Virus record (IMG/VR): IMGVR_UViG_2711768067_000013
Coordinates: 1-19,806 of that record
Reading direction: 5' to 3' (one strand)
Length of the DNA: 19,806 bases
From: a virus
Lineage: Duplodnaviria > Heunggongvirae > Uroviricota > Caudoviricetes
Shown here: positions 1 through 19,806 of the stretch, piece by piece
Layout of the letters: every line of letters begins with the position of its first letter
How positions within the stretch are numbered: position 1 is the stretch's first letter
Notes under the pieces: generated by a model
The model's database searches: none
The model's input: the letters and a program-made list of their open reading frames with translations, nothing else
What the model was told of the DNA's origin: nothing
Translations under genes and position numbers: made by a program

Positions 1-411
1 ATGCCTGCCCCCGTCGTCCTGATCCTTGCGGCCGGGCGTGGAGAGCGCTTTCTCGCCTCCGGGGGAAATACCCATAAGTGTATCGGCTGGCGTCAGTCCC
101 CGGAGGTTGCGCCTTATCGCTGGCCATTTGAAGAAAACGGGAGAACTTTCGACCTTGCGATTGAACCGCAGATTACGACTAATGATCTGCGTCTGATGTT
201 GAGGCTGGCTCTTGCCGGCGGAGGAATAACAATTGCCACTCAGGAAACTTTCAGGCCATATATTGAAAGCGGTAAGCTTGTATCGCTGCTTGATGACTTT
301 CTTCCACAATTTCCGGGCTTCTATCTGTATTTCCCACAGCGTCGCAATATTGCACCAAAGCTCCGCGCCCTGATTGACTACGTCAAAGAATGGCGGCAGC
401 AATTGGTTTAA
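1..411 (+). CDS. LysR-family transcriptional regulator, C-terminal effector-binding region (5' part lies outside the window)
   Basis: ORF runs from the window edge to TAA at 409-411. The translation (…FDLAIEPQITTNDLRLMLRLALAGGGITIATQETFRPYIESGKLVSLLDDFLPQFPGFYLYFPQRRNIAPKLRALIDYVKEW) has the usual LysR C-terminal pattern. Call is from recalled family signature, not a search. Confidence 0.6.
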   Translation: MPAPVVLILAAGRGERFLASGGNTHKCIGWRQSPEVAPYRWPFEENGRTFDLAIEPQITTNDLRLMLRLALAGGGITIATQETFRPYIESGKLVSLLDDFLPQFPGFYLYFPQRRNIAPKLRALIDYVKEWRQQLV

Positions 412-527
412 ATAGCTGCACCTGCACTGCCTGATGACAGAACAGTATTTTGATGAATTGCCAAGGTTACAATGGCACAAATGCGGCACAGGAGGAAACG
501 TGGTGTATTTAAATATGGGGTAACTCT

Positions 528-556
528 TTGATTTTAATGGTGCCGATAATAGGAGT
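528..556. repeat. Left direct repeat / candidate att site: 19-nt tRNA-Thr 3'-end core (538-556, tggtgccgataataggagt) plus ~10 bp of similar flank (ttgattttaa)
   Basis: Identical 19-mer recurs at 13601-13619, where it continues as a tRNA fragment; the upstream flank ttgatttt..taa is also shared with 13588-13600. The integrase gene starts ~140 bp to the right. Confidence 0.6.
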
Positions 557-698
557 AAAACACTCGATTAATCTCGTGTTAATGCCATCACCTACGACCA
601 TTACTAATTGATTGAATCTTATAGAAAAATCATCATTTTCTATGCGTCACAATCAATTTTCACATTACAAACGCTCCGACACTTTAGCCGGAGATTTT

Positions 699-1976
699 AT
701 GAGATACAAGCCTAACCAATACTTAATCTGTGATTCTTACGGTAACTACTATTTAAGGATCACGCTGCCTGTGTATATGCAGCCCTTTTTTGAAGGAAAA
801 AGGACGTTTGTCAGAAGTCTGCACACAAGTAATCTTCGTGTTGCACGTAGAAAGCGTGATCAGATTGCAGATGAATACCATTGCTTACGGGAGAGTGTTG
901 CCCCTGTAAACAGCACAATAGAAAACACGCTGGAACTGTTACGCAGTAAGGCTAAATACGCCAAAACAGCTACCAGAATGCAAGATACAGCGTCTTCGTG
1001 TCCGTCATTGCTTAAAATTCTTGAAATCTACCTGACAATTAACAGCACGAAGAAGAAGCCAGCCACTTTAGCTAAGGCAAGAAAAGCGGTAGAGATGTTT
1101 CTCTCCTACCGTAAAAAGCCTGATATTGCATTGCAAGATGTAAGCCGCACCACTGTTACAGGCTGGATTGAACACATGCAAAAAACTCTTTCACAACAAT
1201 CAATTGCAAATTATATCAGCCCAATGGCCCAGCTATGGGAATTAGCTTCATCACGTTACCACGATGCGCCAGAAAGGGCGCTCTCCCCCTGGCGAGGGCA
1301 TAGGCTTGATGTGGCACAAAGTAGAGAGAGCTACGAGGCATTTTCTAACAAAGAGCTATTGCAGGTGTTGCAAGTATTTTCCGGTAATTCAGCAGAAAAC
1401 AAAGAAATGATGGCTTTGTGTCTTATCGGTTTATATACAGGTATGCGGATCAATGAGATAGCAAGTCTCACAATAGACGATGTGAAAGAGATCGAAGGTG
1501 TGCTGTGTTTTGAAATCACACAGGGAAAAACGAAAGCTGCGGCACGTCTTGTGCCTGTGCATAGCCTTATCACTCCGTTGGTGTTGTCGCTGCGTGAAAA
1601 GCCTCACAATGGCTTTTTGTTCTATCACGCCAGCATTACAGAGCGTGCTGATGGTAAACGTTCCACGTGGCATACACAACGATTTACAAGAGCTAAACGA
1701 AAGGCTTTAGGGGAAAAGGGAACAGAAAGGAAAGTGTTTCATTCTCTGAGACACGGAGTAGCACAGCTTCTTGATCGAAATCAAATTCCAGAAGACAGGA
1801 TCGCCCTTCTCCTGGGCCATACACGCGGCAATACAGAAACATTCCGCACATATAGCAAAAATGCAGCTTCTCCAATAGAGCTTAAAAAATATATTGAGCT
1901 TTTACGCTACCCTGAAATAGAGAAAGGCTTATCAATCAATAAAAAATCAAATTTAAGGCGTAAAACAACGCTATAG
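699..1976 (+). CDS. int: Tyrosine-type site-specific integrase (phage/genomic-island type)
   Basis: ORF 612-1976 begins at TTG; the ATG at 699 follows a GGAG (688-691), and another in-frame ATG lies at 642. Catalytic-domain signatures are present: GMRINEI (Arg), HSLRHGVAQLL (His-x-x-Arg), LLGH, and TFRTYSK (Tyr). It sits beside the tRNA-derived repeat. Confidence 0.85.
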   Translation: MRYKPNQYLICDSYGNYYLRITLPVYMQPFFEGKRTFVRSLHTSNLRVARRKRDQIADEYHCLRESVAPVNSTIENTLELLRSKAKYAKTATRMQDTASSCPSLLKILEIYLTINSTKKKPATLAKARKAVEMFLSYRKKPDIALQDVSRTTVTGWIEHMQKTLSQQSIANYISPMAQLWELASSRYHDAPERALSPWRGHRLDVAQSRESYEAFSNKELLQVLQVFSGNSAENKEMMALCLIGLYTGMRINEIASLTIDDVKEIEGVLCFEITQGKTKAAARLVPVHSLITPLVLSLREKPHNGFLFYHASITERADGKRSTWHTQRFTRAKRKALGEKGTERKVFHSLRHGVAQLLDRNQIPEDRIALLLGHTRGNTETFRTYSKNAASPIELKKYIELLRYPEIEKGLSINKKSNLRRKTTL

Positions 1977-1984
1977 ATGTAATA

Positions 1985-2018
1985 AAGAGGCTTCAATATA
2001 GACTGATGCCTCTTTTAT
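1985..2018. terminator. Bidirectional rho-independent terminator between the convergent int gene and the 225-aa gene
   Basis: Stem agaggc (1986-1991) pairs with gcctct (2008-2013) around a 16-nt loop, followed by TTTTAT on the plus strand and an A/T-rich tract on the minus strand. Confidence 0.45.
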
Positions 2019-2056
2019 GATTATCTCGTTACAGAGCGTTTCATAGGCGTTTAAGG

Positions 2057-2734
2057 CTATTGTTTAAATACTGGCGTTACAACGTCTTGCCCTGGGCTTT
2101 TTTGATTTTTCTGTTCTGTTGTATTTACCTGCATTTTAACCTGTCCCCCTACAGATTTATTTGGTGCTGTTTTTACCGCAATTGCGCTTGTAGTTGCTTT
2201 AGAGACAAGACGGATTTGCTCAAAATCAAGAGTAAACAATAGGCTTTCGCTTGCTTCTTCTTCATAAGACATGCCAACTAACACAACGTTGTCATAATTT
2301 TTTAACTCAGTGACAAGTAGGAAAGGTTGGCGACTGTCCATCAACTGATTTAGGTATTCAAGCATAAGCATACGTCTATTGCCGTTAATTCCCGCATTCT
2401 TAATCATATCGGGATTGAGCTTCAATACGGTTTCAGAGATACGCCCCTGTAATGTGAACTTGTTATTCCGTATTTGAACATGATCACTAACTTCTGATCC
2501 TGATTCGACAGCATAGCTTGTAACGTCTGCATTTCTGCTAATTTTCGTCGATTCCACGCTATCAAATGATAATGCCTGGTAGTCATTGTAAGCAGCATTT
2601 GCACCACTGCCGAGGTTAGAGGCAATGATCGCAAAGCCGTTACCCCCTTTAGTTGTTCTACCGTTGCTATCGTTGCTTGTGCTGTTGATTTTCGCCTCAG
2701 TCGGGCGACCAATGGTTAACGGACCCATTGCCAT
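2057..2734 (-). CDS. Hypothetical protein (225 aa), last gene of the structural-like block
   Basis: ATG at 2734 with AAGGA about 9 nt upstream; 48 bp after the stop of the 613-aa gene. No recognisable catalytic motif. Confidence refers to coding status, not function. Confidence 0.5.
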   Translation of the reverse strand: MAMGPLTIGRPTEAKINSTSNDSNGRTTKGGNGFAIIASNLGSGANAAYNDYQALSFDSVESTKISRNADVTSYAVESGSEVSDHVQIRNNKFTLQGRISETVLKLNPDMIKNAGINGNRRMLMLEYLNQLMDSRQPFLLVTELKNYDNVVLVGMSYEEEASESLLFTLDFEQIRLVSKATTSAIAVKTAPNKSVGGQVKMQVNTTEQKNQKSPGQDVVTPVFKQ

Positions 2735-2781
2735 AATTTGTAATCCTTATTTAAGGGGGCTAAACAGCCCCACAGTGATGA

Positions 2782-4623
2782 TTAATAGGTTGACCCGCCT
2801 GACATAACACCCAGCGTTAATAGCTTGCTAAACTCAGCGGAGGATGCCTTTGATTTGAAGTCGATAAATTCGCTCAATCGTCCGGTGTCTGATTCGATAG
2901 TTAGCGGCACTTCTGCATTTACTTGTAATTCTGGATTGAAGTTAATAACAGGTGCAAAGGTGTAAGAAGGAGCCTTGAAAGCTTGTTGTGCTGCACTCTG
3001 TTTCAGATTTGCAATGTTTTGTCCTTCGAGACTGTATTGATTTACAGCCTGCGCCCCACCTACCGTTTCTTCTGGCATAAACCAGCTTTTAATAGTGTTA
3101 ACCAGGGAATTGCTGTTATCTGGCTTAATTGTTCCGGTGCCAGCGCCTTTATATTGATCAGGAGTGAGATTAGAAAGATTCTGCTTCATTCCTTCGTTAG
3201 ATAGTGGCGGTGCATCCCCTAAATTCTTCTGAATAGCTTCCGTCTTCTCGTCGTTTTTCATCAGCCAGTTGATTGTTTTCATTACGGCGTTAACCAATCC
3301 GCCGATAGCCTCGCCTAATTTGGTAAACATTGGCAGCATTGCAACCATGCTCTTTTTAAACTCTTCAATCACTTTCGGATCAAGAGATTTCATAAAGCCA
3401 TCAACAAAGGCGATCCCTTGTGAGTCAGAAAGCCCACTAAGTGCATTATTCAGTTCACGGAATTTAATAACGCTTTCCTGTTGTGCCTGCGTTACCCAGC
3501 GCCCTGATTCTCGTTGTTCTCGTGCTGATTGTTCCACTTCTTTAGCGGAGCGTGTCCAGTATTTAGAGGTGAGCATCAAATCATCAGCCAGATCTTCCAG
3601 ACGACTACCGATTTGTGCATCTGAATAGCCTTTAGCTACCATTCCCTGAACTGCTTTACTAACCAGACCAGCCGGATTATCAGCAAAGTCTTTTAGATCC
3701 TTTTTAGTTAGGAATCCTTCATTCATTAAAGTATTGATGCCGCTATCGCCGCCCTTCCATTCTCCTTTACCAGTTTTCTTATCAACTACATATTCAGCTT
3801 CATCATAAGATTTGGTTGCACGTTCACGCACATCTTTCATCTGATCGAGATACTTACGTTTACCTTGTTCGCCCATCATTGAATCAACGCCGTTTTTATA
3901 CGCCCATTGCTCAATATTGTTCATCTGGTTAACGTCTACACCGCCCAGCTTGGCACGGCTATACAATTCACCCAGCGTTTCAGCATTCGCAAAGCTGTTA
4001 GTAACAAATTCAGAGGCTTTGCTCATAGCCATATATGCAGCGCCAGCGCCTAAGCCGCCCAGCATAACAGCCGCAGCACCGCCGCCAATACTCCCGCTAC
4101 CCTTAACAGGTGCATAGGCTTTAGCGTGAGCGTTACGATTGCCATTAATCTTACGTTGTTGCTGTTGTAGGCGTTTCATTTGGCTATTCATACGTGCCAG
4201 ACTAATAGCGCCTCTTTCATATTGGAGGGCAATTTCTCTAGCCTGTGCAATAGCTTTATATTGTTCCGCTACAGAAAGACGGTGCAATGCGCTAATGCTT
4301 GCTCCAACGTCTAAAAGCTTTAATTCAGCCTTCTCTTTCCGTGCTGCCAGGGCTTTTTGTTCTCTTGCAACTACACGTTGAGCGGCTAATTGTGCTTTAG
4401 CATTGGCTTTATCTGCCTGTGCTTGCTTTTTAGCAATATCGTCTACGTCTTTTTTTGCTTTAGCGGTTGATTGTTTATGTGTCTTAACACGCAATTCTAT
4501 ATCTTTCACCGCCGCCATTTGTTTACGAAGTTTTTCTACTTCTGCTTTTGCTTTCTCTAATGATGGTCGGTTAACTTCGAAGGTGACAACGTTCGAGAGG
4601 CGTGCCACGTTTAGCTCTAACAT
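2782..4623 (-). CDS. 613-aa protein with an N-terminal K/A/E/Q-rich coiled-coil region (~160 aa) and a Gly/Ala-rich hydrophobic segment (GSGSIGGGAAAVMLGGLGAGAAYMAM); tape-measure-like architecture, function unproven
   Basis: Long ORF with ATG at 4623 and AGGGA upstream. The composition resembles phage tape-measure or internal virion proteins, but this is an architectural impression only. Confidence 0.6.
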   Translation of the reverse strand: MLELNVARLSNVVTFEVNRPSLEKAKAEVEKLRKQMAAVKDIELRVKTHKQSTAKAKKDVDDIAKKQAQADKANAKAQLAAQRVVAREQKALAARKEKAELKLLDVGASISALHRLSVAEQYKAIAQAREIALQYERGAISLARMNSQMKRLQQQQRKINGNRNAHAKAYAPVKGSGSIGGGAAAVMLGGLGAGAAYMAMSKASEFVTNSFANAETLGELYSRAKLGGVDVNQMNNIEQWAYKNGVDSMMGEQGKRKYLDQMKDVRERATKSYDEAEYVVDKKTGKGEWKGGDSGINTLMNEGFLTKKDLKDFADNPAGLVSKAVQGMVAKGYSDAQIGSRLEDLADDLMLTSKYWTRSAKEVEQSAREQRESGRWVTQAQQESVIKFRELNNALSGLSDSQGIAFVDGFMKSLDPKVIEEFKKSMVAMLPMFTKLGEAIGGLVNAVMKTINWLMKNDEKTEAIQKNLGDAPPLSNEGMKQNLSNLTPDQYKGAGTGTIKPDNSNSLVNTIKSWFMPEETVGGAQAVNQYSLEGQNIANLKQSAAQQAFKAPSYTFAPVINFNPELQVNAEVPLTIESDTGRLSEFIDFKSKASSAEFSKLLTLGVMSGGSTY

Positions 4624-4657
4624 GTTAATTGTTTCCCTGTATTATGATTGTTGTTTG

Positions 4658-4855
4658 TTATTGTTTTTTAGAACAGTAGTATGTAATTGCTTCAAAAGTG
4701 CTGCATCCAGTCTGAAACACACGCTGCCGCACATTATTTGCATCAATTTCTAAAAGGCGGCAAAGCGCCGATGTGTTTATAACTGATTCCTCGCTAATAG
4801 CTGCCAGTTCTTTTACAGATTTAAGAATTAATGCCTGTGAATTTTCTGTATTCAT
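4658..4855 (-). CDS. Hypothetical small protein (65 aa)
   Basis: ATG at 4855 with a purine-rich stretch upstream; lies between the 343-aa and 613-aa genes on the same strand. Confidence 0.4.
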   Translation of the reverse strand: MNTENSQALILKSVKELAAISEESVINTSALCRLLEIDANNVRQRVFQTGCSTFEAITYYCSKKQ

Positions 4856-5018
4856 TGGTTTTCTCTCACATATATATTTTTATTTGGTTTTGTAGACAGT
4901 AGAAAAACAAAAAGGGCAAAGAGATTCGTTACTGTATTTGCGCCTACAGGTTAGTTAATCCCTTTACCCTTAGCCCCGATTATTTTCAGACGATGGGGAA
5001 TCGTCTATTAACGCTTTA

Positions 5019-6050
5019 TTACGCAGCAGATCCGAAGATGATAGCTTGCGGAATGTTGTTTACTGGCAGATAAGATGTCTCAGTAACCACAGATGGGAAT
5101 TGGAATTCATCCTTGATTAGATATTGGTGATGTAACACGGCATCTTGACCTAACTCAGCATGACGCACACCAACGCCGCTATGAAGCTGGTAACACTGTG
5201 CCGCTTTATCCATTACCGGAACAATTGCGAAACCGTTCTCTCCGATGTGAGCAACAATCTCAGGAAACATTGACACATCAATAGCAGTGATCCCGCCAAT
5301 CTGGAAAGAGTCATAGGCTGGGTTAGAATCAACCATACGGGTAAACAGGGCCGTAGCACTCGCATCACCTGCATATTTCACCATGTCACTGATCAGCGGG
5401 TTAGATGACAAACCATCAGCAGCAGCGCCAGCAGCAAAGATAATTACACCAGTTCGCTTTGCAGCAAGAGCAGACCCCAGCTTTTCACTCTGTAAGCGCA
5501 CCGCTTTACGAATAGCAAGGAACGGGTTAACAGTAGTCGATGCAAAGTCGATAGCGGGTACCGTGGTTTTAGCCTGACCGTCGAGGAAGTCGAGATCACC
5601 TTGTCCGGCATATTCAGATTCAACTTTCAGTCCCAGCAGCGCGGTAATCAGATCCACTTCAACACGGTTTGCGTGTGAACGGTAATGAGCCTCAGAGAAA
5701 TCATTAACCGCTACCAGCATAGCATCAGAACGGTTTGGATATTGGCGGCTGTATTGTTCCAGGTCACGAGAAGTAACAGCGTTAATACTGCCGACGTGTT
5801 TCATCTGGAAAAGTTTGTTTGACCATTCCTGACGTTTAGAGGCGTTCCAGTCGCTTTGAGCGTAAGGCGAGGTTTCCCCAGCTACCTGCACAAACTGATC
5901 AATCAGGTCGGTAAGAAGAATGCTGTTTTCTGTATGATATTGCACATCGAACAGATCGAGATTAGTAATCAGGGTATTAAGTGCATTCTCATAAGCAAAT
6001 GGAGTTACTACCGCAGTATTAACACCAAAATATGTTGATAAATCATTCAT
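5019..6050 (-). CDS. 343-aa hypothetical protein, candidate major virion structural protein (capsid- or tail-tube-like); function not established
   Basis: ATG at 6050 with AAGGAAAA 8 nt upstream, and only 14 bp after the upstream 127-aa gene. A stem-loop follows the stop (4988-5006). No enzymatic motifs; the call rests on size and gene context. Confidence 0.6.
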   Translation of the reverse strand: MNDLSTYFGVNTAVVTPFAYENALNTLITNLDLFDVQYHTENSILLTDLIDQFVQVAGETSPYAQSDWNASKRQEWSNKLFQMKHVGSINAVTSRDLEQYSRQYPNRSDAMLVAVNDFSEAHYRSHANRVEVDLITALLGLKVESEYAGQGDLDFLDGQAKTTVPAIDFASTTVNPFLAIRKAVRLQSEKLGSALAAKRTGVIIFAAGAAADGLSSNPLISDMVKYAGDASATALFTRMVDSNPAYDSFQIGGITAIDVSMFPEIVAHIGENGFAIVPVMDKAAQCYQLHSGVGVRHAELGQDAVLHHQYLIKDEFQFPSVVTETSYLPVNNIPQAIIFGSAA

Positions 6051-6064
6051 TATTATTTTCCTTG

Positions 6065-6448
6065 TTAAGTCGTAGGGATCGCAAGTTCTTCATAACCAGC
6101 AATTACAAAGCCGAGAGATTGCAGTTTTGCAATAACACTTGCCTTTTCCATGCTGTTAAATTCAATCCCATCTTCAGCCAGAATAACGAAAGTAGGATGT
6201 GCAACCACTACGCTTTCCTGTCCTTCATAAGCCGGTTCAACTACTACGTGAGCAATATCAGATGCGGTTGTTGCTTTGGTGCCATCGGCTTTCAGCAAAG
6301 CCCCGACAATAAGATCGTCAGTGAGAGGTGAAGCCAGTTTGACGAGGCGATCTTGCAGCACTGGATCAGCAGCGTAAGCTACTACCTTACAGCGTGAACG
6401 GGAGTTATCCGCATTCACTGCTTTTAATTTTCCATATGGGTTAGCCAT
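6065..6448 (-). CDS. 127-aa hypothetical protein, possibly a head-decoration or tail-terminator-like partner of the 343-aa protein
   Basis: ATG at 6448 with AAAGGAAAA upstream, an RBS context almost identical to that of the 343-aa gene; 4-bp gap from the upstream 65-aa gene. Confidence 0.55.
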   Translation of the reverse strand: MANPYGKLKAVNADNSRSRCKVVAYAADPVLQDRLVKLASPLTDDLIVGALLKADGTKATTASDIAHVVVEPAYEGQESVVVAHPTFVILAEDGIEFNSMEKASVIAKLQSLGFVIAGYEELAIPTT

Positions 6449-6452
6449 AAGA

Positions 6453-6650
6453 TTATTTTCCTTTCAGTTGTTTAATTTTAGATTTAAGGGCATCAGCAAG
6501 ACTAACCGCATCAGCCGATTTAAATAATTGAGCAGTGGTAGAACGAAGACTTTCGGGAGTAACTCCCAACAGTGCGGCAACCTTAATGAGGTTTTCATCA
6601 CTAACAATCATCGTTTCCCCGTCTTTGCTGATAATCATTTCTTGTTTCAT
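6453..6650 (-). CDS. Hypothetical small protein (65 aa from the ATG at 6650; the track ORF extends to a TTG at 6692)
   Basis: ATG at 6650-6648 with AGGAA 9 nt upstream; first gene after the terminator-like hairpin at 6682-6731. Confidence 0.45.
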   Translation of the reverse strand: MKQEMIISKDGETMIVSDENLIKVAALLGVTPESLRSTTAQLFKSADAVSLADALKSKIKQLKGK

Positions 6651-6681
6651 AAATAACGTTCCTGTTAGTGCCAGACAAATA

Positions 6682-6731
6682 AAAAGCCCCAATGCCGTAA
6701 GAGGTTAATTCTGACCAGCAAAGGGGCTTTA
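6682..6731 (-). terminator. Terminator-like hairpin immediately upstream of the structural-like block (minus-strand sense)
   Basis: AAAGCCCC and GGGGCTTT arms (6682-6690 and 6724-6731) around a ~33-nt loop, followed on the minus strand by TTTTTATTT. The large loop makes this a weak call. Confidence 0.3.
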
Positions 6732-7326
6732 ACGTGCGGGCAATTACATAATTGATAAGTTAAACTATAAGAGGATTAAACATATCAGCAAATACACTTT
6801 TTAAATATACTTGATGATATGCTTAAAGGGTGAATAGATACTCCTGAAAACATGCTCTTAGGAAAACATGCGGAATCAATCAGGAATATCTATTCGGGGC
6901 GCGGTGGCCAACCGCTATCTTTCATGGTGTGGATGCACCAGTCAGATTTTAAGGAATCACTATTCCAATCTACTCACAGATTAAATTTTTAATAATGATT
7001 AACTACACCAACAGTAATCTACCGTTTCAGAAAATCGTTTTTACAACCAAAGCTTATAGATCCGCATTCTATAAAACCCGTTTTGCTATCAATATTTCCA
7101 AAGGTTATTGCACAATTCTTAGCTAAACTCTCTACTTGCGGCTAACGCTACGCAGATGATAGTTTTTTGACAACAACTTAATAGATTATTCTGTTACTAA
7201 CTTCTGTCATTAAATAAGAGTTTAATGATGTTAGTAAATAGTTATAAAATATAACTATCAGTGTAAGGCTCTTTAATGTTTTCGGACAAAATAAGGAGCT
7301 TTAGGATAAGCATAGATGAAAATAAG

Positions 7327-7364
7327 AGCGGGAAGGGCAAGGAGATAACACCTACCCGCTTTTA
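7327..7364. terminator. Bidirectional terminator-like hairpin in the 930-bp spacer
   Basis: agcgggaagg (7327-7336) pairs with cctacccgct (7351-7360) with one mismatch; T-tracts follow on both strands (TTTTAT plus; CTTATTTTC minus). It lies ~270 bp downstream of the 102-aa gene in minus sense. Confidence 0.4.
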
Positions 7365-7633
7365 TCAAAATTAAGCACAATGCCTAACAACATTCATCAA
7401 CACAACGTAGAAACAATCAACAATCAAAGAGGGAGTTATGATTATTCTAAAACTTCTTGAGGGGATGGAAGGTAATATTTGTTAGAGGTTAATGCCACTC
7501 AACCCTTGAGGCTATCACCTTCCATATGCAGGGATTTATGACAGTAGAAGGATTAACACCAGTCAAAACCTTTTTATCTACCCCTAATATCATTATATAA
7601 TGAAATTGTTATAAATGCAAATGATTTTCATTA

Positions 7634-7942
7634 TCACTTAGAAGAAATAGCACTTTTTGCTAAATCATCTACTAATTGCTGAATCTCTTCACTTGCAGCC
7701 TTTAACGTGCTGGCGCTGCTGCTGATGGTTTGAGTGCACAGCCTGGCATCGTCCTCTGATAGCTCTAAATCGCTCACCAGAGAGATAAAATCGTCAAGGC
7801 TTACATTCACCTTCATTAAGCTAATAACGCATTGAGAGAGCGTGTAATCGCATAAATCTGAATAGGCTTGATTTATTCTTGTTTGTAGTGAGATAGTCAG
7901 ATCTAAAAGTTGTTCCATTGCATTGCTAATATCTTCTTCCAT
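7634..7942 (-). CDS. Hypothetical acidic protein (102 aa)
   Basis: ATG at 7942 overlaps the stop of the upstream 67-aa gene (TAATG), suggesting translational coupling. Confidence 0.5.
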   Translation of the reverse strand: MEEDISNAMEQLLDLTISLQTRINQAYSDLCDYTLSQCVISLMKVNVSLDDFISLVSDLELSEDDARLCTQTISSSASTLKAASEEIQQLVDDLAKSAISSK

Positions 7943-8145
7943 TATGCGGCTTCTCCTTGTAATGCATCATTAATCATATTCAATACGATGTTAAAAGGTG
8001 TCTTGAGCGTCAGCACTTCATCACGATAACGCTCTAATGCTTCGTAGTCTTCTGTTTCTTTTGCCAGTCGGATTAACTCAGCATAGTTTTTTGCATCAGA
8101 CAGGATCATCTGAAATAATTGTGTTTCCTGTATATGGTCGATCAT
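7942..8145 (-). CDS. Hypothetical protein (67 aa)
   Basis: ATG at 8145 with AAGGAA 6 nt upstream. Confidence 0.5.
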   Translation of the reverse strand: MIDHIQETQLFQMILSDAKNYAELIRLAKETEDYEALERYRDEVLTLKTPFNIVLNMINDALQGEAA

Positions 8146-8162
8146 TGTTGTTCCTTTTATTT

Positions 8163-8549
8163 TTAGTTTGAACGTTTGTTAGATGCGAGAGTGTCGATCA
8201 GGTGCTGCATCAGATCTGTTTCTGTAACGCCGCCTACCTGATTGTTGAAACTATTAAAACCGATATAGTGCCTGTAGCTGGTAAAATTTAACAGCTGCCA
8301 TTTCTTTAATGTGCCAGGTTCTATAATCGTTGTCTTTCTTGTTCTGGGTTTGAAATACACACCATCACCCATTGATTGAATAATTTCTAATTCTTCGTTT
8401 GTAAGTGGTGGGCTGTTAGATTCTAAAATGAAGATTATCTCTTCCCCTGGAATTTCGTTATTGGTGTGTGTCGGTGGACGTTGTCTTGTTGAATTGAAGT
8501 TACTGTTTTTTTCAATACGTTTTAAGTTGTTCTTTTTCTTTCTTCCCAT
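8163..8549 (-). CDS. Hypothetical protein (128 aa), basic N-terminus
   Basis: ATG at 8549 with AGAGGGA upstream. Confidence 0.5.
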   Translation of the reverse strand: MGRKKKNNLKRIEKNSNFNSTRQRPPTHTNNEIPGEEIIFILESNSPPLTNEELEIIQSMGDGVYFKPRTRKTTIIEPGTLKKWQLLNFTSYRHYIGFNSFNNQVGGVTETDLMQHLIDTLASNKRSN

Positions 8550-8645
8550 TTTCCCTCTTTTTATGTGGATTATAAAAACTGAATGCCATAGTTACGATGA
8601 ATATCGCCATAAATGCATTTGCCATATGTATTGCCCGATCTGTTG

Positions 8646-8903
8646 TTATTGATTGTTTGTGATAAACAATTCAAAATCTTTGTTTAATTTCAAAAGACGA
8701 AATGTAGTGTGGTTAATCCCTTCATAATCCAGCACACCGAACGATGTAAAATGATTTACGTGTTGTGCGCTGTAGCCGCCTAAACTACAAAAGCTAACCA
8801 CTGTCGGTGGTGAAAACTCTATTTCCAAAATAGCTTTTAAAATGTTGTATCCGCTTTCAGTTATTTCAATAGTTTTGTTTCCTATAGTGATGTTATAAGT
8901 CAT
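8646..8903 (-). CDS. Hypothetical protein (85 aa)
   Basis: ATG at 8903 with AAGGAG 6 nt upstream. Confidence 0.5.
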   Translation of the reverse strand: MTYNITIGNKTIEITESGYNILKAILEIEFSPPTVVSFCSLGGYSAQHVNHFTSFGVLDYEGINHTTFRLLKLNKDFELFITNNQ

Positions 8904-8912
8904 TTATTCTCC

Positions 8913-9587
8913 TTAGAATGGTATTGAATCGTATATTTCACTTTTTTCTCTTAGAGATATTATCAGATCGTGAAAAGCCTGTTTCTCAAGATAGATATTC
9001 TTTGAATCTAATGCTCGTTTTACAAAATCTTCTGTTTCTTCGTGCGGTGGCTTCTTGTTATCAAGGGAAAGAAGCCAGTTAAAAATCTTTTCCGGGAACT
9101 CTGATTCCTGTATTTCTTCTTCAACGATGATTTCTGAAACATTCAATATTTCATTAGATTCGTTTTCTTTCTCAGAAGGATCAGGTAGTGATGACTCTCT
9201 AGGGGGAGTAATATGTGCATCTGTGAGAGGTAGCGCACGTAATTTTAATGGACGTTTTGGGATTCGTTCTCCGACCTCTTCTAAAAGACCGATTTTAATC
9301 ATAAGACCAATCAATTCATTAACTGTCTTACGGCTACAGCCACAAACTTTACTTAACTTCGTTTGTGTTTCAAAACATATCCCCCCTGATTTCTCCCAAT
9401 CTGAAACATAGCAATATAATTTTTGCATTTCTGCACTAAACTTCGCTTTTCCATCCTCAATATTTGAGGAGTAGATGAATTCAATCTCACAAAAGTAGTG
9501 TGGTATATTCAAAGTTCGGTCTTTAATTTCTCCTGTTTGTTGATCAACATACTGGTATTTTTCACGAATCAATTTAATTTTAGACAT
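8913..9587 (-). CDS. 224-aa putative DNA-binding protein (winged-helix-like segment SRKTVNELIGLMIKIGLLEE); candidate regulator or replication-initiator-like protein
   Basis: Track ORF 8913-9644 starts at GTG; the ATG at 9587 has a strong AAGGAG 8 nt upstream. The C-terminal half is acidic. Function is inferred from the motif only. Confidence 0.5.
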   Translation of the reverse strand: MSKIKLIREKYQYVDQQTGEIKDRTLNIPHYFCEIEFIYSSNIEDGKAKFSAEMQKLYCYVSDWEKSGGICFETQTKLSKVCGCSRKTVNELIGLMIKIGLLEEVGERIPKRPLKLRALPLTDAHITPPRESSLPDPSEKENESNEILNVSEIIVEEEIQESEFPEKIFNWLLSLDNKKPPHEETEDFVKRALDSKNIYLEKQAFHDLIISLREKSEIYDSIPF

Positions 9588-9640
9588 TAGAATTATCTCC
9601 TTATAAATCACGCTTAATGCGCTACTAAAGTGAATGAGGA

Positions 9641-9808
9641 TCACTTACCCTTTTTTTGTTTGATGTTCTCTGCTGCTTCAGTAATGATTTCTAACATCAA
9701 ATCACTGACCATAATTTGCCTTTTCTTGGCTTCAGCAAATAAAATCTTGAAAATTTCAGGGTCAACGTGTAGGTAAGTGCGTGGAATTGGTTTCTTGGTT
9801 TCGCTCAT
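9641..9808 (-). CDS. 55-aa ribbon-helix-helix-like small protein (MSETKKPIPRTYLHVDPEIFKILFAEAKKRQIMVSDLMLEIITEAAENIKQKKGK); absent from the ORF track because it is under 60 aa
   Basis: Hand-translated: ATG at 9808-9806 with AGGAGAAGGAG upstream, TGA at 9643-9641. A predicted strand followed by two helices fits Arc/CopG-type repressors. Confidence 0.45.
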   Translation of the reverse strand: MSETKKPIPRTYLHVDPEIFKILFAEAKKRQIMVSDLMLEIITEAAENIKQKKGK

Positions 9809-9829
9809 AGTTTTCTCCTTCTCCTGTTA

Positions 9830-10012
9830 TTATTCTTTCTCTGCTCCTGCCTTACGCAGTTCATCAATAATTTTTAGTGCATCGTCAAAACATTTTTCAC
9901 GCTCTGGATAACCACAGCGTCGCGCTGTGTTCCTGTTCATCCTTACTTTAAAACGATTGATCTCACCACGTTTCCAGGCTTCAACTACATCCTGGGGAGT
10001 GAAATACTTCAT
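9830..10012 (-). CDS. Hypothetical protein (60 aa), first gene of the minus-strand array
   Basis: ATG at 10012 with AGGAGG 7 nt upstream; 21 bp before the RHH-like ORF. Confidence 0.5.
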   Translation of the reverse strand: MKYFTPQDVVEAWKRGEINRFKVRMNRNTARRCGYPEREKCFDDALKIIDELRKAGAEKE

Positions 10013-10134
10013 TAATTAACCTCCTATTCTATTTGGTTAAAAGAAAAAACACCTTGCAAGCCTTGTTGGGCTTCAAAGTGCGGTGCATTGGTTTAATTAC
10101 TTAGAGGATAAGAATGTTTTCTGTCCCTAATATT

Positions 10135-10163
10135 ACTTTACCACGACTAAAAGCTTTTGTCAA
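10135..10163 (-). promoter_or_regulatory. Candidate sigma70 promoter for the minus-strand array (TTGACA, 17-bp spacer, TAAAGT)
   Basis: Minus-strand TTGACA is the reverse complement of 10158-10163; TAAAGT is the reverse complement of 10135-10140. Motif match only. Confidence 0.3.
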
Positions 10164-10324
10164 CCCCTATCCATAAAAATATTGATCATTTTCAGTGTGT
10201 TATAATTTTTCTTAGCAATTCGTGCTCTTACGGGTGCTCCTATTCTTCCTTATTCTCTAAAACGCTCTAAAACGCCCTCTGACGAGGTTTTGATAAATAC
10301 AATACATTCACTTATGTAGAGGCT

Positions 10325-10780
10325 GTTTAGCTCGCCAGAGGCTTATTTAAGGGGCTTATTTTGTATTTGTTAGGTATATGGGAAGATGATGATAGATAAA
10401 ATCTAATTTCAGACATCTTATAAAATACCTGTAAAGCTCCTCAGAAGCTCTATAACGAGCTAATCTATTACCGCTAAGTGTTTCCCTGCCTTATATACGT
10501 TTAGCTCGCCTACGGCTTGATTTAAGCGGTAGAATCTTATTTAACCTTCAACTACTAAAACCATTCTTTCTTTTTTGTTTGTTGTTGGTTGTTGTCTGTG
10601 TCTATGTGCTAACATCGCTAACGCGTAGCACACAAGGTTATTGCACTCGTCAGAGTATTGCACAATAGATTTTCTCTTAAATAGATTGATGATCGTTAGA
10701 TTGGCGTAAGCCTCATCAATGGAACTATTGAAGCGCACAGCGCAAGACTATTTAGCCTTACGCAAGCCGTAGGCTATTTG
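10325..10780. repeat. Repeat family in the noncoding region: two direct ~28-31-bp copies (10325-10352, 10499-10529) and one inverted, itself palindromic copy (10749-10780)
   Basis: Copy 1 gtttagctcgccagaggcttatttaagg; copy 2 gtttagctcgcctacggcttgatttaagcgg; copy 3 reverse complement contains GCCTACGGCTTG. A TTG/TGT-rich tract (about 10565-10610) and several CTAAC pentamers lie between copies 2 and 3. Confidence 0.5.
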
Positions 10781-10961
10781 CACATAGTAGATTACATATT
10801 CGTTGTGAGCGGCATTAGCGAACATATATCTACTAACTAACATCAACAAACAAAAACTATGTGTTATGACAAGCAGTCTAACGACTAACACTCTAACTTG
10901 TGCAAGGTTCTGGCGAATGCCAATAGATTAAGGGATAGTCAAAGACTCCCTAACGGGTATA

Positions 10962-11045
10962 CCTATAATTATTCTTATAAAGATAAAAAAGAATTATATT
11001 ATATAGTTTAATAGTTAGTTTTATTATTAGTATTATAGATGTTAG
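10962..11045. other. Very AT-rich tract next to the iteron-like array; candidate DNA-unwinding element
   Basis: About 85 bp of almost pure A/T directly upstream of the palindrome array. Confidence 0.35.
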
Positions 11046-11053
11046 TCTTATTG

Positions 11054-11224
11054 TGTAACCTTTCGTTACAACCAATCATCTGCCGATGTAACGTATCGTT
11101 ACTACCGATGTGTAATATCGTTACATTCAATAATTAGTCTATGTAACGAATCGTTACTACAAAATTTCTTACAGAGAGTATTTCAGATAGCTGAATGTAA
11201 CCCATCGTTACATCCATCGTTACA
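11054..11224. repeat. Iteron-like array: five palindromes with a TGTAAC / GTTACA core (11054-11070, 11087-11103, 11111-11125, 11142-11158, 11196-11212) plus an extra half-site (11216-11224); two units form a tandem 22-bp repeat (11083-11126)
   Basis: Read directly, for example TGTAACctttcGTTACA, GTAACGtatCGTTAC, GTAACGaatCGTTAC and TGTAACccatcGTTACA. Could be a replication origin, a recombinase res-like site or a repressor operator. Confidence 0.6.
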
Positions 11225-11661
11225 TCCATTTATCACATAACATCTGTGCAATGATCTTCTAAAAGTGTTTCTTACTATCAAAAATTAAACATCTAAAACA
11301 GGCTTAAATTCAATGTAATTGATGATTAATCCCTGTGTAATTCCTACGTAAAAATTCAATGAAAAGTAGCTTAAAAGTGCAATTCTTACTTTCTTCACTT
11401 TTACATCACTTTCGCAAAGCCTTGTGTAATGCGGCATATAGCGCATCACTGCAAAATTGTTGCTCAATAAACGTTCTATCATTTGTCGAACAAGTTTTCT
11501 TTAATGCAACAAAAAATTATTTTTTCAAAATAAACACACCATTTAATAGCTTGCTAATTTTACCAAAACGTAACTACATGCTTCTCATGCAAGACGTGTA
11601 GTGATAAAGCAGGCTAAATCACCACACTAAAAACCTTCGAATTTCGTAGTGAAAAAAGTCC

Positions 11662-11691
11662 TTTACACACCTAATCAACACGATCAATAAT
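11662..11691 (+). promoter_or_regulatory. Candidate promoter for the serine recombinase (TTTACA, 18-bp spacer, AATAAT)
   Basis: Motif match ~35 bp upstream of the ATG at 11727. Confidence 0.3.
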
Positions 11692-11726
11692 CACTACACA
11701 CAAATCAACACAGAAGGAAAATGAAA

Positions 11727-12278
11727 ATGGCTAATATTGGATACATTAGGGTATCGACTGTGCAACAAAACACAGACCGTCAATTAGCTGGAGTAACTCT
11801 TGATAAAGTCTTTGAAGATAAAGCGTCAGGCAAGAACACTCAGCGCCCACAGTTTGAGGCAATGATGAACTATGTGCGGGAGGGTGACGTGTTACACGTC
11901 CATAGTATTGATCGCCTTTGTCGTAATACAGCCGACCTTCTGGCAACGGTTGAGCAATTAACAGAGCGCGGCGTGTCTGTGCATTTCCATAAAGAAGACT
12001 TTAAGACAGGGAAGAACTCTCCCGCAGGGAATATGATGCTCACAGTGCTTGCAGCAGTGGCACAAATGGAACGTGAAATGATGCTTGAGCGGCAACGTGA
12101 AGGGATCGCCGCAGCTAAGGCCGCTGGGCGTATAGCAAAACGTGGTAATGGAAAAGCAATTGATCGAGCAGGAATTGCTGCCGCTCTCGCGAATGGTGGA
12201 TCAATTCGGAGCGTAGCAAAAGATTTCAGTGTCAGCACACAGACGGTGCAACGTATCAAGAAAGAGCAGGAAGCGTAA
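11727..12278 (+). CDS. Small serine recombinase (resolvase/invertase family, ~183 aa)
   Basis: N-terminus MANIGYIRVSTVQQNTDRQ carries the resolvase catalytic-Ser motif; a C-terminal helix-turn-helix-like region (SIRSVAKDFSVSTQTVQRIKK) follows. The ATG at 11727 is better spaced from the AAGGA than the ATG at 11721. Confidence 0.85.
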   Translation: MANIGYIRVSTVQQNTDRQLAGVTLDKVFEDKASGKNTQRPQFEAMMNYVREGDVLHVHSIDRLCRNTADLLATVEQLTERGVSVHFHKEDFKTGKNSPAGNMMLTVLAAVAQMEREMMLERQREGIAAAKAAGRIAKRGNGKAIDRAGIAAALANGGSIRSVAKDFSVSTQTVQRIKKEQEA

Positions 12279-12618
12279 TGCCTCCTGATATTTGAGAATT
12301 GTCGCTGCGTGGACCTGACGCCGCTGATCTTCTCGTTAAGCGATGATCACGTATGCGCCGATTTCAGAGAAAAAGACAGTAACTGAACTCACTATGAAGG
12401 CTAAACGCATCTTTACACTTGATGAAAACGTTCAAAAAACAACCTAACCCCAAAATTCAACAAATTGCAACACATTGTTTTTAAAAGAAAATTAAATCTA
12501 CATCAAATATTGGTTGACGTAGATTGAGGTGAATAGTAGACTATTAGGGTAAATTACCACCCTTGCAACATCATTTAATGCATGTTCTAATCTTCCTATC
12601 GTAAAACCGGAGGAAGTT

Positions 12619-12777
12619 ATGCATTTACTTTCAAAACATCTTCACACTATTCACTTTCTCGTTATTGATGTATTCGTTGTGGCTATTAGTTACCGCATTT
12701 GCATCGCTTCCAGTGAAGAGATGGACGCTGTTGCAATTATTGCTCAAGCAATGGCGATGTTAACTAAACGACTTTAA
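12619..12777 (+). CDS. 52-aa small hydrophobic protein (MHLLSKHLHTIHFLVIDVFVVAISYRICIASSEEMDAVAIIAQAMAMLTKRL); not in the ORF track
   Basis: ATG at 12619 with GGAGGA 5 nt upstream; contains a predicted membrane-like helix. Confidence 0.4.
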   Translation: MHLLSKHLHTIHFLVIDVFVVAISYRICIASSEEMDAVAIIAQAMAMLTKRL

Positions 12778-12843
12778 TAATTTCACTATCAGGTGCATAA
12801 ACACATCTTTGATCGCTGGATGTGTTATGCGCCTACTGGTGGT

Positions 12844-12996
12844 TCAATCCTTAAGCCATTTCAACTCACTAAGGAGTTTTCTTTCTTCGTTCTCTCGCTG
12901 TTTACGCTCTAGCCAGGCTTTTCCCTCTGGCGTAGACAGGAACTTACGAGCGTGAATCTTGCGGTTATTACGTTTTATAGCTGCAATGTTTTTCAT
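12844..12996 (-). CDS. 50-aa highly basic small protein (MKNIAAIKRNNRKIHARKFLSTPEGKAWLERKQRENEERKLLSELKWLKD); not in the ORF track
   Basis: Hand-translated: ATG at 12996-12994 with GAGG upstream, TGA at 12846-12844. Convergent with the 52-aa ORF. Confidence 0.4.
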   Translation of the reverse strand: MKNIAAIKRNNRKIHARKFLSTPEGKAWLERKQRENEERKLLSELKWLKD

Positions 12997-13600
12997 CGTG
13001 TGCCTCTGTATTCATATGAAAATTAACAAGTTACATACTACACAGGGAGACTACGCATAAAACACAATACAAGTAAAGATACATTTTCAAGACAATAGGA
13101 GCCATAAAGCGCCTTTGATGGTTATACCAAAAAATAAGCGCCGTAGGCGTATCCACTAAAAGGGCTTTTTCACAAAAGCTATGAAGTCTTAGCAGTTCTT
13201 CTCTTATCAGGCACCCGTTGTACTCCGGTGGACGAAACCGTGCTAGAGCTTGATTCTTTCCCGATCAAGTTAGGTTTTGAAGAGGTGGGCTTTGATCCAC
13301 TATTGCACTTAAAACTCTTCCCATCATTTAGCCTGTTTATCCTCTGCAACGTCTCACGACGTGTAGCATCATTGGACACCGCGCCAGGTGTGGAACATCT
13401 TGCTAAGAGTTTTGGTAGAAGGTTTAGAGACGGTGGCACGTCTTCCAGCTTCAAAGGAACTTGTTACGAGGTTGAGCCTGGGAACTACTCGCCCATACGT
13501 GTTACACTACCAAAGCCCATAACAACGTATAGGCGTTTGTAAGTGATAACAGAAGATACAATTTCTTAGAGAAGTTAAGCTAAGTTATTGATTTTCTTAA

Positions 13601-13646
13601 TGGTGCCGATAATAGGAGTCGAACCTACGACCTTCGCATTACGAAT
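13601..13646 (-). tRNA. Truncated tRNA-Thr (CGU anticodon) 3' fragment, 46 nt (anticodon loop through T-arm, acceptor 3' strand and CCA); att-site remnant, not a functional gene
   Basis: Reverse complement reads ATTCGTAATGCGAAGGTCGTAGGTTCGACTCCTATTATCGGCACCA, with the GGTTCGA T-loop and CCA end; sequence diverges from tRNA after 13646. As I recall it, this matches the 3' part of E. coli thrW. Confidence 0.7.
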
Positions 13647-13951
13647 TATAAGAATCCGCTTCTAATTCAAAGCATTACCCCATCAACACTGCGCTCACAC
13701 GTCCCACCACATCAAAACATGTAAAGCCTTGCAAGCCATTGCGAGGCCTTATGTGTCTCAGTTTTGTCCCACCTTGTATTACGACTTACATAGCCAATGA
13801 AGATAAACGTGACGACAAACGGCGCAGCAGTCTTCTTTTCCTTCATACTTTCCCCACCCAGCATGCATACCTTTATGCCATAACTGAAGTTTATGTCTGT
13901 TATGAGCGAAAAGCAGACATTACACTAAATTATTTAGGTTTACTTTTATCA

Positions 13952-14824
13952 TTACATTTCTAATGCTTTTTCTCTGCTAATTGATCCTTCACCATTGCAG
14001 GTTCTGCAATCTAATTTTATATTCCTGCAGTCAGGACAAGTAAATTTTTCATAATTAGAAAGATTCACCTTTGCAGCAATATATCTTTTTACGGATCCCA
14101 TTCCATTACAGATCGGACAATCTTCTCCCGCTAAACTGCCTTTTCCATTACATAAAGGGCAAGTTACAGTGGATATCACTTCATTTTCATTTTCATAAAT
14201 AAAATTGTTGAAATTTTGGGCGTTTATTGTGCTTAGTTGAACTTTTTCAATTTTTTTTATGTGATGTTCAAAATACTTTTTAATTGCCTTCTTAAGATCC
14301 TCTTTAGACGATTTCCATTGTTCTGGTGAGATCCTAATCGATTGAAATCCTTCGTTACTAGTTATTACTGCATCACGCTTGTAAGTAGACTTAATTTTAC
14401 TTTCCACATAATGAGCTATGTGGCCATCATACTCGATGCCAATAGCAGCAATCTCAACCAAATCTTGACCAATCCATCTATTTAGTCTAAGGACAAGGTC
14501 TATTGCCCAAGGCTGGGCTTTTGGGTTTATATTGCCAACCTTATACTGAGGCTCGATATAAACAATATGTCCGTTTGGGAATTGACCTTTCAGAGTTATT
14601 CGTCGTGGTGAATTTTGAAAACTATCGATTTCCAATGGACTAAACTGAGATATGAGGCCGGCAATTACCTCTATCTCAGCCTGAGATGTTTTTTCCACTC
14701 CTTGTAAACTAATAAGACCGATAGCTACTTGACGGTTAGTGGCTGGCTCAATCCTTTTAAATAGTTTCTTCTGATTATTACTAAAATTATTTTTGATAAC
14801 TTCAAGTGTTTCATCTAGTTCCAT
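13952..14824 (-). CDS. PD-(D/E)xK-type nuclease-like domain fused to a C-terminal DnaJ-type zinc finger (four CxxCxGxG-like repeats)
   Basis: Track ORF starts at GTG 14833; an ATG lies at 14824. Candidate nuclease motif D...IGIEYDGHIAHY (DUF559/Vsr-like). C-terminus has CPLCNGKGS, CPICNGMGS, CPDCRN and CRTCNGEGS. AT-rich gene. Confidence 0.65.
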   Translation of the reverse strand: MELDETLEVIKNNFSNNQKKLFKRIEPATNRQVAIGLISLQGVEKTSQAEIEVIAGLISQFSPLEIDSFQNSPRRITLKGQFPNGHIVYIEPQYKVGNINPKAQPWAIDLVLRLNRWIGQDLVEIAAIGIEYDGHIAHYVESKIKSTYKRDAVITSNEGFQSIRISPEQWKSSKEDLKKAIKKYFEHHIKKIEKVQLSTINAQNFNNFIYENENEVISTVTCPLCNGKGSLAGEDCPICNGMGSVKRYIAAKVNLSNYEKFTCPDCRNIKLDCRTCNGEGSISREKALEM

Positions 14825-14928
14825 CTCACCCACTCTATAAACTGATTATCCATATAAACTACATTATCATTTTTAACTGCTCAACATAGATTAACATAGC
14901 GCGATGCTAACAGTGTCAACTCCTGGCA

Positions 14929-14950
14929 CAGGGCTGTTGTTGCAGCCCTG
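14929..14950. other. Perfect 8-bp palindrome with 6-nt spacer (CAGGGCTG ttgttg CAGCCCTG) between the recombinase stop and the nuclease-ZnF gene
   Basis: Read directly; no flanking T-tract on either strand, so probably not a simple terminator. Confidence 0.5.
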
Positions 14951-14956
14951 ACAACC

Positions 14957-15559
14957 TTAGACTTCAATCGATTCAGAGATCTCTAACACATCATCTACTT
15001 CAATACCCAGATAACGGACTGTGCTTTCCAGTTTCTTATGGCCCAACAGAAGTTGGATCACCCGAAGATTCTTGGTTTTCTTGTAGATCAGGTAAGGTTT
15101 TGTTCTTCTCATGGAATGAGTGCTGTAAAGCGAATCTTCGAGACCAAGCTTTTCTACCCACCCATGAAAAATTCGGTTGTATTGCCGGGTAGATATGAGC
15201 TGATTAGTTCCGACCAGAAACCGAAACAAGAAGTCTTTACTATGCAAATTGCCAAGCATTATCAATGCAGCAACAGCTTCTCTTGTCCCTTTGGTTATCT
15301 CAAACTGCACAGGGCTACCGGTTTTCTGTTGCAGCACCGTAGCTCTGCTTGAAGCAGAGCTACCATATGCAACATCAGATACTTTGAGTTTGACCAGATC
15401 ACAGCCTCGTAGCTTACTGTCCAGGGCCATATCGAACTGAGCTAAATCGCGCGTTTTATCTTCCAGTTCAAGCCGGATTCGGATCCCCCAGATATGAGAT
15501 ATCTGAAGTGGTCTTTTTTGGCCGATGATACGGTCTTTGTTCCACGGTGACGTGTTCAT
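14957..15559 (-). CDS. Short tyrosine recombinase (~200 aa, catalytic domain only, FimB/FimE-like size)
   Basis: Track ORF starts at TTG 15613; the ATG at 15559 has AGGAGA upstream. Catalytic signatures: LRGCDL (Arg), HSMRRT (His-x-x-Arg), LLGH, and TVRYL (Tyr). No N-terminal arm-binding domain. Confidence 0.8.
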   Translation of the reverse strand: MNTSPWNKDRIIGQKRPLQISHIWGIRIRLELEDKTRDLAQFDMALDSKLRGCDLVKLKVSDVAYGSSASSRATVLQQKTGSPVQFEITKGTREAVAALIMLGNLHSKDFLFRFLVGTNQLISTRQYNRIFHGWVEKLGLEDSLYSTHSMRRTKPYLIYKKTKNLRVIQLLLGHKKLESTVRYLGIEVDDVLEISESIEV

Positions 15560-15595
15560 ACTCAAATCTCCTGCAATGTGGGAGATTTGAGTATG
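15557..15595. promoter_or_regulatory. Perfect 15-bp inverted repeat with 9-bp spacer (CATACTCAAATCTCC tgcaatgtg GGAGATTTGAGTATG) covering the recombinase Shine-Dalgarno and start codon
   Basis: Arms 15557-15571 and 15581-15595 are exact reverse complements. In the minus-strand mRNA the hairpin would sequester GGAG and AUG. Confidence 0.5.
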
Positions 15596-15765
15596 GTTGT
15601 CCCTTATGAGCAAATCGCAGACGTAACATCAAGTTCATAGCTACCCTGGAGCACCTTATTATCCTGTATAACGATAAGTTGGGAAGCCAGTGGCCTCACA
15701 GTGTCCCCAAGATGGTGGTGTCTCTGCACCAAAGATGCGCTAGTTCAAATGTTAGTAAATATAAT

Positions 15766-16677
15766 TTATATGTAATCAGGTAGTGAATTCAAAGCCATCA
15801 CTCTTTCTCTTTCTTTTTCTGTCATTTCTCTCATAACAATTTGAGATAGCGCTAATGTTATCTCCTTTGTTTTATTGAAGGCTTCTTTGGTATATGTTTT
15901 CCTTCCATACTCAAGTTCATTAAATGTCCCCATAATCCATTTGAGATAGAATAATGGGATGGCTAGATCACTTATATCCTGCCATCTCGTAATCGCTTTA
16001 TATTCATTCCAAAAATAATCCTCAAAATGCTTATCACAATCACCTTTACACGCATAATAAACCGCTATCACCTCATTTGGTTTGTCATCGTGTATGATCT
16101 CTGCATTGCACACAATGCCATCATAATTTTCTTCATGATGGTTTTCTATTAAGTCCTTTCCACAACGATCACATTTTATAGGTAAGTACTTATCAAAAAT
16201 CAAATGCTTGGGTTTTATTTTTTTATAGCTCTCAGGAAAGTATCTAAGGAGTAGTTTTGAGTAACCAATTCTGACTAAGTGATTTTCAATTAATTTACCA
16301 TCAAAGAATCGAAAGTCCTTTATTTTTCCATTCTCTTTTAATTGCGTCATTCTTGAATTTAAACCACTACTTGGCAGTGTTGAGTAAAATCCAATAAATC
16401 CGTCGGCATTGAATCCATCAATACGTTCTTGTATATTAATCTCATCCTTTTCTGAAACTGATTTTTTACTTGTTGCATAATGTTTACAGCTAACAAGCCA
16501 ACGAAATTTATATTTATTTAACTGACCTTGCAATTGCTCTGTGATTAAAAGATCTTTACCTCCATCTGCACCTCTATCTGGCGCGGATTCAATATAAAAG
16601 CCAAGTTCTTCAAGAAAATCACGGGCAAATGACTCCCAGGCTTCACCGTCACTATCAATTTCAGTAAAGTTAATCAT
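15766..16677 (-). CDS. Mrr-like (type IV restriction endonuclease catalytic fold) N-terminal domain fused to a Cys/His-rich C-terminal domain (303 aa)
   Basis: ATG at 16677 with GGGAG 9 nt upstream. N-terminal motifs RGADGGKDLLI and WLVSCKHY fit the Mrr_cat pattern. The C-terminus has CDRCGKD, CNAEI and CKGDCDKH. AT-rich gene. Confidence 0.65.
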   Translation of the reverse strand: MINFTEIDSDGEAWESFARDFLEELGFYIESAPDRGADGGKDLLITEQLQGQLNKYKFRWLVSCKHYATSKKSVSEKDEINIQERIDGFNADGFIGFYSTLPSSGLNSRMTQLKENGKIKDFRFFDGKLIENHLVRIGYSKLLLRYFPESYKKIKPKHLIFDKYLPIKCDRCGKDLIENHHEENYDGIVCNAEIIHDDKPNEVIAVYYACKGDCDKHFEDYFWNEYKAITRWQDISDLAIPLFYLKWIMGTFNELEYGRKTYTKEAFNKTKEITLALSQIVMREMTEKERERVMALNSLPDYI

Positions 16678-16925
16678 TTGTTAACTCCCAAGCGTTGAGA
16701 TATTTTTATATCTGTATTGTGGGCTTATTATAAGCGAGTGTAATTATAATATCATACTAACAGACACAACTTCCGCTTCTGGTACATAGCAGACCAGAGA
16801 CACTGGCGTAAAGCCATGGAGGATCGGTGGGAGGAGGTAAAAATCCTCTCATGCAAAAAATACGCAAAATCGATAACAGTTGGAAATCATTCAATACTCG
16901 CACTATCGGAAGTTCACCAGCCAGT

Positions 16926-16958
16926 CGTAGCACGTTCTTGCATACGACGTGGCTACGG
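16926..16958. repeat. Degenerate second copy of the pin terminator hairpin (direct repeat of 17947-17982), flanking the GIY-YIG gene on the left
   Basis: cgtagcacgttcttgcatacgacgtggctacgg aligns with ccgcagcacgatcttcttgcatacgacgtgctacgg, with small indels. Confidence 0.5.
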
Positions 16959-17054
16959 GTTTCGAGACCGCTCCAATCATCAAACGAAACATAAAATTAA
17001 TTCACATTATGAGGAAAAGTATCTTTTTTATACTATGTAAATTCAAAGGCTTAG

Positions 17055-17924
<870 letters not shown>

Positions 17925-17940
17925 GTCTTTAAGTGATAAG

Positions 17941-17982
17941 CATAAACCGCAGCACGATCTTCTTGCATACGACGTGCTACGG
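17941..17982 (-). terminator. Rho-independent terminator of the pin gene
   Basis: On the minus strand CCGTAGCACG pairs with CGTGCTGCGG (one mismatch) around a 16-nt loop, followed by TTTATG; begins 2 nt after the pin stop. Confidence 0.5.
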
Positions 17983-17984
17983 TT

Positions 17985-18546
17985 TCATTTATCTCCGACC
18001 GGAAACTTCTTATACAGTGTCGATATACCAACATCATAGATGATCGCCACCTTCTGGCGAGGAACGCCTGATGCAATTAATCGTCCGGCCTGCTCCCATT
18101 GTTCTGGTGTAAGTTTGGGACGACGTCCACCAATTCGTCCCTGTGCGCGAGCAGCTTCCAGTCCAGCTTTTGTTCGTTCAACAATCAGTTCACGCTCCAT
18201 TTCAGCCAGGGCACCCATCACATGAAAGAAAAAGCGCCCCATTGGGGTACTGGTATCAATTGAATCCGTCAGACTACGAAAGTTGATGCCTCGTTCGCGC
18301 AACTCCTCCACCAGCACGACAAGATGCCGCATACTGCGCCCCCAGTCTGTCCAGCTTCCAGACAACCAGCGTGTCTCCTGCCGATAGTGTCCTGAGCAGC
18401 TTTTTCAGCCCCGGTCTGTCGGACTTGGTGCCACTGATTTTATCCTCAAAAATCCGCTCACATCCCGCACAGTTCAGTGCATTGCGTTGCAAATCGGTGT
18501 TCTGGTCATTTGTTGACACGCGTACATAGCCAATAAGCATGATCAT
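17985..18546 (-). pseudogene. pin: Pin/Gin/Hin-family serine DNA invertase, disrupted by a +1 frameshift in a C5 run (18339-18343, plus strand)
   Basis: N-terminal ORF (18274-18546) reads MLIGYVRVSTNDQNTDLQ…WKLDRLG, then goes out of frame. C-terminal ORF (17985-18365) reads …GRSMRHLVVLVEELRERGINFRSLTDSIDTSTPMGRFFFHVMGALAEMERE…. Removing one G from the GGGGG run restores WKLDRLGRSMRHL. May be a sequencing error. Confidence 0.7.
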
Positions 18547-18567
18547 CCCCCTGAATAAAAACCGGAG

Positions 18568-19074
18568 ATGATGCCAGTTAGCCGTTATCTCTGCATTTTC
18601 ATAAACGTTGGTTTGGGAGAAGGTTCGGCGTTACCCGTTGGTGTGCCTGTTCCGTGGCCTGCAGCCACTCCGCCAACAGGCTGGCTGAAATGCAATGGTG
18701 CGGCTTTTTCTGCTGAAGAATACCCAGAACTGGCAAAGGCTTACCCGACAAATAAATTGCCTGATTTACGTGGTGAGTTTATGCGTGGCTGGGATGATGG
18801 AAGAGGCGTTGATAGTGGCAGGGGGATTCTCACTGCGCAATCTCATGGTATGCCGTCTATTTCAGGAACGTTTAATGGTCTTTTTGCTGTTAAACAAACA
18901 AATGGTTTAGGTGGTGTTTCTGTAGCAAAAAGTAAAAATGCTGAAACTTTATCTACTTCATCTGGATCAGGTTCCGTGTTTGATTACACGTTTAATGTCA
19001 GCGGTTCGACTCCGGTATCACCAGAACTTCGTCCGCGTAATATTGCATTTAACTATATCGTGAGGGCCGCATAA
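18568..19074 (+). CDS. Tail-fibre protein C-terminal (variable, receptor-binding) segment; probably a silent cassette lacking its constant 5' part in this orientation
   Basis: Translation PVGVPVPWPAATPPTGWLKCNGAAFSAEEYPELAKAYPTNKLPDLRGEFMRGWDDGRGVDSGRG is typical of tail-fibre C-termini. The first ~15 codons read through the crossover site and are probably not native N-terminus. Confidence 0.65.
   Translation: MMPVSRYLCIFINVGLGEGSALPVGVPVPWPAATPPTGWLKCNGAAFSAEEYPELAKAYPTNKLPDLRGEFMRGWDDGRGVDSGRGILTAQSHGMPSISGTFNGLFAVKQTNGLGGVSVAKSKNAETLSTSSGSGSVFDYTFNVSGSTPVSPELRPRNIAFNYIVRAA
18597..18622. other. hix/gix/pix-like 26-bp crossover site for the DNA invertase
   Basis: ttttcataaacgttggtttgggagaa; reverse complement TTCTCCCAAACCAACGTTTATGAAAA has imperfect dyad symmetry resembling invertase sites. 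Lies 50 bp upstream of pin, at the start of the tail-fibre cassette. Confidence 0.5.
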
Positions 19075-19676
19075 TGAATAATGCAGAATTAAATAGTGAA
19101 TTGATTGCTACTGCGGCAGGGAATATTACCGTTTATAACTATGATTGTGAAACACGAGAATATATTTCCACATCAACTGAATATCTTGCTGTGGGTGTCG
19201 GTATCCCGGCATGTTCCTGTCTGGATACACCAGGTATACATAAGGCGGGTTATGCAATATGCCGCTCTGTGGATTTAAATTCATGGGAATATGTGCCAGA
19301 CCATCGAGGTGAAATTGTCTATAGCACCGAAACGGGAGATACCAAAGAAATCACAGTGCCAGGCGACTATCCCGAAAATACAACCACTATCGCCCCGTTA
19401 ACGCCATACGATAAATGGGATGGTGAGAAATGGGTGACCGATATTGAGGCACAGCATAGCGCCGCAGTAGACGCGGCAGAAGCGCATCGCCAATCGCGGA
19501 TTGATGCTGCAATGGCTTCCATCAGTCTGATTCAGCTGAAATTGCAGGCCGGACGTAAACTGACGCAGGCAGAAACAACCCGGCTTAACGCTGTGCTGGA
19601 TTACATTGACGCGGTGGTGGCAACAGATACCAGCACCGCGCCGGATGTCATCTGGCCTGAACTACCGGAGGCGTAG
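19074..19676 (+). CDS. tfa: Tail-fibre assembly protein (Tfa/U-like)
   Basis: ATG overlaps the upstream stop (TAATG). C-terminus …TDTSTAPDVIWPELPEA is typical of Tfa chaperones. Confidence 0.8.
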   Translation: MNNAELNSELIATAAGNITVYNYDCETREYISTSTEYLAVGVGIPACSCLDTPGIHKAGYAICRSVDLNSWEYVPDHRGEIVYSTETGDTKEITVPGDYPENTTTIAPLTPYDKWDGEKWVTDIEAQHSAAVDAAEAHRQSRIDAAMASISLIQLKLQAGRKLTQAETTRLNAVLDYIDAVVATDTSTAPDVIWPELPEA

Positions 19677-19806
19677 GCCATTCAATATCTGGAGCACTGG
19701 AAATATCGACCATTTCCAGTGCATCCAGATAATCCAGCCACAAATTATATTGTGCCAGTTCCTCACCTTTCAGACGACCGATAGCTGCTTTACCAGGCCA
19801 TTGCTT
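19648..19806 (-). CDS. 3' end of a second, oppositely oriented tail-fibre assembly gene (start lies beyond the window)
   Basis: Minus-strand translation ends …KQWPGKAAIGRLKGEELAQYNLWLDYLDALEMVDISSAPDIEWPTPPVVQAR, sharing the APD(V/I)xWP motif with the plus-strand Tfa; the 3' ends overlap by ~29 bp. Confidence 0.65.
   Translation of the reverse strand, partial: KQWPGKAAIGRLKGEELAQYNLWLDYLDALEMVDISSAPDIEWPTPPVVQAR

Follow-up and report, generated by a model that had tools for sequence, protein, structure and literature searches.

The segment between positions 536 and 13619 of the window (the whole stretch of viral DNA analysed here, IMGVR_UViG_2711768067_000013:1-19806, 19,806 nucleotides) is very probably a 13.1-kb element (approximate size) integrated at thrW, standing in tandem with a prophage of about 40 kb and belonging to the putative satellite family of Barth et al. 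2023. This kind of island is already known, from a published family predicted to be satellites of lytic coliphages of the phi92/phAPEC8-like type (Stephanstirmvirinae). Barth, Dunham and Seed (2023; PMC10448857) described the element family bioinformatically, together with its att sequence and the "Odn-like" nucleases of the phages, and section 24 of their article gives the putative-satellite prediction. The sequence att_WT of its Table S6, ACTCTTTGATTTTAATGGTGC(C)GATAATAGGAGTAAAACACTCGA, is found at window 524-568, and the same table lists O104:H4 strains carrying this island. The description and the att_WT match together ruled out the idea that the island might be an undescribed satellite family. 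The tandem layout at thrW is real but ordinary, routine genome biology. The island itself, as a member of a published, putative satellite family of lytic coliphages, is more interesting than its borders.

Repeats at the island borders and the tandem at thrW

The 19-mer TGGTGCCGATAATAGGAGT, which the initial annotation had reported at 538-556 and 13601-13619, has exactly these two + strand copies in the whole window, and no third copy was found in the window with 2 mismatches allowed. Its reverse complement is the 3' end of thrW (tRNA-Thr CGU), CCA included. Against the tRNA-Thr annotated in strain STEC1588 (L001 17493-17568), the thrW identity of the right copy spans exactly 46 nt (13601-13646) and ends within the anticodon loop, with divergence beyond, and that of the left copy stops after 19 nt; both extents had been read correctly. 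The similar flanks noted before the two copies are also present: a further 2 nt are shared at the opposite end of the copies, which makes 21 nt in all (536-556 = 13599-13619), and past these the similarity is best read as continuing imperfectly, TTGATTTT(CTT)AA. Neither repeat is an intact tRNA, as had been claimed, and ARAGORN and Rfam at the gathering threshold found none in the window. No credible RNA family was found by Rfam at the gathering threshold, or in E-value mode on 9800-11720, and an Rfam match to mir-784 was rejected as spurious.

The borders can be assigned base by base. Positions 528-537 (TTGATTTTAA) are native chromosomal sequence from just downstream of thrW and abut the intact gene in empty-site genomes. 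They are followed at 538-556 (- strand) by the att copy of the island distal to the tRNA, which is the displaced last 19 nt of thrW, or 21 nt if 536-537 are counted. At the other end, 13588-13600 is an island-borne flank, TTGATTTTCTTAA, that resembles the native thrW-downstream sequence. It adjoins intact thrW in STEC1588, where the island stands alone and one base differs (G for A, window 13599). The 46-nt thrW 3' fragment at 13601-13646 (- strand) belongs to both elements, with its first 19 nt being the tRNA-proximal att copy of the island and the whole 46 nt being the distal att copy of the prophage. On the chromosomal side, 1-411 (+ strand) is the 3' part of a truncated LysR-family gene (yagP-like; Pfam LysR_substrate, E 1.4e-14) downstream of paoD, and this gene is annotated as partial in STEC1588, in strain IZSBS22 (L002) and at a further locus (L029).

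A synthetic junction, built from window 237-537, intact thrW and the proA flank, was used to search for the empty site in relatives. Of the 5426 complete E. coli genomes, 948 contain this junction uninterrupted (coverage 100%, identity 99.9%), and the middle section of the island is present in 296 of the 5426. The left copy is short (19-21 nt), and one could therefore suppose that the 19-mers arose by chance or by a larger unrelated duplication and that the DNA between them is core chromosome. This is extremely improbable, as 200 dinucleotide-preserving shuffles gave 0 matches to the 19-mer, the repeat corresponds exactly to the 3' end of thrW, the region is not bracketed by any other long direct repeat, and the island is confined to the minority of genomes just given. 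The existence of empty-site alleles refutes it: related genomes do not hold the region as contiguous core DNA without such alleles.

Integration at thrW also has its enzyme. A tyrosine integrase of 425 aa (699-1976, + strand; Pfam Phage_integrase 2.7e-17, also DUF6538 and Phage_int_SAM_5; phrog_1 integrase 1.3e-32) adjoins the distal att copy, 143 bp from the core, and is 99% identical in STEC1588 and IZSBS22. Three marks of an island thus occur together, namely direct repeats copying a tRNA 3' end (the 19-21 nt thrW tail, at both ends), a site-specific integrase beside one att copy, and empty-site alleles in related genomes (948/5426).

To the right of the fragment, 13647-19806 is the distal arm of the myovirus-type prophage of about 40 kb, as judged from Pfam and PADLOC matches and from 99.9% identity to the arm in strain E275a. 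It encodes a 293-aa REase/zinc-finger protein, a 218-aa tyrosine recombinase, an Mrr-like nuclease, a tail fibre gene and tfaE, together with PD-T4-3 at 17100-17924 and a frameshifted pinE at 17985-18546. The 46-nt identity in the window agrees with a thrW prophage of the Sp1 type, which has a 46-bp core.

The two elements occur separately and together in other strains. The island alone, directly beside intact thrW-proA-proB, is found in many genomes, for example STEC1588 and O104:H4 strains. Strain E275a has the prophage alone, with a distal arm 99.9% identical to window 13608-19806 and with intact thrW about 40 kb further on, adjoining the prophage integrase. Strain IZSBS22 has both elements in the order of the window, with intact thrW beyond the prophage, and in both E275a and IZSBS22 an integrase lies beside intact thrW at the other end of the prophage. 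The source genome of the window is outside the genome collections, and so from these relatives we infer that its own intact thrW would lie beside proA, about 40 kb past the right edge. The suggestion that the intact tRNA lies outside the window beyond the prophage therefore agrees with what is seen in IZSBS22, and a full tRNA is indeed present further right in the relatives. The initial annotation had left a choice between tandem and nested insertions at one tRNA site; the tandem reading stands and the nested one does not, because in E275a the prophage ends at the 46-nt fragment. The structure does not tell whether island or prophage arrived first, since the product would be identical in either case.

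We propose the following course of events. The 3' end of thrW, with the tRNA on the - strand, would have been the insertion target of the 13.1-kb element, and the island integrase (699-1976) would have recombined a core of 19-21 bp, which leaves one copy of the thrW tail at each island end. The prophage, with its longer thrW core of 46 bp, would sit between the island and the functional thrW, so that the tRNA-proximal core of the island is embedded in the displaced 46-nt fragment (13601-13646). As a shared landing site, thrW would have its earlier tRNA tail pushed away by each arrival, and the outcome is an integrase island between two tRNA fragments with no tRNA of its own.

The same site and layout are already known from Sakai (O157:H7), where the lambda-like Sp1 and the P4-like Sp2 stand in tandem at thrW in the order intact thrW, prophage with int, 46-nt thrW fragment, second small element and yagP. 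The 46-nt fragment at the Sp1/Sp2 junction and its right flank, TTATAAGAATCCGCTTCTA, are identical to those of the window, and they occur in IZSBS22 also. The second element of Sakai, a P4-like satellite, has primase, psu and sid genes and is not the island of the window, in which no P4-type primase (alpha), sid, psu or delta was found although P4-type genes are present in Sp2 at the same site.

Gene content of the island

The structural genes form a small set on the - strand. The major capsid protein (343 aa, 5019-6050) is of the lambda gpE / HK97-fold type, as indicated by family, fold and hhalign matches. PF03864 is matched by 11 of 14 capsid proteins of the family, with the copy in the window falling below the Pfam threshold. 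An AF2 model of low confidence (pLDDT 54) was used for the fold class only, and its top 50 Foldseek matches in PDB are all HK97-fold shell proteins (phage capsids, encapsulins and a GTA). Alignment with the capsid protein of phage inny by hhalign gave an E-value of 5e-5, and tblastn found no match to the capsid protein in 50,697 phage records. A tape-measure-like protein of 613 aa (2782-4623; phrog_16051 tape measure, 2e-31) shares about 31% identity with tape measure proteins from Stephanstirmvirinae phages of 145-150 kb. Next to it, a Dit-like tail/baseplate hub protein of 225 aa (2057-2734; PF21821 Dit_like, 1.6e-27) is 49-53% identical to the product of the gene just after the tape measure gene in these phages, and the closest homologues of both island genes are in Stephanstirmvirinae. 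Upstream of the capsid gene, a 127-aa protein (6065-6448) may be a decoration protein by position. It resembles inny gp95 (130 aa) in place and size, with a BLASTP match of 23 aa only, and has no family match in Pfam, PHROGs or NCBIfam; its gene carries the label Dec in PMC10448857. No match to a portal, terminase, protease, sheath or tube was found in the island with Pfam, PHROGs and NCBIfam, and no excisionase was found there.

The remaining genes are mostly small. Four conserved ORFs of 102, 67, 128 and 85 aa (7634-8903, - strand) have no family match, and the 128-aa ORF is present at 10 of the 13 family loci compared. A 60-aa ORF (9830-10012, - strand) is the first gene of the leftward operon, with a promoter-like site at 10163-10135 on the - strand, and this ORF with its upstream DNA is the best-conserved nucleotide stretch of the island family. 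A small serine recombinase (resolvase/invertase; 185 aa, 11721-12278, + strand; Pfam Resolvase 1e-38, phrog_125 DNA invertase 1.9e-62) is accessory, being absent from IZSBS22. Nine small ORFs, concatenated, gave no tblastn match in the 50,697 phage records, and none of the seven island proteins scanned with PADLOC matched a known defence gene. The idea that a perfect 25-nt inverted repeat (5409-5433 / 7708-7732) might serve an invertase or pair for regulation was set aside, since the repeat is absent from the closest islands and hence private to this copy.

A capsid, a tape measure and a hub gene with no portal, terminase, protease, sheath or tube could also be what is left of a temperate prophage in decay, which would make the island a remnant and not a satellite with its own life cycle. 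About 2.6 kb of the island has no ORF of at least 70 aa, and the sign of its mobility is its presence/absence polymorphism, both of which are compatible with decay. Nevertheless, we consider decay very unlikely. At least 10 genera, with capsid identities of 41-56% and different tRNA sites, have this compact set of genes in the same order, which is not expected of independent decay; all island ORFs compared have full or near-full-length tblastn matches in STEC1588 or IZSBS22; and the Rep gene and its iterons are swapped as modules, with near-identical Rep domains fused to a nuclease in lytic phages (see below).

The island also fits the published family of putative satellites. The family of Barth et al. 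and the island share the MCP, TMP and baseplate-hub genes, with a possible Dec gene in the island, in the absence of most head and tail genes, a tyrosine integrase beside att, integration adjacent to a tRNA, and modular Rep N-terminal domains mirrored in phage T5orf172 proteins, and the gene order is the same across many genera and several tRNA sites. The copy in the window differs in standing in tandem with a prophage, and so it does not touch the intact tRNA. Whole-element contigs of 12.3-13.4 kb were considered as excised circles. Their ends are tRNA-gene repeats with overlaps of 17-23 nt, which belong to a tRNA-Ser-like tail, and the contigs are thus assembly breaks and not circles.

Among other satellites, capsid-forming PICIs (cfPICI) resemble the island as small integrative elements encoding their own HK97-fold capsid protein. 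On the other hand, no terminase small subunit, prohead protease, portal, head-tail adaptors, alpA or Pri-Rep was found in the island with Pfam, PHROGs and NCBIfam, and the island has tape-measure and hub genes, which are absent from the cfPICI signature list in PMC10448857.

Rep alleles, iterons and phage nucleases

The putative replication initiator Rep (allele A; 8913-9587, - strand; 224 aa from MSKIKL) was assigned from HTH_36 and PHROG replication-initiator matches, with HTH_36 being the sole hmmscan match and scoring below the gathering threshold. Its winged-helix DNA-binding domain comprises the N-terminal 140 aa. No RepA_N was found in Rep by a Pfam scan at E <= 0.01; the RepA_N assignment of Rep domains in PMC10448857 was made by HHsearch. 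Further along, a putative origin at 10980-11229 consists of an AT-rich stretch (10980-11050) and, after it, iterons of type A, (A)TCGTTAC(A), of which six are direct and two inverted. Islands with allele B or allele C have different iterons at the equivalent position. Allele A goes with TCGTTAC iterons in 6/6 elements, allele B with GGAAnTCATTTCC iterons in 2/2 elements and allele C with TAACAnnnTTCTGTGGGGGTG iterons, and in the eight elements that lack both allele A and allele B, neither TCGTTAC nor GGAAnTCATTTCC forms a cluster. This co-variation of three Rep alleles with three iteron types is a small addition of the present analysis.

The Rep domains recur in nucleases of lytic phages. The DNA-binding domain of the island Rep is 88% identical over 140 aa to residues 1-140 of inny gp184, and window 9196-9820 has 95.5% nucleotide identity over 625 bp to inny 120158-120781. 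Also shared with phages is a 55-aa ORF upstream of Rep (9641-9808, - strand), which is 98% identical to inny gp185. As a whole, gp184 of inny, a lytic phage, joins two DNA-binding domains, the first matching allele A (88%) and the second allele B (89%), to a T5orf172 nuclease. In Mt1B1_P17 gp053 the first of the two domains is instead of allele C (99% identical to P0120), followed by one of allele B and by the nuclease, and in muut gp154 the first domain differs. The second DNA-binding domain of the phage nucleases has 93-94% nucleotide and 88-90% amino acid identity to the allele-B Rep. According to the Figure 8 legend of PMC10448857, the second domain of each nuclease is without a detectable satellite partner, and that article treats it as having no known target and leaves iterons unmentioned. 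That this second domain has a matching island allele, as judged by sequence identity, is a small addition made here.

The T5orf172 nucleases of Stephanstirmvirinae phages have captured a Rep DNA-binding domain, in a transfer that could have run from island to phage or from phage to island. By analogy with Odn of ICP1, which cuts the PLE origin, the phage nucleases would cut the origin of the island. Ordinary homing-endonuclease evolution, with the island having borrowed its Rep domain and no antagonism at the origin, is a very unlikely alternative. Putative homing endonucleases of the T5orf172 kind are indeed common in phages, T5-like ones among them, and the free direction of transfer suits homing as well. 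Homing leaves several observations aside: across phages, the same gene has three island Rep alleles at 88-99% identity, each protein carrying two of them in tandem; within the islands, the type of iteron varies with the allele; clusters of the island iterons are absent from the inny genome; and the pattern fits the proven Odn/PLE case and was read likewise by Barth et al. 2023 (PMC10448857).

In its predicted logic the island, taken as a target of such origin cutting, resembles PLE, the phage satellite of Vibrio cholerae. On this prediction both are chromosomal islands exploiting a lytic myovirus, both have Rep and iteron modules in interchangeable alleles, and in both systems the phage counters with a T5orf172 nuclease carrying a Rep DNA-binding domain. 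PLE uses a large serine recombinase for integration and the capsid protein of its helper, whereas the island inserts at a tRNA gene by a tyrosine integrase and brings capsid, tape-measure and hub genes of its own. ICP1 Odn is an origin-directed nuclease against PLE, as proven experimentally (Barth et al. 2021, eLife; PMC8263062), and has one T5orf172 nuclease domain and one RepA_N domain (PMC10448857), compared to two DNA-binding domains in the coliphage nucleases.

From the gene content and the phage nuclease chimeras, the island would be expected upon infection to excise, replicate from its iterons and be packaged with helper parts. We hold it as possible, and put it forward tentatively, that the island is a working Stephanstirmvirinae satellite with its own small capsid, tape measure and tail hub, and that the phage nucleases are origin cutters of dual specificity. 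If so, the satellite would set the dimensions of the tail as well as of the head, the two DNA-binding domains of each nuclease would match different island Rep/iteron alleles (A, B or C), and the predicted cut sites would lie in the iteron block at 11056-11229. The iteron alleles and two-domain nucleases mapped here are concrete DNA targets. As for hosts, inny and muut, the matching phages of the island family, were isolated on E. coli K-12, and so the island could give E. coli a system corresponding to PLE/ICP1 in Vibrio.

Occupation of the thrW site

The initial annotation had placed the 19-mer TGGTGCCGATAATAGGAGT at 538-556 and 13601-13619, and exact and mismatch searches confirmed it: there are exactly two copies, both on the + strand, with zero matches expected by chance (200 shuffles of the window) and no third copy in the window even when up to 2 mismatches were allowed. 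In reverse complement, it is the final 19 nt, CCA included, of E. coli thrW, the tRNA-Thr(CGU) gene; the annotated tRNA in STEC1588 (L001 17493-17568) was used as the reference. When compared with this gene, the right copy is identical across 46 nt (13601-13646) and diverges beyond, and the left copy diverges past the 19 nt, just as had been described. The two window copies have 21 nt in common (536-556 and 13599-13619), and TTGATTTT..AA precedes each of them, which is the similar flank noted previously. The remark that neither repeat is an intact tRNA also holds, as ARAGORN found no intact tRNA in the window and no Rfam family reached its gathering threshold. Just outside the tRNA, a TTGATTT(T)..AA motif recurs in three places: downstream of thrW in the native sequence, at the island end and at the prophage end (loci L003 and L004, the STEC1588 locus L001 and the att flanks of the window), so the attP of both elements resembles the few bases past the tRNA 3' end.

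Genome comparison identifies the window as E. coli chromosome, with a truncated, yagP-like LysR gene downstream of paoD at its left edge. For the empty-site check proposed with the annotation, a junction without insertion was constructed from window 237-537, intact thrW and the proA flank. It is present as one alignment in 948 of the 5426 complete E. coli genomes (100% coverage, 99.9% identity), and therefore the DNA between 537 and thrW is inserted. One record named E. coli DH5alpha (H42) also has the empty thrW-yagP junction. In K-12 strains, thrW is normally occupied by the CP4-6 prophage; this record could be explained by its strain label or by a deletion.

The occupied states were found separately and together. 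The island alone is present in, among others, STEC1588 and the O104:H4 outbreak strains; there, window 1-13646 runs straight into the remainder of an intact thrW, followed by proA and proB. The 40 nt left of the right repeat (13561-13600) differ by one base from the DNA adjoining intact thrW in STEC1588, so this flank is island DNA. In E275a, which has only the prophage, the yagP flank leads to the 46-nt fragment and then to a prophage arm that matches window 13608-19806 at 99.9% identity, frameshifted pinE included; the prophage integrase, intact thrW and proA are found ~40 kb further along. IZSBS22 holds both elements in the order of the window, with intact thrW past the prophage. Similarly, O157:H7 Sakai has the identical 46-nt fragment and the flank TTATAAGAATCCGCTTCTA where its annotated tandem prophages Sp1 and Sp2 meet at thrW, the same junction as in the window.

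The annotation had allowed tandem or nested insertions at one tRNA site. With the empty, island-only, prophage-only and double states all found, the tandem part of this claim stood and the nested part did not: the two-element array is tandem, with a core of 19-21 bp for the island and 46 bp for the prophage. The layout is ordinary: two elements occupying one tRNA hot spot in tandem. Arrival of the island first or of the prophage first yields identical sequence, so the array fits both orders. The intact tRNA had been expected beyond the prophage on the right, where E275a and IZSBS22 have it; for the genome of the window itself we infer this position from these relatives, since no genome in the collection covers at least 80% of the window.

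Genes of the island and of the prophage arm

The island encodes a tyrosine integrase (699-1976, +; DUF6538, SAM-like and catalytic domains). On the - strand follow a Dit-like tail hub protein (2057-2734; PF21821, E 1.6e-27), a tape-measure-like protein (2782-4623; phrog_16051, E 2e-31), a capsid protein of 343 aa (5019-6050) and a winged-helix protein of 224 aa (8913-9587), a putative Rep with weak hits to replication-initiator PHROGs. A small serine recombinase (11721-12278, +) was found by profile searches. The capsid assignment is based on three results: PF03864 (lambda gpE capsid family) is found in 11 of 14 homologues at 45-48% identity, with the window copy itself below threshold; the top 50 PDB matches of an AF2 model of low confidence (pLDDT 54) are all HK97-fold shell proteins; and hhalign aligns the protein with the capsid protein of phage inny (E 5e-5 across 230 columns). 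The island gave no hit for a portal, protease, terminase, sheath or tube gene, and none of the seven island proteins scanned matched a PADLOC defence model.

Among phage proteins, the Dit-like protein (49-53% identical) and the tape-measure-like protein (~31%) both have their closest homologues in 145-151-kb Stephanstirmvirinae myoviruses (phAPEC8-like, phi92-like), where the two genes are adjacent and downstream of the decoration and capsid genes, an order that the island matches. Some ~146-kb records labelled Campylobacter phage (A150, A145, C3) or Acinetobacter phage (ABPW7) match like phAPEC8-type coliphages, and the hosts named in these records may not be reliable.

A perfect 25-nt inverted repeat (5409-5433 and 7708-7732) is located within the capsid gene and a 102-aa ORF, both on the same strand. 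In the closest islands (L001 of STEC1588 and L002 of IZSBS22) the second arm is altered at ~6-7 clustered positions, so the window copy looks like a templated patch that turned an imperfect match perfect. A stretch of ~930 bp (6700-7630) has no ORF of at least 70 aa; other family members have a gap at the matching position, its DNA sequence not conserved.

Right of the junction, 13952-17924 belongs to the prophage arm by its att site and is likely a defence or accessory gene cluster. It encodes a combined REase_MTES_1575 and DnaJ-type zinc-finger protein (13952-14833), a short tyrosine recombinase of 218 aa (14957-15613), an Mrr-like nuclease (15766-16677) and PD-T4-3 (17100-17924; PADLOC E 2.7e-140). 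Related prophages have other cargo at this position, such as a TrlF ATPase in IZSBS22. The DNA invertase gene pinE of the prophage (17985-18546) is split by a frameshift into two overlapping ORFs, as also annotated in E275a.

Rep alleles, iterons and phage nucleases

Beside an AT-rich stretch (10980-11050), the type-A iteron (A)TCGTTAC(A) occurs in the island at 11056-11229, in six direct copies and two inverted ones. At this position, thrW islands that are otherwise ~96-98% identical hold other repeats, GGAAnTCATTTCCTAGGT in those with Rep DNA-binding domain allele B and TAACAnnnTTCTGTGGGGGTG in that with allele C. A TCGTTAC cluster is present in all six allele-A elements, four of them at other tRNA sites with different integrases; eight family members without allele A or B have no cluster of TCGTTAC or of the GGAAnTCATTTCCTAGGT motif.

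The same domains are found in phage nucleases. Window 9196-9820 is 95.5% identical to DNA of phage inny, whose gp184 (367 aa, L005 3289-4392) carries a C-terminal T5orf172/GIY-YIG-type nuclease (MUG113, E 2e-4; phrog_681 endonuclease, E 3.9e-18) with homologues among the putative homing endonucleases of T5-like phages. Its residues 1-140 are 88% identical to the island Rep domain (allele A), and residues 160-251 are 89% identical to that of the STEC1588 island (allele B). With the same nuclease, Mt1B1_P17 gp053 (L014 1414-2400) and BI-EHEC combine a first domain of allele C with a second of allele B, and muut gp154 (L031 1497-2495) combines a fourth type with allele B. The allele-C domain shares 99% identity across 104 aa with P0120, which is the Rep of a third thrW island variant. 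In all four phage nucleases examined, the second DNA-binding domain is 93-94% identical in nucleotides to the allele-B island Rep (L001 13256-13516). A TCGTTAC-type cluster is absent from the genome of inny, where ATCGTTAC occurs 4 times in 147 kb compared to 4.5 expected.

Such pairing of allele and iteron is what an initiator with its iteron origin would be expected to show, and phage nucleases copying the specificity of the initiator would fit it as well. A precedent for the mechanism comes from ICP1, whose nuclease Odn cuts the iteron origin of the Vibrio cholerae phage satellite PLE (PMC8263062).

The family and its published description

The overall picture is already published. Barth, Dunham and Seed 2023 (PMC10448857) described, from E. 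coli and its relatives, 224 putative satellites that are sited beside tRNAs, with a tyrosine integrase adjoining att and with decoration, capsid, tape-measure and baseplate-hub proteins; their modular Rep domains are mirrored in phage nucleases, the T5orf172/RepA_N 'odn homologs' of Inny, Muut and Mt1B1_P17. Its Table S6 lists O104:H4 strains, and the att_WT therein equals window 524-568. The island is a member of this family of putative satellites, and we hold this membership together with the architecture with high confidence. We infer satellite function, origin use and nuclease targeting; that the life cycle is fully functional is a tentative reading, for which we would give slightly less than even chances. 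We found no later experiments on the E. coli elements in the literature.

Our analysis goes slightly beyond PMC10448857 in three points. Iterons are not mentioned there, and we add the co-variation of allele and iteron. The legend of its Figure 8 gives the second domain of each nuclease no detectable satellite partner, and we pair this domain with allele-B islands at the nucleotide level. Finally, the family reaches many other genera. Its conserved gene order is a 60-aa ORF, a 55-aa ORF, Rep, small ORFs, a 127-aa ORF, capsid, a 65-aa ORF, the tape-measure-like gene, sometimes Dit, and a convergent integrase; it was found in Klebsiella, Citrobacter, Buttiauxella, Kosakonia, Kluyvera, Phytobacter, Scandinavium and Raoultella and in a second E. 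coli lineage, with capsid identity of 41-56%. Further capsid homologues bear names from Cronobacter, Enterobacter and Pluralibacter. Insertion sites include the 3' ends of tRNA-Thr(CGU), tRNA-Gly(CCC), a tRNA-Ser-like gene and others. Among 5426 complete E. coli genomes, 296 contain the middle section of the island.

At the nucleotide level, conservation across the family peaks at 9737-10437, which comprises the 60-aa ORF together with the DNA upstream of it that lacks ORFs. Diverged E. coli elements match this stretch at 84-86% identity, and the Klebsiella element matches at the DNA level nowhere else. With a promoter-like site at 10163-10135 (- strand), this region is probably the main control region.

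Follow-up and report, generated by a model that had tools for sequence, protein, structure and literature searches.

A probable family of PLE-like satellites in Enterobacteriaceae that encode their own capsid shell and tail core and may exploit virulent Stephanstirmvirinae phages

Introduction

PLEs, whose host is Vibrio cholerae and whose helper is the phage ICP1, carry a large serine recombinase and a RepA_N initiator. P4, with its helper P2, and the cos-type SaPIs carry the terminase recognition site of their helper and are packaged by the helper terminase. In SaPIbov5, small capsids are made with Ccm, a homologue of the capsid protein of its helper. By the SatelliteFinder definition, cf-PICIs carry genes for portal, prohead protease, head-tail connectors and small terminase; they are not known to encode tail proteins. 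On the phage side, the nuclease Odn of ICP1 targets the PLE origin (PMC8263062). Tai proteins, which are encoded by satellites or prophages, block tail formation (PMC11364771).

Here we analysed a stretch of 19,806 nucleotides (the window; IMG/VR record IMGVR_UViG_2711768067_000013, positions 1 to 19,806), in which a block of six genes sits inside a 13.1-kb E. coli island that also encodes a tyrosine integrase and a Rep-like protein and contains a cluster of iterons. No description of this island family was found in the searchable literature. Like PLEs, it is a chromosomal island in the ~13-18 kb range that probably parasitises virulent myophages, and both possess an iteron replicon and several Rep DNA-binding alleles. 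In both cases a chimeric T5orf172/GIY-YIG-type nuclease of the helper takes its DNA-binding domain from the satellite initiator (Odn; PMC8263062), and the ICP1 coat as found in PLE particles (8g1r) is among the closest structural matches for the island's capsid protein. PLEs differ in lacking capsid, cement, tape measure and tube initiator genes, an external scaffold remodelling the ICP1 coat instead (title of 8g1r). The island, in contrast, has a tyrosine integrase and an HTH_36-type Rep, its hosts are Enterobacteriaceae and the phages linked to it are Stephanstirmvirinae, which places it outside the PLEs; no sequence homology was detectable between PLEs and the island family. The phage nucleases described below also stack two island-derived domains that are 88-100% identical to their island counterparts, whereas the figure for Odn is 42%.

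cf-PICIs are likewise satellites integrated in enterobacterial chromosomes; they produce an HK97-fold capsid themselves rather than remodel that of the helper, and they borrow helper tails, as the island presumably does. However, no portal, protease, connectors or small terminase were detected in the island, which encodes a tape measure protein and a tube initiator, so that it falls outside this class as well, and its presumed helpers are virulent 150-kb myophages rather than temperate phages. As in P4 and SaPIbov5, the satellite bears a copy (here a putative one) of the helper terminase site, but where those elements use cos sites of temperate helpers, the sequence copied here is the beginning of a virulent phage's short direct terminal repeat. 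The P4 hallmarks psu, sid, delta, alpA and the primase-helicase found no match among the scanned island ORFs (Pfam, PHROG, NCBIfam) and, unlike SaPIs, the island has no CpmAB homologues. Tai proteins, encoded on satellites or prophages, act on tail assembly, a step at which the tail proteins of the island would act as well. Tai proteins are nevertheless not homologues of tape measure proteins or tube initiators, while the island encodes full-length homologues of these two parts of the tail core; as their docking ends are conserved, incorporation rather than blockage is indicated.

Results

Boundaries and gene content of the island

The left boundary of the island is a 28-nt direct repeat resembling the 3' end of tRNA-Thr (attL, 534-561), 26 of whose 28 positions are identical to the right copy (attR, 13597-13624), 13.06 kb away. 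The right boundary was placed from this repeat, from the limits of the matches (the window match ends at ~13646 in many E. coli genomes) and from its likeness to attP, the right copy matching the attP of SfI/SfII/SfV-type phages. Next to attL lies a plus-strand tyrosine integrase gene (612-1976) with DUF6538, SAM-like and Phage_integrase domains (PF00589 3.2e-17, PF20172 4e-9, PHROG integrase 1.5e-32). RefSeq annotation starts this gene at the position equivalent to 699.

Between the six-gene block and the replication region, tblastn synteny delineated four small minus-strand genes (7634-8903; 102, 67, 128 and 85 aa), the 128-aa one being kept in most genera examined; none of their products matched a family. 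They are followed by a minus-strand gene (8913-9587) for a Rep-like initiator or regulator with a variable N-terminal winged-helix DNA-binding domain and a conserved C-terminal part, which matched HTH_36 (1.4e-4) and replication-initiation families of PHROG (best 9e-6). At least three to four alleles of its N-domain occur among E. coli islands. Two small conserved genes (9641-10012, minus strand), encoding 55 aa (ribbon-helix-helix-like by eye) and 60 aa, open this leftward regulatory/replication operon and are kept in Klebsiella and other genera. A k-mer census and a family of direct repeats revealed an iteron cluster with eight copies of a CGTTAC core (11063-11225), a putative origin of replication, and islands with other Rep N-domain alleles carry different repeat clusters. 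A small serine recombinase of the resolvase/invertase type (11721-12278, plus strand; Pfam Resolvase 1e-38) is accessory, being missing from some island variants. Family scans (Pfam, PHROG, NCBIfam) covered the majority of ORFs that lie in the interval 600-12300 and encode 55 aa or more, with ORFs 10541-10738 and 11285-11482 left out. No terminase, portal, protease, primase or helicase was found among the scanned ORFs, as the earlier note had reported, nor any sheath, tube, baseplate or lysis gene. The same note had seen no replication machinery in the island; the Rep-like protein and the iteron cluster contradict this.

The six-gene block

The ORF listing gave six co-oriented minus-strand ORFs of 65, 127, 343, 65, 613 and 225 aa across 2057-6650, with intergenic gaps of 4, 14, 163, 34 and 47 nt, and the ribosome-binding context AGGAAAATAAT is common to the 127- and 343-aa genes, both in agreement with the earlier description of a tightly spaced block in which these two genes have near-identical ribosome-binding contexts. 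Against one diverged E. coli copy, dN/dS ranged from 0.07 to 0.25 for all six, and we therefore regard them as real genes; synteny of the block extends over at least 11 enterobacterial genera.

The first gene (6453-6650, minus strand) encodes 65 aa from its ATG, or 79 aa if translation starts further upstream, at the TTG at 6692. The protein ends in a basic helix (..KQLKGK). Its place and C-terminus are kept in E. coli and Klebsiella islands (dN/dS 0.19), its product matched no family in Pfam, PHROG or NCBIfam, and a role as a small scaffold-like factor is speculative. The second 65-aa protein, with a helix-turn-helix-like segment, is encoded between the capsid and tape measure genes (4658-4855, minus strand). 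This gene occupies the same position in E. coli, Klebsiella, Citrobacter, Kosakonia, Phytobacter and Scandinavium islands (dN/dS 0.25); the product had no match in Pfam, PHROG, NCBIfam or PADLOC and is a candidate excisionase, regulator or packaging-specificity factor.

Capsid and decoration proteins

The 343-aa protein (5019-6050, minus strand) is an HK97-fold major capsid protein of the lambda gpE family (PF03864). This family was matched by 11 of 14 members of the protein's own family (best 2.6e-9), the window protein alone not passing Pfam, and its relatives are named 'major capsid protein E' by their sources. With an AF2 model of low confidence (pLDDT 54), the top Foldseek matches were all capsid proteins, the best being those of PhiTE (7e-12) and the ICP1 coat (8g1r, 4e-11), with Bas63, Sf14 and lambda also present. 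The match to the phAPEC8 capsid protein gp114 was weak but colinear (23% over 178 aa, E 9e-4), and the phage matches in the collection were only distant Aeromonas phage capsids. The 127-aa protein (6065-6448, minus strand) is a gpD-like capsid decoration, or cement, protein. Capsid and decoration genes were found in 242 of 5426 complete E. coli genomes.

Tape measure and tube initiator

The 613-aa protein (2782-4623, minus strand) is a tape measure protein (PHROG 16051, 2e-31). It matched gp134 of phi92 (PDB 21vq_V, 1.8e-20), and tblastn found it in 134 phage records, the matches listed being all phAPEC8/phi92-like genomes of 142-154 kb. Compared with the phage tape measure, the N-terminus, central blocks and C-terminus are conserved, and the island protein is shorter by ~45-50 aa, in the N-terminal coiled coil. 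Since the two lengths differ by only ~7%, re-sizing of the tail is not an obvious purpose. There is no precedent for a satellite needing a tape measure protein of its own.

The 225-aa protein (2057-2734, minus strand) is a tail-tube initiator with a Dit_like fold (PF21821, 1.6e-27; 96.5 bits for a cut-off of 24.2). It matched phi92 gp135 (PDB 21vq_N, 2.5e-54) and the tube initiators of PhiTE (9cuy_K, 3.3e-10) and Pam3. It is 53% identical to phAPEC8 gp103, whose gene lies directly 3' of the phage tape measure gene, and at the nucleotide level ~370 nt are ~84% identical to Phapecoctavirus. Identity of the tube initiator was 50-53% with phAPEC8/phi92-like phages and 27-32% with Vequintavirinae. 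From these comparisons, the two tail genes appear specific to one phage subfamily, Stephanstirmvirinae (~150-kb lytic myophages such as phAPEC8 and phi92), and the gene order of the block (decoration, capsid, ..., tape measure, tube initiator) parallels that of the presumed helper.

The 127-, 343-, 613- and 225-aa proteins were all identified as virion proteins, and the non-virion reading that the earlier note had left open is disfavoured. That note had also hesitated between a capsid module and a siphovirus-type tail module. Both capsid and tail proteins are in fact present and the tail is of the myovirus type; among the tail parts it had proposed, the tape measure and the distal protein stood, as homologues of phi92 gp134 and gp135, while no terminator, tube or chaperone is encoded in the island.

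A copy of the phage genome-end site

Downstream of the serine recombinase, positions 12282-12364 (minus strand) are a copy of the site at which the terminal repeat of the presumed helper starts, and a putative terminase recognition/cut site. Over 85 nt it is 81% identical to Phapecoctavirus, with a single mismatch in a core 35-mer, and in WPEC4, whose terminal repeat is 328 nt long, the matching sequence sits where that repeat has its boundary. The predicted cut, GCTT|AACG, falls between 12338 and 12337 on the minus strand. For BME3, a terminal repeat of 342 bp was determined by PhageTerm (PMC12210895), and its boundary lies at the identical GCTT|AACG; the phage termini used here come from the ends of records and, in one case, from this PhageTerm result, with a shift of 8-11 nt in the KKP 3954 record. 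Co-variation at the site was seen in three island/phage pairs: window-type islands with Phapecoctavirus, other E. coli variants with Justusliebigvirus (BME3), and a Klebsiella island with the Klebsiella phage KP13-26, whose version is close to that of the island. All versions contain invariant GCTTAACG and CAAATATC, ~40 nt apart, and the intervening segment follows the cognate phage. The island has copied the repeat-start site only, not the repeat-end site. On the strength of this resemblance, we propose that 12282-12364 is a putative packaging signal for the helper terminase.

Phage nucleases built from island Rep domains

Phages inny (gp184) and Mt1B1_P17 (gp053) encode GIY-YIG-type nucleases that bind DNA through domains sharing 88-100% identity with the N-domains of island Rep proteins. 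The N-terminus of inny gp184 is 88% identical to the window Rep N-domain at the protein level and 95.5% at the nucleotide level. This nuclease joins Rep allele A (95.5% nucleotide identity, 625 nt), allele C (93.5%, 261 nt) and a MUG113/T5orf172 domain; Mt1B1_P17 gp053 joins allele B (~99% nucleotide identity, 355 nt), allele C and the same nuclease domain. The phage nuclease protein reached MUG113 with 2e-4 and 22.3 bits, at the Pfam cut-off, and T5orf172 with 0.025, and its C-terminus matched T5-type homing and GIY-YIG endonucleases. Both proteins therefore appear to have an Odn-type architecture, a T5orf172/GIY-YIG domain with a DNA-binding domain derived from a satellite initiator, and by analogy the two-domain nuclease presumably cuts the island origin.

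Distribution

Islands of ~11-13 kb with the same architecture occur in Escherichia, Klebsiella, Citrobacter, Buttiauxella, Kosakonia, Kluyvera, Phytobacter, Scandinavium and Raoultella, and protein homologues were found further in Enterobacter, Cronobacter and Pluralibacter. The copies occupy differing chromosomal sites, with differing integrases. Other phAPEC8 structural proteins that we tested left no trace in any island copy, and a search of IMG/VR and metagenome contigs for excised or packaged forms returned integrated copies only.

Discussion

We consider it quite likely that the island belongs to an undescribed satellite family of virulent Stephanstirmvirinae (Phapecoctavirus/phAPEC8-like and Justusliebigvirus/phi92-like phages). 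It has integration functions of its own and att repeats, and no full set of virion, packaging and lysis genes; it therefore depends on a helper. Among the readings offered by the earlier note, that of a satellite redirecting helper-phage particles is favoured by the mimicry of the genome end, the three co-varying pairs and the phage nucleases. The broader picture seems probable too: widespread PLE-like satellites of Enterobacteriaceae, the first type with its own shell and tail core, with packaging through a helper site and with an Odn-like nuclease arms race.

From these sequence features we infer a cycle, including how the island is excised and packaged, how large its capsid is and what its tail genes do. 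Helper infection would trigger the island, the tyrosine integrase would excise it and the Rep-like protein would replicate it from the iteron origin. The HK97-fold capsid protein and the gpD-like cement protein made by the island would assemble on the helper portal with the helper scaffold and protease, giving a shell sized for ~13 kb instead of ~150 kb, and the helper terminase would recognise the GCTT|AACG copy (12337/12338) and package island DNA. The island tape measure and tube initiator would take the place of the cognate helper pair in the inner core of contractile tails that the helper otherwise builds, and the segments conserved at both ends and in the centre of these proteins would permit docking to the hub, chaperone and terminator of the helper. 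By drawing off resources for capsids, tails and terminase, the island would probably also cut the helper yield and so defend the host population. If this is true, it would be the first satellite known with both capsid and cement and tape measure and tube initiator.

Some of these observations could be read in another way, the island being a non-transmissible defence locus whose structural proteins, as dominant-negative decoys, co-assemble with parts of the invading phage and so poison the building of heads and tails, whose site copy titrates or misdirects the terminase, and which is never packaged. Its structural proteins have indeed diverged from their phage homologues but keep the docking termini, blocking of tail assembly is an established defence strategy of satellites and prophages (PMC11364771), the anti-island nucleases show that the island harms these phages, and no packaged form was found in IMG/VR or the metagenome contigs. 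A pure decoy, however, would need neither an integrase and att sites nor a multi-allele Rep/iteron replicon, nor a spread over many sites and many genera at a constant ~11-13 kb. Purifying selection on the capsid and cement pair and a co-varying, helper-specific terminase site correspond instead to the needs of a packaged element, and known satellites can combine interference with transfer, so that we regard a defence locus of this kind as unlikely. Hardly credible is a decayed remnant of a temperate relative of phAPEC8/phi92, from which a few structural genes, an integrase and a regulator survive. Integration at a tRNA-like att site used by prophages, adjoining prophage debris and the mere subset of virion genes are in keeping with a remnant, another option of the earlier note. 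Yet the subset, its order and the island size are constant across at least 11 genera and various integration sites, all six genes are under purifying selection and no copy retains any other tested phAPEC8 structural protein. No temperate Stephanstirmvirinae match exists in the collection, where the capsid finds only distant Aeromonas phage capsids, and the recent exchange with lytic phages (93-99% nucleotide identity) marks the island as an active partner.

Large lytic phages often hold early regulatory sequences in their terminal repeats. The likeness at 12282-12364 might accordingly reflect an element of regulation or recombination common to both (such as an early phage promoter, an operator or a serine recombinase target) that senses or regulates infection instead of serving in packaging, with the satellite packaged otherwise. 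This is also suggested by the position of the element directly after the recombinase gene and by the non-coding region of the Klebsiella island, which has a match in non-coding DNA of T5-like phages that one record labels as a repeat_region. We find it improbable nonetheless: island variants without the recombinase keep the element, in its BME3 version, a promoter scan of 12282-12364 gave no strong sigma-70-like promoter, and the conserved core coincides with the boundary of the repeat, which falls on one and the same dinucleotide position in both phage genera.

Under the satellite reading, some helpers would counter the island with the chimeric GIY-YIG/T5orf172-type nuclease and its two tandem Rep-derived DNA-binding domains. 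If so, Rep domains captured from satellites would be what helpers combine into Odn-like nucleases of multiple specificity. Phages inny and muut also carry the 55-aa gene of the island, at ~95% nucleotide identity.

Six conserved genes in a mobile island

The ORF listing returned six minus-strand ORFs at 2057-6650, separated by gaps of 4-163 nt and agreeing in orientation and size with the six genes of the earlier note; the near-identical ribosome-binding context it had described for the 127- and 343-aa genes was also recovered, both carrying AGGAAAATAAT. Compared with a diverged E. coli copy of the island (L006), all six gave dN/dS values of 0.07-0.25, indicating that they are real genes. The capsid and decoration genes of this block were present in 242 of 5426 complete E. 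coli genomes (~4.5%), O104:H4 outbreak strains among them, with up to three copies per genome.

The island is bounded by a 28-nt direct repeat resembling the 3' end of tRNA-Thr (534-561 and 13597-13624), which delimits 13.06 kb, and the match of many E. coli genomes to the window stops at about 13646. Besides the block, it contains genes for a tyrosine integrase, for a Rep-like winged-helix protein (HTH_36, with PHROG matches to replication initiators) and for a small serine recombinase, as well as small genes that form a leftward operon. Eight copies of a repeat with a CGTTAC core are clustered at 11063-11225 and form a putative origin. The same architecture (small genes, rep, a 128-aa gene, decoration, capsid, a small HTH gene, tape measure, sometimes tube initiator, integrase) was found at other chromosomal sites and with other integrases in Klebsiella, a second E. 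coli lineage, Citrobacter, Buttiauxella, Kosakonia, Kluyvera, Phytobacter, Scandinavium and Raoultella, and protein homologues occur in Enterobacter, Cronobacter, Pluralibacter and E. albertii too. Gene identities, island borders, purifying selection and distribution across genera are all established at the level of sequence. Terminase, portal and protease genes, which the earlier note had reported as missing, were indeed not found among the island ORFs scanned, nor were sheath, tube or lysis genes. PADLOC gave no match for the small and accessory genes, Rfam returned a single spurious miRNA match, and promoter and terminator scans remained at or below chance (20 promoter-like sites vs 31.8 expected). 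A search for excised or packaged forms in IMG/VR and metagenome contigs yielded integrated copies only.

Head genes and small genes of the block

The 343-aa gene (5019-6050, minus strand) was assigned to the HK97-fold major capsid proteins of the lambda gpE family. PF03864 was matched by 11 of the 14 members of its family, relatives are named 'major capsid protein E' in their source annotations, and a fold search with a low-confidence AF2 model (pLDDT 54) retrieved capsid proteins only (PhiTE at 7e-12, the ICP1 coat, Bas63, Sf14 and lambda). None of the 343-, 127- and two 65-aa proteins gave a match when scanned individually against Pfam and NCBIfam. When the capsid-family profile was run against solved structures, its sole match, sub-threshold and colinear, was the capsid protein gp124 of phage phi92 (E 0.66); a weak, colinear alignment was likewise obtained with gp114 of phAPEC8. 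The neighbouring 127-aa gene (6065-6448) encodes a gpD-like decoration protein. A weak profile match of its family to solved structures had suggested a tail tube (E 0.0087); this assignment was rejected, as it found no backing in the fold search.

Neither of the 65-aa proteins could be placed in a family. The one encoded at 4658-4855 (minus strand) contains a helix-turn-helix-like segment and was without match in Pfam, PHROG, NCBIfam and PADLOC; its equivalence to phAPEC8 gp105, the small gene preceding the phage tape measure gene, was discarded since no similarity was seen. The one encoded at 6453-6650 (minus strand) ends in a basic amphipathic helix, ..LKSKIKQLKGK, which reads ..LQELLKQLAKGK in the Klebsiella version. 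The coiled-coil, scaffold-like gp116 of phAPEC8 (L007:8970-10085) has a loosely similar end, ..ELISQKAAELKKAQKQ. By analogy with SaPI CpmB, the 65-aa protein could be a small scaffold mimic, the similarity being very short. We also noticed a perfect 25-nt inverted repeat between the capsid gene (5409-5433) and a 102-aa gene (7708-7732), whose same-strand mRNAs would be complementary there. The pair is not kept in other island copies and was therefore left out of our model; it is possibly due to chance or local conversion.

Tail genes point to Stephanstirmvirinae

The 225-aa gene (2057-2734, minus strand) encodes a tail-tube initiator, with matches to Pfam Dit_like (1.6e-27), phi92 gp135 (2.5e-54) and the tube initiators of PhiTE and Pam3, and the 613-aa gene (2782-4623, minus strand) a tape measure protein (PHROG 16051 at 2e-31; phi92 gp134). 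The tape measure protein matched 134 phage records, and all the matches listed were phAPEC8/phi92-like Stephanstirmvirinae of 142-154 kb. The tube initiator is 50-53% identical to those of Stephanstirmvirinae vs 27-32% for Vequintavirinae, and about 370 nt of its gene share 84% DNA identity with Phapecoctavirus. In phAPEC8 the genes are ordered decoration (gp115), capsid (gp114), then, further along, sheath, tube, chaperone, gp105, tape measure (gp104) and tube initiator (gp103); the island preserves this order with four of those functions left. With the phAPEC8 tube, chaperone, gp102, gp105, gp113, gp116, capsid and decoration proteins as tblastn queries, no match at E < 1e-4 turned up in any island copy. 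The block had been thought to be either a capsid-type or a siphovirus-type tail module. The gene assignments bear out capsid and tail parts together, a capsid-shell pair plus an inner-core pair, the tail being of the contractile and not the siphovirus type.

When the island and phage tape measure proteins were aligned, the N-terminus, the centre and the C-terminus each showed conserved segments; within the N-terminal coiled coil the island version is 45-50 residues shorter. This length argues against a major re-sizing of the tail. Redirection of tail length is an unlikely main purpose of the gene, as the lengths differ by ~7% and some island alleles align over ~664 columns; judging from these alignments, some alleles may be near phage length. 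What the tail genes are for is the least secure part of our model: they might adapt DNA delivery to a small genome, help to evade entry exclusion, or sabotage the virions of the helper.

Tail and head genes are exchanged separately, the tail genes moving as one cassette. Two E. coli island copies from IMG/VR (L017 and L023) combine 99%-identical capsid and decoration genes with quite different alleles of the tape measure protein (26% identity) and the tube initiator (52-64%). The tube initiator is absent from the Klebsiella, Citrobacter, Kluyvera and Raoultella islands.

The island carries a copy of a phage genome end

The stretch 12282-12364 is 81% identical to Phapecoctavirus non-coding sequence, with one mismatch in a core 35-mer. 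The first and last 328 nt are identical in the record of phage WPEC4, as are the first and last 309 nt in that of KKP 3954, and the sequence matched by the island straddles the inner boundary of the terminal repeat in these phage records. For BME3, of the sister genus Justusliebigvirus, a 342-bp direct terminal repeat has been determined with PhageTerm (PMC12210895), and its record indeed begins and ends with the same 342 nt. When both genera were aligned, the repeat started at the same position (...GTGCTT|AACGCG...) and had a homologous end (...GCT|CAAC). The repeat-start site is present in the island, with a predicted cut on the minus strand between 12338 and 12337; a copy of the repeat end was not found within the window. 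In three other E. coli island variants (IZSBS22, L018 and L020) a 46-nt stretch is 91-96% identical to the BME3 version, and the Klebsiella island has GCTTAACG and, at unchanged spacing behind it, sequence with 83% identity to Klebsiella phage KP13-26. GCTTAACG and CAAATATC recur in all six aligned sequences, roughly 40 nt from each other; what lies between them follows the cognate phage. Such a pattern would be expected of a terminase recognition and cleavage site kept matched to the local helper.

The BME3 record (PP239276) contains its first 788 nt once more internally, close to the right end, and its annotated 'DTR-L' lies 73 nt away from the repeat seen at the two ends of the record; both are probably assembly or annotation quirks. 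A 34-nt match of 7854-7887 to the interior of the WPEC4 repeat (E 0.005) is AT-rich and was judged due to chance. In the Klebsiella island, a 48-nt non-coding stretch before a 57-aa gene (L003:5956-6001) is 87.5% identical to non-coding sequence of many T5-like Salmonella phages, where it is annotated as repeat_region in one record and lies near the record end in several. This stretch could represent a common promoter or a further link to a helper.

Phage nucleases contain island Rep domains

The lytic Justusliebigvirus inny matches the window at 9196-9820 (625 nt, 95.5% identity), a segment comprising the Rep N-domain and a 55-aa gene. In its 367-aa protein gp184, residues 1-140 share 88% identity with the Rep of the window and residues 162-251 share 91% with the Rep N-domain of a second island allele (L019, L022 and L025); matches of the C-terminus are to MUG113/T5orf172 as well as to T5-type homing or GIY-YIG endonucleases. 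In gp053 of the Phapecoctavirus Mt1B1_P17, the first domain is 99-100% identical to a third Rep allele (L018, L021, L023 and L024; ~99% at the nucleotide level over 355 nt), and the second and nuclease domains are the same as in inny gp184. Islands with different Rep N-domains differ in the repeat clusters of their putative origins. The Rep alleles, their co-varying repeat clusters, the genome-end copy and the phage chimeras are directly visible in the compared sequences. Nucleases built from island Rep domains imply that the Rep N-domain binds DNA sequence-specifically, that island and phage meet in one cell, and that the burden which the island puts on these phages suffices to select for countermeasures. 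The Odn protein of phage ICP1 joins a T5orf172 nuclease to a PLE RepA-like N-domain and cuts the PLE origin at the iterons (PMC8263062). The inny and Mt1B1_P17 proteins have the same architecture but two captured specificities each, at much higher identity.

The 55-aa island gene, ribbon-helix-helix-like by eye, is also present in inny (gp185, L034:4430-4612) and muut at ~95-97% nucleotide identity, and may be a captured island regulator.

Proposed mechanism and relation to known satellites

As the most likely mechanism, we infer that the island excises, replicates and is packaged by its helper into a shell of its own. Upon infection by a cognate phage, it would excise and then replicate, and would build its small capsid shell upon the helper portal and scaffold. 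The helper terminase would cut and package the island at its copy of the repeat start. The particles would exit on helper tails whose inner core contains the tape measure protein and tube initiator encoded by the island, and helper yield would drop as well.

Three other explanations were weighed against this satellite cycle. A pure decoy or defence island is unlikely, for under this view neither the integrase and the alleles of the replicon nor the constant size and the spread over sites and genera are explained. Even less probable is that 12282-12364 acts as a regulatory element instead of a packaging site, given that its conserved core coincides with the repeat boundary in two phage genera and that the element also occurs in islands without an adjacent recombinase. 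The earlier note had further allowed for a prophage remnant; we rejected this option, which has very little probability left in view of conserved synteny, the purifying selection seen in dN/dS, and the failure of tblastn with phAPEC8 proteins to reveal traces of other phage genes in the island copies.

The proposed satellite cycle resembles that of the PLEs in its presumed virulent myophage helper, in an iteron replicon with alleles and in Odn-type counter-defence. The island is not a PLE member, since it has a tyrosine integrase, another Rep family and another host, and shows no detectable homology to PLEs. cf-PICIs encode portal, protease, connectors and small terminase. Judging from its genes, the island would share with them the possession of its own capsid, but none of these four functions was seen among its scanned ORFs, and it adds tail-core genes. 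P4 and cos-type SaPIs copy the terminase site of their helper, which the putative site of the island parallels. In the full-text literature searched, largely outside subscription journals, neither this island nor any satellite of Stephanstirmvirinae was described.

If our reading is correct, the Vibrio PLE/ICP1 system would gain a counterpart in E. coli and its relatives, where genetics is far easier, and arms races between satellites and lytic phages, including nucleases made from stolen satellite DNA-binding domains, would be general and no peculiarity of Vibrio. The hijacking logic would also be new, the satellite bringing the parts for capsid geometry and the tail inner core, and the helper all else. 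It would become testable how an exchange of the coat protein on a foreign portal can change capsid size, and what a pair of tape measure protein and tube initiator adds to DNA delivery or particle specificity. phAPEC8/phi92-like phages are popular candidates for therapy and biocontrol; the island may restrict them, or spread through them.

Surroundings of the island

In E. coli IZSBS22 (L001:16350-19103), a TrlF-family AAA-like ATPase takes the place of the serine-recombinase end, which makes this end a variable cargo region. Beyond attR lies a second, tandem island (13625-18300), which looks like defence cargo: it encodes a 293-aa protein with DnaJ-type zinc-finger and REase-like matches (13952-14833), a truncated tyrosine integrase (14957-15613), an Mrr-type restriction endonuclease (15766-16677) and a LEM-3-like GIY-YIG protein (17100-17924). 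The window closes with prophage debris (18274-19806), comprising a tail-collar/tail-fibre fragment (18568-19074) followed by a tail-fibre assembly gene (19074-19676); in the related strain IZSBS22, baseplate genes and a pinE invertase occupy the corresponding position. On the left flank (1-411), a LysR-type pseudogene lies beside paoD. We take the paoD-adjacent site to be the intF end of the CP4-6 prophage position in E. coli K-12, in which case the insertion site would be a recurrent integration hotspot.

Follow-up and report, generated by a model that had tools for sequence, protein, structure and literature searches.

What does a 613-residue protein built like a tape measure do on an integrated element that lacks most tail genes? 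The question is raised by a 19,806-nt stretch of viral DNA (the window). A preliminary description, made from the letters alone, placed at 2782-4623 a protein with a long N-terminal coiled coil and a Gly/Ala-rich hydrophobic segment, and called it tape-measure-like but short, in an island with no obvious tail.

The 613-residue ORF

The ORF is located at 2782-4623 on the minus strand, with the ATG at 4623 and the stop codon at 2782-2784. The coordinates and length given earlier were correct, and the strand is minus; the plus-strand frame over the same interval contains many stops. An AGGGA Shine-Dalgarno-like motif was found ~11 nt 5′ of the ATG. The gene is the longest ORF of the window, it has hundreds of near-identical homologues of 613 aa, and dN/dS between island alleles is 0.13-0.23, indicating purifying selection. 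On these grounds it is more than a chance ORF.

Within aa 1-160, 60% of the residues are K, R, E, D, Q or A, with a single Pro and two Gly. AlphaFold2, using an alignment of 37 sequences, placed long helices at aa 19-169 (pLDDT 81-95), including one 70-residue helix (42-111). Composition and model agree with the K/A/E/Q-rich helical N-terminus first noticed. The Gly/Ala hydrophobic string, GSGSIGGGAAAVMLGGLGAGAAYMAM, is likewise present, at aa 175-200. It is moderately hydrophobic: the 19-residue Kyte-Doolittle profile peaks at 1.41 (aa 182), under the usual transmembrane cut-off of 1.6. A second hydrophobic stretch was found at aa ~425-448. In the model the Gly/Ala segment (170-207) is non-helical and of low confidence, the helical domain at aa ~208-396 is confident, and the C-terminus (the last third) has low confidence. 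The predicted structure is that of an extended, mainly alpha-helical tape measure protein (TMP) with hydrophobic segments. A Foldseek search of the model against the PDB returned non-specific helical matches only (best E 0.24), as would be expected, since the TMP homologue is resolved only at its C-terminus.

Homology to tape measure proteins of Stephanstirmvirinae

The ~400-residue domain behind the Gly/Ala segment had been described as without recognisable motif. This holds for Pfam and NCBIfam, scans of which gave no match to the protein, as did PADLOC, but not for the PHROGs, where phrog_16051, 'tail length tape measure protein', matched aa 154-611 (E 2e-31). The TMP of phage phiWec188 (BDU13174, 651 aa) aligned over the full length, island residues 1-611 against 1-648, with 26% identity (E 5e-42). 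The remote homology search also matched gp134 of phage phi92 (PDB 21vq_V, E 1.8e-20), which is a trimeric TMP placed by cryo-EM in the baseplate (PMC13450770). The likeness to a tape measure is thus one of homology, and the homologues form a phage family rather than a non-phage one. These alignments identify the 613-aa product as a phage TMP of the phi92/phAPEC8 (Stephanstirmvirinae) type. With the TMP as query, tblastn matched 134 phage records. Most of them come from Escherichia phages; the set includes named Phapecoctavirus and Justusliebigvirus records, and some entries are annotated as tape measure protein.

Segment analysis divided the TMP into a conserved N-terminal 35 aa, the helical K/A/E/Q-rich region, the Gly/Ala segment, a conserved helical core (aa ~206-455) and a C-terminal segment (~551-613). 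The first ~35 aa follow a pattern common to island and phage TMPs, MLE[LI]N...N.VTF.V. Two types of C-terminus were distinguished, one of Phapecoctavirus and one of Justusliebigvirus, and the last ~60 aa of this island's TMP, a putative docking segment, are of the Phapecoctavirus type. The homology with the Stephanstirmvirinae TMPs (phi92 gp134, PHB05 gp126, phiWec188 BDU13174) is full-length, with the helical charged region, the Gly/Ala segment, the core and the C-terminal docking segment in common. The island TMP is 26-31% identical to them, and its deficit in length lies in the charged helical region. That deficit is 38-47 aa (6-7%) relative to phage TMPs of 651-660 aa, so 'short' holds only with qualification.

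Neighbouring structural genes

The gene at 2057-2734 (minus strand), which begins 47 nt downstream of the TMP gene, encodes a 225-aa tail tube initiator, a Dit-like baseplate protein (Pfam Dit_like PF21821, E 1.6e-27). It matched phi92 gp135 (PDB 21vq_N, E 2.5e-54) and further 'tube initiator' chains; cryo-EM of phi92 shows gp135 as a hexamer that forms the tube initiator (PMC13450770). Identity is 53% to the Phapecoctavirus proteins and ranges from 47 to 62% over phage tube initiators. In Stephanstirmvirinae the TMP gene is directly upstream of the tube initiator gene, as in the island, and phages PHB05 and phiWec188 show the same order. Wherever the sequence of a related locus reached far enough, a Dit-like gene stood 3′ of the TMP gene. 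The earlier remark on an island with no obvious tail is right as to sheath, tube, hub, wedge and fibre genes, but it overlooked this tube initiator.

Upstream of the TMP gene, the minus-strand gene at 5019-6050 encodes 343 aa and is assigned as a divergent major capsid protein (MCP) of the lambda-E / HK97-fold type. Against an alignment of Phage_cap_E-positive island alleles and phage MCPs, hhalign gave a probability of 96% (E 4.9e-9, 274 columns). Sister-island alleles at this position match Phage_cap_E (E 4e-18) and align over their full length with the phAPEC8/PHB05 MCPs. An N-arm motif is shared with the phi92-type MCP (12/20 identical), and PHROG 29 matched weakly. Since the single-sequence AlphaFold2 model was of no use (mean pLDDT 30), the assignment rests on hhalign and the Pfam-positive alleles. 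Identity to phage MCPs is ~20-24%. Co-occurrence of the 343-aa gene with the TMP gene had been proposed as a check, and every annotated or gene-called related island had an MCP-sized gene in its place; the TMP gene is thus conserved together with both its Dit-like and its MCP-sized neighbours.

The 127-aa protein encoded at 6065-6448 (minus) is probably a capsid cement/decoration protein, as judged from position and size, which agree with those of the cement gene that immediately precedes the MCP gene in the phages; in phi92 the cement protein is gp123 (PMC13450770). It is 25-27% identical to sister-island alleles. Sequence comparison with the phage decoration group gave an hhalign probability of 26% (E 7e-4) and no significant BLAST match, and the PHROG head-decoration match was weak (E 0.07). 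The structural block starts with a small ORF at 6453-6692 (minus) of 79 aa from TTG, or 65 aa from the RefSeq ATG, which is conserved with the capsid module. Neither Pfam nor PHROGs matched it, and it does not resemble the 371-aa gene that precedes the cement gene in the phages.

Between the MCP and TMP genes there is a single ORF of 65 aa (4658-4855, minus), in the position of the small-ORF/chaperone region of the phages. Pfam, PHROG, NCBIfam and PADLOC gave no match, and no BLAST similarity to small phage ORFs upstream of TMP was detected. The ORF is 89-97% conserved in sister islands, whichever capsid or tail module is present. No homologue of a tail assembly chaperone (TAC) was found in the island by Pfam, PHROG or BLAST to phage ORFs, so a helper chaperone would be needed unless one of the small ORFs encodes a divergent one.

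The island thus encodes four homologues of virion proteins. The phage order cement-MCP-...-TMP-tube initiator is retained and the intervening genes are gone. Pfam and PHROG scans recognised no portal, terminase, protease, connector, neck, sheath, tube, baseplate (beyond the tube initiator) or lysis genes. No further head or packaging match was obtained among ORFs of at least 55 aa in 562-13,596 (Pfam, PHROGs), and neither a terminase small subunit nor a capsid-size factor was recognised. The phage TMPs differ in setting as well, for that of the island resides on a 13-kb chromosomal element without sheath, tube, chaperone, hub or fibre genes.

Integration, replication and non-coding elements

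The island spans 13.06 kb between tRNA-Thr-derived repeats spaced 13,063 bp apart. Of the left att-like direct repeat (534-561), 19 nt belong to the tRNA-Thr (thrW) 3′ end. The right boundary (13597-13646, minus), found by repeat search and comparison with tRNA-Thr, consists of an att-like repeat and a 46-nt truncated 3′ part of the tRNA. The 28-nt repeats at 534-561 and 13597-13624 are identical at 26/28 positions, and ARAGORN detected no complete tRNA in the window. Beyond the right boundary, at 13.6-18.4 kb, lies a second, unrelated island or remnant. The STEC island at thrW may be CP-933H / Sp1.

A tyrosine integrase is encoded at 612-1976 on the plus strand (Pfam Phage_integrase, E 3e-17, with Phage_int_SAM_5 and DUF6538; PHROG 1, E 1.5e-32). 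The ORF starts from TTG; its RefSeq homologues, of 425 aa, begin ~87 nt later, and related genomes annotate it as a tyrosine-type recombinase/integrase. A Rep-like winged-helix protein is encoded at 8913-9644 (minus), with a probable start at Met20 (position 9587, MSKIKLI...); it matched Pfam HTH_36 under the cut-off and several PHROG 'replication initiation' families. A repeat search located an iteron array at 11054-11216, with at least five copies of the semi-palindrome TGTAACGnATCGTTAC spaced 22, 33 or ~55 nt apart, which is a candidate replication origin. A small serine recombinase of the resolvase/invertase type (185 aa; 11721-12278, plus) carries Pfam Resolvase (E 1e-38) and a C-terminal HTH.

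Upstream of the structural block is an ORF-free leader of ~940 nt (6693-7633, minus). Promoter and terminator scanning gave a sigma-70-like site at 7621-7592 and a conserved GC hairpin at 6901-6916, and a 60-nt block (6906-6964) is conserved (82%) in circular relatives. A further non-coding element of 83 nt (12282-12364) was recognised by blastn to Phapecoctavirus-type genomes. An Rfam scan of the whole window at gathering thresholds, leader included, returned no family, and PADLOC gave no match for any island protein.

Distribution and circular forms

Between 565 and 629 of 5,426 complete E. coli genomes (~10%) contained a match, O104:H4 strains among the carriers. In a collection with one genome per species, the only match was a single E. 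coli locus. Related islands are found at tRNA-Thr and tRNA-Gly, and in one record beside a gene annotated as tRNA-Ser; those at tRNA-Gly use a different integrase and have the same architecture. The intact 12-13-kb gene set recurs across hundreds of genomes, and capsid and tail modules reassort among islands. Current annotations of genes in such islands include 'hypothetical protein', 'phage baseplate protein', 'flotillin family protein' and 'tail fiber protein'.

Integrase-less relatives occur as circularly permuted contigs of 13.2-13.85 kb (~13.6 kb) from several sequencing runs. Three of the four circular contigs tested had the 30-nt terminal overlap that assembly of a circle with k=31 should leave. 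Circular relatives carry an Imm_superinfect gene (PF14373; phrog_1039, E 3e-22) beside the tail module. The plasmid database contained no true plasmid with the element, and our literature search found no published description of the island or of its link to Stephanstirmvirinae.

Ties to the presumed helper phage lineage

All structural homologues point to Stephanstirmvirinae, and the phage relatives found were of the Stephanstirmvirinae type only, in records of ~130-160 kb. Phages of this type are strictly lytic. The island also shares DNA with them. With the Justusliebigvirus inny, blastn aligned 625 nt at 95.5% identity. The inny gene concerned, gp184 (inny_184), fuses an N-terminus like that of the island Rep to an endonuclease domain; the N-terminal 131 aa of Rep are 88% identical to it. 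The endonuclease domain matches phrog_681 (E 4e-18) and MUG113 / T5orf172-like Pfam families.

A similar protein is Odn of phage ICP1, which targets PLE origins (PMC8263062). Both Odn and gp184 join a satellite-initiator-derived N-terminal DNA-binding domain to an endonuclease domain of the GIY-YIG superfamily (T5orf172/MUG113-like), and the island, too, has semi-palindromic iterons. The N-terminal likeness is 42% (aa) between Odn and PLE1 RepA, as against 88% (aa) and 95.5% (nt) between gp184 and the island Rep. Another difference from Odn is that gp184 carries its own second HTH_36 domain. By this analogy, gp184 is apparently an Odn-like counter-measure against the island.

The 83-nt element is ~81% identical to mostly unannotated sequence in ~80 Phapecoctavirus-type genome records. 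Its counterpart in phage WPEC4 occupies 273-357, across the border of a 328-nt sequence that both ends of the record share in identical form. It is 79-98% conserved in sister islands and was absent from the circular contigs. As judged from these matches, it is a candidate helper cis-signal for packaging, replication or regulation.

A probable satellite with its own capsid shell and tail core

The island combines its own means of integration (integrase, att) and replication (Rep-like protein, iterons) with an incomplete set of virion and lysis genes, and has molecular ties to one phage lineage through its homologues, the inny DNA, the 83-nt element and the Odn-like nuclease. From homology and DNA exchange we infer a helper relationship. 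The 13.06-kb island is probably a satellite of virulent phi92/phAPEC8-type myoviruses (~148 kb each), which would build chimeric, slightly shorter tails from its own TMP and tube initiator. It looks like an undescribed type of parasite of these phages.

Upon helper infection the island would excise and replicate. The island TMP trimer and tube-initiator hexamer would nucleate on the hub, spike and wedges of the helper, and helper tube and sheath would polymerise around the satellite TMP up to its N-terminus. The resulting contractile tail would be chimeric and ~6-7 nm, or 1-2 of the 24 rings of phi92, shorter than that of the helper. It would join a capsid of island MCP and cement on the portal and packaging machinery of the helper. 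At infection, the TMP would leave the particle before the DNA, and its Gly/Ala segment may help to cross the envelope, as assumed for phage TMPs. With its own TMP and tube initiator the satellite could divert helper baseplates and be immune to attacks on the helper TMP. This logic of replacing TMP and tube initiator is the same as that shown experimentally for PLE of Vibrio cholerae and ICP1, and the tail-building role is proposed here by analogy.

Some observations weigh against the satellite reading. Tails are predicted to be only 6-7% shorter, no TAC was found although all PLEs have one, the role of TMP and tube initiator could be interference and not transfer, and the circular contigs are without the 83-nt element. 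Co-assembly with the portal, scaffold and protease of the helper is also not obvious, because the island MCP is only ~20-24% identical to those of the phages.

Alternative explanations

If the island were a defence island and never packaged, the TMP, the tube initiator and perhaps the MCP might be dominant-negative look-alikes which co-assemble with Stephanstirmvirinae parts at infection, poison the making of tails and capsids and lower the burst. The proteins are near enough to interact (conserved TMP ends, tube initiator 47-62% identical), no TAC, terminase or portal was recognised in the island, PLE11 Rta shows that satellites can block helper tail assembly (PMC12987554), and harm to the phage is implied by a phage-borne nuclease that seems directed against the island. 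However, a decoy needs neither a whole-length TMP under purifying selection nor MCP and cement in phage order, and the hallmarks of a mobile replicon (integrase, att, Rep-like protein, iterons, ~13.6-kb circular relatives), the helper-like non-coding DNA and the lack of a PADLOC match do not fit either. Interference alone is therefore unlikely, and since interference and transfer coexist in PLE, it overlaps with the satellite reading. We give still less weight to a TMP kept for its envelope channel, with the Gly/Ala segment bypassing a blocked helper entry, for example superinfection exclusion. The hydrophobic segment and its surroundings are indeed the least phage-like part (9-18% identical, the phage having 17 more residues there), and circular relatives encode Imm_superinfect beside the tail module; but the island of the window lacks an Imm-like gene, the protein inherited together with the TMP is the tube initiator, which acts in assembly, and the role demonstrated in PLE is in assembly and transduction.

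That the genes are functionless leftovers of a decaying cryptic prophage is very improbable and already looks untenable. The thrW region gathers tandem islands, including the unrelated remnant at 13.6-18.4 kb, and most genes are annotated 'hypothetical'. Against this stand the phage relatives, which were only of the Stephanstirmvirinae type with ~130-160 kb, the gene set kept intact across hundreds of genomes, whether at tRNA-Thr or, with a different integrase, at tRNA-Gly, the dN/dS of 0.13-0.23, the reassortment of modules and the circular forms. A non-phage, flotillin-like coiled-coil membrane protein, as PGAP labels alleles in two genomes ('flotillin family protein'), would account for the K/A/E/Q-rich helical region and the hydrophobic segment. 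This reading was rejected on the matches to PHROG 16051, phiWec188 and phi92 gp134 and is next to impossible: there was no Pfam or NCBIfam match, Band_7/flotillin included, the homology to phage TMPs is full-length and the place beside the tube initiator is fixed. The label most simply reflects low-complexity coiled-coil similarity.

Comparison with known satellites

By the published account, no satellite family was known to manipulate tail assembly before the PLEs; satellite-encoded TMPs and chimeric tails were shown recently, in this single system (PMC12987554). PLEs encode their own TMP, TAC and BhuB, which are incorporated into chimeric tails 10 nm shorter; the TMP is needed for PLE transduction, TMP and TAC are conserved in all PLEs, and the virions contain ICP1-encoded capsid proteins (PMC12987554). 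TcaP remodels the ICP1 capsid into small PLE capsids (PMC10945586).

PLE and the island are both of satellite type, with a large virulent myovirus as helper and their own TMP beside a small baseplate-core protein. Identities to the phage counterparts are similarly low for the TMP (~20-30%) and are 41% (PLE) and 47-62% (island) for the baseplate protein. In both, the satellite TMP is shorter than that of the helper and the phage side has a chimeric origin-directed-nuclease-like gene. The island differs in its host, E. coli, in its helper family, in having a tyrosine recombinase as integrase and in that no TAC was found; unlike PLE, which uses ICP1 capsid proteins, it also encodes its own MCP and a protein in the cement position. 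The likeness is functional and architectural, drawn from published descriptions, and implies no membership; PLE function is experimental, whereas that of the island is what we infer.

EPIPs, the satellites of a prophage in Mycolicibacterium (PMC12822802), resemble the island in being small genomes with MCP and TMP, and a TMP-dependent change of tail length was proposed for them (PMC12822802). They differ in that the helper is a temperate siphovirus-type prophage and tails become longer rather than shorter (PMC12822802). The cf-PICIs are integrative E. coli islands with their own major capsid protein, like the island, and some were reported with putative tmp genes (PMC12987554, Extended Data Fig. 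10). According to the authors who described them, cf-PICIs encode every protein required for building and filling the capsids (bioRxiv 10.1101/2022.09.08.507074). They take only tails from helpers, whereas the island encodes tail-core proteins; of a capsid and packaging module it has the MCP and cement-position protein only, with no portal, protease, terminase or connector.

On balance we lean, somewhat less firmly than to the satellite reading of this one island, towards a common new E. coli satellite family, with a related module in about one tenth of complete genomes. It would be a second, independent PLE-like system that gives MCP and cement as well as TMP and tube initiator and takes the rest from the helper, and which phages counter with Odn-like nucleases made from the satellite Rep domain. 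If this is true, E. coli has a tractable and abundant counterpart of PLE aimed at phi92/phAPEC8-like phages, which are under study for therapy and biocontrol; diversion of assembly could then affect phage growth on carrier strains, O104:H4 included. With inny gp184, the Odn strategy would then be known from two natural cases. For practical use, hundreds of annotations as 'hypothetical', 'phage baseplate', 'flotillin family' or 'tail fiber' could be corrected. The element would also combine a capsid shell and a tail core without portal or terminase, unlike PLE and cf-PICI (both by description) and EPIP, which would raise the question of how helper portals and baseplates accept a foreign MCP and TMP.

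Identity and maintenance of the tape measure gene

The preliminary description placed a 613-aa protein at 2782-4623. A frame of 613 codons is present there, on the minus strand, with its ATG at 4623 and its TAA at 2782-2784, and the plus strand of the same interval has many stops and no open frame. The charged N-terminus that had been described was confirmed (K/R/E/D/Q/A make up 60% of residues 1-160, with one Pro and two Gly). The Gly/Ala-rich segment was found at residues 175-200, where it proved only moderately hydrophobic, with a Kyte-Doolittle 19-residue maximum of 1.41; a second hydrophobic stretch lies at about residues 425-448. An AlphaFold2 model built on a 37-sequence alignment gave long helices at residues 19-169, including one single helix of 70 residues, and a confident helical core at about residues 208-396. 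The Gly/Ala segment was unstructured and of low confidence in this model, and the C-terminal third was also of low confidence.

No Pfam or NCBIfam family matched the protein. PHROG 16051, 'tail length tape measure protein', matched residues 154-611 with an E value of 2e-31, the tape measure protein (TMP) of phage phiWec188 (651 aa) aligned with residues 1 to 611 at 26% identity (E 5e-42), and gp134 of phage phi92 (PDB 21vq) was matched with an E value of 1.8e-20. Cryo-EM of phi92 identified gp134 as a trimeric TMP whose C-terminus sits in the baseplate (PMC13450770). The earlier reading of the protein as tape-measure-like was thus right by homology. A tblastn search against 50,697 phage records matched 134 of them, mostly from Escherichia phages and including named Phapecoctavirus and Justusliebigvirus records. 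The family is small: clustering of 1.84 billion proteins at 50% leaves it 68 representatives, and its full-length members have 578-668 aa. The protein is a new, divergent member of the TMP family of Stephanstirmvirinae. A reading as a flotillin-like membrane protein, which stems from the PGAP label of some alleles, is contradicted by the PHROG 16051, phiWec188 and gp134 matches. Database names are misleading in general here, since alleles are entered as 'flotillin family protein' or 'hypothetical'.

Compared segment by segment with phage TMPs, the N-terminal 35 aa showed 34-49% identity and the central core (residues 206-455) 29-30%, while the C-terminal ~60 aa reached 46% identity with Phapecoctavirus. 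The shortfall in length (613 versus 651-660 aa in phages) is located in the charged helical region. Among the window and the sister islands L005, L006 and L007, both a Phapecoctavirus-like and a Justusliebigvirus-like C-terminus occur. The L006 allele, very divergent at 633 aa and 26% identity to that of the window, has the Justusliebigvirus type, and this difference suggests that the C-termini are docking ends specific to the helper genus.

Between island alleles dN/dS was 0.13-0.23, and the length of 613 aa is kept in hundreds of database entries; the TMP gene is therefore a maintained gene and not a chance ORF.

Structural genes around the tape measure gene

A 225-aa gene begins 47 nt downstream of the TMP gene. 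Its product is Dit-like (Pfam PF21821, E 1.6e-27), matches phi92 gp135 (E 2.5e-54) and other chains named 'tube initiator', and is 53% identical to Phapecoctavirus proteins. In the phi92 structure gp135 is the hexameric tube initiator, which sits on the hub and surrounds the TMP C-terminus (PMC13450770). In PHROGs and phage records the tube initiator goes by the name 'tail fiber protein' or 'endolysin'. The interval that separates the TMP stop from the tube-initiator start (2745-2781) contains a GC-rich hairpin, GGGGCT-gttt-AGCCCC, which may be an attenuator setting the ratio of the two proteins.

The 343-aa gene product is a divergent major capsid protein (MCP), as judged from alignment. Using hhalign against sister-island alleles positive for Pfam Phage_cap_E together with phage MCPs, it was matched with a probability of 96% and an E value of 4.9e-9 over 274 columns. 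Those sister-island alleles align over their full length with the MCPs of phages phAPEC8 and PHB05, and the N-arm motif LITNLDLFDVQYH of the 343-aa protein is common to the phi92-type MCP. A 127-aa gene has the size and position of a cement (decoration) gene and a weak sequence match; its product is tentatively taken as a candidate cement protein on size and position.

The gene order in PHB05 is cement, MCP, head-completion, neck, sheath, tube and chaperone, then TMP and tube initiator. The island has just the two genes that open this order and the two that close it, arranged alike. None of the phage genes that lie between or beyond these four was found in the island when its ORFs were scanned with Pfam and PHROGs.

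Upstream of the structural block is an ORF-free stretch of ~940 nt (6693-7633), which may be a long leader or regulatory RNA. A sigma-70-like site on the minus strand (7621-7592) lies at its 5' end, and a GC hairpin (6901-6916) falls within a 60-nt block kept in the circular relatives described below. Rfam returned no family for this stretch.

The island and its relatives

The surprise is where the TMP gene is located, on a mobile island, and what that location implies. The island is bounded by a 28-nt direct repeat (534-561 and 13597-13624) derived from the 3' end of tRNA-Thr, 46 nt of which remain at the right end. The spacing of the repeats gives an island of 13,063 bp. It carries a tyrosine integrase, the structural block, the leader, several small unassigned genes, a Rep-like winged-helix protein and a small serine recombinase. 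In related genomes some of the small genes bear names such as 'transporter', 'ACP S-malonyltransferase' or 'ABC transporter ATPase'. An array at 11054-11216, within a 1.7-kb ORF-free region, consists of at least five semi-palindromic repeats, TGTAACGnATCGTTAC, with spacings of 22, 33 or ~55 nt; these are likely the iterons of the island origin.

The same architecture adjoins tRNA-Thr and tRNA-Gly, with a different integrase at the latter, and in one record its neighbour is a gene annotated as tRNA-Ser. Carriers come from many lineages, STEC and O104:H4 included, and 565 of the 5,426 complete E. coli genomes had a match to the capsid-tail module; in E. coli 2016C-3878 (NZ_CP029747) this module is 99.4% identical. 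Between islands, the capsid module (small ORF, cement and MCP) is exchanged independently of the tail module (TMP and tube initiator): L005 has the tail module of the window with a different MCP, and L006 combines the MCP of the window with another TMP and tube initiator. At every locus long enough to show it, the Dit-like gene directly follows the TMP gene.

Outside the island, the ORF at 1-411 encodes the C-terminal portion of a LysR-type regulator. Related genomes list it as a pseudogene fragment by paoD, and it forms the outer edge of the thrW island-accretion region. After the truncated tRNA-Thr comes a second, unrelated island remnant (13647-18400). It encodes a 293-aa protein that matches PADLOC PDC-M01B (E 6e-15) and also has a DnaJ-type zinc-finger region. 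Its other genes are those for a truncated tyrosine integrase (14957-15613), an Mrr-like restriction nuclease (15766-16677) and a LEM-3-type GIY-YIG protein (17100-17924). At 18568-19676 lie the C-terminal fragment of a tail fibre, with a Collar domain, and a tail-fibre assembly protein (Caudo_TAP). Both come from another prophage remnant, one that has a tail-fibre inversion cassette (pinE/tfaE in a related genome) and is not related to the TMP island.

For 11 TMP homologues, 86-88% identical, the longest contig was only 13.2-13.85 kb. Five of these contigs (L008-L012, from Logan/NCBI) are circular permutations of one another and lack an integrase. Of the four that are full-length, three have ends that overlap by 30 nt, the pattern that a k=31 assembly of a circular molecule would give; none of the complete plasmid records matched these contigs. 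These circular relatives carry the same structural block and a 492-aa helicase-like protein, and most have a homologue of T4 Imm-type superinfection immunity beside the tail module.

DNA shared with Stephanstirmvirinae phages

The non-structural half of the island was compared with phages by blastn, and DNA has been exchanged between the two. A 625-nt stretch (~9196-9820), comprising the 5' part of the Rep-like gene and two small ORFs, is 95.5% identical to Justusliebigvirus inny (MN850601.1; region 1789-3124 of locus L038), and phage muut has 240 nt in common with the island at 96.7%. The inny gene product gp184 (inny_184) is a chimera of 367 aa. Residues 1-131 match the N-terminal DNA-binding domain of the island Rep-like protein at 88% identity, a second HTH_36 domain follows, and the protein ends in an endonuclease domain (phrog_681, E 3.9e-18; Pfam MUG113 at the cut-off; T5orf172, E 0.025). 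The origin-directed nuclease (Odn) of the Vibrio cholerae phage ICP1 joins an N-terminal domain like RepA of the satellite PLE to a T5orf172 nuclease, and cuts the iteron-bearing origin of the satellite (PMC8263062). Both proteins have the same design, a Rep-type N-terminus joined with an endonuclease domain, and gp184 looks like a putative Odn-type anti-satellite nuclease, with the array at 11054-11216 as its possible target.

Immediately 3' of the resolvase gene is a non-coding stretch of 83 nt (12282-12364) that shares ~81% identity with mostly unannotated sequence in ~80 Phapecoctavirus-type genome records. In several records the phage copy is no more than a few hundred nucleotides away from the record ends; the WPEC4 copy, at 273-357, straddles the edge of a 328-nt sequence that is present in identical form at both record ends. 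The stretch is kept in the sister islands, and no copy was detected in the circular relatives. One candidate role is that of a helper-derived signal for packaging, replication or regulation. In the ORF-free region of the circular relative L008, 43 nt (1027-1069) are 88-91% identical to a non-coding site in ~37 phage records, most of them from Escherichia phages of the Phapecoctavirus type. This match is weak (E 3e-6 to 1e-4) and its site differs from the phage site of the 83-nt element; it fits a pattern of helper-like cis elements.

The inny match and the 83-nt element imply that some cells contain island and phage DNA together, and gp184 together with the 83-nt element suggests that the phage has reason to target the island.

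Proposed mechanism and alternative readings

By analogy with PLE and from the anatomy of the island, we propose that a helper phage would induce the island and that its TMP would be incorporated into helper tails. A TMP trimer and a tube-initiator hexamer would assemble on the helper hub (the equivalent of gp137), spike and wedges, and helper tube and sheath would then polymerise to the length given by the 613-aa ruler. As phi92 has 24 rings on a 659-aa TMP (PMC13450770), or ~27 aa per ring, the tail is expected to be ~1-2 rings, 6-7 nm, shorter. Capsids, presumably small, would be built from the island MCP and cement protein on the helper portal and packaging machinery. The island MCP is only ~20-24% identical to helper MCPs, and no chaperone, terminase or size-determination gene was recognised in the island.

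That the island only interferes with the phage and is never transferred is plausible, and this reading overlaps the mechanism proposed here. A TMP specialised for entry is speculative. A decaying prophage is contradicted by the conservation of the genes, selection, the reassortment of modules and the existence of circular relatives; all phage relatives found are of the Stephanstirmvirinae type. We regard a satellite that would supply its own ruler as the most likely reading.

Comparison with known satellites

A literature search found no description of this island, nor of any satellite of Stephanstirmvirinae. The island does not fall under the definition of cf-PICI, as it has no portal, protease, terminase or connector gene, and EPIPs differ from it in gene set and helper type. 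Among systems worked out experimentally, PLE comes closest. Every PLE has genes for a TMP and a TAC of its own, and some have in addition a gene for the baseplate hub protein BhuB, which is gp78 in ICP1; in PLE11 virions the PLE TMP and BhuB are present and their ICP1 counterparts absent (PMC12987554). PLE11 tails fall short of those of ICP1 by 10 nm, which agrees with a TMP shorter by 95 aa, and deletion of tmp in PLE lowered transduction by 96-99.9% (PMC12987554). The island resembles PLE in its proposed working, a likeness of function and architecture rather than of membership.

Follow-up and report, generated by a model that had tools for sequence, protein, structure and literature searches.

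A conserved stretch that probably encodes a large structured RNA precedes the capsid genes of satellite-like islands in Enterobacteriaceae: a candidate leader controlled by terminator read-through

Late gene control in phage lambda combines the pR' promoter, the 194-nt 6S RNA leader, the tR' terminator and Q antitermination. In P4 immunity, pairing of seqA, seqB and seqC in the leader with the CI RNA (~69 nt, processed by RNase P) causes premature termination, the target of this control being the replication operon. Antitermination by boxA and Nus factors operates in rrn operons, at lambda nut sites and in CRISPR-array leaders; we take the boxA forms to be CGCUCUUA and UGCUCUUUAACAA, the former being the lambda boxA sequence. 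The put RNAs of HK022 (~70 nt, two stem-loops) act in cis and make RNA polymerase resistant to terminators.

The locus considered here lies within a window of 19,806 nucleotides (positions 1 to 19,806 of the IMG/VR virus record IMGVR_UViG_2711768067_000013), in an island of ~13 kb with the gene order integrase, replication genes, RNA, decoration, capsid, tape-measure and Dit-like genes. The integrase was recognised by Pfam (3.2e-17) and a wHTH initiator-like protein by a weak PHROG match (9e-6), and no terminase, portal, protease, lysis or scaffold gene was recognised in the island by Pfam and PHROG scans. This content, an integrase with replication genes but no complete set of virion genes, fits a satellite layout. 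The same scans returned none of the markers of proteobacterial PICI (AlpA, Pri-Rep), of capsid-forming PICI (portal, protease, small terminase) or of P4-like elements (sid, psu, delta, alpha), and the capsid protein had no tblastn match among 50,697 phage records. Judged by gene content, the island family appears to be phage-satellite-like and undescribed, and a full-text literature search found no description of the RNA or of the island. The genes around the locus are as follows, t2 being a predicted terminator detailed below:

2057-2734, Dit-like gene of the structural block
2782-4623, tape-measure-like gene of the structural block
5019-6050, capsid gene (lambda-E-like), downstream of the decoration-like gene
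6065-6448, decoration-like gene, downstream of the 65-aa gene
6453-6650, minus strand, 65-aa gene, the first after t2, with an HTH-like segment LIKVAALLGVTPESLRS
7634-7942, minus strand, 102-aa gene, the last of the upstream block (gene calls)

Between the ATG of the 65-aa gene (6650) and the stop of the 102-aa gene (7634) lies a gap of 983 bp (6651-7633), AT-rich and poor in ORFs. A sequence-only reading of this DNA had described the stretch as non-coding, and we agree: its longest ORF is 46 aa, no ORF is common to the diverged copies compared, and PGAP places no feature in it across ~280 E. coli genomes. A small ORF or leader peptide was thus rejected, none being conserved between diverged copies, as was a 34-aa ORF at 7489-7593 whose start codon falls within the -10 element of the promoter described next. 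A tRNA/tmRNA search of the window returned nothing, and IS1 insertions are seen in the gap in a few strains. By itself, a single ORF-free gap or a single hairpin proves little.

Broadly, the gap has the layout of a transcription unit on the minus strand, with a near-consensus sigma-70 promoter that begins 14 nt past the stop of the 102-aa gene, and no terminator was found between that gene and the promoter:

7592-7620, minus strand, RNA promoter: -35 TTGCAT (7615-7620), 17-nt spacer, -10 TATAAT (7592-7597)
6673-7585, minus strand, predicted untranslated RNA of ~910 nt, its ends placed from promoter and terminator

The promoter scan also gave an overlapping reading, TTTGCA-18-TATAAT, at 10 of 12. 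Both hexamers are invariant in 17 distinct variants in which spacer and discriminator vary, and an equivalent promoter scoring at least 10 of 12.5 (range 10-12.5) is present in 83 of 86 related loci. No other minus-strand promoter site was found by the scan between 6300 and 7590 of the window; within the last 250 nt plus leader, promoter-like sequences scored at best 8.4 on average, against 11.1 for the RNA promoter, and reached 10 in one case out of 36. An operator palindrome at the promoter was tried and rejected (TCATTATATAATGA over the -10, matched by 7% of shuffles; family-wide arms of 5.2 vs. 4.6 in shuffles). The predicted RNA would start at ~7585/7584 (AGGGGUAGAUAAAAAGG...) and end in the U-run past t2. 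Many family members begin with (A/U)GGG(G)U, and the hexamers that come next (TAAGAT, TAATAT or TAGATA-like) may represent the -10-like sigma-dependent pause element that a Q-type module would have in its first ~25 nt. The whole predicted transcript folds with a minimum free energy of -255.5 kcal/mol; its z of -10.2 compares with -4.1 when the opposite strand is folded.

Comparison with relatives included all related loci with enough upstream DNA, i.e., 86 loci from E. coli, Citrobacter, Kluyvera, Klebsiella/Raoultella-type and other Enterobacteriaceae. Every one of them (86/86) has a promoter, an ORF-free RNA and a terminator at the same place, with the RNA ranging from 247 to 939 nt and a terminator called at the place of t2 in all 86. 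The 5' two thirds of the RNA are nearly invariant among the E. coli variants, the Klebsiella-type relatives show seven covarying pairs in the RNA, and the 3' domain is shared by islands that have only ~20% identity between their capsid proteins. The recurrence in 86 of 86 loci, the covariation of the helices and the stronger fold of the gene strand together argue that this arrangement is more than chance. No nhmmer profile link was detected between the window RNA and the RNAs of other genera, so that homology across groups rests on position, signals and short motifs, and whole-length RNAalifold on 26 diverged RNAs gave no usable result, the alignment being too gappy. Among viral contigs, a 15-mer scan returned 58 matches, only three of which are real copies of the RNA. 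The window has no Rfam 15 match at gathering thresholds and only chance-level ones at E-values up to 10 (4,227 models), eight related loci gave only an unrelated TPP riboswitch, and the window DNA matched none of the 50,697 phage records at E-values up to 1e-5, with chance matches only at E-values up to 10. The RNA is a candidate new RNA family.

The 5' part of the predicted RNA carries the following features, in 5' to 3' order:

7553-7566, minus strand, small 5'-proximal hairpin UUGAC-UGGU-GUUAA
7544-7554, minus strand, conserved AAUCCUUCU(A/C)C, 3' of this hairpin (variant comparison)
7465-7525, minus strand, hairpin H1, a 13-bp stem AUGGAAGGUGAUA/UAUUACCUUCCAU around conserved CCUCAAGGG...CUAAC (-25.1 kcal/mol, z = -4.3)
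7386-7428, minus strand, G/U-rich tract with short direct repeats (UUGAUUGUUGAUUGUUU...)
7318-7359, minus strand, t1, internal terminator-like hairpin GCGGGUAGG...CCCUUCCCGC followed by UCUUAUUUUC (-17.5 kcal/mol, z = -4.7)
7322-7329, minus strand, boxA-like CGCUCUUA, an exact match within t1 (motif search)
7209-7220, minus strand, motif CUCUUAUUUAAU (family-wide form CUCUUAUUAAU), with 6-nt complementarity to the P-c loop UAAGAG described below

Variants hold the pairing of the small 5' hairpin through G·U and A-U exchanges. In locus L012 the internal motifs of H1 are enclosed by a 13-bp stem that shares none of its sequence, and locus L106 has no such hairpin. The G/U-rich tract is kept in the E. 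coli variants, with similar stretches in other groups, and may represent either an unstructured RNA segment or DNA iterons. At ~+225 to +270 of the predicted RNA, t1 coincides with a terminator-like hairpin that had been proposed at 7327-7364, with arms at 7351-7359 and 7328-7337, an A-run before and a U-run after; a hairpin plus U-run stands at this place in the window and in loci L106, L012 and L014, on unrelated stem sequences. The boxA-like motif forms the 3' arm and tail of t1 and lies partly inside a helix rather than in free single strand. In its place many relatives carry GCUUUUUA; of 39 representative relatives, 13 have YGCUCUUUA between +200 and +290. The small hairpin 3' of the motif bears no resemblance to boxB.

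Towards its 3' end, the RNA is predicted to fold into a series of hairpins that closes with t2:

6953-6958, minus strand, first copy of GAUUCC, just 5' of P-a
6915-6958 (including GAUUCC), minus strand, P-a, with outer AUCU/AGAU and inner UGGUG-CAUCCA-CACCA (6925-6940), a covarying helix
6901-6915, minus strand, P-b, GCGGU-UGGCC-ACCGC
6832-6895, minus strand, P-c, a 16-bp stem (arms 6880-6895 and 6832-6847; -29.5 kcal/mol, z = -8.3)
6872-6877 and 6851-6870, minus strand, in the apical part of P-c, the second GAUUCC and a small stem presenting the loop UUUUCCUAAGAG, respectively
6776-6826, minus strand, long A/U-rich hairpin between P-c and t2 (-21.1 kcal/mol, z = -8.6)
6676-6730, minus strand, t2, predicted intrinsic terminator with arms AAAGCCCC (6723-6730) and GGGGCUUU (6683-6690) (-23 kcal/mol, z = -4.7)

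Folded individually, the E. coli variants all give the same three-hairpin 3' domain. In P-a all cells of the alignment are paired, five of nine pairs show double changes, and the loop CAUCCA is invariant. P-b, at 96% of cells paired, is the small GC-rich hairpin that the sequence-only reading had singled out; it is indeed present and conserved, and in 3 of 10 sequences a G-C pair is replaced by A-U, the one compensatory change seen. Taken together, P-a and P-b have 98.6% of cells paired and double changes in 6 of 14 pairs. Slid controls gave 24-58%, and none of 500 shuffles reached the observed score. Seven versions of the P-c stem (16-17 bp) were seen, none with a mismatch; both partners differ in as many as 8 of 16 pairs, and wherever only one partner has changed, the result on the gene strand is G·U. 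Across groups, the YCCUAAG motif sits in a hairpin loop in 21 of its 27 occurrences.

At t2, the stem is directly followed by the U-run UUUUUAUUU (UUUUAUUUG; UUUUAUUU), and 22 nt separate its end from the ATG at 6650. The loop, at ~30 nt including inner pairs, is unusually large and holds AUUAACCUCUUAC (6697-6709), and in locus L109 a G-C pair of the stem has become U-A, a compensatory change. With its stable G+C-rich stem and U-run, conserved with pairing kept, t2 has the sequence features of an intrinsic terminator and is predicted to act as one. It corresponds to a second hairpin and U-tract noted earlier at 6682-6731, and the earlier view of both hairpins as terminator-like on the gene (minus) strand, with the second immediately 5' of the first structural gene, is borne out here. 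Because the loops of t1 and t2 exceed its 3-8 nt limit, a simple terminator scan listed neither; its sole listing there, a plus-strand terminator at the GC hairpin, is regarded as spurious.

The repeat search found AUUAACCUCUUAC three times, and this sequence is complementary to the P-c loop, with three or four CUCUUA motifs facing UAAGAG. This complementarity suggests, and only suggests, that the P-c loop pairs with CUCUUA-type motifs. One compensatory case was read by eye (a UAAGCG loop with a CGCU motif in L012), and a pattern search for the loop-to-CUCUUA pairing caught the U-runs of terminators instead and was uninformative.

Set beside the systems introduced above, the locus is closest in layout to the lambda late module, with which it shares a sigma-70 promoter, an untranslated leader, an intrinsic terminator and late genes without their own promoter, the default product being, by prediction here, a short non-coding RNA. 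It differs from lambda in a leader of 0.25-0.9 kb that is elaborately folded, with covarying helices and two terminators, in the absence of any recognised Q gene or Q-binding element in the island, in its place just ahead of head genes, on an island of ~13 kb that lacks lysis, portal and terminase genes, and in the lack of sequence similarity of the stretch to phages. As in P4, a satellite-type element has a promoter followed by a structured untranslated leader, termination would be the control point, and a hairpin-loop sequence has several complementary copies in the transcript (UAAGAG vs. CUCUUA, a suggested pairing); unlike in P4, structural genes rather than a replication operon lie downstream, and there is no sequence or Rfam similarity. 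A long untranslated transcript needing protection from Rho recalls the boxA systems, but the motif here lies within a hairpin, no boxB/N partner was identified, and many relatives differ at this site. Like the put RNAs, a structured RNA sits just downstream of the promoter and upstream of terminators, and could license only those polymerases that started there, but it is ten times longer and shows no evident similarity.

Two further comparisons concern the fold. All three hairpins of the ColE1 RNA I model (RF00106) can be aligned with the 3' module of a Kluyvera relative, which consists of P-a, the CCUAAGA hairpin and the terminator, but at 26 bits against a gathering threshold of 47 (L007) and with many non-canonical pairs; the window RNA has no such match, and neither an antisense partner nor a ColE1-type origin context accompanies it. 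The likeness to RNA I thus appears to be one of architecture only. GOLLD and ROOL are likewise large, intricately folded and found on mobile or viral elements, but their host range differs, the RNA here is fixed as the leader of a capsid operon, and it matched none of the 4,227 Rfam models.

Overall, the stretch is very probably a gene for a structured RNA. As to its role, we favor, at a probability of roughly 55%, a structured leader whose terminators must be read through for capsid and tail genes to be expressed. The sigma-70 promoter just past the last upstream gene would drive a folded, untranslated RNA of ~0.9 kb on the minus strand; by default, transcription would stop at t1 or t2 and give non-coding RNA(s), and the structural genes would be on only when termination is overridden. 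The trigger may be a protein of the island or of a helper phage, with the invariant loops CAUCCA, YCCUAAGAG and GAUUCC as its recognition sites, or the RNA itself acting on polymerase, and the boxA-like motif would shield the long untranslated transcript from Rho. With no room and no recognisable promoter between t2 and the gene, a polymerase expressing the capsid, decoration, tape-measure and Dit genes must pass t1 and t2, which makes control by read-through the most economical reading. The signals are observed directly, as are their conservation in every relative, the covarying helices with strand-specific G·U and the absence of ORFs; from them we infer that the promoter fires, that t1 and t2 terminate and that read-through is regulated. 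The sequence-only reading had offered antitermination or an activator-dependent promoter for late-gene control. The former is favored by the lack of a sigma-70-like promoter between t2 and the gene, whereas nothing points to the latter, given a promoter that reaches 10-12.5 of 12.5 in 83 of the 86 loci.

The amount of structure counts against a leader: a promoter and a terminator would suffice for one, and 0.25-0.9 kb of conserved structure is more than required. So do the failure to find an antiterminator in the island core, the missing profile link to other genera and the position of the boxA-like motif partly inside a helix. Such structure beyond the needs of an attenuator, the invariant loops on covarying stems, the three copies of AUUAACCUCUUAC complementary to the P-c loop, the sub-threshold RNA I-like layout of the relative's 3' module (26 vs. 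47 bits) and the retention of the RNA module with capsid lineages only ~20% identical would all suit a stand-alone non-coding RNA acting in trans, a possibility to which we give distinctly less weight. Promoter and t2 would here delimit an abundant structured RNA with its target in the helper phage, the host or the island, working for example through loop-loop pairing of the YUNR-type loop CCUAAGAG, by titration of a protein or as a part in particle assembly, with capsid gene expression by leak-through as a secondary matter; this is compatible with the leader model. However, no target was found, similarity to the 50,697 phage records was lacking even at E-values up to 10, and the structural genes have no promoter of their own, so that the RNA unit is not independent of them. 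Nor does loop pairing with downstream ribosome-binding sites covary, as read by eye, and an anti-Shine-Dalgarno role of the CCUCCUAAGA loop was rejected on the same ground. Somewhat more speculatively, and in our view doubtfully, the RNA might form a new class of large structured RNA (0.25-0.9 kb), restricted to an undescribed family of Enterobacteriaceae satellites that carry capsid and tail genes, with a role beyond attenuation. It would then be a helper sensor, i.e., an RNA-guided or protein-triggered switch for processive antitermination with the invariant loops as recognition elements, or a component in the assembly or packaging of the island's lambda-E-like capsid, for which no scaffold, portal or terminase is recognisable.

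It is improbable that the stretch works mainly as DNA, as a replication origin downstream of the initiator-like gene or a cos/pac site, with the hairpins as cruciforms or protein-binding dyads and transcription incidental or origin-activating. Given an initiator-like wHTH protein and no terminase or portal, an origin and a packaging site are needed somewhere in the island, and the region is AT-rich, with short direct repeats in its GU-rich tract (7386-7428). Yet each one-sided change in the P-c helix is a G·U on the gene strand and would produce an A·C mismatch if the DNA formed a cruciform, folding differs greatly between the two strands, and all 86 loci retain promoter and terminator; moreover, the gap holds no lambda-type cosN, the count in the window equals chance expectation, and no iteron family stands out in the repeat search. 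More improbable still, to the point of being negligible, is a passive spacer, a deletion scar or decayed genes, as which an AT-rich, ORF-poor stretch that tolerates IS1 in a few strains might pass. The near-consensus promoter with invariant hexamers, the helices maintained by compensatory changes, the near invariance of the 5' two thirds among E. coli variants and the presence at the same place in every relative across genera speak against it, and there is no trace of a shared ORF. The idea of an insulating spacer, put forward in the sequence-only reading, is therefore not upheld, nor is that of a scar, since a long RNA with compensated helices is retained across genera; and no homologous island was found to carry coding genes in place of the stretch.

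If the leader reading holds, a factor that overrides t1 and t2 would be expected, and none was identified. No Q- or N-like family was found in the island core, and the 102-, 67-, 128- and 85-aa proteins have no Pfam, PHROG or NCBIfam match. A weak Q-like PHROG match (E = 2.7e-4) falls on a 293-aa ORF at 13952-14833, 6 kb from the RNA promoter, and the annotation of the L001 island copy lacks this ORF; a helper-encoded Q antiterminator is possible. The best-conserved upstream protein, considered for this role, is that of 128 aa, from an orphan family of 22 clusters with an invariant Lys/Arg-rich N-terminus, for which no PDB relative was found and the AlphaFold model was unusable (pLDDT 49.7).

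New large structured RNAs are rare, and clear boundaries, covariation and a fixed context make this one directly testable. Under the leader model, the RNA would be the point at which the element decides on particle building, and blocking or triggering it would control spread. It also marks an unstudied island family in a region that annotation pipelines at present leave blank. About 5% of complete E. coli genomes contain such an island, as do many other Enterobacteriaceae, with up to three copies per genome and differing insertion sites, and the carriers include pathogenic lineages such as O104:H4 and avian/extra-intestinal strains.

The gap between the 102-aa gene and the first structural gene (6651-7633, 983 bp) holds no ORF longer than 46 aa, and PGAP places no annotation within it in ~280 genomes. 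The three hairpins described here by the sequence-only reading are all present at their reported positions. That reading overlooked a minus-strand (gene-strand) promoter which starts 14 nt past the stop of the 102-aa gene, and which is the sole strong promoter-like site on this strand from 6300 to 7900. The signals are arranged as follows:

7615-7620 and 7592-7597, minus: promoter, TTGCAT and TATAAT with a 17-nt spacer
7318-7359, minus: t1, internal terminator-like hairpin, GCGGGUAGG...CCCUUCCCGC, then U-run UCUUAUUUUC
6676-6730, minus: t2, final terminator-like hairpin, AAAGCCCC...GGGGCUUU, then U-run UUUUAUUUG

The end of t2 lies 22 nt from the ATG at 6650. The placement of the promoter and t2 thus suggests a unit made of a promoter, an untranslated RNA of ~910 nt, a terminator and the first structural gene; transcription, termination and regulation of this unit are read here from sequence.

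A capsid-protein profile served to collect related loci in genomes, in viral contigs and in metagenomes; E. coli gap variants were added, and every relative has an ORF-poor gap at the same position. In gene orientation, each of the 86 loci that extend far enough upstream carries a promoter at the gap start, as well as a hairpin and U-run just ahead of the small gene preceding the decoration and capsid genes. The promoter score is ≥10 (of 12.5) in 83 of these loci, and the remaining three show a good promoter a little downstream of the automatic call. Across 17 variants the hexamers are invariant, and the spacer and discriminator differ. The distinct RNA sequences (n = 74) span 247-939 nt, the shortest from Klebsiella/Raoultella-type islands and the longest of the window's type. 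In two E. coli variants (L012, 4313-4525; L014, 4366-4581) an additional gene of 70-71 aa, absent from the window, follows the 102-aa gene; it precedes the RNA promoter and leaves the RNA in place. No ORF common to diverged gap copies was found. Replacement of the spacer by coding genes in homologous islands, the refuting condition named by the sequence-only reading, was thus not seen among the islands checked. IS1 insertions occur in the RNA gene of a few E. coli strains, and HH107 has other sequence in place of the upstream block and the RNA's 5′ half (loci: NZ_CP060950.1 and NZ_CP060946.1, H17 and H18; L105, 3061-3910).

Four lines of evidence support the view that the gap specifies an RNA, on the gene strand. 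The minus-strand transcript folds at -255.5 kcal/mol (z = -10.2 relative to shuffles), vs. -215.5 (z = -4.1) for the plus strand of the same stretch. E. coli variants differing at half of the 3′-domain positions each fold, taken alone, into the same three-part domain, which comprises a GAUUCC motif and the following helices:

6915-6958, minus: the GAUUCC motif and P-a, outer helix and inner hairpin with invariant loop CAUCCA
6901-6915, minus: P-b, the small GC hairpin of the sequence-only reading
6832-6895, minus: P-c, 16-17 bp stem whose tip has a second GAUUCC and a small stem presenting the loop YCCUAAGAG

For P-a and P-b (ten distinct sequences, scoring limited to these two helices, with the apical part of P-c swapped for AAAA in the alignment), 98.6% of cells were paired and 6 of 14 pairs had double-sided changes, a covariation score reached by none of 500 shuffles; a slid-partner control gave 24-58% pairing and hardly any double changes. 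P-c exists in seven sequence versions with zero mismatches, up to 8 of 16 pairs being changed on both sides between versions, and every one-sided change yields a G·U pair. This points to RNA from the gene strand, as the other strand or a DNA cruciform would have an A·C mismatch. The 5′ hairpin H1 (7465-7525) is represented in L012 by a 13-bp stem of unrelated sequence enclosing the same internal motifs, t1 stems are unrelated across four lineages with a U-run after each, and the short Klebsiella-type RNAs covary as well (7 pairs with double-sided changes). The RNA also contains 3-4 copies of a 13-nt motif, AUUAA(C/A)CUCU(U/A)A(C/U) (6697-6709, 7214-7226, 7481-7493, also 6765-6777), one of them within the t2 loop. 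Six bases of this motif are complementary to UAAGAG in the P-c loop, whose CUAA fits a YUNR U-turn, and the two may form a loop-loop or pseudoknot contact.

Over the final 250 nt no promoter-like site was found: the best site there scores 8.4 on average, compared with 11.1 at the RNA promoter, and a score of 10 is reached in only 1 of 36. Given this and the 22 nt separating t2 from the ATG, polymerases expressing the capsid and tail genes would have to cross both t1 and t2. Structural-gene expression would then occur by read-through of both hairpins from the RNA promoter, an arrangement in agreement with the antitermination proposed by the sequence-only reading. No antiterminator gene was found. 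The most conserved upstream gene (8163-8549, minus; 25 of 38 representatives) codes for 128 aa. The basic N-terminus of this protein, MGRKKKNNLKRIE, is invariant and predicted to be disordered, and the protein is a candidate partner of the RNA. Its family is an orphan one, with 22 clusters in a set of 1.8 billion representatives; no known relative of the protein was found, and its AlphaFold model is poor and not usable. A boxA-like CGCUCUUA lies in the t1 tail, with similar motifs in 13 of 39 representative relatives, and might shield the long untranslated RNA from Rho, although it is partly base-paired.

The proposed read-through resembles in its logic the lambda late operon (pR', 6S RNA, tR' and Q) and the P4 immunity leader. 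Rfam 15 has no match for the window's RNA or its relatives; the only sub-threshold hit, to RNA I in one relative (26 vs. 47 bits), reflects a likeness in three-hairpin layout only. No description of the RNA or the island was found in the literature searched. The region is best read as a leader and terminator that control the late genes of a phage-like element, unusually long and structured for its kind, and as a hallmark of an undescribed island family. We give the full leader/attenuator reading slightly better than even odds (about 0.55). The G·U pattern of helix changes and the absence of cosN speak against a DNA-level role (ori, cos/pac), though part of the region may still have one. Action of the RNA in trans is a serious rival, since the conserved structure goes beyond what a simple attenuator needs, and is compatible with a leader role.

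The genes flanking the gap are on the minus strand. In transcription order, the upstream block starts with two small genes (60 and 55 aa) and one for a 243-aa protein that has a winged-helix segment and matches phage replication initiators weakly (PHROG 9e-6); genes of 85, 128, 67 and 102 aa, for which family searches returned no match, follow. Downstream, a 65-aa gene and a 127-aa gene, the latter in the head-decoration position, precede the gene for a 343-aa protein, in whose relatives Pfam PF03864 (lambda E-type major capsid protein) is found. After it come a second 65-aa gene, genes for a tape-measure-like protein of 613 aa (PHROG 2e-31) and for a tail protein of Dit-like type (Pfam 1.6e-27) and, at the end on the opposite strand, one for a tyrosine integrase. 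Given this content, the labels "regulatory" and "structural-like" block used by the sequence-only reading are fair. No family match was found for the 65-aa product of the first gene past t2 (6453-6650, minus). It has a segment resembling a helix-turn-helix, LIKVAALLGVTPESLRS, and could act in DNA binding or in packaging specificity.

The island spans 612-10012 of the window, and no terminase, portal or protease gene was found in the element. It lies between yqeG and tRNA-Gly in FDAARGOS_1267 and at different insertion sites elsewhere, with 289 of 5,426 complete E. coli genomes matching the region (up to 3 copies per genome). Among 50,697 phage records the capsid protein had no tblastn match, and no phage record resembling the DNA was found. 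The element probably represents an undescribed phage-satellite family.

A sequence profile built on the Citrobacter/Kluyvera-type RNAs fails to pick up the RNA of the window, so established homology across all groups is not claimed. Common to all are the position, promoter and terminator, and modular hairpins with variable stems, and the groups' short motifs follow one order: 5′ (A/U)GGG, GA(U/A)UCC, CUCUUAUUAAU and the YCCUAAG loop. YCCUAAG lies within the loop of a hairpin in 21 of its 27 occurrences, and the stems that bear it differ widely in sequence. The same kind of RNA module also precedes a second capsid lineage (protein ~20% identical to the window's), with a decoration-like protein of 120-124 aa and a small protein of 69-74 aa, found at:

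L106, 637-2265: second structural-gene lineage
L153, 5841-7472: second structural-gene lineage
L165, 5890-7521: second structural-gene lineage
L104: second structural-gene lineage

In L104 and L106 the 3′ RNA domain ahead of these genes is the one seen in the window. At the DNA level, the RNAs of the window and L106 are 64% identical, and the adjacent capsid and decoration genes 39-42%. RNA and structural genes thus appear to be exchanged as separate modules. Close E. coli variants have a nearly invariant RNA over its 5′ two thirds, whereas the last ~300 nt vary along with the structural genes (variable sites <20% at 7523-6924 vs. 45-60% at 6923-6626), which indicates a putative recombination junction inside the RNA gene, with a breakpoint around 6925.

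A second ORF-poor, very AT-rich stretch (10013-11720, ~1.7 kb, GC 0.30-0.36) separates the early genes from a serine recombinase gene and has a promoter-like TTGACA-17-(TG)TAAAGT (10163-10135, minus) ahead of the 60-aa gene. The remainder of the window includes:

11721-12278: serine recombinase/invertase
13952-14833: 293-aa protein, DnaJ-type zinc finger, weak REase and Q-like hits
14957-15613: truncated integrase
15766-16677: Mrr-like nuclease
17100-17924: GIY-YIG protein

This part (11721-19806) resembles a distinct patch of defence or mobile-element DNA, and is unlike the region adjoining the island in FDAARGOS_1267. A TPP riboswitch at the edge of a Buttiauxella contig (L003, 12420-12504; Rfam RF00059, 68 bits) is host DNA beside the island, unrelated to the gap RNA.

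Follow-up and report, generated by a model that had tools for sequence, protein, structure and literature searches.

Seven small genes at positions 7634-10012 of the window, which comprises the whole 19,806-nucleotide stretch of viral DNA analysed, probably form the early replication operon of a ~12 kb integrative island of Escherichia that resembles a phage satellite. The array encodes a putative replication initiator (g224, or Rep), whose N-terminal domain co-varies with the repeats of a candidate origin located upstream, and several coliphages carry related domains in nucleases.

Gene organization and conservation of the array

The first-pass annotation had described seven co-oriented ORFs (60, 55, 224, 85, 128, 67 and 102 aa), each with its own Shine-Dalgarno sequence and including one translationally coupled pair, a description that was borne out. 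All seven lie on the minus strand, in the transcription order g60 (9830-10012), g55 (9641-9808), g224 (8913-9587), g85 (8646-8903), g128 (8163-8549), g67 (7942-8145) and g102 (7634-7942), and each ATG is preceded, at a distance of 4-10 nt, by a purine-rich ribosome binding sequence (AGGAGG, AAGGAG, AAGGAG, AAGGAG, GAGGG, AAGGA and AAGGAG, respectively). The stop codon of g67 and the start codon of g102 overlap as TAATG at 7944-7940. Intergenic gaps, in transcription order, measure 21, 53, 9, 96, 17 and -1 nt, and a weak 5-bp stem in g85 (8811-8797) is the only terminator-like match on the minus strand of the array.

The genes recur in an identical order in E. coli chromosomes, on one plasmid and in metagenome contigs; this recurrence, together with low pN/pS, indicates that the array reflects more than chance. 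Pooled over alleles, pN/pS is 0.25 for g60 (13 alleles), 0.09 for g55, 0.27 for g85, 0.29 for g128, 0.11 for g67 and 0.61-0.65 for g102, while the figure of 0.73 for the rep gene, g224, is inflated by cassette swaps. The ORFs are conserved and under purifying selection, with their order kept and, rep apart, pN/pS between 0.09 and 0.65. The seven genes are real, and they look co-transcribed.

These values also bear on the suggestion that the array belongs to a decaying prophage remnant in which the small ORFs no longer function, a reading that we regard as highly improbable. Insertion sequences interrupt several copies, the window allele of g85 has an in-frame 4-aa deletion (NHWL) relative to the 89-aa form found elsewhere, and g102 is weakly constrained, all of which would be in keeping with decay. 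However, pN/pS is well below 1 in six of the seven genes (the inflated rep value being the other), gene order is kept across lineages differing by up to 40-70% in protein sequence, and the phage nucleases described below point to an active-looking arms race, with DNA identities of up to 100%.

Promoters and leader

A sigma-70-like promoter, P_early, is predicted on the minus strand at 10135-10163 (TTGACA, 17 nt, TAAAGT, with TG ahead of the -10 element; 10/12 matches in a promoter scan), and all island variants retain its GGTTGACAAA box. It is followed by a leader of ~90 nt (10038-10130, minus strand), consisting of a 5' hairpin (10130-10101) and then a 13-bp hairpin with a U-run (10081-10038), which stands ahead of g60 and looks like an intrinsic terminator. 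The leader RNA has a predicted folding energy of -22.7 kcal/mol (z = -2.5), and the hairpin is kept in loci L006, L009, L025 and L026 despite changes in the sequence of both stem and loop. A second promoter-like site is predicted just after g102 (7592-7621, minus strand; TTTGCA, 18 nt, TATAAT; 10/12 matches) and has the element ATATTAGGGnnAGAnAA (repeat D8) in common with P_early. A palindrome next to the promoter was considered as an operator for g55 and rejected, as it does not co-vary with the g55 variant and loci L018 and L024 break the pattern.

A putative replication initiator and its candidate origin

Translation of g224 from an ATG with a Shine-Dalgarno sequence yields 224 aa; the mechanical ORF, of 243 aa, begins at an upstream GTG. 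The winged-helix-like segment previously noticed in this protein is recovered both by Pfam (HTH_36, 1.3e-4; at 22.2 bits, below the family cut-off of 25) and in an AlphaFold model; HTH_36 and HTH_Crp_2 are the only Pfam matches. Residues 1-125 are predicted to form a RepA_N-like winged-helix DNA-binding domain, followed by a disordered acidic linker (131-165), a three-helix domain (166-220) and a C-terminal tip ending in ...YDSIPF. The N-terminal domain adopts a RepA_N/DnaD-like winged-helix fold in the model, and the predicted fold resembles that of RepA_N plasmid and satellite initiators. The Pfam search returned no sequence match between g224 and the RepA_N profile (PF06970); PLE RepA likewise lacks sequence similarity to this profile (PMC7145576). 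PHROG matches of g224 are to replication initiators, including 'replication initiation O-like', and no helicase or primase domain was detected in the protein. The acidic linker of g224, together with its conserved ...D-x-(I/L)-P-F end, is reminiscent of the C-terminal tip of E. coli SSB.

The candidate origin contains iterons of a class that we call type A (11054-11234), comprising four GTAAC-N5-GTTAC dyads, which start at 11054, 11087, 11142 and 11196 (spacing 33, 55 and 54 bp), and extra half-sites. GTAAC/GTTAC pentamers number 10 in 170 bp at the iterons, as compared with 2.5 per kb across the window, and within island loci the type A motif is found nowhere but at the iterons, where it occurs four times (three in L005 and L017). 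Adjoining the iterons is an AT-rich stretch (10953-11053), presumed to be a DNA-unwinding element, with an AT content of 82% overall and 88% over 10960-11040 (window, 59%). Such a stretch follows the iterons in all types examined (A-E), and its sequence is conserved in types A-D. The origins also carry relics of earlier iteron types.

In other islands, the iteron position is occupied by types B to E, each accompanied by a matching Rep domain, such that the class of the Rep N-terminal domain and the iteron type co-vary 1:1 (five types, 24 loci), a correspondence that rests on five cassette types, as loci of one type are not independent. Conserved left and right flanks are common to type A, B and D loci and to most type C loci. 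The iterons lie ~1.5 kb upstream of rep, and over this distance linkage in a shared recombination cassette may be an alternative cause of the co-variation; however, the intervening g60, g55 and ~940 bp of conserved DNA do not co-vary.

The repeats at 11054-11224 had been tentatively linked to the array as binding sites for the 55-aa protein. A tie to the array does exist, but through the N-terminal domain of g224. Between islands carrying the unrelated iteron types A and B, the 55-aa protein keeps 98-100% identity, and hence does not co-vary with the iterons. The proposal that the array is a control module also holds in part, and the 224-aa protein does have the winged helix noticed at first reading; however, because the repeats adjoin an 88% AT stretch and the protein has a RepA_N-like fold, the array appears to be mainly a replication module, with an initiator and its origin at the core, rather than simply a device for transcriptional control. 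A purely transcriptional module, in which the 224-aa and 55-aa proteins regulate structural genes and the repeats serve as operators, is implied by the genome annotation of the g224 family as 'transcriptional regulator', a label that is probably wrong. We consider this reading unlikely: the repeats lie beside the conserved AT-rich stretch and not at the promoter of the operon, a RepA_N-type extension, a long acidic linker and an SSB-like tip are untypical of repressors, the PHROG matches are to replication initiators, and in phages these domains are joined to a nuclease, as in the known attack of Odn on the origin of a satellite (PMC8263062).

The small proteins of the array

As first noted, the array proteins display no obvious enzymatic motif. 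Nothing significant was obtained for g60, g55, g85, g128, g67 or g102 across Pfam, PHROGs, NCBIfam, PADLOC and PDB sequence searches; in particular, g60, g85 and g102 have no match in Pfam, PHROGs, NCBIfam or the PDB, g67 matches no family in Pfam, PHROGs or NCBIfam, and g55 matches no family in these three collections and no PDB entry, whether searched as a sequence or as a 7-member profile.

The first gene of the operon, g60, encodes a basic protein (pI 9.3), while the coupled genes g67 and g102 encode acidic ones (pI 4.4 and 4.1, respectively); g102, the last of the array and the one under the weakest constraint, is replaced by other genes in divergent islands. The g128 product, which has a basic N-terminus, belongs to a small family confined to these islands, with 52 clusters, of which all those with a source name are from Escherichia or Enterobacteriaceae. 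A profile search of 1.84 billion protein representatives found 26 small relatives, the homologue in divergent islands is 32-33% identical, and the AlphaFold model of g128 is unusable (mean pLDDT 47.7).

The basic 55-aa protein g55 is always encoded directly upstream of rep. Its residue pattern, RTYLHV followed by two amphipathic stretches, is the sole support for the RHH fold suggested at first reading, so that this assignment is a guess at the level of pattern; matches to RHH families were obtained only via a positional analogue of g55, a non-homologous ORF in other islands (a weak match to RHH_5, E = 0.013, and to a FitA-like RHH, 0.19). The most likely role of g55 is to regulate the cassette as a CopG-like protein. 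It is also present in phages, being 98-100% identical to inny_185 and muut_153, with a DNA identity of 95.5-96.7%; in both phages the gene immediately precedes that of the putative origin-directed nuclease.

Content, site and distribution of the island

Of 5426 complete E. coli genomes, 742 contain DNA that matches positions 7400-11700 of the window, and 850 of 851 places in this species are chromosomal. One copy resides on an IncF plasmid. In the window, a tyrosine integrase gene (612-1976; Phage_integrase, 3.2e-17) stands beside a LysR fragment (1-411). The site in other strains is the tRNA-Thr gene thrW, and in E. coli EC9 the island lies between the same integrase and tRNA-Thr. Neither a tRNA gene nor a tRNA-Thr 3' end that would mark att sites was found in the window, where extra cargo and the remnant of a prophage seem to have shifted the right end of the island. 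Next to the origin, the window and some of the other islands have a resolvase gene, and an Rfam search of the window returned nothing credible. Prophage Sp1/CP-933H of E. coli O157, also at thrW, was examined as a possible identity for the island and discarded, since Sp1 in the Sakai genome proved to be what is left of a lambdoid phage, with cI, cro, O and P, and bears no relation to the island; transcript data for Sp1/CP-933H thus do not apply to the island.

Structural genes of the island encode a Dit-like protein (Pfam Dit_like, 1.6e-27), a tape-measure-like protein (PHROG, 2e-31) and a capsid-like protein of 343 aa, collinear with a Phage_cap_E protein (E = 9e-5). All island variants keep the capsid, tape-measure and baseplate genes in one order, and the latter two are homologous to, and syntenic with, inny_105 and inny_106 (28% and 49%, respectively). 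Among the best phage matches listed, nearly all of those that can be classified are Stephanstirmvirinae-type genomes of ~145-151 kb. No island ORF is long enough to encode a terminase or portal, and the island yielded no recognizable excisionase, helicase loader or packaging signal.

Could the array instead serve to replicate an element, plasmid-like or integrative and mobilizable, that is independent of phages and whose capsid and tail genes are unrelated cargo or remnants? The copy on the IncF plasmid, the resolvase gene beside the origin and the fact that RepA_N initiators are typical of plasmids (PMC7145576) would agree with such an element. We nevertheless find it very unlikely, as the order of the capsid, tape-measure and baseplate genes is invariant, the best listed phage homologues fall in the group that carries Rep-derived nucleases, all but one of the E. 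coli places are chromosomal and no conjugation or mobilization genes are present among the island genes screened.

Phage nucleases that carry Rep domains

Protein and DNA comparisons show that copies of the Rep DNA-binding domains are carried by some lytic phages. Residues 1-140 of g224 are 88% identical to residues 1-140 of inny_184, and the DNA is 95.5% identical over 625 bp. In addition to this domain (DBD-A, 88%), inny_184 contains DBD-C (86%) and MUG113/T5orf172. The Mt1B1_P17 nuclease combines DBD-D (the first ~70 residues shown are identical) with DBD-C (85%), and muut_154 combines DBD-E with DBD-C, the DNA of its DBD-E being 100% identical to that of E. coli islands over 333 nt. None of the five iteron motifs occurs in the 147,483 bp of phage inny, which argues against the idea that the nuclease domains serve inny's own DNA, and we rejected it. 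For the type B replicon, which is abundant, 50,697 phage records contained no close counterpart. Taken together, the domain combinations A+C, D+C and E+C, the lack of a close phage counterpart for type B and the iteron relics would be in line with an arms race in E. coli that is still under way and frequency-dependent.

Discussion

A working model for the array can be proposed on the basis of these observations. The winged helix at the N-terminus of g224, probably as a dimer, would bind the four dyads at 11054-11216, which should lie on one face of the helix given their spacing in multiples of ~11 bp, and binding would open the adjacent 88% AT stretch. By analogy with SSB, the C-terminal tip may then recruit replisome proteins of the host or of a helper phage. 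The operon would be driven by the near-consensus sigma-70 promoter predicted upstream of the leader, and the intrinsic terminator in the leader suggests that full expression probably needs read-through or anti-termination, for instance after infection by a helper phage, with attenuation at the leader terminator otherwise. The products of g60, g85, g128 and g67/g102 are orphans specific to the satellite, with probable roles in excision, in the control of late genes or in interference with the helper.

Several features of this arrangement are reminiscent of well-studied replicons. In pMV158, copG, a small RHH repressor gene, lies directly upstream of the initiator gene repB and is co-transcribed with it; the island similarly has a protein of ~50 aa with a strand-helix-helix pattern encoded right before the initiator gene on what looks like one transcript. 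However, RepB is a rolling-circle nuclease, whereas g224 is a predicted winged-helix initiator, and CopG is an RHH protein, whereas g55 matches no RHH family and has no identified operator. The ori-lambda/lambda O system offers a likeness in its four dyad sites followed by an AT-rich region and in the winged-helix N-terminal DNA-binding domain of its initiator. Ori-lambda, however, is embedded in the O gene and depends on the helicase loader P; the candidate origin of the island is instead 1.5 kb upstream of the initiator gene, and the island has no P-like gene.

A family of E. coli satellites and the coliphage 'odn' nucleases directed at them were predicted by Barth, Dunham & Seed in 2023 (NAR Genom Bioinform 5:lqad076; PMC10448857). 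The predicted satellites are ~13 kb in size, occupy a tRNA or lysR site and encode a tyrosine integrase, capsid, tape-measure and baseplate hub proteins, and a RepA with a modular N-terminal domain (PMC10448857). The island described here corresponds closely to them: it encodes a RepA_N-domain protein that lacks T5orf172 and closely resembles the RepA_N part of the Inny nuclease, has its integrase at one end with a tRNA or lysR neighbour, and carries capsid, tape-measure and baseplate genes with no terminase, protease, portal, alpA or Pri-Rep. That study does not describe origins or use the word 'iteron', does not discuss the small genes, and reports that, for the second RepA_N domain of each odn, a cognate in satellites could not be detected (PMC10448857); in contrast, we find this second domain to be 85-86% identical to the type C satellite Rep. 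The origins with their five iteron types, the type C cognate, the 55-aa gene common to Inny and Muut and the leader terminator are new here.

Other satellites show a more limited resemblance. Like the island, cf-PICIs and P4-like satellites are small, helper-dependent integrative elements of enterobacteria, and cf-PICIs likewise encode their own capsid protein. However, none of the cf-PICI hallmarks (small terminase, prohead protease, portal, head-tail adaptors, alpA, Pri-Rep) is present among the 14 ORFs of the island, nor were the P4 hallmarks (Sid, Psu, Delta, alpha primase) found in it, a distinction that was also drawn in PMC10448857. Profile searches of the island returned no PLE-annotated family. 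PLE of V. cholerae uses a large serine recombinase, in contrast to the tyrosine recombinase of the island, and the island further differs from it in having its own capsid, tape-measure and baseplate genes (PMC7145576, PMC8263062). ICP1 Odn contains one DNA-binding domain, at 42%, whereas the coliphage nucleases contain two in tandem, with 85-100% identity to satellite Reps; for E. coli, the evidence is that of sequence comparison.

The occurrence of g55 in phages raises the question of whether it is a weapon used by both sides and not just a housekeeping autorepressor, a tentative notion that we judge to be rather doubtful. If true, phage-borne g55 would shut down or mis-time the early operon of the satellite, adding repressor mimicry at the level of transcription to cleavage of the origin.

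The only origin-directed nuclease arms race with experimental proof is that of ICP1 Odn against PLE in Vibrio cholerae, and its E. coli counterpart, predicted in 2023, is still uncharacterised. For this counterpart, the window supplies a candidate origin, its putative cognate initiator and, through comparison with related islands, five replicon types with phage-nuclease partners, and the small proteins of the early operon are likely effectors of helper takeover. Since inny, muut and Mt1B1_P17 grow on laboratory E. coli, the system is accessible to experiment.

Conservation and layout of the seven-gene array

Seven co-oriented minus-strand ORFs occupy positions 7634-10012, encoding, in order of transcription, proteins of 60, 55, 224, 85, 128, 67 and 102 amino acids (designated g60 to g102 by length), separated by gaps of 21, 53, 9, 96, 17 and -1 nt. 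Each ATG is preceded, at 4-10 nt in minus-strand reading, by a purine-rich Shine-Dalgarno sequence, confirming the gene array proposed in the first-pass annotation, and the translationally coupled pair that it described is found in the TAATG overlap of the g67 stop and g102 start. On the minus strand, the only terminator-like match in the array is a weak stem of 5 bp, located in g85.

Of 5426 complete E. coli genomes, 742 contain DNA matching region 7400-11700, at 850 chromosomal sites and one plasmid site, and array gene order is the same in all relatives examined. For six of the genes, pooled pN/pS lies between 0.09 and 0.65; the value for the seventh, rep (g224), is 0.73, inflated by domain swaps. 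Because of this prevalence, conserved order and constraint, the array genes are not chance ORFs. The window allele of g85 (8646-8903) lacks NHWL, four residues kept in all 89-aa alleles elsewhere, the deletion site lying between two NH repeats.

The operon is preceded by a near-consensus candidate promoter, P_early (10163-10135, minus strand; TTGACA, 17 nt, TAAAGT), and a leader of ∼90 nt, predicted to fold into a 5′ hairpin and then, before g60, a 13-bp hairpin followed by a U-run. This second structure, which looks like an intrinsic terminator in the predicted fold, persists in divergent islands despite changes in sequence; since it stands before g60, full operon expression would probably need read-through. 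A second promoter-like site, 3′ of g102, has an element in common with P_early.

A putative replication initiator and its iterons

The 224-aa protein (Rep) weakly matches HTH_36 in Pfam (1.3e-4) and several replication-initiator families in PHROGs (best 7.8e-6). In its AlphaFold model, a confident N-terminal domain (residues 1-125, pLDDT 80-94) combines a beta-hairpin with a winged helix; residues 131-165 form a disordered acidic linker, after which come a small domain of three helices and a disordered tip; no helicase or primase domain was found. The Pfam match and the model together bear out the winged-helix-like segment noted in the first-pass annotation.

Four dyads of the form GTAAC-N5-GTTAC start at 11054, 11087, 11142 and 11196 (spacing 33, 55 and 54 bp), abutting an 88% AT stretch; this motif is found nowhere else in any island locus, and GTAAC/GTTAC pentamers number 10 within 170 bp, versus 2.5 per kb in the window. 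At the same origin position, each related island carries one of five unrelated repeat sets: type A, as here (4 copies); type B, GGGGGTAGGTCACTGTGAGCTA (2-10 copies); type C, TTCCTACCTACCCAGGAAATGAG (2-4 copies); type D, ACAGAA-N3-TGTTA (5 copies); or type E, CCCCTATCAA-N3-4-TGATA (5 copies). Conserved DNA flanks the repeats in loci of types A, B and D, and in the majority of those of type C. Across 24 loci, each repeat set pairs with one class of Rep N-terminal domain, and the genes between origin and rep show no iteron co-variation.

The array is thus tied to the repeats at 11054-11234, as had been suspected, but the partner originally proposed, the RHH-like 55-aa protein, is 98-100% identical between type A and type B islands, and it is the Rep N-terminal domain that co-varies instead; since g55 does not follow iteron type, a binding test belongs to the 224-aa protein. 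As sequence, structure, repeats and co-variation agree, g224 is likely to be a replication initiator, with 11054-11234 as its candidate origin and the array as a replication operon. The control module suggested earlier survives in the winged helix and the tie to the repeats, but the main role appears to be that of an initiator and origin in a phage satellite.

Array left edges keep relics of older iteron types. At L025 7300-7345 (and its equivalents in islands L023 and L018), for example, an A half-site, one B repeat and one D repeat precede the E array; such serial relics look like traces left by one cassette replacement after another. A 12-bp tandem duplication, ATGGATGTAACG, distinguishes the outer edge of the window array (11212-11235) from islands L002 and L016; PLE1, a Vibrio cholerae satellite, escapes the phage nuclease Odn through small iteron rearrangements (PMC8263062).

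Three unrelated C-terminal domains occur in the Rep family, all finishing in an acidic stretch and (I/L)PF (YDSIPF, EDFDIPF or DDFDIPF); the Rep of island L026 ends in ...DTSLPF. These ends resemble the C-terminus of E. coli SSB, DFDDDIPF, a tip that docks many replication and repair proteins, leading us to hypothesize that the Rep tip may recruit replisome factors of the host or helper. In one metagenome island (L024, 9932-10492), a deletion that takes out g85 and g128 leaves rep fused in frame with the end of g67.

Between P_early and the origin lie ∼940 bp without a credible ORF (10012-10950), 78-99% conserved even where island proteins differ strongly, containing the repeats GTTTAGCTCGCC(A/T)(G/A)(A/C)GGCTT (at 10325 and 10499) and GCGTTTTAGAG (twice) and several long imperfect inverted repeats. 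This region may serve as a packaging site, encode a non-coding RNA or provide a set of binding sites.

Small proteins

No family was detected for g55 in Pfam, PHROG, NCBIfam or PDB. Its slot is filled in other islands by non-homologous ORFs of 58-59 aa with the same strand-helix-helix pattern, one of which weakly matches RHH_5, and by position the g55-rep arrangement resembles copG-repB of pMV158; no operator was assignable to g55. The g60 and g128 products are basic, while the coupled g67 and g102 products are strongly acidic. None of g60, g85, g128, g67 and g102 has a family, defence-system or PDB match; a search of 1.84 billion proteins found only 26 representatives of the g128 family, and modelling of g128 gave no usable structure. 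Suggested roles for these five orphans (excision, late-gene control or interference with a helper) are guesses based on their context, and our confidence in any specific one is low.

Island context

The array belongs to an island of ∼12 kb; reading the window from the left, a LysR-gene fragment (1-411) comes first, then a tyrosine integrase gene (612-1976). In E. coli EC9 the same island is located between this integrase and the tRNA-Thr gene thrW. The next genes in the window encode a Dit-like baseplate protein (2057-2734), a protein of 613 aa with a match to a tape-measure PHROG (2782-4623) and one of 343 aa that is collinear with the lambda-E-type capsid proteins found in sister islands (5019-6050); two small ORFs follow and, before the seven genes, ∼940 bp without ORFs. 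A further ∼1.7 kb without credible ORFs separates the array from a resolvase or invertase gene (11721-12278, plus strand) directly beside the origin region. No ORF of the island reaches the length of a terminase or portal gene, so an autonomous phage is excluded. Prophage Sp1/CP-933H of O157, a lambdoid remnant unrelated to the island, was ruled out as its identity.

The resolvase/invertase gene is present in some islands (L001, L005, L008, L025) and missing from others, such as that of EC9. The ORF-free stretch between g102 and the structural genes (6692-7634), 92-99% identical in most islands, starts at a promoter-like site with a downstream element similar to the one in P_early; in EC9, an IS1 is inserted in the equivalent region. 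Cargo beyond the origin comprises a PD-T4-3 anti-phage defence gene (17100-17924, plus strand; PADLOC 2.7e-140; LEM-3-like GIY-YIG) and genes for a protein with an Mrr-type restriction endonuclease domain (15766-16677, minus strand) and a match to PADLOC candidate PDC-M01B (13952-14833, minus strand); this may be a defence hotspot resembling those of P4 and PICI satellites. Adjoining the island, a split Pin-type invertase gene and genes for tail-collar and tail-fibre assembly proteins (17985-19676) make up a lambdoid prophage remnant, like Sp1 of O157 Sakai in kind. Logan contig DRR634353_211 (L004, 12,093 bp) is exactly one island, with an identical 13 nt, TGTGATTGGCATA, at both ends, and contigs of 12.1-12.6 kb with the same gene are present in several further assemblies; they may represent excised circles, or breaks in the assembly at att repeats.

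Links to candidate helper phages

By tblastn, Rep residues 1-140 are found at 88% identity in coliphage inny (Stephanstirmvirinae), as the first (type A) domain of inny_184, which continues with a second HTH_36 domain (type C, 86%) and a C-terminal MUG113/T5orf172 domain (GIY-YIG clan). Proteins of coliphages Mt1B1_P17 and muut have this architecture and different first domains: type D in Mt1B1_P17, identical over the first ∼70 residues shown (second domain type C, 85%), and type E in muut_154, with 100% DNA identity to E. coli islands over 333 nt (second domain type C, 86%). None of the five iteron motifs is present in the inny genome. Type B, which looks the commonest by protein-cluster counts, lacks a close counterpart in the 50,697 phage records searched. 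The g55 gene is also found in inny and muut (95.5-96.7% DNA identity), the left junction of the common segment lying just upstream of its Shine-Dalgarno sequence.

The tape-measure and baseplate genes of the island are homologous to, and syntenic with, inny_105 and inny_106, and among the best phage matches listed for them, nearly all classifiable ones are Stephanstirmvirinae-type genomes of ∼145-151 kb. Residues 25-44 of the capsid-like protein (5019-6050) are 60% identical to residues 23-42 of the inny major head protein (inny 53876-54877), with no similarity over the rest; this match could reflect a contact with helper assembly proteins in common, or chance.

Relation to known and predicted satellites

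The E. coli picture matches that of ICP1 Odn and the PLE satellites of V. cholerae (PMC8263062). It had been put forward for E. coli before: Barth, Dunham & Seed (2023) identified the RepA_N-T5orf172 proteins of Inny, Muut and Mt1B1_P17 as odn homologues, and listed 224 putative satellites of ∼13 kb that encode a modular RepA alongside integrase, capsid, decoration, tape-measure and baseplate proteins (PMC10448857). Because its features match these, the window is, judged by sequence, a further member of the predicted family. New relative to that study are the candidate origins with their iteron types, a cognate among satellites for the second nuclease domain (described there as lacking one), the g55 common to island and phages, the C-terminal tip, the putative leader terminator and the treatment of the small genes. 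The family had already been predicted, but the system is tractable and these new details open it to direct tests.

Follow-up and report, generated by a model that had tools for sequence, protein, structure and literature searches.

A probable iteron-type replication origin, exchanged together with the DNA-binding domain of its putative initiator, on an integrative phage-related island of Escherichia coli

Introduction

What is the function of a strongly AT-rich tract that runs into an array of TGTAAC/GTTACA dyads, within 1.7 kb of DNA that carries no annotated genes? The arrangement occurs in the window, by which we mean the whole 19,806-nt stretch of DNA analyzed here. A first-pass annotation had read it as an iteron origin, that is, an unwinding element next to initiator sites, with a res-like recombination site or a multi-site operator as the other options. 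We consider it quite likely that the AT tract and the TGTAAC-N5-GTTACA array together serve as vegetative origin for the replication of a 13.1-kb integrative island related to phages (approximately positions 528 to 13619). The partner proposed here for the array is a 224-amino-acid (aa) island protein annotated just as a "transcriptional regulator," so that a function is now suggested both for this protein and for the 1.7 kb of unannotated DNA.

Results and Discussion

Five phased dyads adjoin the least stable DNA of the window

The features of the locus are listed below; no strand applies except where one is given, and type A denotes the array type found in the window.

10958 to 11046: AT-rich tract, candidate DNA-unwinding element; 87% A+T, the richest and least stable of the window
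11054 to 11070: S1, perfect dyad TGTAAC-CTTTC-GTTACA; unchanged in every type A array
11087 to 11103: S2, TGTAAC-GTATC-GTTACT; type A arrays differ in its central spacer only
11109 to 11125: S3, left half degenerate, alternatively a 15-bp dyad TGTAAT-ATC-GTTACA; the same in every type A array
11142 to 11158: S4, TGTAAC-GAATC-GTTACT
11196 to 11212: S5, perfect dyad TGTAAC-CCATC-GTTACA
11213 to 11224: extra right half-site TCCATCGTTACA, a 12-bp tandem duplication; among type A arrays, in the window and locus L001 only
11032 to 11059, minus strand: promoter-like site GTTACA-16 nt-TATAAT (consensus scan, 10/12 matches)

The first-pass annotation had described about 85 bp of near-pure A/T. The tract is real, but the wording was slightly too strong, as G or C stands at 12 of its 85 positions. 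Its A+T content is 85.9% over positions 10962 to 11046 and 87.1% over positions 10958 to 11042, which is the highest value for any 85-bp stretch in the 19.8 kb (the runner-up elsewhere reaches 80%). Nearest-neighbor energies over 60 steps place the lowest stability at positions 10977 to 11037, with −55.9 kcal/mol compared to a window mean of −78.8 (standard deviation, 5.9). The tract ends 7 bases before the first dyad. The five palindromes of 15 to 17 bp that had been proposed are indeed there (S1 to S5, 11054 to 11212), as are the additional half-site and the tandem 22-bp unit, whose two copies (11080 to 11101 and 11102 to 11123) are 77% identical.

The central spacers of S1 to S5 are mixed (CTTTC, GTATC, ATATC, GAATC, and CCATC), and the right half GTTACA of S3 lies 22 bp after the right half of S2. 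From start to start the dyads are separated by 33, 22, 33, and 54 bp, with the extra half-site 12 bp further on; since these steps are near multiples of 11 bp, the sites would lie on one face of the helix. An iteron origin is expected to have at least three repeated sites in helical phase and an adjoining AT-rich, easily melted region, and here we find five dyads plus a half-site next to the tract at 10958 to 11042. The repeats are also specific to this place. With at most one mismatch, TGTAAC-N4-CGTTAC is confined to four loci of the array (8 matches on both strands against 0.09 expected; none of 200 shuffles reached 8), and all 5 occurrences of ATCGTTAC in the window are within the array (0.45 expected; none of 200 shuffles reached 5). 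Among type A arrays, 2 of approximately 14 variable positions fall within half-sites, where about 5 would be expected, differences that are too few for half-sites to be compared with spacers.

Searches for other kinds of signal gave little. Near the array there was no DnaA box (at most one mismatch) and no cos sequence of lambda, P2, or HK97 (at most two mismatches). Rfam returned nothing credible for the whole window at the gathering threshold or for positions 10000 to 11750 at an E-value threshold, and ARAGORN found no tRNA. The −35 hexamer of the promoter-like site is the left half of S1, and the site points leftwards into the AT tract, towards the operon of the putative initiator; we give it low weight because it is not clearly retained in islands with a type B array.

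The array lies inside an integrative island at thrW/ptwF

The window is E. coli chromosome: positions 1 to 556 match K-12 yagP and its flank, positions 13588 to 13646 match the same K-12 junction, and homology to related islands stops at 13646. A 29- to 32-bp direct repeat at 528 to 556 and 13588 to 13619 places the array inside a 13.1-kb integrative island at thrW/ptwF, for which the following features matter here.

528 to 556: left attachment repeat, a direct repeat with 13588 to 13619 (comparison with the empty site of K-12)
13588 to 13619: right attachment repeat, continuing into the 3' part of a tRNA-Thr-like sequence (ptwF/thrW site)
8913 to 9587, minus strand: gene of the 224-aa initiator-like protein (N-terminal winged-helix domain, linker, acidic stretch, and C-domain)
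9238 to 9584, minus strand: patch coding for the N-terminal DNA-binding domain (residues approximately 2 to 117), the second swapped patch, which covaries with the array
8916 to 8924: IPF tip, the last three codons of the 224-aa gene
11721 to 12278: serine recombinase of 185 aa, small resolvase/invertase type, approximately 500 bp from the array

From left to right, the island encodes a tyrosine integrase; Dit-like, tape-measure-like, and capsid-like proteins (the last matching Phage_cap_E in variant islands); several small open reading frames (ORFs); the 224-aa protein; a 55-aa ORF of the ribbon-helix-helix (RHH) kind; a 60-aa ORF; the 1.7 kb without annotated genes that holds the AT tract and array; and the serine recombinase. 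The first-pass annotation had seen no helicase or primase, and this held up in Pfam and PHROG scans of the island proteins, which matched no terminase, portal, helicase, primase, or loader family. As a separate observation, the gene content (lambda-E-like capsid, tape-measure-like, and Dit-like genes with no terminase, portal, protease, or lysis genes) is unlike the sets of PICI, cfPICI, P4-like elements, and PLE, and the island may belong to an undescribed satellite family. No publication on the island family or its protein accessions was found in the literature.

Of 5,426 complete E. coli genomes, 741 (approximately 14%) carry the 901 bp that surround the array, with up to 4 island copies per genome, and related islands occupy several chromosomal sites, including positions beside tRNA-Leu and near proBA and ygeR. 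Phage records gave no match and a plasmid collection gave two only, one of them a 4.9-Mb record. A scan of one genome per species gave 4 loci only, and the family therefore appears largely confined to Escherichia and close relatives. One contig labeled "MAG: Bacillota bacterium" (L011) carries the island module at 96 to 100% protein identity and is most likely misbinned or a contaminant.

The array and the N-terminal domain of the 224-aa protein are swapped together

To relate the array to the rest of the island, we compared 40 related loci (designated by L numbers), 36 of which hold the upstream DNA; because many of the 40 are close copies, they amount to approximately 7 to 10 independent comparisons. 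By blastn, the window and L002 are 87 to 95% identical over positions 4616 to 11502 except in two patches, 9238 to 9584 (the N-domain) and 11056 to 11217 (the array), and the 1.47 kb that separates these patches is conserved. This two-patch pattern is repeated for islands of types C and D. The exchanged segment and the array types are as follows.

11056 to 11217: swappable iteron cassette, with no homology in types B, C, and D (blastn against L002, L004, L018, L023, and L017)
Type A array: TGTAAC-N5-GTTACA
Type B array: the 22-bp unit CCCCCTAGCTCACAGTGACCTA in 2 to approximately 10 tandem copies
Type C array: units of approximately 23 bp containing AGGAA-N5-TTCCT
Type D array: GGGGTAACAG..CTGT.GGGG in 5 copies

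In types B, C, and D, these other arrays stand in place of 11056 to 11217, between the AT tract and the right flank CGTTACATCCATTTATCACATAAC. The tract itself keeps its place in every related island; its sequence is different in the L008 lineage, with 87 to 88% A+T kept.

The array beside the AT tract matches the type of the N-domain in 36 of 36 loci with upstream DNA and in the window. This match is independent of the C-domain, which occurs in two types that do not follow the array, giving the combinations A/I, A/II, B/I, B/II, C/I, C/II, and D/I. The same agreement appears in population counts, where the type A N-domain patch is present in 76 and the full type A array in 79 of the 741 complete E. 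coli genomes with the flanking region; partial relics of the type A array alone occur in approximately 170 further complete genomes. A cognate initiator on the same element, with a specificity matched to the repeats, is a further mark of an iteron origin, and the comparison gives evidence of one across types A to D and both C-domain types. Judged by sequence comparison, then, the array and the N-domain behave as a matched, co-selected specificity pair, which islands exchange as one module.

Two candidates were rejected in the course of this comparison. A 183-aa ORF that lies on opposite strands in L003/L009 and L004 had the look of an invertible segment, and blastn showed different gene content and no inversion. 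K-12 YagK (208 aa, encoded at the same chromosomal site) was considered as a type B initiator and proved unrelated.

With at least four natural initiator/iteron pairs on a near-identical backbone, these islands offer a system for studying how winged-helix initiators change their target. They would also make it possible to ask whether replicon swapping among E. coli islands results from incompatibility or from phage counter-defense, as in the Vibrio PLE.

The 224-aa protein resembles replication initiators

The first-pass annotation had found no obvious Rep protein, a statement contradicted by the 224-aa protein, whose N-domain is of initiator type and is the only island component that changes with the array. 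In this protein, an N-terminal winged helix is joined by a linker (ALPLTDAHITPP) to a disordered acidic segment, after which a small helical C-domain finishes in YDSIPF. Across aligned E. coli variants, the N-domain of approximately 115 residues comes in unrelated types, the linker is invariant, and the C-domain takes one of its two forms.

Profile searches point towards replication. The 224-aa protein matches the PHROG families "replication initiation protein" and "replication initiation O-like" with E values from 1e-4 to 5e-8 (1e-4 to 1e-5 for the O-like families). The N-domains of types A to D each separately match phage replication-initiator, O-like, DnaD-like, or replisome-organizer PHROGs; every one of their PHROG matches is to an initiator, replisome-organizer, DnaD-like loader, generic DNA-binding, or unknown-function family, and none to a terminase, repressor, or ParB-type family. 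In Pfam, the type A N-domain falls just under the cutoff for HTH_36, and a scan of all four N-domain types with E values up to 0.05 returned HTH_36 and generic winged-helix families only, with no RepA_N (PF06970) and no Phage_rep_O. PHROG scans of both C-domain types gave no usable match, and a profile search of the PDB by sequence found nothing significant. Overall, sequence support for the assignment as an initiator is modest, and winged helices are common folds.

Structure adds to this picture. In the AlphaFold model (mean pLDDT, 68; N-domain core, 77 to 92), a beta-hairpin is followed by a winged helix, predicted at medium confidence. The closest solved structure to the N-domain is 4RO3, the origin-binding domain of PLE RepA, with which there is no detectable similarity in sequence. 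The 4RO3 entry represents the N-terminal domain of the RepA protein encoded by the PLE satellite of Vibrio cholerae, for which 4PTA and DnaD are given as structural neighbors (Barth et al. 2020, PMC7145576); the 224-aa protein has these same neighbors. In a Foldseek search against viral models, the named matches were replication initiators and replisome organizers.

A proposed mechanism and its alternatives

We propose that dimers of the 224-aa protein would bind the five dyads through the N-terminal winged helix, that the resulting nucleoprotein complex would destabilize the adjoining AT tract, and that the acidic linker, the C-domain, and the (I/L)PF tip might then bring in the helicase and primase of the host or of a helper phage. 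We infer binding by dimers, opening of the tract, and recruitment from three features, namely the fold of initiator type, the phasing of the dyads, and the easily melted DNA beside them; physical binding, melting, replication, and the identity of the recruited proteins all have the standing of proposals in this scheme. Of the functions offered by the first-pass annotation, the iteron origin is favored by phased dyads next to the least stable DNA and by an initiator-like N-domain that covaries with them, replication being the presumed outcome.

The best-surviving alternative, to which we assign a low probability, is that the array is a multi-site operator at which no replication starts, with the 224-aa protein acting purely as a transcription factor that represses, for example, the leftward S1 promoter. 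A promoter-like site whose −35 hexamer lies in S1 and which points to the operon of the 224-aa gene would suit this function; so would the generic winged-helix fold, which is common to MarR-, ArsR-, and LexA-type regulators (these appear among the structure neighbors and Pfam side matches), and covariation proves a matched pair, not replication. However, over 1 kb separates the array from the start of that operon, whose first gene has a better-placed promoter-like site of its own at 10135 to 10163, and the S1 promoter is not evident in type B islands. Type B arrays vary from 2 to approximately 10 tandem units, which is typical of iterons and not of operators, and an AT tract of kept composition always adjoins the array. 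No repressor is among the PHROG family matches, and the top structural neighbor has been proven to bind an origin. The protein could also play both roles, because initiators of iteron plasmids often repress their own promoters as well. A form of the operator explanation in which the RHH-like protein reads the array is disfavored, since the 55-aa protein, at 98 to 100% identity across type A and type B islands, does not track the array and is 100% identical in islands whose arrays are unrelated.

Less probable still is a pac-like packaging site or a centromere-like partition site, with the 224-aa protein as a small-terminase-like or centromere-binding adaptor whose C-domain contacts the terminase of a helper phage or a motor protein. 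Repeat arrays to which winged-helix or RHH proteins bind can make up pac sites as well as centromeres, and a protein with N-terminal specificity and a C-terminal partner domain would suit an adaptor. The island moreover has capsid-like and tail-like genes and no terminase, so that, if it is packaged, foreign machinery would have to recognize it. Yet its proteins match no terminase, ParA, or ParM family, the N-domain has no terminase or ParB-type match in PHROG or Pfam, and the structural neighbors are replication initiators; the RHH-like protein does not covary with the array, and an adjoining AT tract of kept composition would have no obvious role.

Finally, we reject a res-like site, as suggested in the first-pass annotation, or any other recombination site of the serine recombinase encoded at 11721 to 12278, since neither the presence of an array nor its type follows the recombinase: that gene is close to the array and of the small resolvase/invertase type, and a resolvase gene also lies beside the module in Enterobacter (L013), but L004 combines a 99%-identical recombinase with a type B array, L002, L003, L009, and L011 keep an array without any tblastn match to the recombinase, L005 to L007 have a tyrosine recombinase fragment instead, and dyads of 17 bp are too short for resolvase subsites, which in the res sites of Tn3 and gamma-delta measure 25 to 34 bp with 12-bp inverted ends.

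Comparison with known replication systems

A vegetative origin of this kind, in which a satellite-type island pairs iterons with a modular RepA_N-like initiator, is already known, and the closest known system is the RepA/ori module of the V. cholerae PLE. PLE RepA binds semipalindromic iterons at the PLE origin and is needed for PLE replication, has no helicase or primase activity and depends on the helper phage, and shows no BLASTP-level similarity to plasmid RepA proteins (PMC7145576). PLE replicates only with a cognate pair of RepA allele and origin, and the N-domain and ori are swapped as a module (Barth et al. 2021, PMC8263062). The E. coli island is likewise an integrative phage-related island with its candidate origin in a noncoding region, semipalindromic repeats, and a small presumptive initiator without helicase or primase that is predicted to bind them; the N-domain and ori are exchanged as a module, and N- and C-domains are shuffled independently. 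It differs from PLE in its host, in lacking sequence similarity to 4RO3 and a Pfam RepA_N match, in having 17-bp dyads where PLE has three repeats of approximately 30 bp, and in comprising at least four main specificity types compared to two. In addition, its gene lies 1.47 kb from the candidate origin, the protein has an (I/L)PF C terminus like the tip of SSB, the protein that binds single-stranded DNA, and the island has capsid-like and tail-like genes.

Other systems share parts of the plan. As at lambda ori, several dyad iterons, presumably bound by dimers, stand beside an AT-rich region without DnaA boxes, and like lambda O, the 224-aa protein joins a putative N-terminal origin-binding domain of variable specificity to a presumptive C-terminal partner-binding domain and has O-like PHROG matches. 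In contrast to lambda, where the origin is inside the O gene, the array lies outside the initiator gene, 1.47 kb away; there is no P-like loader and no Phage_rep_O match, and the protein is shorter. The RepA_N initiators of Firmicutes plasmids (pSK41 and pTZ2162 RepA; PDB 4PTA and 4PT7) use iterons with inverted sub-repeats that converge on an A-tract (PMC7145576), an arrangement also seen in the distant relatives L013 and L041, and have a variable C-domain thought to recruit host factors. The island protein differs from them in giving no match to the RepA_N profile (PF06970) and thus having no sequence-level membership, in being encoded by a Gram-negative chromosomal island, and in that the window's own spacers are not A-tracts.

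SaPI and PICI (an AT-rich region flanked by iterons, plus a Rep helicase and primase) and P4 (ori/crr with alpha) each have an initiator specific for its own iterons (PMC7145576) and resemble the island as satellite-type elements with an origin of iterons and AT-rich DNA. Their initiators, however, are helicases or primase-helicases and are enough for autonomous replication, whereas the island encodes neither, and the marks of PICI, SaPI, and P4 (Rep helicase and primase, alpha, AlpA, and psu-delta-sid) had no Pfam or PHROG match among the island ORFs scanned. New as far as we could find are the island family, its at least four specificity cassettes, the stacked relic cassettes described below, and the SSB-like tip, none of which was found in the searchable literature.

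The C-terminal tip resembles that of SSB

Members of the initiator family with intact ends all finish in (I/L)PF after acidic or aromatic residues. Examples are YDSIPF (the window), YEDFDIPF, FDDFDIPF, EDSDDIPF(F), STIPF, and FDALPF, and otherwise unrelated C-domains bear such endings (P0121 to P0151 and P0177 to P0241). A PF or PW ending occurs in approximately 22 of 145 representatives, against approximately 0.2% expected from residue frequencies, and some family members have an internal DLDD(I/L)PF. In the AlphaFold model the tip follows the last helix with low confidence, as expected of a flexible tail. The tail of E. coli SSB ends in DFDDDIPF, the motif at which PriA, the chi subunit, DnaG, RecQ, and other proteins dock. 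The resemblance suggests that the initiator may recruit host replication proteins through an SSB-tail-like tip, and mimicry of this kind would explain initiation without an encoded helicase or loader. Were it functional, it would show how an element without helicase, loader, or primase reaches the host replisome. We found no precedent in the literature for an SSB tip carried by an initiator.

A more far-reaching proposal, which we put forward tentatively and hold to be possible rather than probable, joins several of these points. The islands would form an undescribed phage-satellite-like family with a two-part exchangeable cassette, and their helicase-less initiator would mimic the SSB tip to recruit an SSB-interacting host protein to the melted AT tract. 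Candidates for this protein would be DnaG, the clamp loader's chi subunit, or PriA, the last of which would bring in the restart primosome and with it DnaB. As part of the same tentative proposal, the iteron types and stacked relics might reflect incompatibility between coresident islands or an arms race against phage nucleases that target origins, as for PLE and ICP1.

Distant relatives and stacked arrays

The same layout, in which dyad or semipalindromic repeats follow an AT tract, recurs upstream of the gene in more distant relatives, at a distance of approximately 0.95 kb in L041 and 1.4 to 1.5 kb in L013 and L040; these relatives add three further site variants to types A to D. In L013 (Enterobacter), whose N-domain is 63% identical to type A, the site is AAAGTACC-AAAAC-GTTACTTT in 4 copies, which keeps the GTAAC half-site and the 6-5-6 geometry. 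L040 has dyads of the form GGCAAT-N-ATTGCC, and L041 has 2 copies of TGAGTAAAAAGGTTACAT. The A-tracts on which the inverted sub-repeats converge are the centers AAAAC in L013 and AAAAAGG in L041.

Some loci hold compound or stacked arrays (L030, positions 3950 to 4480; L034, positions 1950 to 2450, reverse strand). In L034, an AT tract with a type B array comes first, then a second AT tract with a type C array, and then a single D unit. In L030, an AT tract and type B array are likewise followed by a second AT tract, here with GGGTATCA-N5-TGATAGGGG sites, then a single D unit, and then single B and A units; the GGGTATCA-N5-TGATAGGGG sites constitute a type E, for which no matching initiator was seen. 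C and D cassettes, too, can end on the right in a single B or A relic (L017, L023, and L025).

Neighboring features of the window

To the right of the array, positions 11218 to 11502 are conserved across every island type, the diverged L008 lineage among them. TGTGYAAT motifs occur there at 11245, 11334, and 11423 with a spacing of 89 bp (9 in the window, compared to 2.2 expected), and the segment may be the recombinase's own site or another component of the origin. To the left, a 12-bp perfect inverted repeat (GCCTACGGCTTG at 10508 to 10519 and CAAGCCGTAGGC at 10763 to 10774) closes a 290-nt stretch (10495 to 10785), which as a single strand folds far better than shuffled sequences (z, −4.5) and lies within the noncoding leader between the AT tract and the 60-aa ORF. 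Related motifs of the form TTTAGCTCGCC..GGCTT are found at 10325 and 10499. On the structural-gene side of the island, positions 6700 to 7634 are a second long stretch without ORFs of at least 50 aa, in whose region the next most AT-rich and unstable segments lie (6742 to 6826, 7170 to 7254, and 7584 to 7668).

Directly past the right end of the island there is a second inserted block (13650 to 17950). It encodes a 293-aa CXXC-repeat protein that matches REases weakly, a tyrosine-recombinase fragment of 218 aa, a 303-aa Mrr-like restriction endonuclease, and a 274-aa GIY-YIG protein. Probably it is an islet with defense or accessory functions, inserted in tandem at this same tRNA site. Further on, next to tail-collar and tail-fiber-assembly genes (e14-like), the coding sequence of a Pin/Hin-type invertase (17985 to 18546, minus strand) is divided between overlapping ORFs of 90 and 126 aa and probably represents a frameshifted pseudogene.

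Follow-up and report, generated by a model that had tools for sequence, protein, structure and literature searches.

A small serine recombinase with a candidate upstream res site on a tRNA-Thr-associated Escherichia coli island: a likely Tn3/Tn21-type resolution system

SGI1 combines a tyrosine integrase and a replicon with a Tn3-like res/resolvase system (Veress, Szabo and Kiss, 2025; PMC12217951), and restoration of its res reactivated this system, with rapid elimination of SGI1 multimers (PMC12217951). Sites of the Tn3 res type measure about 120 bp and hold three subsites, sites I and II being phased at a whole number of helical turns (4-7, usually 5) (PMC12217951). SGI1 and its relatives already offer examples of integrase-bearing islands with a resolvase, and the arrangement described below is unsurprising to a specialist. 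The present locus resembles SGI1 in having a tyrosine integrase at one end, a putative replicon of its own and a small Tn3-like resolvase towards the other end, as well as a candidate three-subsite res of about 120 bp directly 5' of the resolvase gene. The backbones of the two elements are unrelated, and the likeness to the SGI1 Res is drawn from its described organisation and not from sequence. SGI1 has its own features, IncA/C plasmid mobilisation and T4SS and mobilisation genes, whereas capsid-, tape-measure- and baseplate-like genes are found here, and the res disrupted by In104 in most SGI1 variants has an intact counterpart in this island.

The window, i.e. the whole stretch of 19,806 nucleotides analysed, is E. 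coli DNA of the thrW region and contains an island of about 13.1 kb between exact 23-bp direct repeats (TTAATGGTGCCGATAATAGGAGT), which carry the reverse complement of the tRNA-Thr 3' end. Past the repeat at 13597-13619, comparison with a second thrW island (L001) showed a 3' fragment of tRNA-Thr extending to about 13646; a tRNA scan of the window detected no intact tRNA, and an Rfam scan of the whole window returned no family at threshold. A different element lies in tandem beyond 13620. The main features of the island are as follows.

534 to 556, plus strand: island end, direct repeat distal to the tRNA, an exact 23-bp repeat of 13597-13619
612 to 1976, plus strand: tyrosine integrase (Pfam Phage_integrase, E 3e-17; annotation of L001; the RefSeq start corresponds to window 699)
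8913 to 9644, minus strand: Rep-like/HTH protein of 243 aa, putative initiator for the adjacent repeats (HTH_36 below cut-off; weak matches to PHROG replication-initiation families, E 9e-6 to 6e-4)
10960 to 11230, no strand assigned: putative replication origin, consisting of an AT-rich block and, after it, TCGTTAC/GTAACG palindromes with direct repeats, within a 1.7-kb ORF-free stretch
11727 to 12278, plus strand: small serine recombinase (resolvase) of 183 aa, identified from its ORF, PF00239, Tn3/gamma-delta alignment, catalytic residues and dN/dS
13597 to 13619, plus strand: island end, direct repeat proximal to the tRNA, identified by comparison with the intact tRNA-Thr in L001

The integrase gene is followed by minus-strand genes encoding baseplate/tail-like, tape-measure-like and capsid-like proteins, the last of which had no match when compared with phage genomes. 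Two small ORFs lie between the Rep-like gene and the ORF-free stretch. Compared with plasmids, the Rep-like protein matched only the island's own copies; its replication-initiation matches (E 9e-6 at best) and the repeat architecture suggest that the island may replicate. In L033, an island at leuX, the origin block is replaced along with the Rep-like gene and both res and the resolvase gene are kept. The TCGTTAC/GTAACG palindromes, located upstream of the recombinase at 11055-11230, were considered as resolvase sites and rejected, their half-sites being 2-3 bp apart, their motif unrelated and the block being swapped while res stays. A sequence-only reading had described a resolvase/invertase-sized serine recombinase at 11727-12278, integrase-distal and downstream of the palindrome and repeat block, in an island carrying a tyrosine integrase. 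These positions proved exact: the protein of 183 aa is intact, the integrase at 612-1976 lies within the 23-bp repeats, and the recombinase gene is found 1.3 kb from the other, tRNA-proximal end of the island, with small ORFs between.

Regarding the recombinase gene, the ORF extends over 11721-12278 on the plus strand, with a start at ATG 11727 and AGGA located 8 nt upstream; the same ATG is the RefSeq start in near-identical E. coli records, in which the 552-bp CDS is annotated as 'recombinase family protein' (WP_001273869). Residues 6-137 match the Pfam Resolvase N-terminal domain PF00239 (E 1e-38, well above cut-off), the C-terminal HTH gives weak Pfam matches just below cut-offs, and no NCBIfam model was found at cut-off in a scan of the protein. 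The catalytic domain covers approximately residues 1-137 and the HTH approximately residues 146-182, with a predicted recognition helix around VSTQTVQRIK, so that a catalytic domain and a short HTH make up a total of 183 aa, within the range of about 180-210 aa of small serine recombinases. The 183-aa Tn3 and gamma-delta resolvases align with the protein end to end (E ~2e-27), the alignment reaching residue 180-182 of these resolvases and including their HTH. The catalytic set is complete (R8, S10, D31, R40, D62, R63, R66, E121 and R122), and in the computed alignment these residues correspond, in the same order, to R8/S10/D36/R45/D67/R68/R71/E124/R125 of gamma-delta in its standard numbering. 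S10 is unchanged across 15 of 15 homologues, which argues against an inactive gene with a mutated catalytic serine, one of the two findings by which the sequence-only reading was to be judged wrong. Comparison of the gene with window-type copies gave dN/dS values of 0.04-0.07 across dS up to 0.19, indicating selection on the protein; the gene is intact and, by these ratios, under strong purifying selection.

The closest characterised relative is the cointegrate resolvase TnpR of Tn1721 (49% identity over 175 residues by BLASTP, E 9e-56; 43% in the multiple alignment), against 37% identity to the Tn3 and gamma-delta resolvases, 36% to the Gin invertase of Mu and 34% to a Pin-like gene of the window itself. 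The latter is a second serine recombinase gene, frameshifted and located outside the island at 17985-18546 on the minus strand. The closest homologues overall, with 62-70% identity, come from enterobacterial plasmids of 2-6 kb. In a distance tree built by neighbour joining and without bootstrap, the recombinase groups with these small-plasmid homologues, the sister group contains Tn1721 TnpR, and the invertases and Tn3/gamma-delta form branches of their own. The phylogenetic placement called for by the sequence-only reading, among resolvases or among invertases, therefore falls nearest to a characterised resolvase and separate from Gin and the Pin-like gene.

The recombinase shares with the TnpR proteins of the Tn21/Tn1721 subgroup its length class and a multi-subsite res upstream of the gene, but here neither tnpA nor transposon ends accompany it, the binding motif is of the GTGTAGTGAT type and not of the TGTCAG type, and the promoter-proximal subsite apparently consists of two tandem half-sites in place of a palindrome. 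With the gamma-delta and Tn3 resolvases it has in common the fold class, the length of 183 aa, the catalytic residues, the C-terminal HTH, a site I with accessory sites and a spacing of five turns between sites I and II, at an identity of about 37% and with a putative site I of 32 bp, where that of Tn3 is 28 bp. The small-plasmid resolvases (from pPSS-11_2, pDETEC86, a 5.7-kb plasmid of K. pneumoniae MGH83 and a 4.9-kb contig of Leclercia) have the same res architecture as the island, and one of this group (L010) has a recognition helix and DNA motif identical to those of the window; these resolvases are experimentally uncharacterised, reside on autonomous plasmids and have no other gene in common with the island.

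The candidate res is an array of 118 bp at 11596-11713, directly upstream of the recombinase gene and ending 14 bp before the ATG. Its parts are listed below, together with a promoter-like match in the same region.

11596 to 11627, plus strand: putative res site I (crossover), a 32-bp imperfect inverted repeat, GTGTAGTGAT - 12 bp - ATCACCACAC
11644 to 11683, plus strand: putative res site II (accessory), 40 bp, TCGTAGTGAA ... ATCAACACGA
11690 to 11713, plus strand: putative res site III, tandem half-sites of the same orientation, ATCACTACAC and ATCAACACAG, 14 bp apart
11662 to 11691, plus strand: promoter-like match TTTACA-18-AATAAT, a consensus match only, overlapped by sites II and III

Site I is presumably the crossover site, and the assignment of subsites past site I is provisional; in particular, putative site II of the window has a degenerate right half, the exact position of which is likewise provisional. 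The distance from the centre of site II to that of site I is 52 bp in the window, i.e. 4.95 helical turns. As in a Tn3-type res, an array of about 120 bp upstream of the gene has sites I and II an integral number of turns apart, the one departure being a third subsite that is not the classical palindrome. GTGTRGTGAT has three matches in the window (with at most one mismatch), all of which fall within the 104 bp immediately 5' of the gene, and none of 300 Markov-simulated windows had three such matches inside 120 bp; since the motif was taken from the tested region itself, this simulation is post hoc, and the independent support comes from the homologue loci alone.

At these loci, which were drawn from other genomes and plasmids, homologue genes embedded in otherwise unrelated DNA are preceded by an inverted repeat of 32-33 bp, a second site of 38-41 bp and two tandem half-sites, over a total span of 117-128 bp. 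A site I geometry of 10+12+10 at about -130 from the ATG is found in L009, L010, L003 and L037, each with its own motif, and tandem half-sites with a spacing of 14-16 bp are kept in L009, L010 and L003. The spacing of sites I and II in three homologues is 5.10, 4.90 and 6.00 turns, the last being that of L010, so that the only difference in length between these sites amounts to one whole turn. Four pairs of motif and recognition helix were obtained, namely GTGTAGTGA with VSTQTVQRIK, GTGTATCGA with VSLNTVYRVQ, TGTTGCAAT with VSTRTVMNIK and TGTAGTAAT with ISTRTVQNIK; the DNA motif co-varies with the predicted recognition helix, as expected for a resolvase and its cognate res.

We consider it likely that the gene and the approximately 118 bp upstream of it constitute the island's own res-resolvase system of the Tn3/Tn21 type, which would resolve multimers or tandem copies of the island. 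Resolvase dimers would occupy site I as well as sites II and III, the accessory ones. On a supercoiled molecule that carries two directly repeated res copies, the latter sites would intertwine and strands would be exchanged at the centre of site I. Such direct pairs may be provided by the excised, replicating island in the form of a dimer or concatemer, or by a tandem chromosomal array, the former arising through replication and recombination of the excised circle and the latter through tandem integration; topologically filtered recombination between the two res would then release monomers. Integration and excision at the tRNA-Thr site would be performed by the tyrosine integrase and not by the resolvase, and binding to sites II and III would probably repress the resolvase's own promoter. 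Binding, strand exchange, island replication, autoregulation and the biological pay-off are what we infer from the sequence. A replicon-maintenance block would agree with the place of the module beside the putative origin, and also with the joint exchange of the iteron block and the Rep-like gene, which leaves res and the resolvase gene in place. Multimer resolution was one of three roles offered in the sequence-only reading, beside inversion of a regulatory segment and a remnant of a different element, and it is the one to which the upstream multi-subsite res, the affinity to Tn1721 TnpR, the small-plasmid homologues, the place next to the origin and the SGI1 precedent point; inversion found no support, and the remnant is largely disfavoured.

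Should the island be a phage satellite whose packaging starts from concatemers, the resolvase could counteract this step. By extension, the res-resolvase system might be a core accessory of the island family that adjusts the ratio of concatemers, as needed in packaging or transfer, to monomers, as needed in single-copy integration, and would then act as a life-cycle switch of a phage-satellite-like element and not as a passive stability function; we regard this extension as possible, if rather unlikely.

Related islands, which use at least five different tyrosine integrases or sites and one large serine integrase, carry the module formed by res and the resolvase gene in an unchanged position and orientation.

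Island at thrW (window; L001): module present
Island at tRNA-Gly, glyU (L031): module present
Island at tRNA-Leu, leuX (L033): module present
Island at the thiM TPP riboswitch (L032): minimal element of 7.5 kb with integrase, Rep-like gene, origin region and resolvase
Divergent island variant (L037): module present
Island between tonB and yciI (L038): 506-aa large serine recombinase as integrase; module present

Full-length copies of the resolvase gene with at least 95% identity were found in 294 of 5426 complete E. coli genomes; of the 5426, 709 had matches to a family marker (window 9641-10350) and 466 to the resolvase region. Some islands of the family, such as that of O26:H11 11368, lack the module, which is therefore dispensable. 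A deletion made by the resolvase was not supported as the explanation of the loss in O26:H11 11368, where homology breaks 5 bp into the left half-site and not at the centre of site I, and an island copy on a 166-kb plasmid was rejected as a res-mediated cointegrate, being collinear and not permuted at res. The boundaries of the module are mosaic and it recombines between island variants; because of these boundaries and a G+C content of the gene of 48%, against 40% for the island, the module was probably acquired horizontally, likely from a plasmid.

Such an origin is also what would be expected if the module were a leftover, stemming from a Tn3-family transposon or from a fragment of a plasmid unrelated to the island, without function there and kept by hitch-hiking only. 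The higher G+C content, the mosaic boundaries and recombination between variants, the islands that lack the module, the transposon resolvase as closest characterised relative and the close homologues carried by small plasmids all agree with a leftover. We nevertheless hold this explanation to be improbable, since islands with six different integrases have the module in one and the same position and orientation and with an intact res, res sites and gene are both kept in the 294 complete genomes, and dN/dS stays at 0.04-0.07 across dS up to 0.19. Nor does the surrounding DNA resemble a Tn3-family transposon, with its adjacent tnpA and terminal inverted repeats of about 38 bp: no tnpA or other transposase ORF was detected in the whole island, and no long inverted repeats, including Tn3-type terminal ones, were found flanking the gene. 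An unrelated inserted transposon with its own ends, the second of the findings by which the sequence-only reading was to be judged wrong, is thus not seen here; the remnant role named in that reading keeps some support as regards composition, mosaic boundaries and patchy presence. The best reading of the distribution is that the family usually keeps the module and that selection maintains it, but that it is not essential.

The overlap of the accessory half-sites with the promoter-like element just 5' of the gene suggests that the resolvase may regulate its own expression, as does TnpR of Tn3, a known repressor; promoter-like matches in this region are no more numerous than in shuffled sequence. 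This overlap, the Tn3 precedent and the proximity of the module to the putative origin would also suit a protein acting mainly as a DNA-binding regulator, at its own or neighbouring promoters, or as an architectural factor at the origin, with recombination secondary. That the full catalytic set is kept under purifying selection, and that site I retains the geometry of a crossover site, make such a role quite improbable, all the more so as the helical phasing of sites I and II, which serves synapsis and not simple repression, is held even through the whole-turn insertion in L010.

Regarding inversion, an invertase flipping a segment of the island, for phase variation or as a regulatory switch in the manner of Hin, Gin, Cin or Pin, would be of the same size and domain class, i.e. 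a small serine recombinase with a C-terminal HTH. The best PHROG family of the protein, phrog_125 (E 6e-62), is labelled 'DNA invertase', and in the PDB the protein matches Gin (E 4.5e-25) almost as strongly as Tn3 resolvase. The binding motifs of the window, however, form a single cluster, and a second site I was found nowhere in the window in either orientation, so that the search for paired inverted sites suggested in the sequence-only reading yielded no inverted second crossover site. Two matches to the site I region were considered as second sites and rejected, as both are without proper half-sites and sit in variable cargo: a weak 13-nt inverted match to the spacer (11607-11619 with 13326-13338), whose cargo is missing from other variants, and a direct match (11590-11601 with 13355-13366). 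In a direct comparison with the window, five E. coli island variants (L001, L004 and L031-L033) all proved collinear with it, and none had an inverted block. Inversion was rejected because of this lack of a second crossover site in the window and the collinearity of the five variants; accessory sites 5' of the gene are moreover a feature of resolvases, and identity to Gin and the Pin-like gene is 34-36%, on a separate branch of the tree, compared with 49% (BLASTP) to Tn1721 TnpR. With neither paired inverted sites around an invertible segment nor a nearest affinity to invertases, we judge this role very improbable.

That the recombinase is a second integration/excision enzyme of the island is barely conceivable: one family member (L038) does integrate by a serine recombinase, but its integrase is the large one of 506 aa at the opposite island end and the small one is kept beside it, the 183-aa protein of the window has no large C-terminal domain such as the recombinase/zinc-ribbon/coiled-coil extension (>300 aa) of large serine integrases, the island ends are repeats of a tRNA 3' end typical of tyrosine integrases, and the binding sites are internal, with none at the island ends.

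For this locus, resolution is favoured over inversion or junk, and the 118-bp site offers a concrete candidate. The islands may represent a second family, unrelated to SGI1, in which integration (by a tyrosine or large serine integrase) is kept separate from multimer resolution (by a small serine resolvase), and the separate conservation of both functions would imply that at some stage of their life the islands exist as replicating circles. The homologues in which helix and motif co-vary form a small natural specificity series that could help the engineering of serine recombinases. A literature search for the island family or the protein accession of the recombinase found nothing specific, and the family, with islands of about 7.5-13 kb, most of them with capsid-, tape-measure- and baseplate-like genes, interchangeable integrases and an ORF-free origin region of about 1.7 kb, is apparently undescribed. 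With its phage-like genes, exchangeable integrases and long ORF-free origin region, the island family is a more unusual item than the resolvase itself.

Comparison of related islands revealed that the small resolvase accompanies different types of integrase. In strain PAR (NZ_CP012379.1), an island of the same family is inserted between tonB and yciI, and a 506-aa large serine recombinase (locus positions 3668-5188) substitutes for the tyrosine integrase, while the small resolvase is still present at the island end away from the large enzyme. A minimal relative of approximately 7.5 kb in NZ_CP064847.1 (locus positions ~10380-18210) comprises the Rep-like gene, the origin region, the res-resolvase module, an HNH endonuclease and an integrase; its insertion point is the TPP riboswitch upstream of thiM, with the riboswitch annotation flanking the insertion on both sides. 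APEC E19019 has a chromosomal copy of the island and, in addition, a collinear copy on its 166-kb plasmid (NZ_CP126938.1, locus positions 4141-20448), which adjoins sopAB and is interrupted by several IS3 insertions.

The res-resolvase module is absent from the thrW island of E. coli O26:H11 11368 (locus positions 12410-13240), where homology to the divergent island variant L037 breaks off after 5 bp of site I's left half and gives way to approximately 800 bp of unrelated DNA.

Homologs of the resolvase with 67-68% identity to the window protein were also detected on circular records of about 2 kb, labelled as plasmids:
NZ_CP116175.1, 1985 bp
NZ_AP027492.1, 1952 bp
NZ_CP130129.1, 2000 bp
In NZ_CP116175.1, the one of the three that was inspected, a res-like site precedes the resolvase homolog, which is the sole gene annotated. 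A circle of this kind could be a replicon without Rep, a product of excision or an artefact of assembly.

Two long stretches without ORFs, at 10013-11726 and 6693-7633, are conserved in the island family, and neither has a family match in Rfam. The first contains the following features:
10960-11050, AT-rich block
11055-11230, TCGTTAC/GTAACG palindromes and direct repeats
In L033, the related island at tRNA-Leu, this block of AT-rich DNA and repeats is exchanged jointly with the Rep-like gene, and it is therefore probably the origin with its iterons.

Downstream of the resolvase lie two small ORFs:
12619-12777, plus strand
12844-12996, minus strand
One encodes a 52-aa hydrophobic protein and has a separate promoter-like element (TTGACG-17-TAGACT, 12514-12542). 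The product of the other is a 50-aa basic protein, WP_000788776, which is kept even where islands are without the resolvase; a family match was found for neither protein. Elsewhere in the island, the minus-strand gene at 5019-6050 encodes a 343-aa protein to which some of the RefSeq entries for related islands give the name "major capsid protein"; searches of PHROG, Pfam and NCBIfam produced no match to it, nor did tblastn against 50,697 phage records.

Beyond the island, another element (13620-17924) lies in tandem with it at the tRNA-Thr fragment 13597-13646 and carries the following genes:
13952-14833, DnaJ-type zinc-finger/REase-like protein
14957-15613, truncated tyrosine integrase
15766-16677, Mrr-like nuclease
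17100-17924, GIY-YIG protein
The genes of this second element look like defence-type cargo.

A second serine recombinase is also located outside the island, adjoining tail-fibre genes:
17985-18546, minus strand, Pin/Gin-like DNA invertase
18568-19676, plus strand, tail-fibre-like and tail-fibre-assembly genes
Together these genes have the appearance of a decayed prophage tail-fibre inversion switch; the invertase gene is split by a frameshift right behind the DRLG motif into the ORFs 18274-18546 and 17985-18365.

Follow-up and report, generated by a model that had tools for sequence, protein, structure and literature searches.

Two convergent small open reading frames at the edges of an empty cargo slot, next to a candidate structured RNA, in a tRNA-integrated E. 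coli island

Two small convergent open reading frames, ORF52 and ORF50, were found to flank, as its constant borders, a cargo slot that is empty in the copy analyzed here, a stretch of 19,806 nt referred to below as the window. We consider it probable, if far from certain, that they are edge genes of separate modules, with a conserved structured RNA adjoining the slot on the ORF50 side; the functions proposed for these elements are predictions.

The slot is located at the right end of an integrative island of ~13 kb (about 600-13650 of the window) inserted into the 3' end of tRNA-Thr (thrW) and bounded by thrW/proA on one side and by the integrase at the other end. The island also encodes a replication-initiator-like protein and contains iterons. 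From the inside outward, its right end consists of the island core, a small serine recombinase, ORF52, the variable cargo slot, ORF50, the structured RNA of ~400 nt and the attachment site (Table 1). ARAGORN detected no complete tRNA in the window. Beyond the thrW attachment-site copy at 13602-13647, a second element was seen in tandem.

Table 1. Features at the right end of the island (window coordinates).
Feature	Position	Strand	Details and evidence
Small serine recombinase (resolvase/invertase type), inner flank	11721..12278	+	Pfam Resolvase, E 1e-38; PHROG 'DNA invertase', E 2e-62
12-7-12 dyad overlapping the ORF52 promoter-like site	12495-12525		Minus-strand terminator-like hairpin followed by a U-run; scan and folding
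ORF52 promoter-like site, TTGACG-N17-TAGACT	12514-12542	+	Promoter scan
ORF52 (allele A; four alleles known), peptide predicted to cross the membrane once	12619..12777	+	ATG start, 52 aa, RefSeq WP_000550450.1
Strong hairpin in the 66-nt gap between the ORF52 and ORF50 stop codons	12783..12842	both	Folding
ORF50, basic protein predicted to form two helices, outer cargo-slot flank	12844..12996	-	ATG start, 50 aa, RefSeq WP_000788776.1
ORF50 promoter-like site, TTTACT-N18-TAGTCT	13048..13077	-	Conservation, not the scan tool
Conserved structured RNA (predicted)	13102..13530	-	Covariation-supported core 13481->13102; 5' hairpin ~13527-13487 in thrW-type alleles
3' 46 nt of tRNA-Thr (thrW), attachment-site copy, island right end	13602..13647	-	The match of locus L002 to the window stops inside the annotated tRNA-Thr beside proA

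A previous reading made from the sequence only had described a convergent pair of unannotated small open reading frames, each with a good Shine-Dalgarno sequence, coding for a hydrophobic peptide of 52 aa and a basic protein of 50 aa. Positions, sizes and orientation were confirmed (Table 1), and so were the ribosome binding sites (GGAGG 5 nt before the ATG of ORF52 and GAGG 6 nt before that of ORF50) and the character of the products: ORF52 has a GRAVY of 0.97 and ORF50 contains 15 K+R against 7 D+E in 50 residues. Both are unannotated only in the open reading frame track that accompanied the sequence; RefSeq/PGAP lists them as hypothetical proteins. The size of the frames by itself is no evidence that they are genes, because 42 open reading frames of at least 20 aa overlap the region 11500-14000; the support comes from conservation, one of the checks that the sequence-only reading had proposed, and this was positive for both frames.

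For ORF50 the signal of selection was clear. The protein has 57 homologues, among them proteins of Klebsiella, Enterobacter and Raoultella, with a conserved motif KRNNRKIHARKFL-x-TPEGK-x-WL. Comparison with homologues from five other groups of loci gave pS values of 0.77-1.06, which are saturated, and pN values of 0.13-0.24, whereas pS was lower than pN in the shifted frames. As judged from these comparisons, ORF50 is clearly a gene under strong purifying selection that belongs to a narrow enterobacterial family. An exhaustive search of 1.84 billion representatives returned 42 significant matches; the best 38 are proteins of no more than 96 aa, so that ORF50 appears not to be fused to any larger domain, and the weakest four, with E values above 4e-4, are long proteins of repetitive sequence. 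For ORF50, nothing usable came from Pfam, PHROGs, NCBIfam and PADLOC, and Foldseek found no structural neighbours in the PDB.

The selection signal of ORF52 is smaller. Three other alleles (B, C and D) occupy this position behind the same recombinase, sharing the start, the Shine-Dalgarno sequence, the promoter and the length with the allele A of the window; B and C have 35-60% identity with allele A, and D has 21%. The dN/dS values were 0.50 for A versus B (1.5 and 0.86 in the shifted frames) and 0.36 for B versus C, a signal of moderate strength drawn from few alleles. Alleles A and C differ at 22, 17 and 36 first, second and third codon positions. A recombination breakpoint at ~12733 adjoins the conserved C-terminus common to these two alleles, and part of their C-terminal similarity may thus reflect shared ancestry of the flank and not selection.

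It could be argued that ORF52 is not translated and that the open frame is a side effect of a conserved region, regulatory or involved in recombination, that follows the recombinase. ORF52 was found in E. coli only, alleles B, C and D carry no PGAP annotation and, between A and B, the upstream non-coding segment 12279-12545 is more conserved than the frame itself. Against this, the frame is open at the same length despite about 48% nucleotide divergence, the differences are in excess at third positions, dN/dS is below 1 in the reading frame only, the promoter spacing between -35 and -10 and the Shine-Dalgarno sequence are preserved in all four alleles, and ORF52 is intact in 27 of the 29 recombinase contexts. 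We therefore consider an untranslated ORF52 unlikely; it is probably a gene.

Its product is predicted to be a membrane peptide: the best 17-aa Kyte-Doolittle window (residues 13-29) reaches 2.26, a TM-grade hydrophobicity, and the AF2 model is a single helix (pLDDT 78). A profile search retrieved E. coli proteins only, and no ORF52-like frame was present downstream from the relatives of the recombinase in Rahnella, Enterobacter, Buttiauxella, Citrobacter and Raoultella. Searches of Pfam, NCBIfam and PADLOC gave no match, and that of PHROG only a weak one (E 0.046) to a family of unknown function. These properties suggest a fast-diversifying, E. coli-restricted membrane peptide with an accessory role, such as an exclusion or toxic peptide.

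The sequence-only reading had also proposed two ways in which the products could work together: a toxin with its regulator, or a small phage membrane protein with a DNA-binding partner. A toxin or membrane effector encoded by ORF52 and a protein regulator or DNA-binding partner encoded by ORF50 would fit the opposition of a hydrophobic and a basic product and their adjacency in 170 complete E. coli genomes. They converge, however, and are not co-transcribed, and each is widespread without the other. Among 5426 complete E. coli genomes, ORF50 with the RNA was found in 566, the region of the recombinase and ORF52 in 351, and the exact pair in the 170 already mentioned. E. coli O26:H11 str. 11368 is one carrier of the RNA and ORF50, and O104:H4 2009EL-2050 has the ORF52-ORF50 region. 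ORF50 is conserved in genera that do not have ORF52: opposite its homologues in Klebsiella, Enterobacter and Raoultella there are unrelated cargo genes and no frame resembling ORF52, and unrelated cargo fills the interval in other islands. Conversely, E. coli islands at tRNA-Gly (L007 and L009) carry ORF52 alleles without ORF50. Each gene follows a different neighbour, ORF52 the serine recombinase (27 of 29 contexts) and ORF50 the upstream RNA (123 of 131 unique contexts).

Since ORF52 and ORF50 are separable, the toxin-regulator proposal is largely refuted and we regard it as very improbable; judging from their distribution, the two genes belong to different modules and form no functional pair. 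Of the second proposal, the membrane-like peptide and the basic helical protein were retained, and the partnership and the phage origin were not: neither ORF52, nor ORF50, nor the RNA was found in 50,697 GenBank phage records, which leaves the designation of small phage proteins unsupported. By themselves the two small open reading frames are ordinary, being RefSeq hypothetical proteins already and not a toxin-antitoxin pair.

The inner edge of the slot is formed by the recombinase and ORF52. Both thrW islands and tRNA-Gly islands contain the same recombinase protein, and every time an ORF52 allele follows, always located 340 nt 3' of it. A relative of the recombinase in Raoultella has the opposite orientation relative to ORF50; direct evidence of inversion was not found.

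The content of the slot is highly variable. Across 80 unique contexts, 62 protein clusters were counted within 1.5 kb downstream from ORF50, and a comparison of loci L104 and L105 showed a clean exchange of cargo in which the first difference occurs ~15 nt past the ORF50 stop codon. Other islands carry at this position a type IIG RM enzyme, Abi_C, an nSTAND/AAA_16 ATPase, DUF2971, a C5-MTase with RE_Eco29kI, RE_XcyI, HNH or Dam; many of the cargo proteins have no annotation and much of the cargo has no defence assignment. The first cargo gene is co-directional with ORF50 in 44 of 76 contexts, with a median gap of 166 nt; the Abi_C context of Klebsiella (L093) is an instance of co-directional cargo. 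The region is a cargo hotspot, with conserved flanks around a sharply bounded, highly variable content.

Because the slot is empty in the window, ORF52 and ORF50 face each other across a hairpin of only 60 nt. This hairpin is very stable on both strands (-29.4 kcal/mol, z -6.7, on the plus strand and -22.2 kcal/mol, z -5.3, on the minus strand), and locus L008, which has the diverged ORF52 allele C, retains it. Neither strand has a U-tract behind the hairpin. It is likely a shared bidirectional 3' end or terminator, marking the empty slot, and would most likely end the transcripts of both ORF52 and ORF50.

Two mechanisms of variation were considered and rejected. The first was an invertible switch in which the serine recombinase flips ORF52 or a promoter segment. 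Neither the 12-7-12 dyad nor its half-site occurs a second time in the window, the inverted repeats flanking the gene are weak (74%), and a 146-aa cargo gene that seemed to be reversed between L104 and L105 proved to be different cargo and not an inversion. The second was an arrangement of integron-like cassettes; the cargo boundaries examined had no recombination site in common.

The region of ORF52 contains signals on the minus strand as well, and these bear on a further explanation, namely that ORF52 is a membrane toxin of type I character repressed at the RNA level by antisense transcription, the antisense RNA starting at a promoter within the 3'-terminal part of ORF52 or arising by read-through of the ORF50 mRNA. 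The small, hydrophobic product and the convergent geometry agree with such an arrangement. A minus-strand promoter-like site at 12763-12736 scored 10/12, and the dyad just upstream from the ORF52 promoter forms, on the minus strand, a hairpin with a U-run (12525-12495; -12.5 kcal/mol, z -5.75); together they would bound an antisense RNA of ~240 nt covering the Shine-Dalgarno sequence and the start codon. On the other hand, no toxin family matches ORF52, allele C preserves the antisense promoter poorly (its hexamers match at 3/6 and 4/6 positions, as read from the alignment), the stability of the intergenic hairpin should limit read-through, and ORF52 alleles exist without ORF50. This explanation appears unlikely. 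We favour the view that ORF52 would be expressed from a sigma-70-type promoter of its own, close to the recombinase, and that the peptide would have an accessory role, acting on the membrane.

On the other side of the slot, comparative analysis identified 13102-13530, on the minus strand, as a conserved structured RNA that is absent from Rfam and, as far as our survey of sequences and literature goes, previously undescribed. The predicted architecture has 18 helices, with a multi-helix junction closed by a long-range helix (13408/13187) and several GNRA-capped hairpins. At the 3' end there is a GC hairpin followed by a U-run (about 13156-13126), a terminator that is weak in the allele of the window itself (z -1.2). 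The RNA is conserved between E. coli and Klebsiella, a tRNA-Leu site included, and its hosts, where named, are all Enterobacteriaceae (E. coli, Klebsiella, Enterobacter and Raoultella). According to nhmmer it is present in a single copy in the window.

Pairing was maintained in 95.0% of the cells of the alignment, compared with 33-40% in slid controls. Both sides changed in 37 of 93 pairs, compared with 7-16 pairs in slid controls and 20.2±2.6 in shuffles, none of 500 of which reached the observed value, although these shuffle statistics are not to be read as probabilities, since the pairs were counted on the alignment that had yielded the structure model, and the sequences are related to one another. 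A trimmed, independent alignment showed 24 of 54 pairs to be compensatory. G.U wobbles outnumber A.C mismatches by 233 to 64, and this asymmetry places the RNA on the minus strand. Most of the sequences were retrieved with a pattern taken from the RNA's own core, so that the invariance of a core stretch of 25 nt is partly circular; even before this retrieval, however, the same stretch had shown no variation in 11 loci that protein look-ups had supplied independently.

No Rfam family matched at the gathering thresholds anywhere in the window, and a search of 12400-13720 against Rfam 15 at E<=10 gave matches at chance level only. Literature searches on the accessions of the proteins, on satellites that carry tail genes and on any earlier description of the RNA returned nothing relevant. 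A coding interpretation of the region was rejected: the two open reading frames of 91 aa and 104 aa are broken in L008, which is 97.5% identical, 1-nt indels separate the homologues, and the region has no gene in the PGAP annotation.

No promoter was found for the RNA. It directly follows the host tRNA gene and shares its orientation, so read-through from the tRNA could transcribe it, and this is the route that we propose. That no promoter was found, together with the integrase, the replication-initiator-like protein and the iterons of the island, could also be taken to mean that the structured region is a single-stranded DNA element (an oriT, an ssi or a packaging signal) used in mobilisation of the island, since compensatory hairpins and G.T wobbles would fit folded single-stranded DNA too. 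Known oriT and ssi elements are short. A transcript agrees better than such elements with the 18 helices, the long-range closing helix, the several GNRA loops, the GC hairpin and U-run at the 3' end of the same strand and the fixed orientation with respect to ORF50 and the tRNA, and the DNA interpretation is in our view quite unlikely.

What ORF50 may do was approached from its predicted structure and its position. The AF2 model (pLDDT 91) is a two-helix hairpin, with helices 4-20 and 23-49 and no strands. Comparison with PDB sequence profiles gave a single match, to bL34 over the KRNNRKIHARKF stretch, which is non-significant (E 0.13). In the multi-locus alignment, two blocks, TTTAC(T/A) and TA(G/A)(T/C)CT, are present at fixed spacing upstream from a conserved GGAGG Shine-Dalgarno sequence; the consensus promoter scan did not report the corresponding site of the window (13048-13077). 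We propose that ORF50 would be expressed from this promoter-like site and that the protein plausibly binds nucleic acid, most likely RNA.

The start of ORF50 is 606 nt from the attachment-site copy (12996 versus 13602). This short distance, the small and basic protein and the location at the end opposite to the integrase would suit a recombination directionality factor or excision regulator; once the island circularises, ORF50 and the RNA would lie across attP from the integrase gene. In KplE1, torI and intS are likewise found at opposite ends. The two-helix hairpin, however, has neither the winged helix nor the beta-strands typical of Xis, AlpA and TorI, and ORF50 matches no Pfam family. Moreover, in a second group of elements (group 2; L090-092 and L099-101) the ORF50 homologues are located between tail-like genes and not beside an attachment site. 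A role in excision is accordingly rated as improbable.

We also considered whether ORF50 is an arginine-rich antiterminator that binds RNA, along the lines of lambda N. Such a protein would act on GNRA-capped hairpins of the RNA and allow transcription from the tRNA or the RNA to pass the terminator into ORF50 and the co-directional cargo. The very basic composition of ORF50 (30% of its residues, in a protein with a basic N-terminal helix, are K or R), a covarying hairpin of ~5 bp with a GNRA loop (13178-13165) just upstream from the terminal hairpin and U-run, and the orientation and gap of the first cargo gene noted above agree with it. Lambda N has NusA- and RNAP-binding regions, for which 50 aa leaves no room; ORF50 has no homology to N proteins and is located downstream from the terminator to be overcome. 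In addition, the group-2 homologues keep the basic motif while nhmmer detected no structured RNA in these elements. Antitermination by ORF50 therefore seems distinctly unlikely, and the same group-2 homologues weaken the case for the RNA as the obligatory partner of ORF50.

Returning to ORF50 as an RNA-binding protein, we suggest that it acts with the upstream RNA as a control module of this island family, proximal to the attachment site. A more specific proposal, offered tentatively and with less than even confidence, is that the RNA represents a new class of large structured RNAs specific to tRNA-integrating enterobacterial islands, transcribed behind the tRNA, which may form with ORF50 a ribonucleoprotein that controls, or senses for, the cargo (defence) slot. 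If true, about 10% of complete E. coli genomes, and clinical Klebsiella too, would carry a control module of RNA and protein that is new. A large structured RNA that had escaped description would be unexpected in such heavily studied bacteria, and an RNA with a 50-aa candidate partner in E. coli would offer a tractable system for the function of large RNAs of mobile elements. ORF52 and ORF50 mark islands of a widespread family with tRNA genes as integration sites and, because the slot holds RM and other defence genes in other strains and genera, its conserved edges could be used as anchors to mine new cargo.

When compared with known systems, ORF52 shares with type I toxin-antitoxin loci (hok/sok, ldr/rdl, tisB/istR) a hydrophobic product of ~50 aa predicted to be a single helix, a promoter-like site of its own and a geometry in which antisense transcription is possible, but it falls outside the described toxin families (Hok/Gef, Ldr, TisB). 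ORF50 is similar in size and charge to bL34 and to arginine-rich motifs such as that of lambda N; the bL34 resemblance is weak, and ORF50 is predicted to be a two-helix hairpin.

The slot resembles the P2/P4 hotspots, in which variable, often anti-phage cargo lies between conserved core genes of prophages and satellites (Rousset et al. 2022, PMC9122126). The element studied here is also integrated at a tRNA gene, and its fixed flanks (ORF50 and the small recombinase) enclose a sharply bounded variable content that includes RM, Abi_C, a STAND ATPase and HNH. Unlike those hotspots, it is neither P2- nor P4-like, ORF50 and the RNA are absent from GenBank phages, and the outer flank consists of a 50-aa protein and a large structured RNA. 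To our knowledge, no such flank has been described for P2/P4 hotspots.

The RNA itself is comparable to ROOL and GOLLD in its length of several hundred nt, its many covarying helices, its location on a mobile element and its position adjoining a tRNA gene. It differs from ROOL, GOLLD, HEARO and STAXI, as from every other family in Rfam 15, in having no covariance-model match, and from ROOL and GOLLD in being smaller, about 380-430 nt, and tightly linked to the gene of one specific small protein.

ORF52 and ORF50, the small hydrophobic and basic ORFs read as a convergent pair, are ordinary hypothetical genes, one at either edge of an empty cargo slot, a variable region of a chromosomal island. 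Both were found as the sequence-only reading had described them, each with an ATG start and a Shine-Dalgarno sequence (GGAGG 5 nt ahead of ORF52, GAGG 6 nt ahead of ORF50). ORF52 is hydrophobic (GRAVY 0.97; best 17-residue hydropathy window 2.26, residues 13-29) and 15 of the 50 residues of ORF50 are lysine or arginine. The same reading had called them unannotated; RefSeq holds both as hypothetical proteins (WP_000550450.1 and WP_000788776.1, respectively). Because the region is rich in small ORFs, with 42 of 20 aa or longer overlapping 11500-14000, the ORFs alone prove nothing.

The DNA of the window matched the E. coli chromosome. The island is inserted in the 3' end of the tRNA-Thr gene thrW, beside proA; for strain 2017.04.03CC the match stops within the annotated tRNA. 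Ahead of the serine recombinase gene, ~980 nt poor in genes contain an array of the palindromic unit TGTAACnnnTCGTTACA, with at least four to six copies at spacings that are multiples of 11 bp (33, 55, 54). The array resembles iterons of a replication origin, or operators for the replication-initiator-like protein of the island.

Features of the island and of the neighbouring element (window coordinates)
Feature	Coordinates	Strand	Remarks
Island	~600-13650
Tyrosine integrase	612-1976		far end of island
Dit-like/tail-fibre-like protein	2057-2734
Tape-measure-like protein	2782-4623
Replication-initiator-like protein	8913-9644
TGTAACnnnTCGTTACA array	11054-11234
Small serine recombinase	11721-12278
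Non-coding stretch	12279-12545		includes 34-aa ORF (12343-12447) and 12-7-12 dyad
Terminator-like hairpin	12525-12495	-	z -5.75
ORF52	12619-12777	+	52 aa
Promoter-like site	12763-12736	-
ORF50	12844-12996	-	50 aa
RNA, covariation-supported core	13481-13102	-
RNA, nhmmer copy	13413-13137	-	single copy
RNA, 42-nt insertion	13274-13315	-
tRNA remnant	13602-13647		46 nt; second element in tandem beyond
Second element	13650-19806		tandem integration at same tRNA-Thr site
293-aa protein	13952-14833		DnaJ-type CXXCXGXG zinc domain; partial PDC-M01B match
Truncated integrase	14957-15613
Mrr-like nuclease	15766-16677
PD-T4-3	17100-17924		known defence gene; PADLOC E 3e-140

A search of 5.8 billion proteins yielded 57 ORF50 homologues, including proteins from Klebsiella, Enterobacter and Raoultella, and their alignment showed a nearly invariant block, KRNNRKIHARKFL-x-TPEGK-x-WL. 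The reading frame is conserved: against seven homologues, synonymous sites were saturated (pS 0.77-1.06) with pN at 0.13-0.24, and pS was lower than pN in the two shifted frames. Judged from these comparisons, ORF50 is a real, conserved gene. When 1.84 billion representatives were searched exhaustively with HMMER, only 42 matches were significant; the best 38 are no longer than 96 aa, and therefore no fusion to a larger domain was seen, the weakest four (E above 4e-4) being long repetitive proteins matched over short stretches. The AlphaFold model (pLDDT 91) consists of helix 4-20, a TPEG turn and helix 23-49. No similar structure was found in the PDB, where the only sequence resemblance, to ribosomal protein bL34, was not significant (E 0.13).

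The ~600 nt from the attachment site to ORF50 carry no annotated gene and are conserved between E. coli and Klebsiella, including an island at a tRNA-Leu gene. A coding reading of the region was rejected: in a relative with 97.5% identity the long ORFs inside it are interrupted. An invariant 25-nt pattern retrieved 39 IMG/VR and 118 metagenome stretches, and an ORF50 gene lies downstream in 123 of 131 unique contexts, most homologues of the RNA having been fetched with this pattern, which was taken from the RNA itself.

RNAalifold modelled 93 pairs in 18 helices from a 36-sequence alignment. Standard pairs occupied 95.0% of the cells versus 33-40% with slid partners, both-side changes were present in 37 pairs versus 7-16 when slid and 20.2±2.6 in shuffles (0 of 500 reaching the observed number), and the covariation score was 0.230 versus 0.043-0.055 when slid; these statistics come from related sequences and from a structure taken from the same alignment as the counts. 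The trimmed, independently realigned set contained 24 compensatory pairs out of 54. Compensatory changes affect the long-range closing helix (CUUAGCA/UGCUAAG vs CUUGUCA/UGACAAG), helix variants CCGGAU/AUCCGG, CCAGC/GCUGG and CUUGAU/AUCAAG, and a GNRA-capped hairpin (UCCCU-GUGA-AGGGA vs GCUUUU-GUGA-AAAAGC). G.U pairs outnumbered A.C combinations (233 to 64), which assigns the RNA to the same strand as ORF50. Its 3' end has a GC hairpin with a U-run, after which come another hairpin and the conserved promoter-like site of ORF50. The region is a well-supported structured RNA, apparently undescribed; no Rfam 15 family matched, whether the cut-off was the gathering score or E<=10, and a limited literature search found no description of the RNA, ORF50 or ORF52.

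The 42-nt insertion is found in E. coli thrW-type copies and is missing in those of Klebsiella and Enterobacter; in three other homologues (L177, L231, L236) the insertion is a different hairpin, ~35 nt long and likewise GNRA-capped. The architecture seems to tolerate modular insertions.

Searched as a single sequence, ORF52 returned near-identical proteins only. When the DNA of related E. coli islands was compared, three more alleles came to light at exactly this place, ~340 nt past the same recombinase: B (55 aa, 60% identity to the window's allele A), C (52 aa, 35%) and D (64 aa, 21%). A promoter-like TTGAC(G/A)-N17-TA(G/A)(A/G)CT and a Shine-Dalgarno sequence are common to all. For A and B, dN/dS was 0.50 in frame and 1.5 and 0.86 in the shifted frames; for B and C it was 0.36. 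A and C differ at 22 first, 17 second and 36 third codon positions, with the caveat that their C-terminal similarity adjoins a recombination breakpoint near 12733. The frame is kept across the four alleles, and ORF52 was intact in 27 of the 29 contexts holding the recombinase. No match outside E. coli was obtained with the four-allele profile, nor any ORF52-like ORF beside recombinase relatives in five other genera. ORF52 is probably a genuine gene that evolves fast and was found only in E. coli, and its many diverged alleles would fit a gene under diversifying pressure.

The structure model of ORF52 is one long helix (pLDDT 78), and the product is most likely a membrane-acting accessory peptide. 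The minus-strand promoter-like site and terminator-like hairpin in its region would make a type-I-like antisense relationship possible. The non-coding DNA that directly follows the recombinase gene, nearly identical in alleles A and B and better conserved between them than ORF52 itself, may contain the recombinase's target site or a regulatory RNA.

The suggestion of a toxin with its regulator was not supported, as each gene is found without the other, and that of a phage small protein found no backing in GenBank phages, where both ORFs, and the RNA, were absent. Behind the ORF50 homologues of Klebsiella, Enterobacter and Raoultella come unrelated genes (type IIG restriction-modification enzyme, Abi_C, nSTAND/AAA_16 ATPase, HTH protein with DUF3944, DUF2971, YecR lipoprotein) and no ORF52-like ORF; E. 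coli islands at tRNA-Gly carry ORF52 alleles B and D with the recombinase, without ORF50. Among 5426 complete E. coli genomes, the RNA-ORF50 region was present in 566, the recombinase-ORF52 region in 351 and the exact ORF52-ORF50 pair (coverage at least 80%) in 170. The 1.5 kb downstream of ORF50 held 62 protein clusters in 80 unique contexts, including, by Pfam, two more type II restriction-modification systems (C5-MTase with RE_Eco29kI; RE_XcyI), an HNH nuclease, a Dam methylase and DUF1643. Two Klebsiella loci, L104 and L105, differ by a clean replacement starting 15 nt past the ORF50 stop codon. On its far side the slot is bounded by a small recombinase, which is either a serine resolvase (~185 aa) or a tyrosine recombinase (~185-195 aa) accompanied by a partner of 65-80 aa. 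Since the cargo of locus L007 (YecR and another gene) is placed beyond ORF52, ORF52 is part of the inner flank. In the empty slot of the window the two stop codons are 66 nt apart and the gap is filled by a hairpin (-29.4 kcal/mol, z -6.7, plus strand; -22.2 kcal/mol, z -5.3, minus strand), plausibly the shared 3' end of both transcripts.

Rare arrangements (L169 and L245, metagenome, and L009) have the RNA with ORF50 deleted, and ORF52 allele D and the recombinase directly next; L009 holds an RNA fragment only (nhmmer E 4e-4).

The locus would be ordered as island core, serine recombinase, ORF52, cargo slot, ORF50, RNA and attachment site. The tRNA gene, the RNA and ORF50 have the same orientation, and the alignment showed no convincing terminator or promoter between tRNA and RNA; because of this, it is reasonable to infer that the RNA is transcribed by read-through from the tRNA promoter. 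The ORF50 protein would most likely be a nucleic-acid-binding helical hairpin that forms, together with the RNA, a module close to the attachment site. On E. coli contigs of 14-15 kb (L090-L092, L099-L101), which may be whole small elements, another group of ORF50 homologues (57-65% identity to the ORF50 of the window in alignment A1) is flanked by tape-measure (TMP_3) and Dit_like genes. These loci are without the RNA, having an unrelated non-coding stretch of 380-520 nt upstream; since their ORF50 homologues keep the basic motif, the RNA may not be the sole or obligatory target of ORF50.

Tail-collar genes are also carried by the second element. The ~13-kb island, with an integrase and a replication initiator and no recognisable capsid or packaging genes, may be a satellite-like or tail-interfering element.

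Follow-up and report, generated by a model that had tools for sequence, protein, structure and literature searches.

A predicted Vsr/DUF559-type nuclease joined to a DnaJ-type zinc module on mobile DNA: a candidate one-gene defence protein

The minus-strand gene at 13952..14824 of the window (the whole 19,806-nucleotide stretch of DNA that was analysed) encodes a 290-aa protein predicted to combine a Vsr/DUF559-type PD-(D/E)xK nuclease core with a C-terminal zinc module of the DnaJ cysteine-rich type. With a probability of about 60%, we regard it as a self-contained, one-gene defence nuclease that would be either modification-dependent or trigger-activated. A preliminary description had proposed the fusion of a PD-(D/E)xK-like nuclease with a DnaJ-type zinc finger, and this architecture is supported by the fold model, by the motifs and by profile matches of the zinc domain. 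We favour a role in defence because of the motifs and fold, the stand-alone nature of the gene, its hotspot locations, its rarity, its low G+C content, its DefensePredictor score and the modularity of its relatives.

The coding sequence spans 873 nt (290 codons from the ATG, plus stop), with an in-frame GTG three codons upstream of the ATG, at 14833. A RefSeq CDS of the same extent (WP_000417871.1) is found in eight complete E. coli genomes out of 5,426, intact and with 99.4-99.9% nucleotide identity across the eight. The concern that this might prove to be a common, characterised family with a role outside defence was not borne out, as the gene is rare and annotated as a "hypothetical protein". 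Its G+C content is ~36%, compared to ~51% in the host. A word-indexed search of 5.8 billion proteins returned homologues in 31 clusters, originating from Vibrio, Photobacterium, Pseudomonas, Pseudoalteromonas, Delftia and metagenomes. Conservation was scored on an alignment of 26 homologous sequences, down to 31% identity, in which S47, E50, Q93, D109, E131, Y132, D133, G134, H138, E141, K145, Y148 and R150 are invariant. We conclude from this comparison that the WP_000417871.1 ORF is a real gene under selection; its most conserved parts are the nuclease and zinc motifs. Scans of the window against Rfam and for tRNAs were empty, and the promoter scan upstream of the gene gave nothing convincing.

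The gene occurs rarely and patchily. When 185,579 species genomes were scanned for a motif pattern, 6 loci emerged, a figure that is an undercount because the scan used a single peptide pattern; tblastn against 50,697 phage genomes reported zero homologues, and 72,556 plasmids contained no full-length homologue. This distribution effectively refutes the reading of the protein as a housekeeping Vsr-type DNA-repair endonuclease, which is also contradicted by the consistent location of the gene on mobile or variable DNA with no link to a cytosine methyltransferase (dcm), and by a sequence similarity to E. coli Vsr that is not significant.

The AlphaFold2 model, built on the 26-sequence alignment (mean pLDDT 87.9, pTM 0.67), comprises four helices (residues 3-58), a β-rich core (65-165), an uninterrupted helix (167-211), a short disordered link (212-215) and a zinc-type module (219-290). 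The N-terminal four-helix region (aa 1-60; 14645..14824, minus strand) carries the invariant S47 and E50 and found no match in the family-model search; in the model, helix 48-58 may represent the first core helix of the nuclease fold. The segment that follows (aa 61-166; 14327..14644, minus strand) is predicted to form the Vsr/DUF559-type core, with strands 65-70, 75-82, 86-96, 106-118 and 121-132, helix 136-158 and strand 161-165, and displays the core α/β fold typical of restriction endonucleases. Comparison of the fold model with known structures reported 3hrl (NGO0050, DUF559-like, with 92/94 of its residues aligned; score: 9.4), the RAP domain of FASTKD4 (score: 8.5), the homing endonuclease I-Bth0305I (score: 8.2), AbaSI (score: 7.9), Vsr (score: 7.8), Bax1 (score: 7.8) and PvuRts1I (score: 6.7). 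Structure prediction had been suggested as a check of the initial assignment, and the confident model indeed matches DUF559/Vsr-type nucleases. The BFVD structure search returned weak nuclease-fold matches only.

The D...IEYDG motif that had been noticed in the N-terminal region, and likened to that of DUF559/Vsr-type endonucleases, is present (D109, I130-G134); D109 and E131-G134 are invariant in the 26 homologues, and the motif agrees with the fold model. D109 (14498..14500, minus strand) is located on the strand corresponding to the "PD" strand and, judging by the motif spacing, would occupy the position of D51 in Vsr. The invariant ExDG...H motif, E131-Y-D133-G-H-I-A-H138 (14411..14434, minus strand), reads I130-E131-Y132-D133-G134-H135-I-A-H138 in its context, and H138 follows E131 at a distance of seven residues (+7), just as H69 follows F62 in E. 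coli Vsr. The expected succession of a conserved acidic residue on the second core strand and an ExDG..H motif on the next strand is therefore present. In profile searches for the PD-(D/E)xK assignment, the Pfam family MTES_1575, which has the restriction-endonuclease fold, matched the protein (21.5 bits, below the curated cut-off of 38.2) and 16 of the 26 family members, but all of these matches are below threshold, and the Pfam models of DUF559 and Vsr gave no match. A profile of the nuclease part compared with all PDB chains retrieved no solved nuclease, only a spurious antibody match, and hhalign gave no significant similarity between this profile and either YcjD (DUF559) or Vsr of E. coli. 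The nuclease prediction therefore depends on the predicted fold combined with a short motif, and from these we infer that the N-terminal two thirds of the protein form a metal-dependent endonuclease of the Vsr/DUF559 type. Were the fold catalytically inactive, the protein could act as a DNA- or protein-binding regulator of its mobile element, e.g. a Q-like or repressor-like one operating via the zinc module. We find this quite improbable, given that the acidic and histidine residues expected at an active Vsr/DUF559 site are all invariant across the family and that the gene is tied to no single type of element or regulatory position.

In the model, the nuclease core is linked to the zinc module by a single 45-residue helix (aa 167-211; 14192..14326, minus strand), which is likely to be a stalk or a coiled coil. 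The module (aa 219-290; 13955..14170, minus strand) resembles the DnaJ cysteine-rich domain and anti-TRAP and comprises two units of two CxxC knuckles each. The four motifs read from the sequence are C222-P-L-C-N-G-K-G (14138..14161), C236-P-I-C-N-G-M-G (14096..14119), C263-P-D-C, which lacks GxG (14027..14038), and C273-R-T-C-N-G-E-G (13985..14008), all on the minus strand. Four CxxCxGxG-like repeats had been reported here; all four knuckles do occur in the C-terminal ~70 aa, but only three are full CxxCxGxG motifs and the third is a bare CxxC. All eight cysteines of the protein fall within residues 222-276, and among the 26 sequences C222, C225, C236, C239 and C263 are invariant, while C266, C273 and C276 are kept in at least 90% and missing only in the truncated homologue P0026.

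The Pfam model DnaJ_CXXCXGXG (PF00684) matches the protein with an E-value of 2e-6 (28.4 bits, below the curated cut-off of 32.7) and also matches 19 of the 26 family members. Among solved structures, the family profile identified the DnaJ zinc domain (1exk, 3.5e-6), full-length DnaJ (6jzb, E-value 1.3e-3, collinear with all four DnaJ motifs) and anti-TRAP (E-value 0.05, collinear with its two motifs). NCBIfam DnaJ models match residues 212-289 only (31 bits vs. a cut-off of 338), and the family-model searches found neither a J domain nor DnaJ_C in the protein. Identification as a DnaJ (Hsp40) chaperone was therefore ruled out, as the J domain and the C-terminal substrate-binding domains are absent. 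PF27659, which some homologues match, proved to be CHP02642 (TIGR02642) and was set aside, as it matches only the zinc part, and faintly. Because relatives carry 3, 5 or 7 units, the units appear to be independent, which suggests that every two-knuckle unit may hold a separate zinc ion through adjacent cysteine pairs, in the manner of anti-TRAP; an interleaved arrangement (1+4/2+3) as in DnaJ would likewise be collinear with the two-unit form.

When 1.84 billion cluster representatives were searched exhaustively with an HMM, 217 matches were obtained, which fall into four classes. The first comprises ~30 full-length relatives with exactly two zinc units each. The second includes ~12 paralogues of 240-260 aa (P0045, P0055, P0062, P0081 and others) that keep the N-terminal region, the EYDG motif and the long helix, with the zinc module replaced by a short cysteine-free tail bearing a common "(T/I)PDF(V/E)" motif; P0046 and P0112 are longer paralogues with other C-termini. 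The third class numbers ~60 members, 350-570 aa long, in which 3-7 copies of the ~41-residue zinc unit come after an HNH_2 domain at the N-terminus. The fourth comprises proteins of ~365 aa, which are end-to-end members of the PADLOC PDC-M01B sub-model PDLC04253 and carry a near-identical two-unit tail on an HNH domain. Two unrelated families of HNH nucleases therefore bear the zinc module as well, with array sizes of 2-8 units. For one of the HNH multi-zinc-unit relatives, from Methylobacterium, the genomic context was uninformative. By sequence comparison, three nuclease cores with no relationship to one another have acquired the module, which is a portable accessory, and the Vsr/DUF559-type core in turn accepts different C-terminal domains. 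Because the module is shared with HNH families and the paralogues possess other tails, it looks swappable, in the manner of a sensing or targeting domain. Seven proteins from this search (P0125, P0132, P0147, P0155, P0158, P0162 and P0177) are free-standing, 80-120 aa in length, and consist of the two-unit zinc module alone; they might be forms of the module that act in trans, or might inhibit it.

The window corresponds to the E. coli E275a locus at 99.9% identity, except for a 13-kb insertion at 535-13607. In the window and in E275a alike, the gene is located next to paoD and is the outermost one of a prophage that carries Mu-type tail genes and an e14-like segment with pinE and tail-fibre genes. 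The chromosomal flank at 13700-13922 (223 bases) is common to ~3,900 E. coli genomes, which places the junction of prophage and chromosome no more than 30 bp from the gene's stop codon. Regions 13608-13923 and 1-534 belong to the conserved E. coli chromosome and comprise the paoD end and a fragment of a LysR-family gene. The insertion encodes a 454-aa tyrosine integrase (612-1976), tail-fibre-like and tape-measure-like proteins (2057-4623), a replication-initiator-like HTH protein (8913-9644) and a resolvase (11721-12278), and might represent a phage satellite or what is left of a small prophage; it also encodes a 343-aa protein with no family match, which could be a capsid protein.

Inward from the gene follow a tyrosine recombinase, an Mrr_cat protein, a capsid gene fragment, a PD-T4-3 homologue and a frameshifted pinE. 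The short recombinase (200-218 aa, with a catalytic domain but no N-terminal domain; 14957-15613, minus strand; PHROG integrase, E-value 2.8e-26) sits between the two nuclease genes and is not conserved beside homologues elsewhere. The 303-aa Mrr_cat protein (15766-16677, minus strand) has an N-terminal Mrr_cat nuclease domain (E-value 2.3e-5) and a C-terminal half with CxxC and CxxxC pairs and no family match; it has no PADLOC or PHROG match and is not among the DefensePredictor entries listed. It is the second uncharacterised nuclease-plus-cysteine-rich protein of the islet. A functional unit made of our gene, the adjacent recombinase and the Mrr_cat gene was considered and rejected, because homologues with 84-88% identity have entirely different neighbours. 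The PD-T4-3 homologue, 2.3 kb from the gene (17100-17924, probable start at 17151, plus strand), is full-length and contains a LEM-3-like GIY-YIG domain; it is the sole PADLOC match among the adjacent genes of the window (E-value 2.7e-140), and PD-T4-3 itself is a validated defence gene. The pinE-type invertase is split into two ORFs (17985-18546, minus strand), with a frameshift marked by RefSeq in E275a, so that inversion of the tail fibre has probably been lost and the prophage may be defective.

Analyses of genomic context revealed that the gene has been placed repeatedly in recognised defence sites. In V. parahaemolyticus it is one cassette of the superintegron: the locus L003 contains 23 attC-type repeats beginning TAACAAAGC, and the gene (8001-8855 of that locus) lies between the repeats at 7806-7930 and 8857-8984, so close to both that no space is left for a second gene. 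A single ORF between attC sites in an array was observed for the Vibrio homologue only, and not in the window. In Photobacterium the gene adjoins a divergent IntI-like recombinase. An 88%-identical copy immediately adjoins a P4-type integrase at smpB, within an element that also encodes Ogr/Delta and AlpA; in V. splendidus a copy lies between gpA (Phage_GPA)/Ogr and the portal gene of a P2-like prophage; and an 84%-identical copy is present on a P1/P7-like contig. Further copies share small islets with genes for SIR2_2 and an ATPase, HEPN_RiboL-PSP, BrnT, Mrr_cat, PDC-S31 and a NucC-like nuclease. The P2 gpA-portal (old/tin) and P4 psu-int intervals are antiviral hotspots described by Rousset et al. 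(PMC9122126), and integron arrays are documented stores of defence cassettes (10.1101/2024.07.02.601686; 10.64898/2026.03.17.712381). Two integron-screen papers do not mention this protein. Location in hotspots is an association, and such sites also hold cargo unrelated to defence. In two distant hosts the islet is located a few kb from a PaoABC-type molybdenum oxidoreductase operon (12840-16539 of locus L006 in P. aeruginosa, 8590-12427 of locus L001 in E. coli), which is probably a coincidence.

An all-against-all comparison of the neighbours in 11 loci found none in common, and the existence of a conserved partner gene was rejected on this basis. This observation bears on the reading of the protein as a toxin, i.e. 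an addiction module that stabilises its element or an abortive-infection toxin acting without specific sensing of the phage. Toxin-antitoxin-like genes (BrnT, HEPN_RiboL-PSP, RES-Xre) do occur in nearby cassettes and islets, and integron arrays are known to carry stabilising toxin-antitoxin cassettes. The Vibrio cassette, however, has neither an antitoxin gene nor room for one, no neighbour is conserved, and the intactness of the gene in the eight E. coli genomes argues that it is tolerated alone; we therefore judge a toxin to be unlikely. The same contexts speak against a selfish, homing-type enzyme that would drive its own spread in the manner of the Vsr-fold endonucleases of phage introns (I-Bth0305I). 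All copies are free-standing and none is inside an intron, an intein or a conserved host gene; in Vibrio the gene is an ordinary integron cassette mobilised by attC sites; elsewhere it occupies variable hotspots whose contents differ between strains; and the tblastn search of phage genomes found no copy at all. With these observations, homing becomes very improbable.

In the searchable literature (queried for the accession, for PDC-M01 and for a DnaJ-type zinc finger with a nuclease in defence) neither the protein nor its architecture is described, in keeping with the initial remark that the architecture is not known from a described defence protein. Table S10 of DefensePredictor (PMC13092281) covers 3,000 E. 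coli strains and lists WP_000417871.1 as predicted_defensive TRUE in the category "Predicted novel defense gene" (log-odds: mean 5.98, minimum 1.56, maximum 7.93), with zero coverage by known defence profiles or structures. The protein is absent from Table S6 of that study, which lists the units selected for experiments. As DefensePredictor partly uses genomic context, its score is not fully independent of the argument from location.

For the preferred reading, a one-gene defence nuclease, we infer nuclease activity, zinc binding, oligomerisation through the helix and a role in defence. The enzyme would protect its carrier (a prophage, a satellite or an integron-bearing host) against phages or other foreign DNA. 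The Vsr/DUF559-type domain would serve as a metal-dependent DNA cutter, and the 45-residue helix would project the C-terminal pair of zinc knuckles; to judge solely from its length, the helix probably also mediates dimerisation, which would allow two catalytic domains to cut both strands. The cassette contains no methyltransferase, antitoxin or partner gene, which leaves the enzyme two ways of sparing its own genome. It could (a) cut only DNA with a foreign feature, e.g. a modified base, that would be recognised through the zinc module, as in the layout of AbaSI and PvuRts1I, or (b) lie dormant until a protein or nucleic acid derived from a phage is bound by the zinc module, and only then degrade DNA, following a Shedu-type logic. 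We give the two options roughly even odds. DnaJ-type zinc domains are known as protein-binding modules and not as DNA-binding ones, which weakens option (a) and slightly tilts the balance to a protein trigger.

A more specific and rather unlikely version of the trigger is that the zinc units are a chaperone-derived sensor that switches on the attached nuclease. They would bind a phage protein or a non-native polypeptide accumulating in infection, much as the cysteine-rich domain of DnaJ binds its clients. Host DnaJ is reported to be required for phage sensing by bNACHT25 (PMC12169576), a finding that bears on the chaperone-derived sensor only. If such a sensor exists, three unrelated nuclease families would have recruited the module independently, and it would constitute a general "proteostasis-sensing" input of bacterial immunity.

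Should the one-gene defence nuclease prove protective, it would represent a compact system of 873 bp with an architecture absent from validated systems, and would single out a small zinc module that has been joined to different nucleases on repeated occasions in evolution. The target of the module would answer how a lone nuclease avoids its own genome and whether chaperone-type zinc knuckles sense infection. The family offers a cheap test case, being a natural single-gene integron cassette that is also found in the P2 and P4 hotspots of enterobacteria.

Among known proteins, the DUF559/Vsr-type endonucleases (3hrl NGO0050, E. coli Vsr 1cw0, MTES_1575) resemble the window protein in predicted fold and in motif; the latter protein adds ~60 N-terminal helical residues, the 45-residue stalk helix and the zinc module; unlike Vsr, it has no dcm link, and the two show no significant sequence match. 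The type IV enzymes AbaSI and PvuRts1I have the same layout, in which a Vsr-like domain at the N-terminus cleaves and a domain at the C-terminus recognises the target. Their recognition domain is, however, SRA-like in place of the pair of CxxC zinc knuckles found here, there is no relationship at the sequence level, and the C-terminus of the window protein gave no match to an SRA-like domain recognising modified cytosine.

PDC-M01B proteins of the PDLC04253 sub-model (e.g. P0131 and P0135) possess the same C-terminal module and preceding helix, with the tail "CPRCRGDC..CDLCKGMG...DCPRCD..LDCDICNGKGTISLDKA" in a near-identical layout. The PADLOC match of the window protein to PDC-M01B (E-value 6e-15) covers residues 176-289 against profile positions 269-362, whereas true members match end to end with E-values of 1e-116 to 1e-131. 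Their catalytic domain, over the first ~280 residues, is HNH and not Vsr-like, and most PDC-M01B sub-models (~280 aa) have no zinc module. PDC-M01 is moreover a two-gene candidate, while the window gene stands alone and a PDC-M01A partner was not found. Membership in PDC-M01B was therefore rejected: the match is to the module only, with no HNH domain and no PDC-M01A neighbour. The uncharacterised HNH_2 nucleases (P0137, P0047, ~60 cluster representatives) carry the same unit at the C-terminus, CxxCxGxG-x5-7-CxxCxGxG with a "vDLSxY/F" linker, but have a different nuclease fold and many more units (3-7). The CxxCxGxG zinc-knuckle motifs are shared also with the DnaJ cysteine-rich domain and anti-TRAP; compared to DnaJ, the window module is located on a nuclease and on mobile DNA, its third motif lacks GxG, and J and DnaJ C-terminal domains are absent.

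In general design the window protein recalls Shedu (bioRxiv 10.1101/2023.08.10.552793) and other single-protein defence nucleases with variable sensor domains, in which one gene encodes an unvarying nuclease core together with accessory domains that can be exchanged; the Shedu core is DUF4263 and not homologous to the protein studied here. DS-38, which was validated in the DefensePredictor study (PMC13092281; Table S8 entry for HEP2), joins HEPN to a different zinc-finger array and is analogous in design, not homologous. The protein has already been flagged by machine learning, and lone nucleases that bear an added sensor domain are well known in defence; the novelty is in this particular domain combination and in the recurrence of one small zinc module on three nuclease families.
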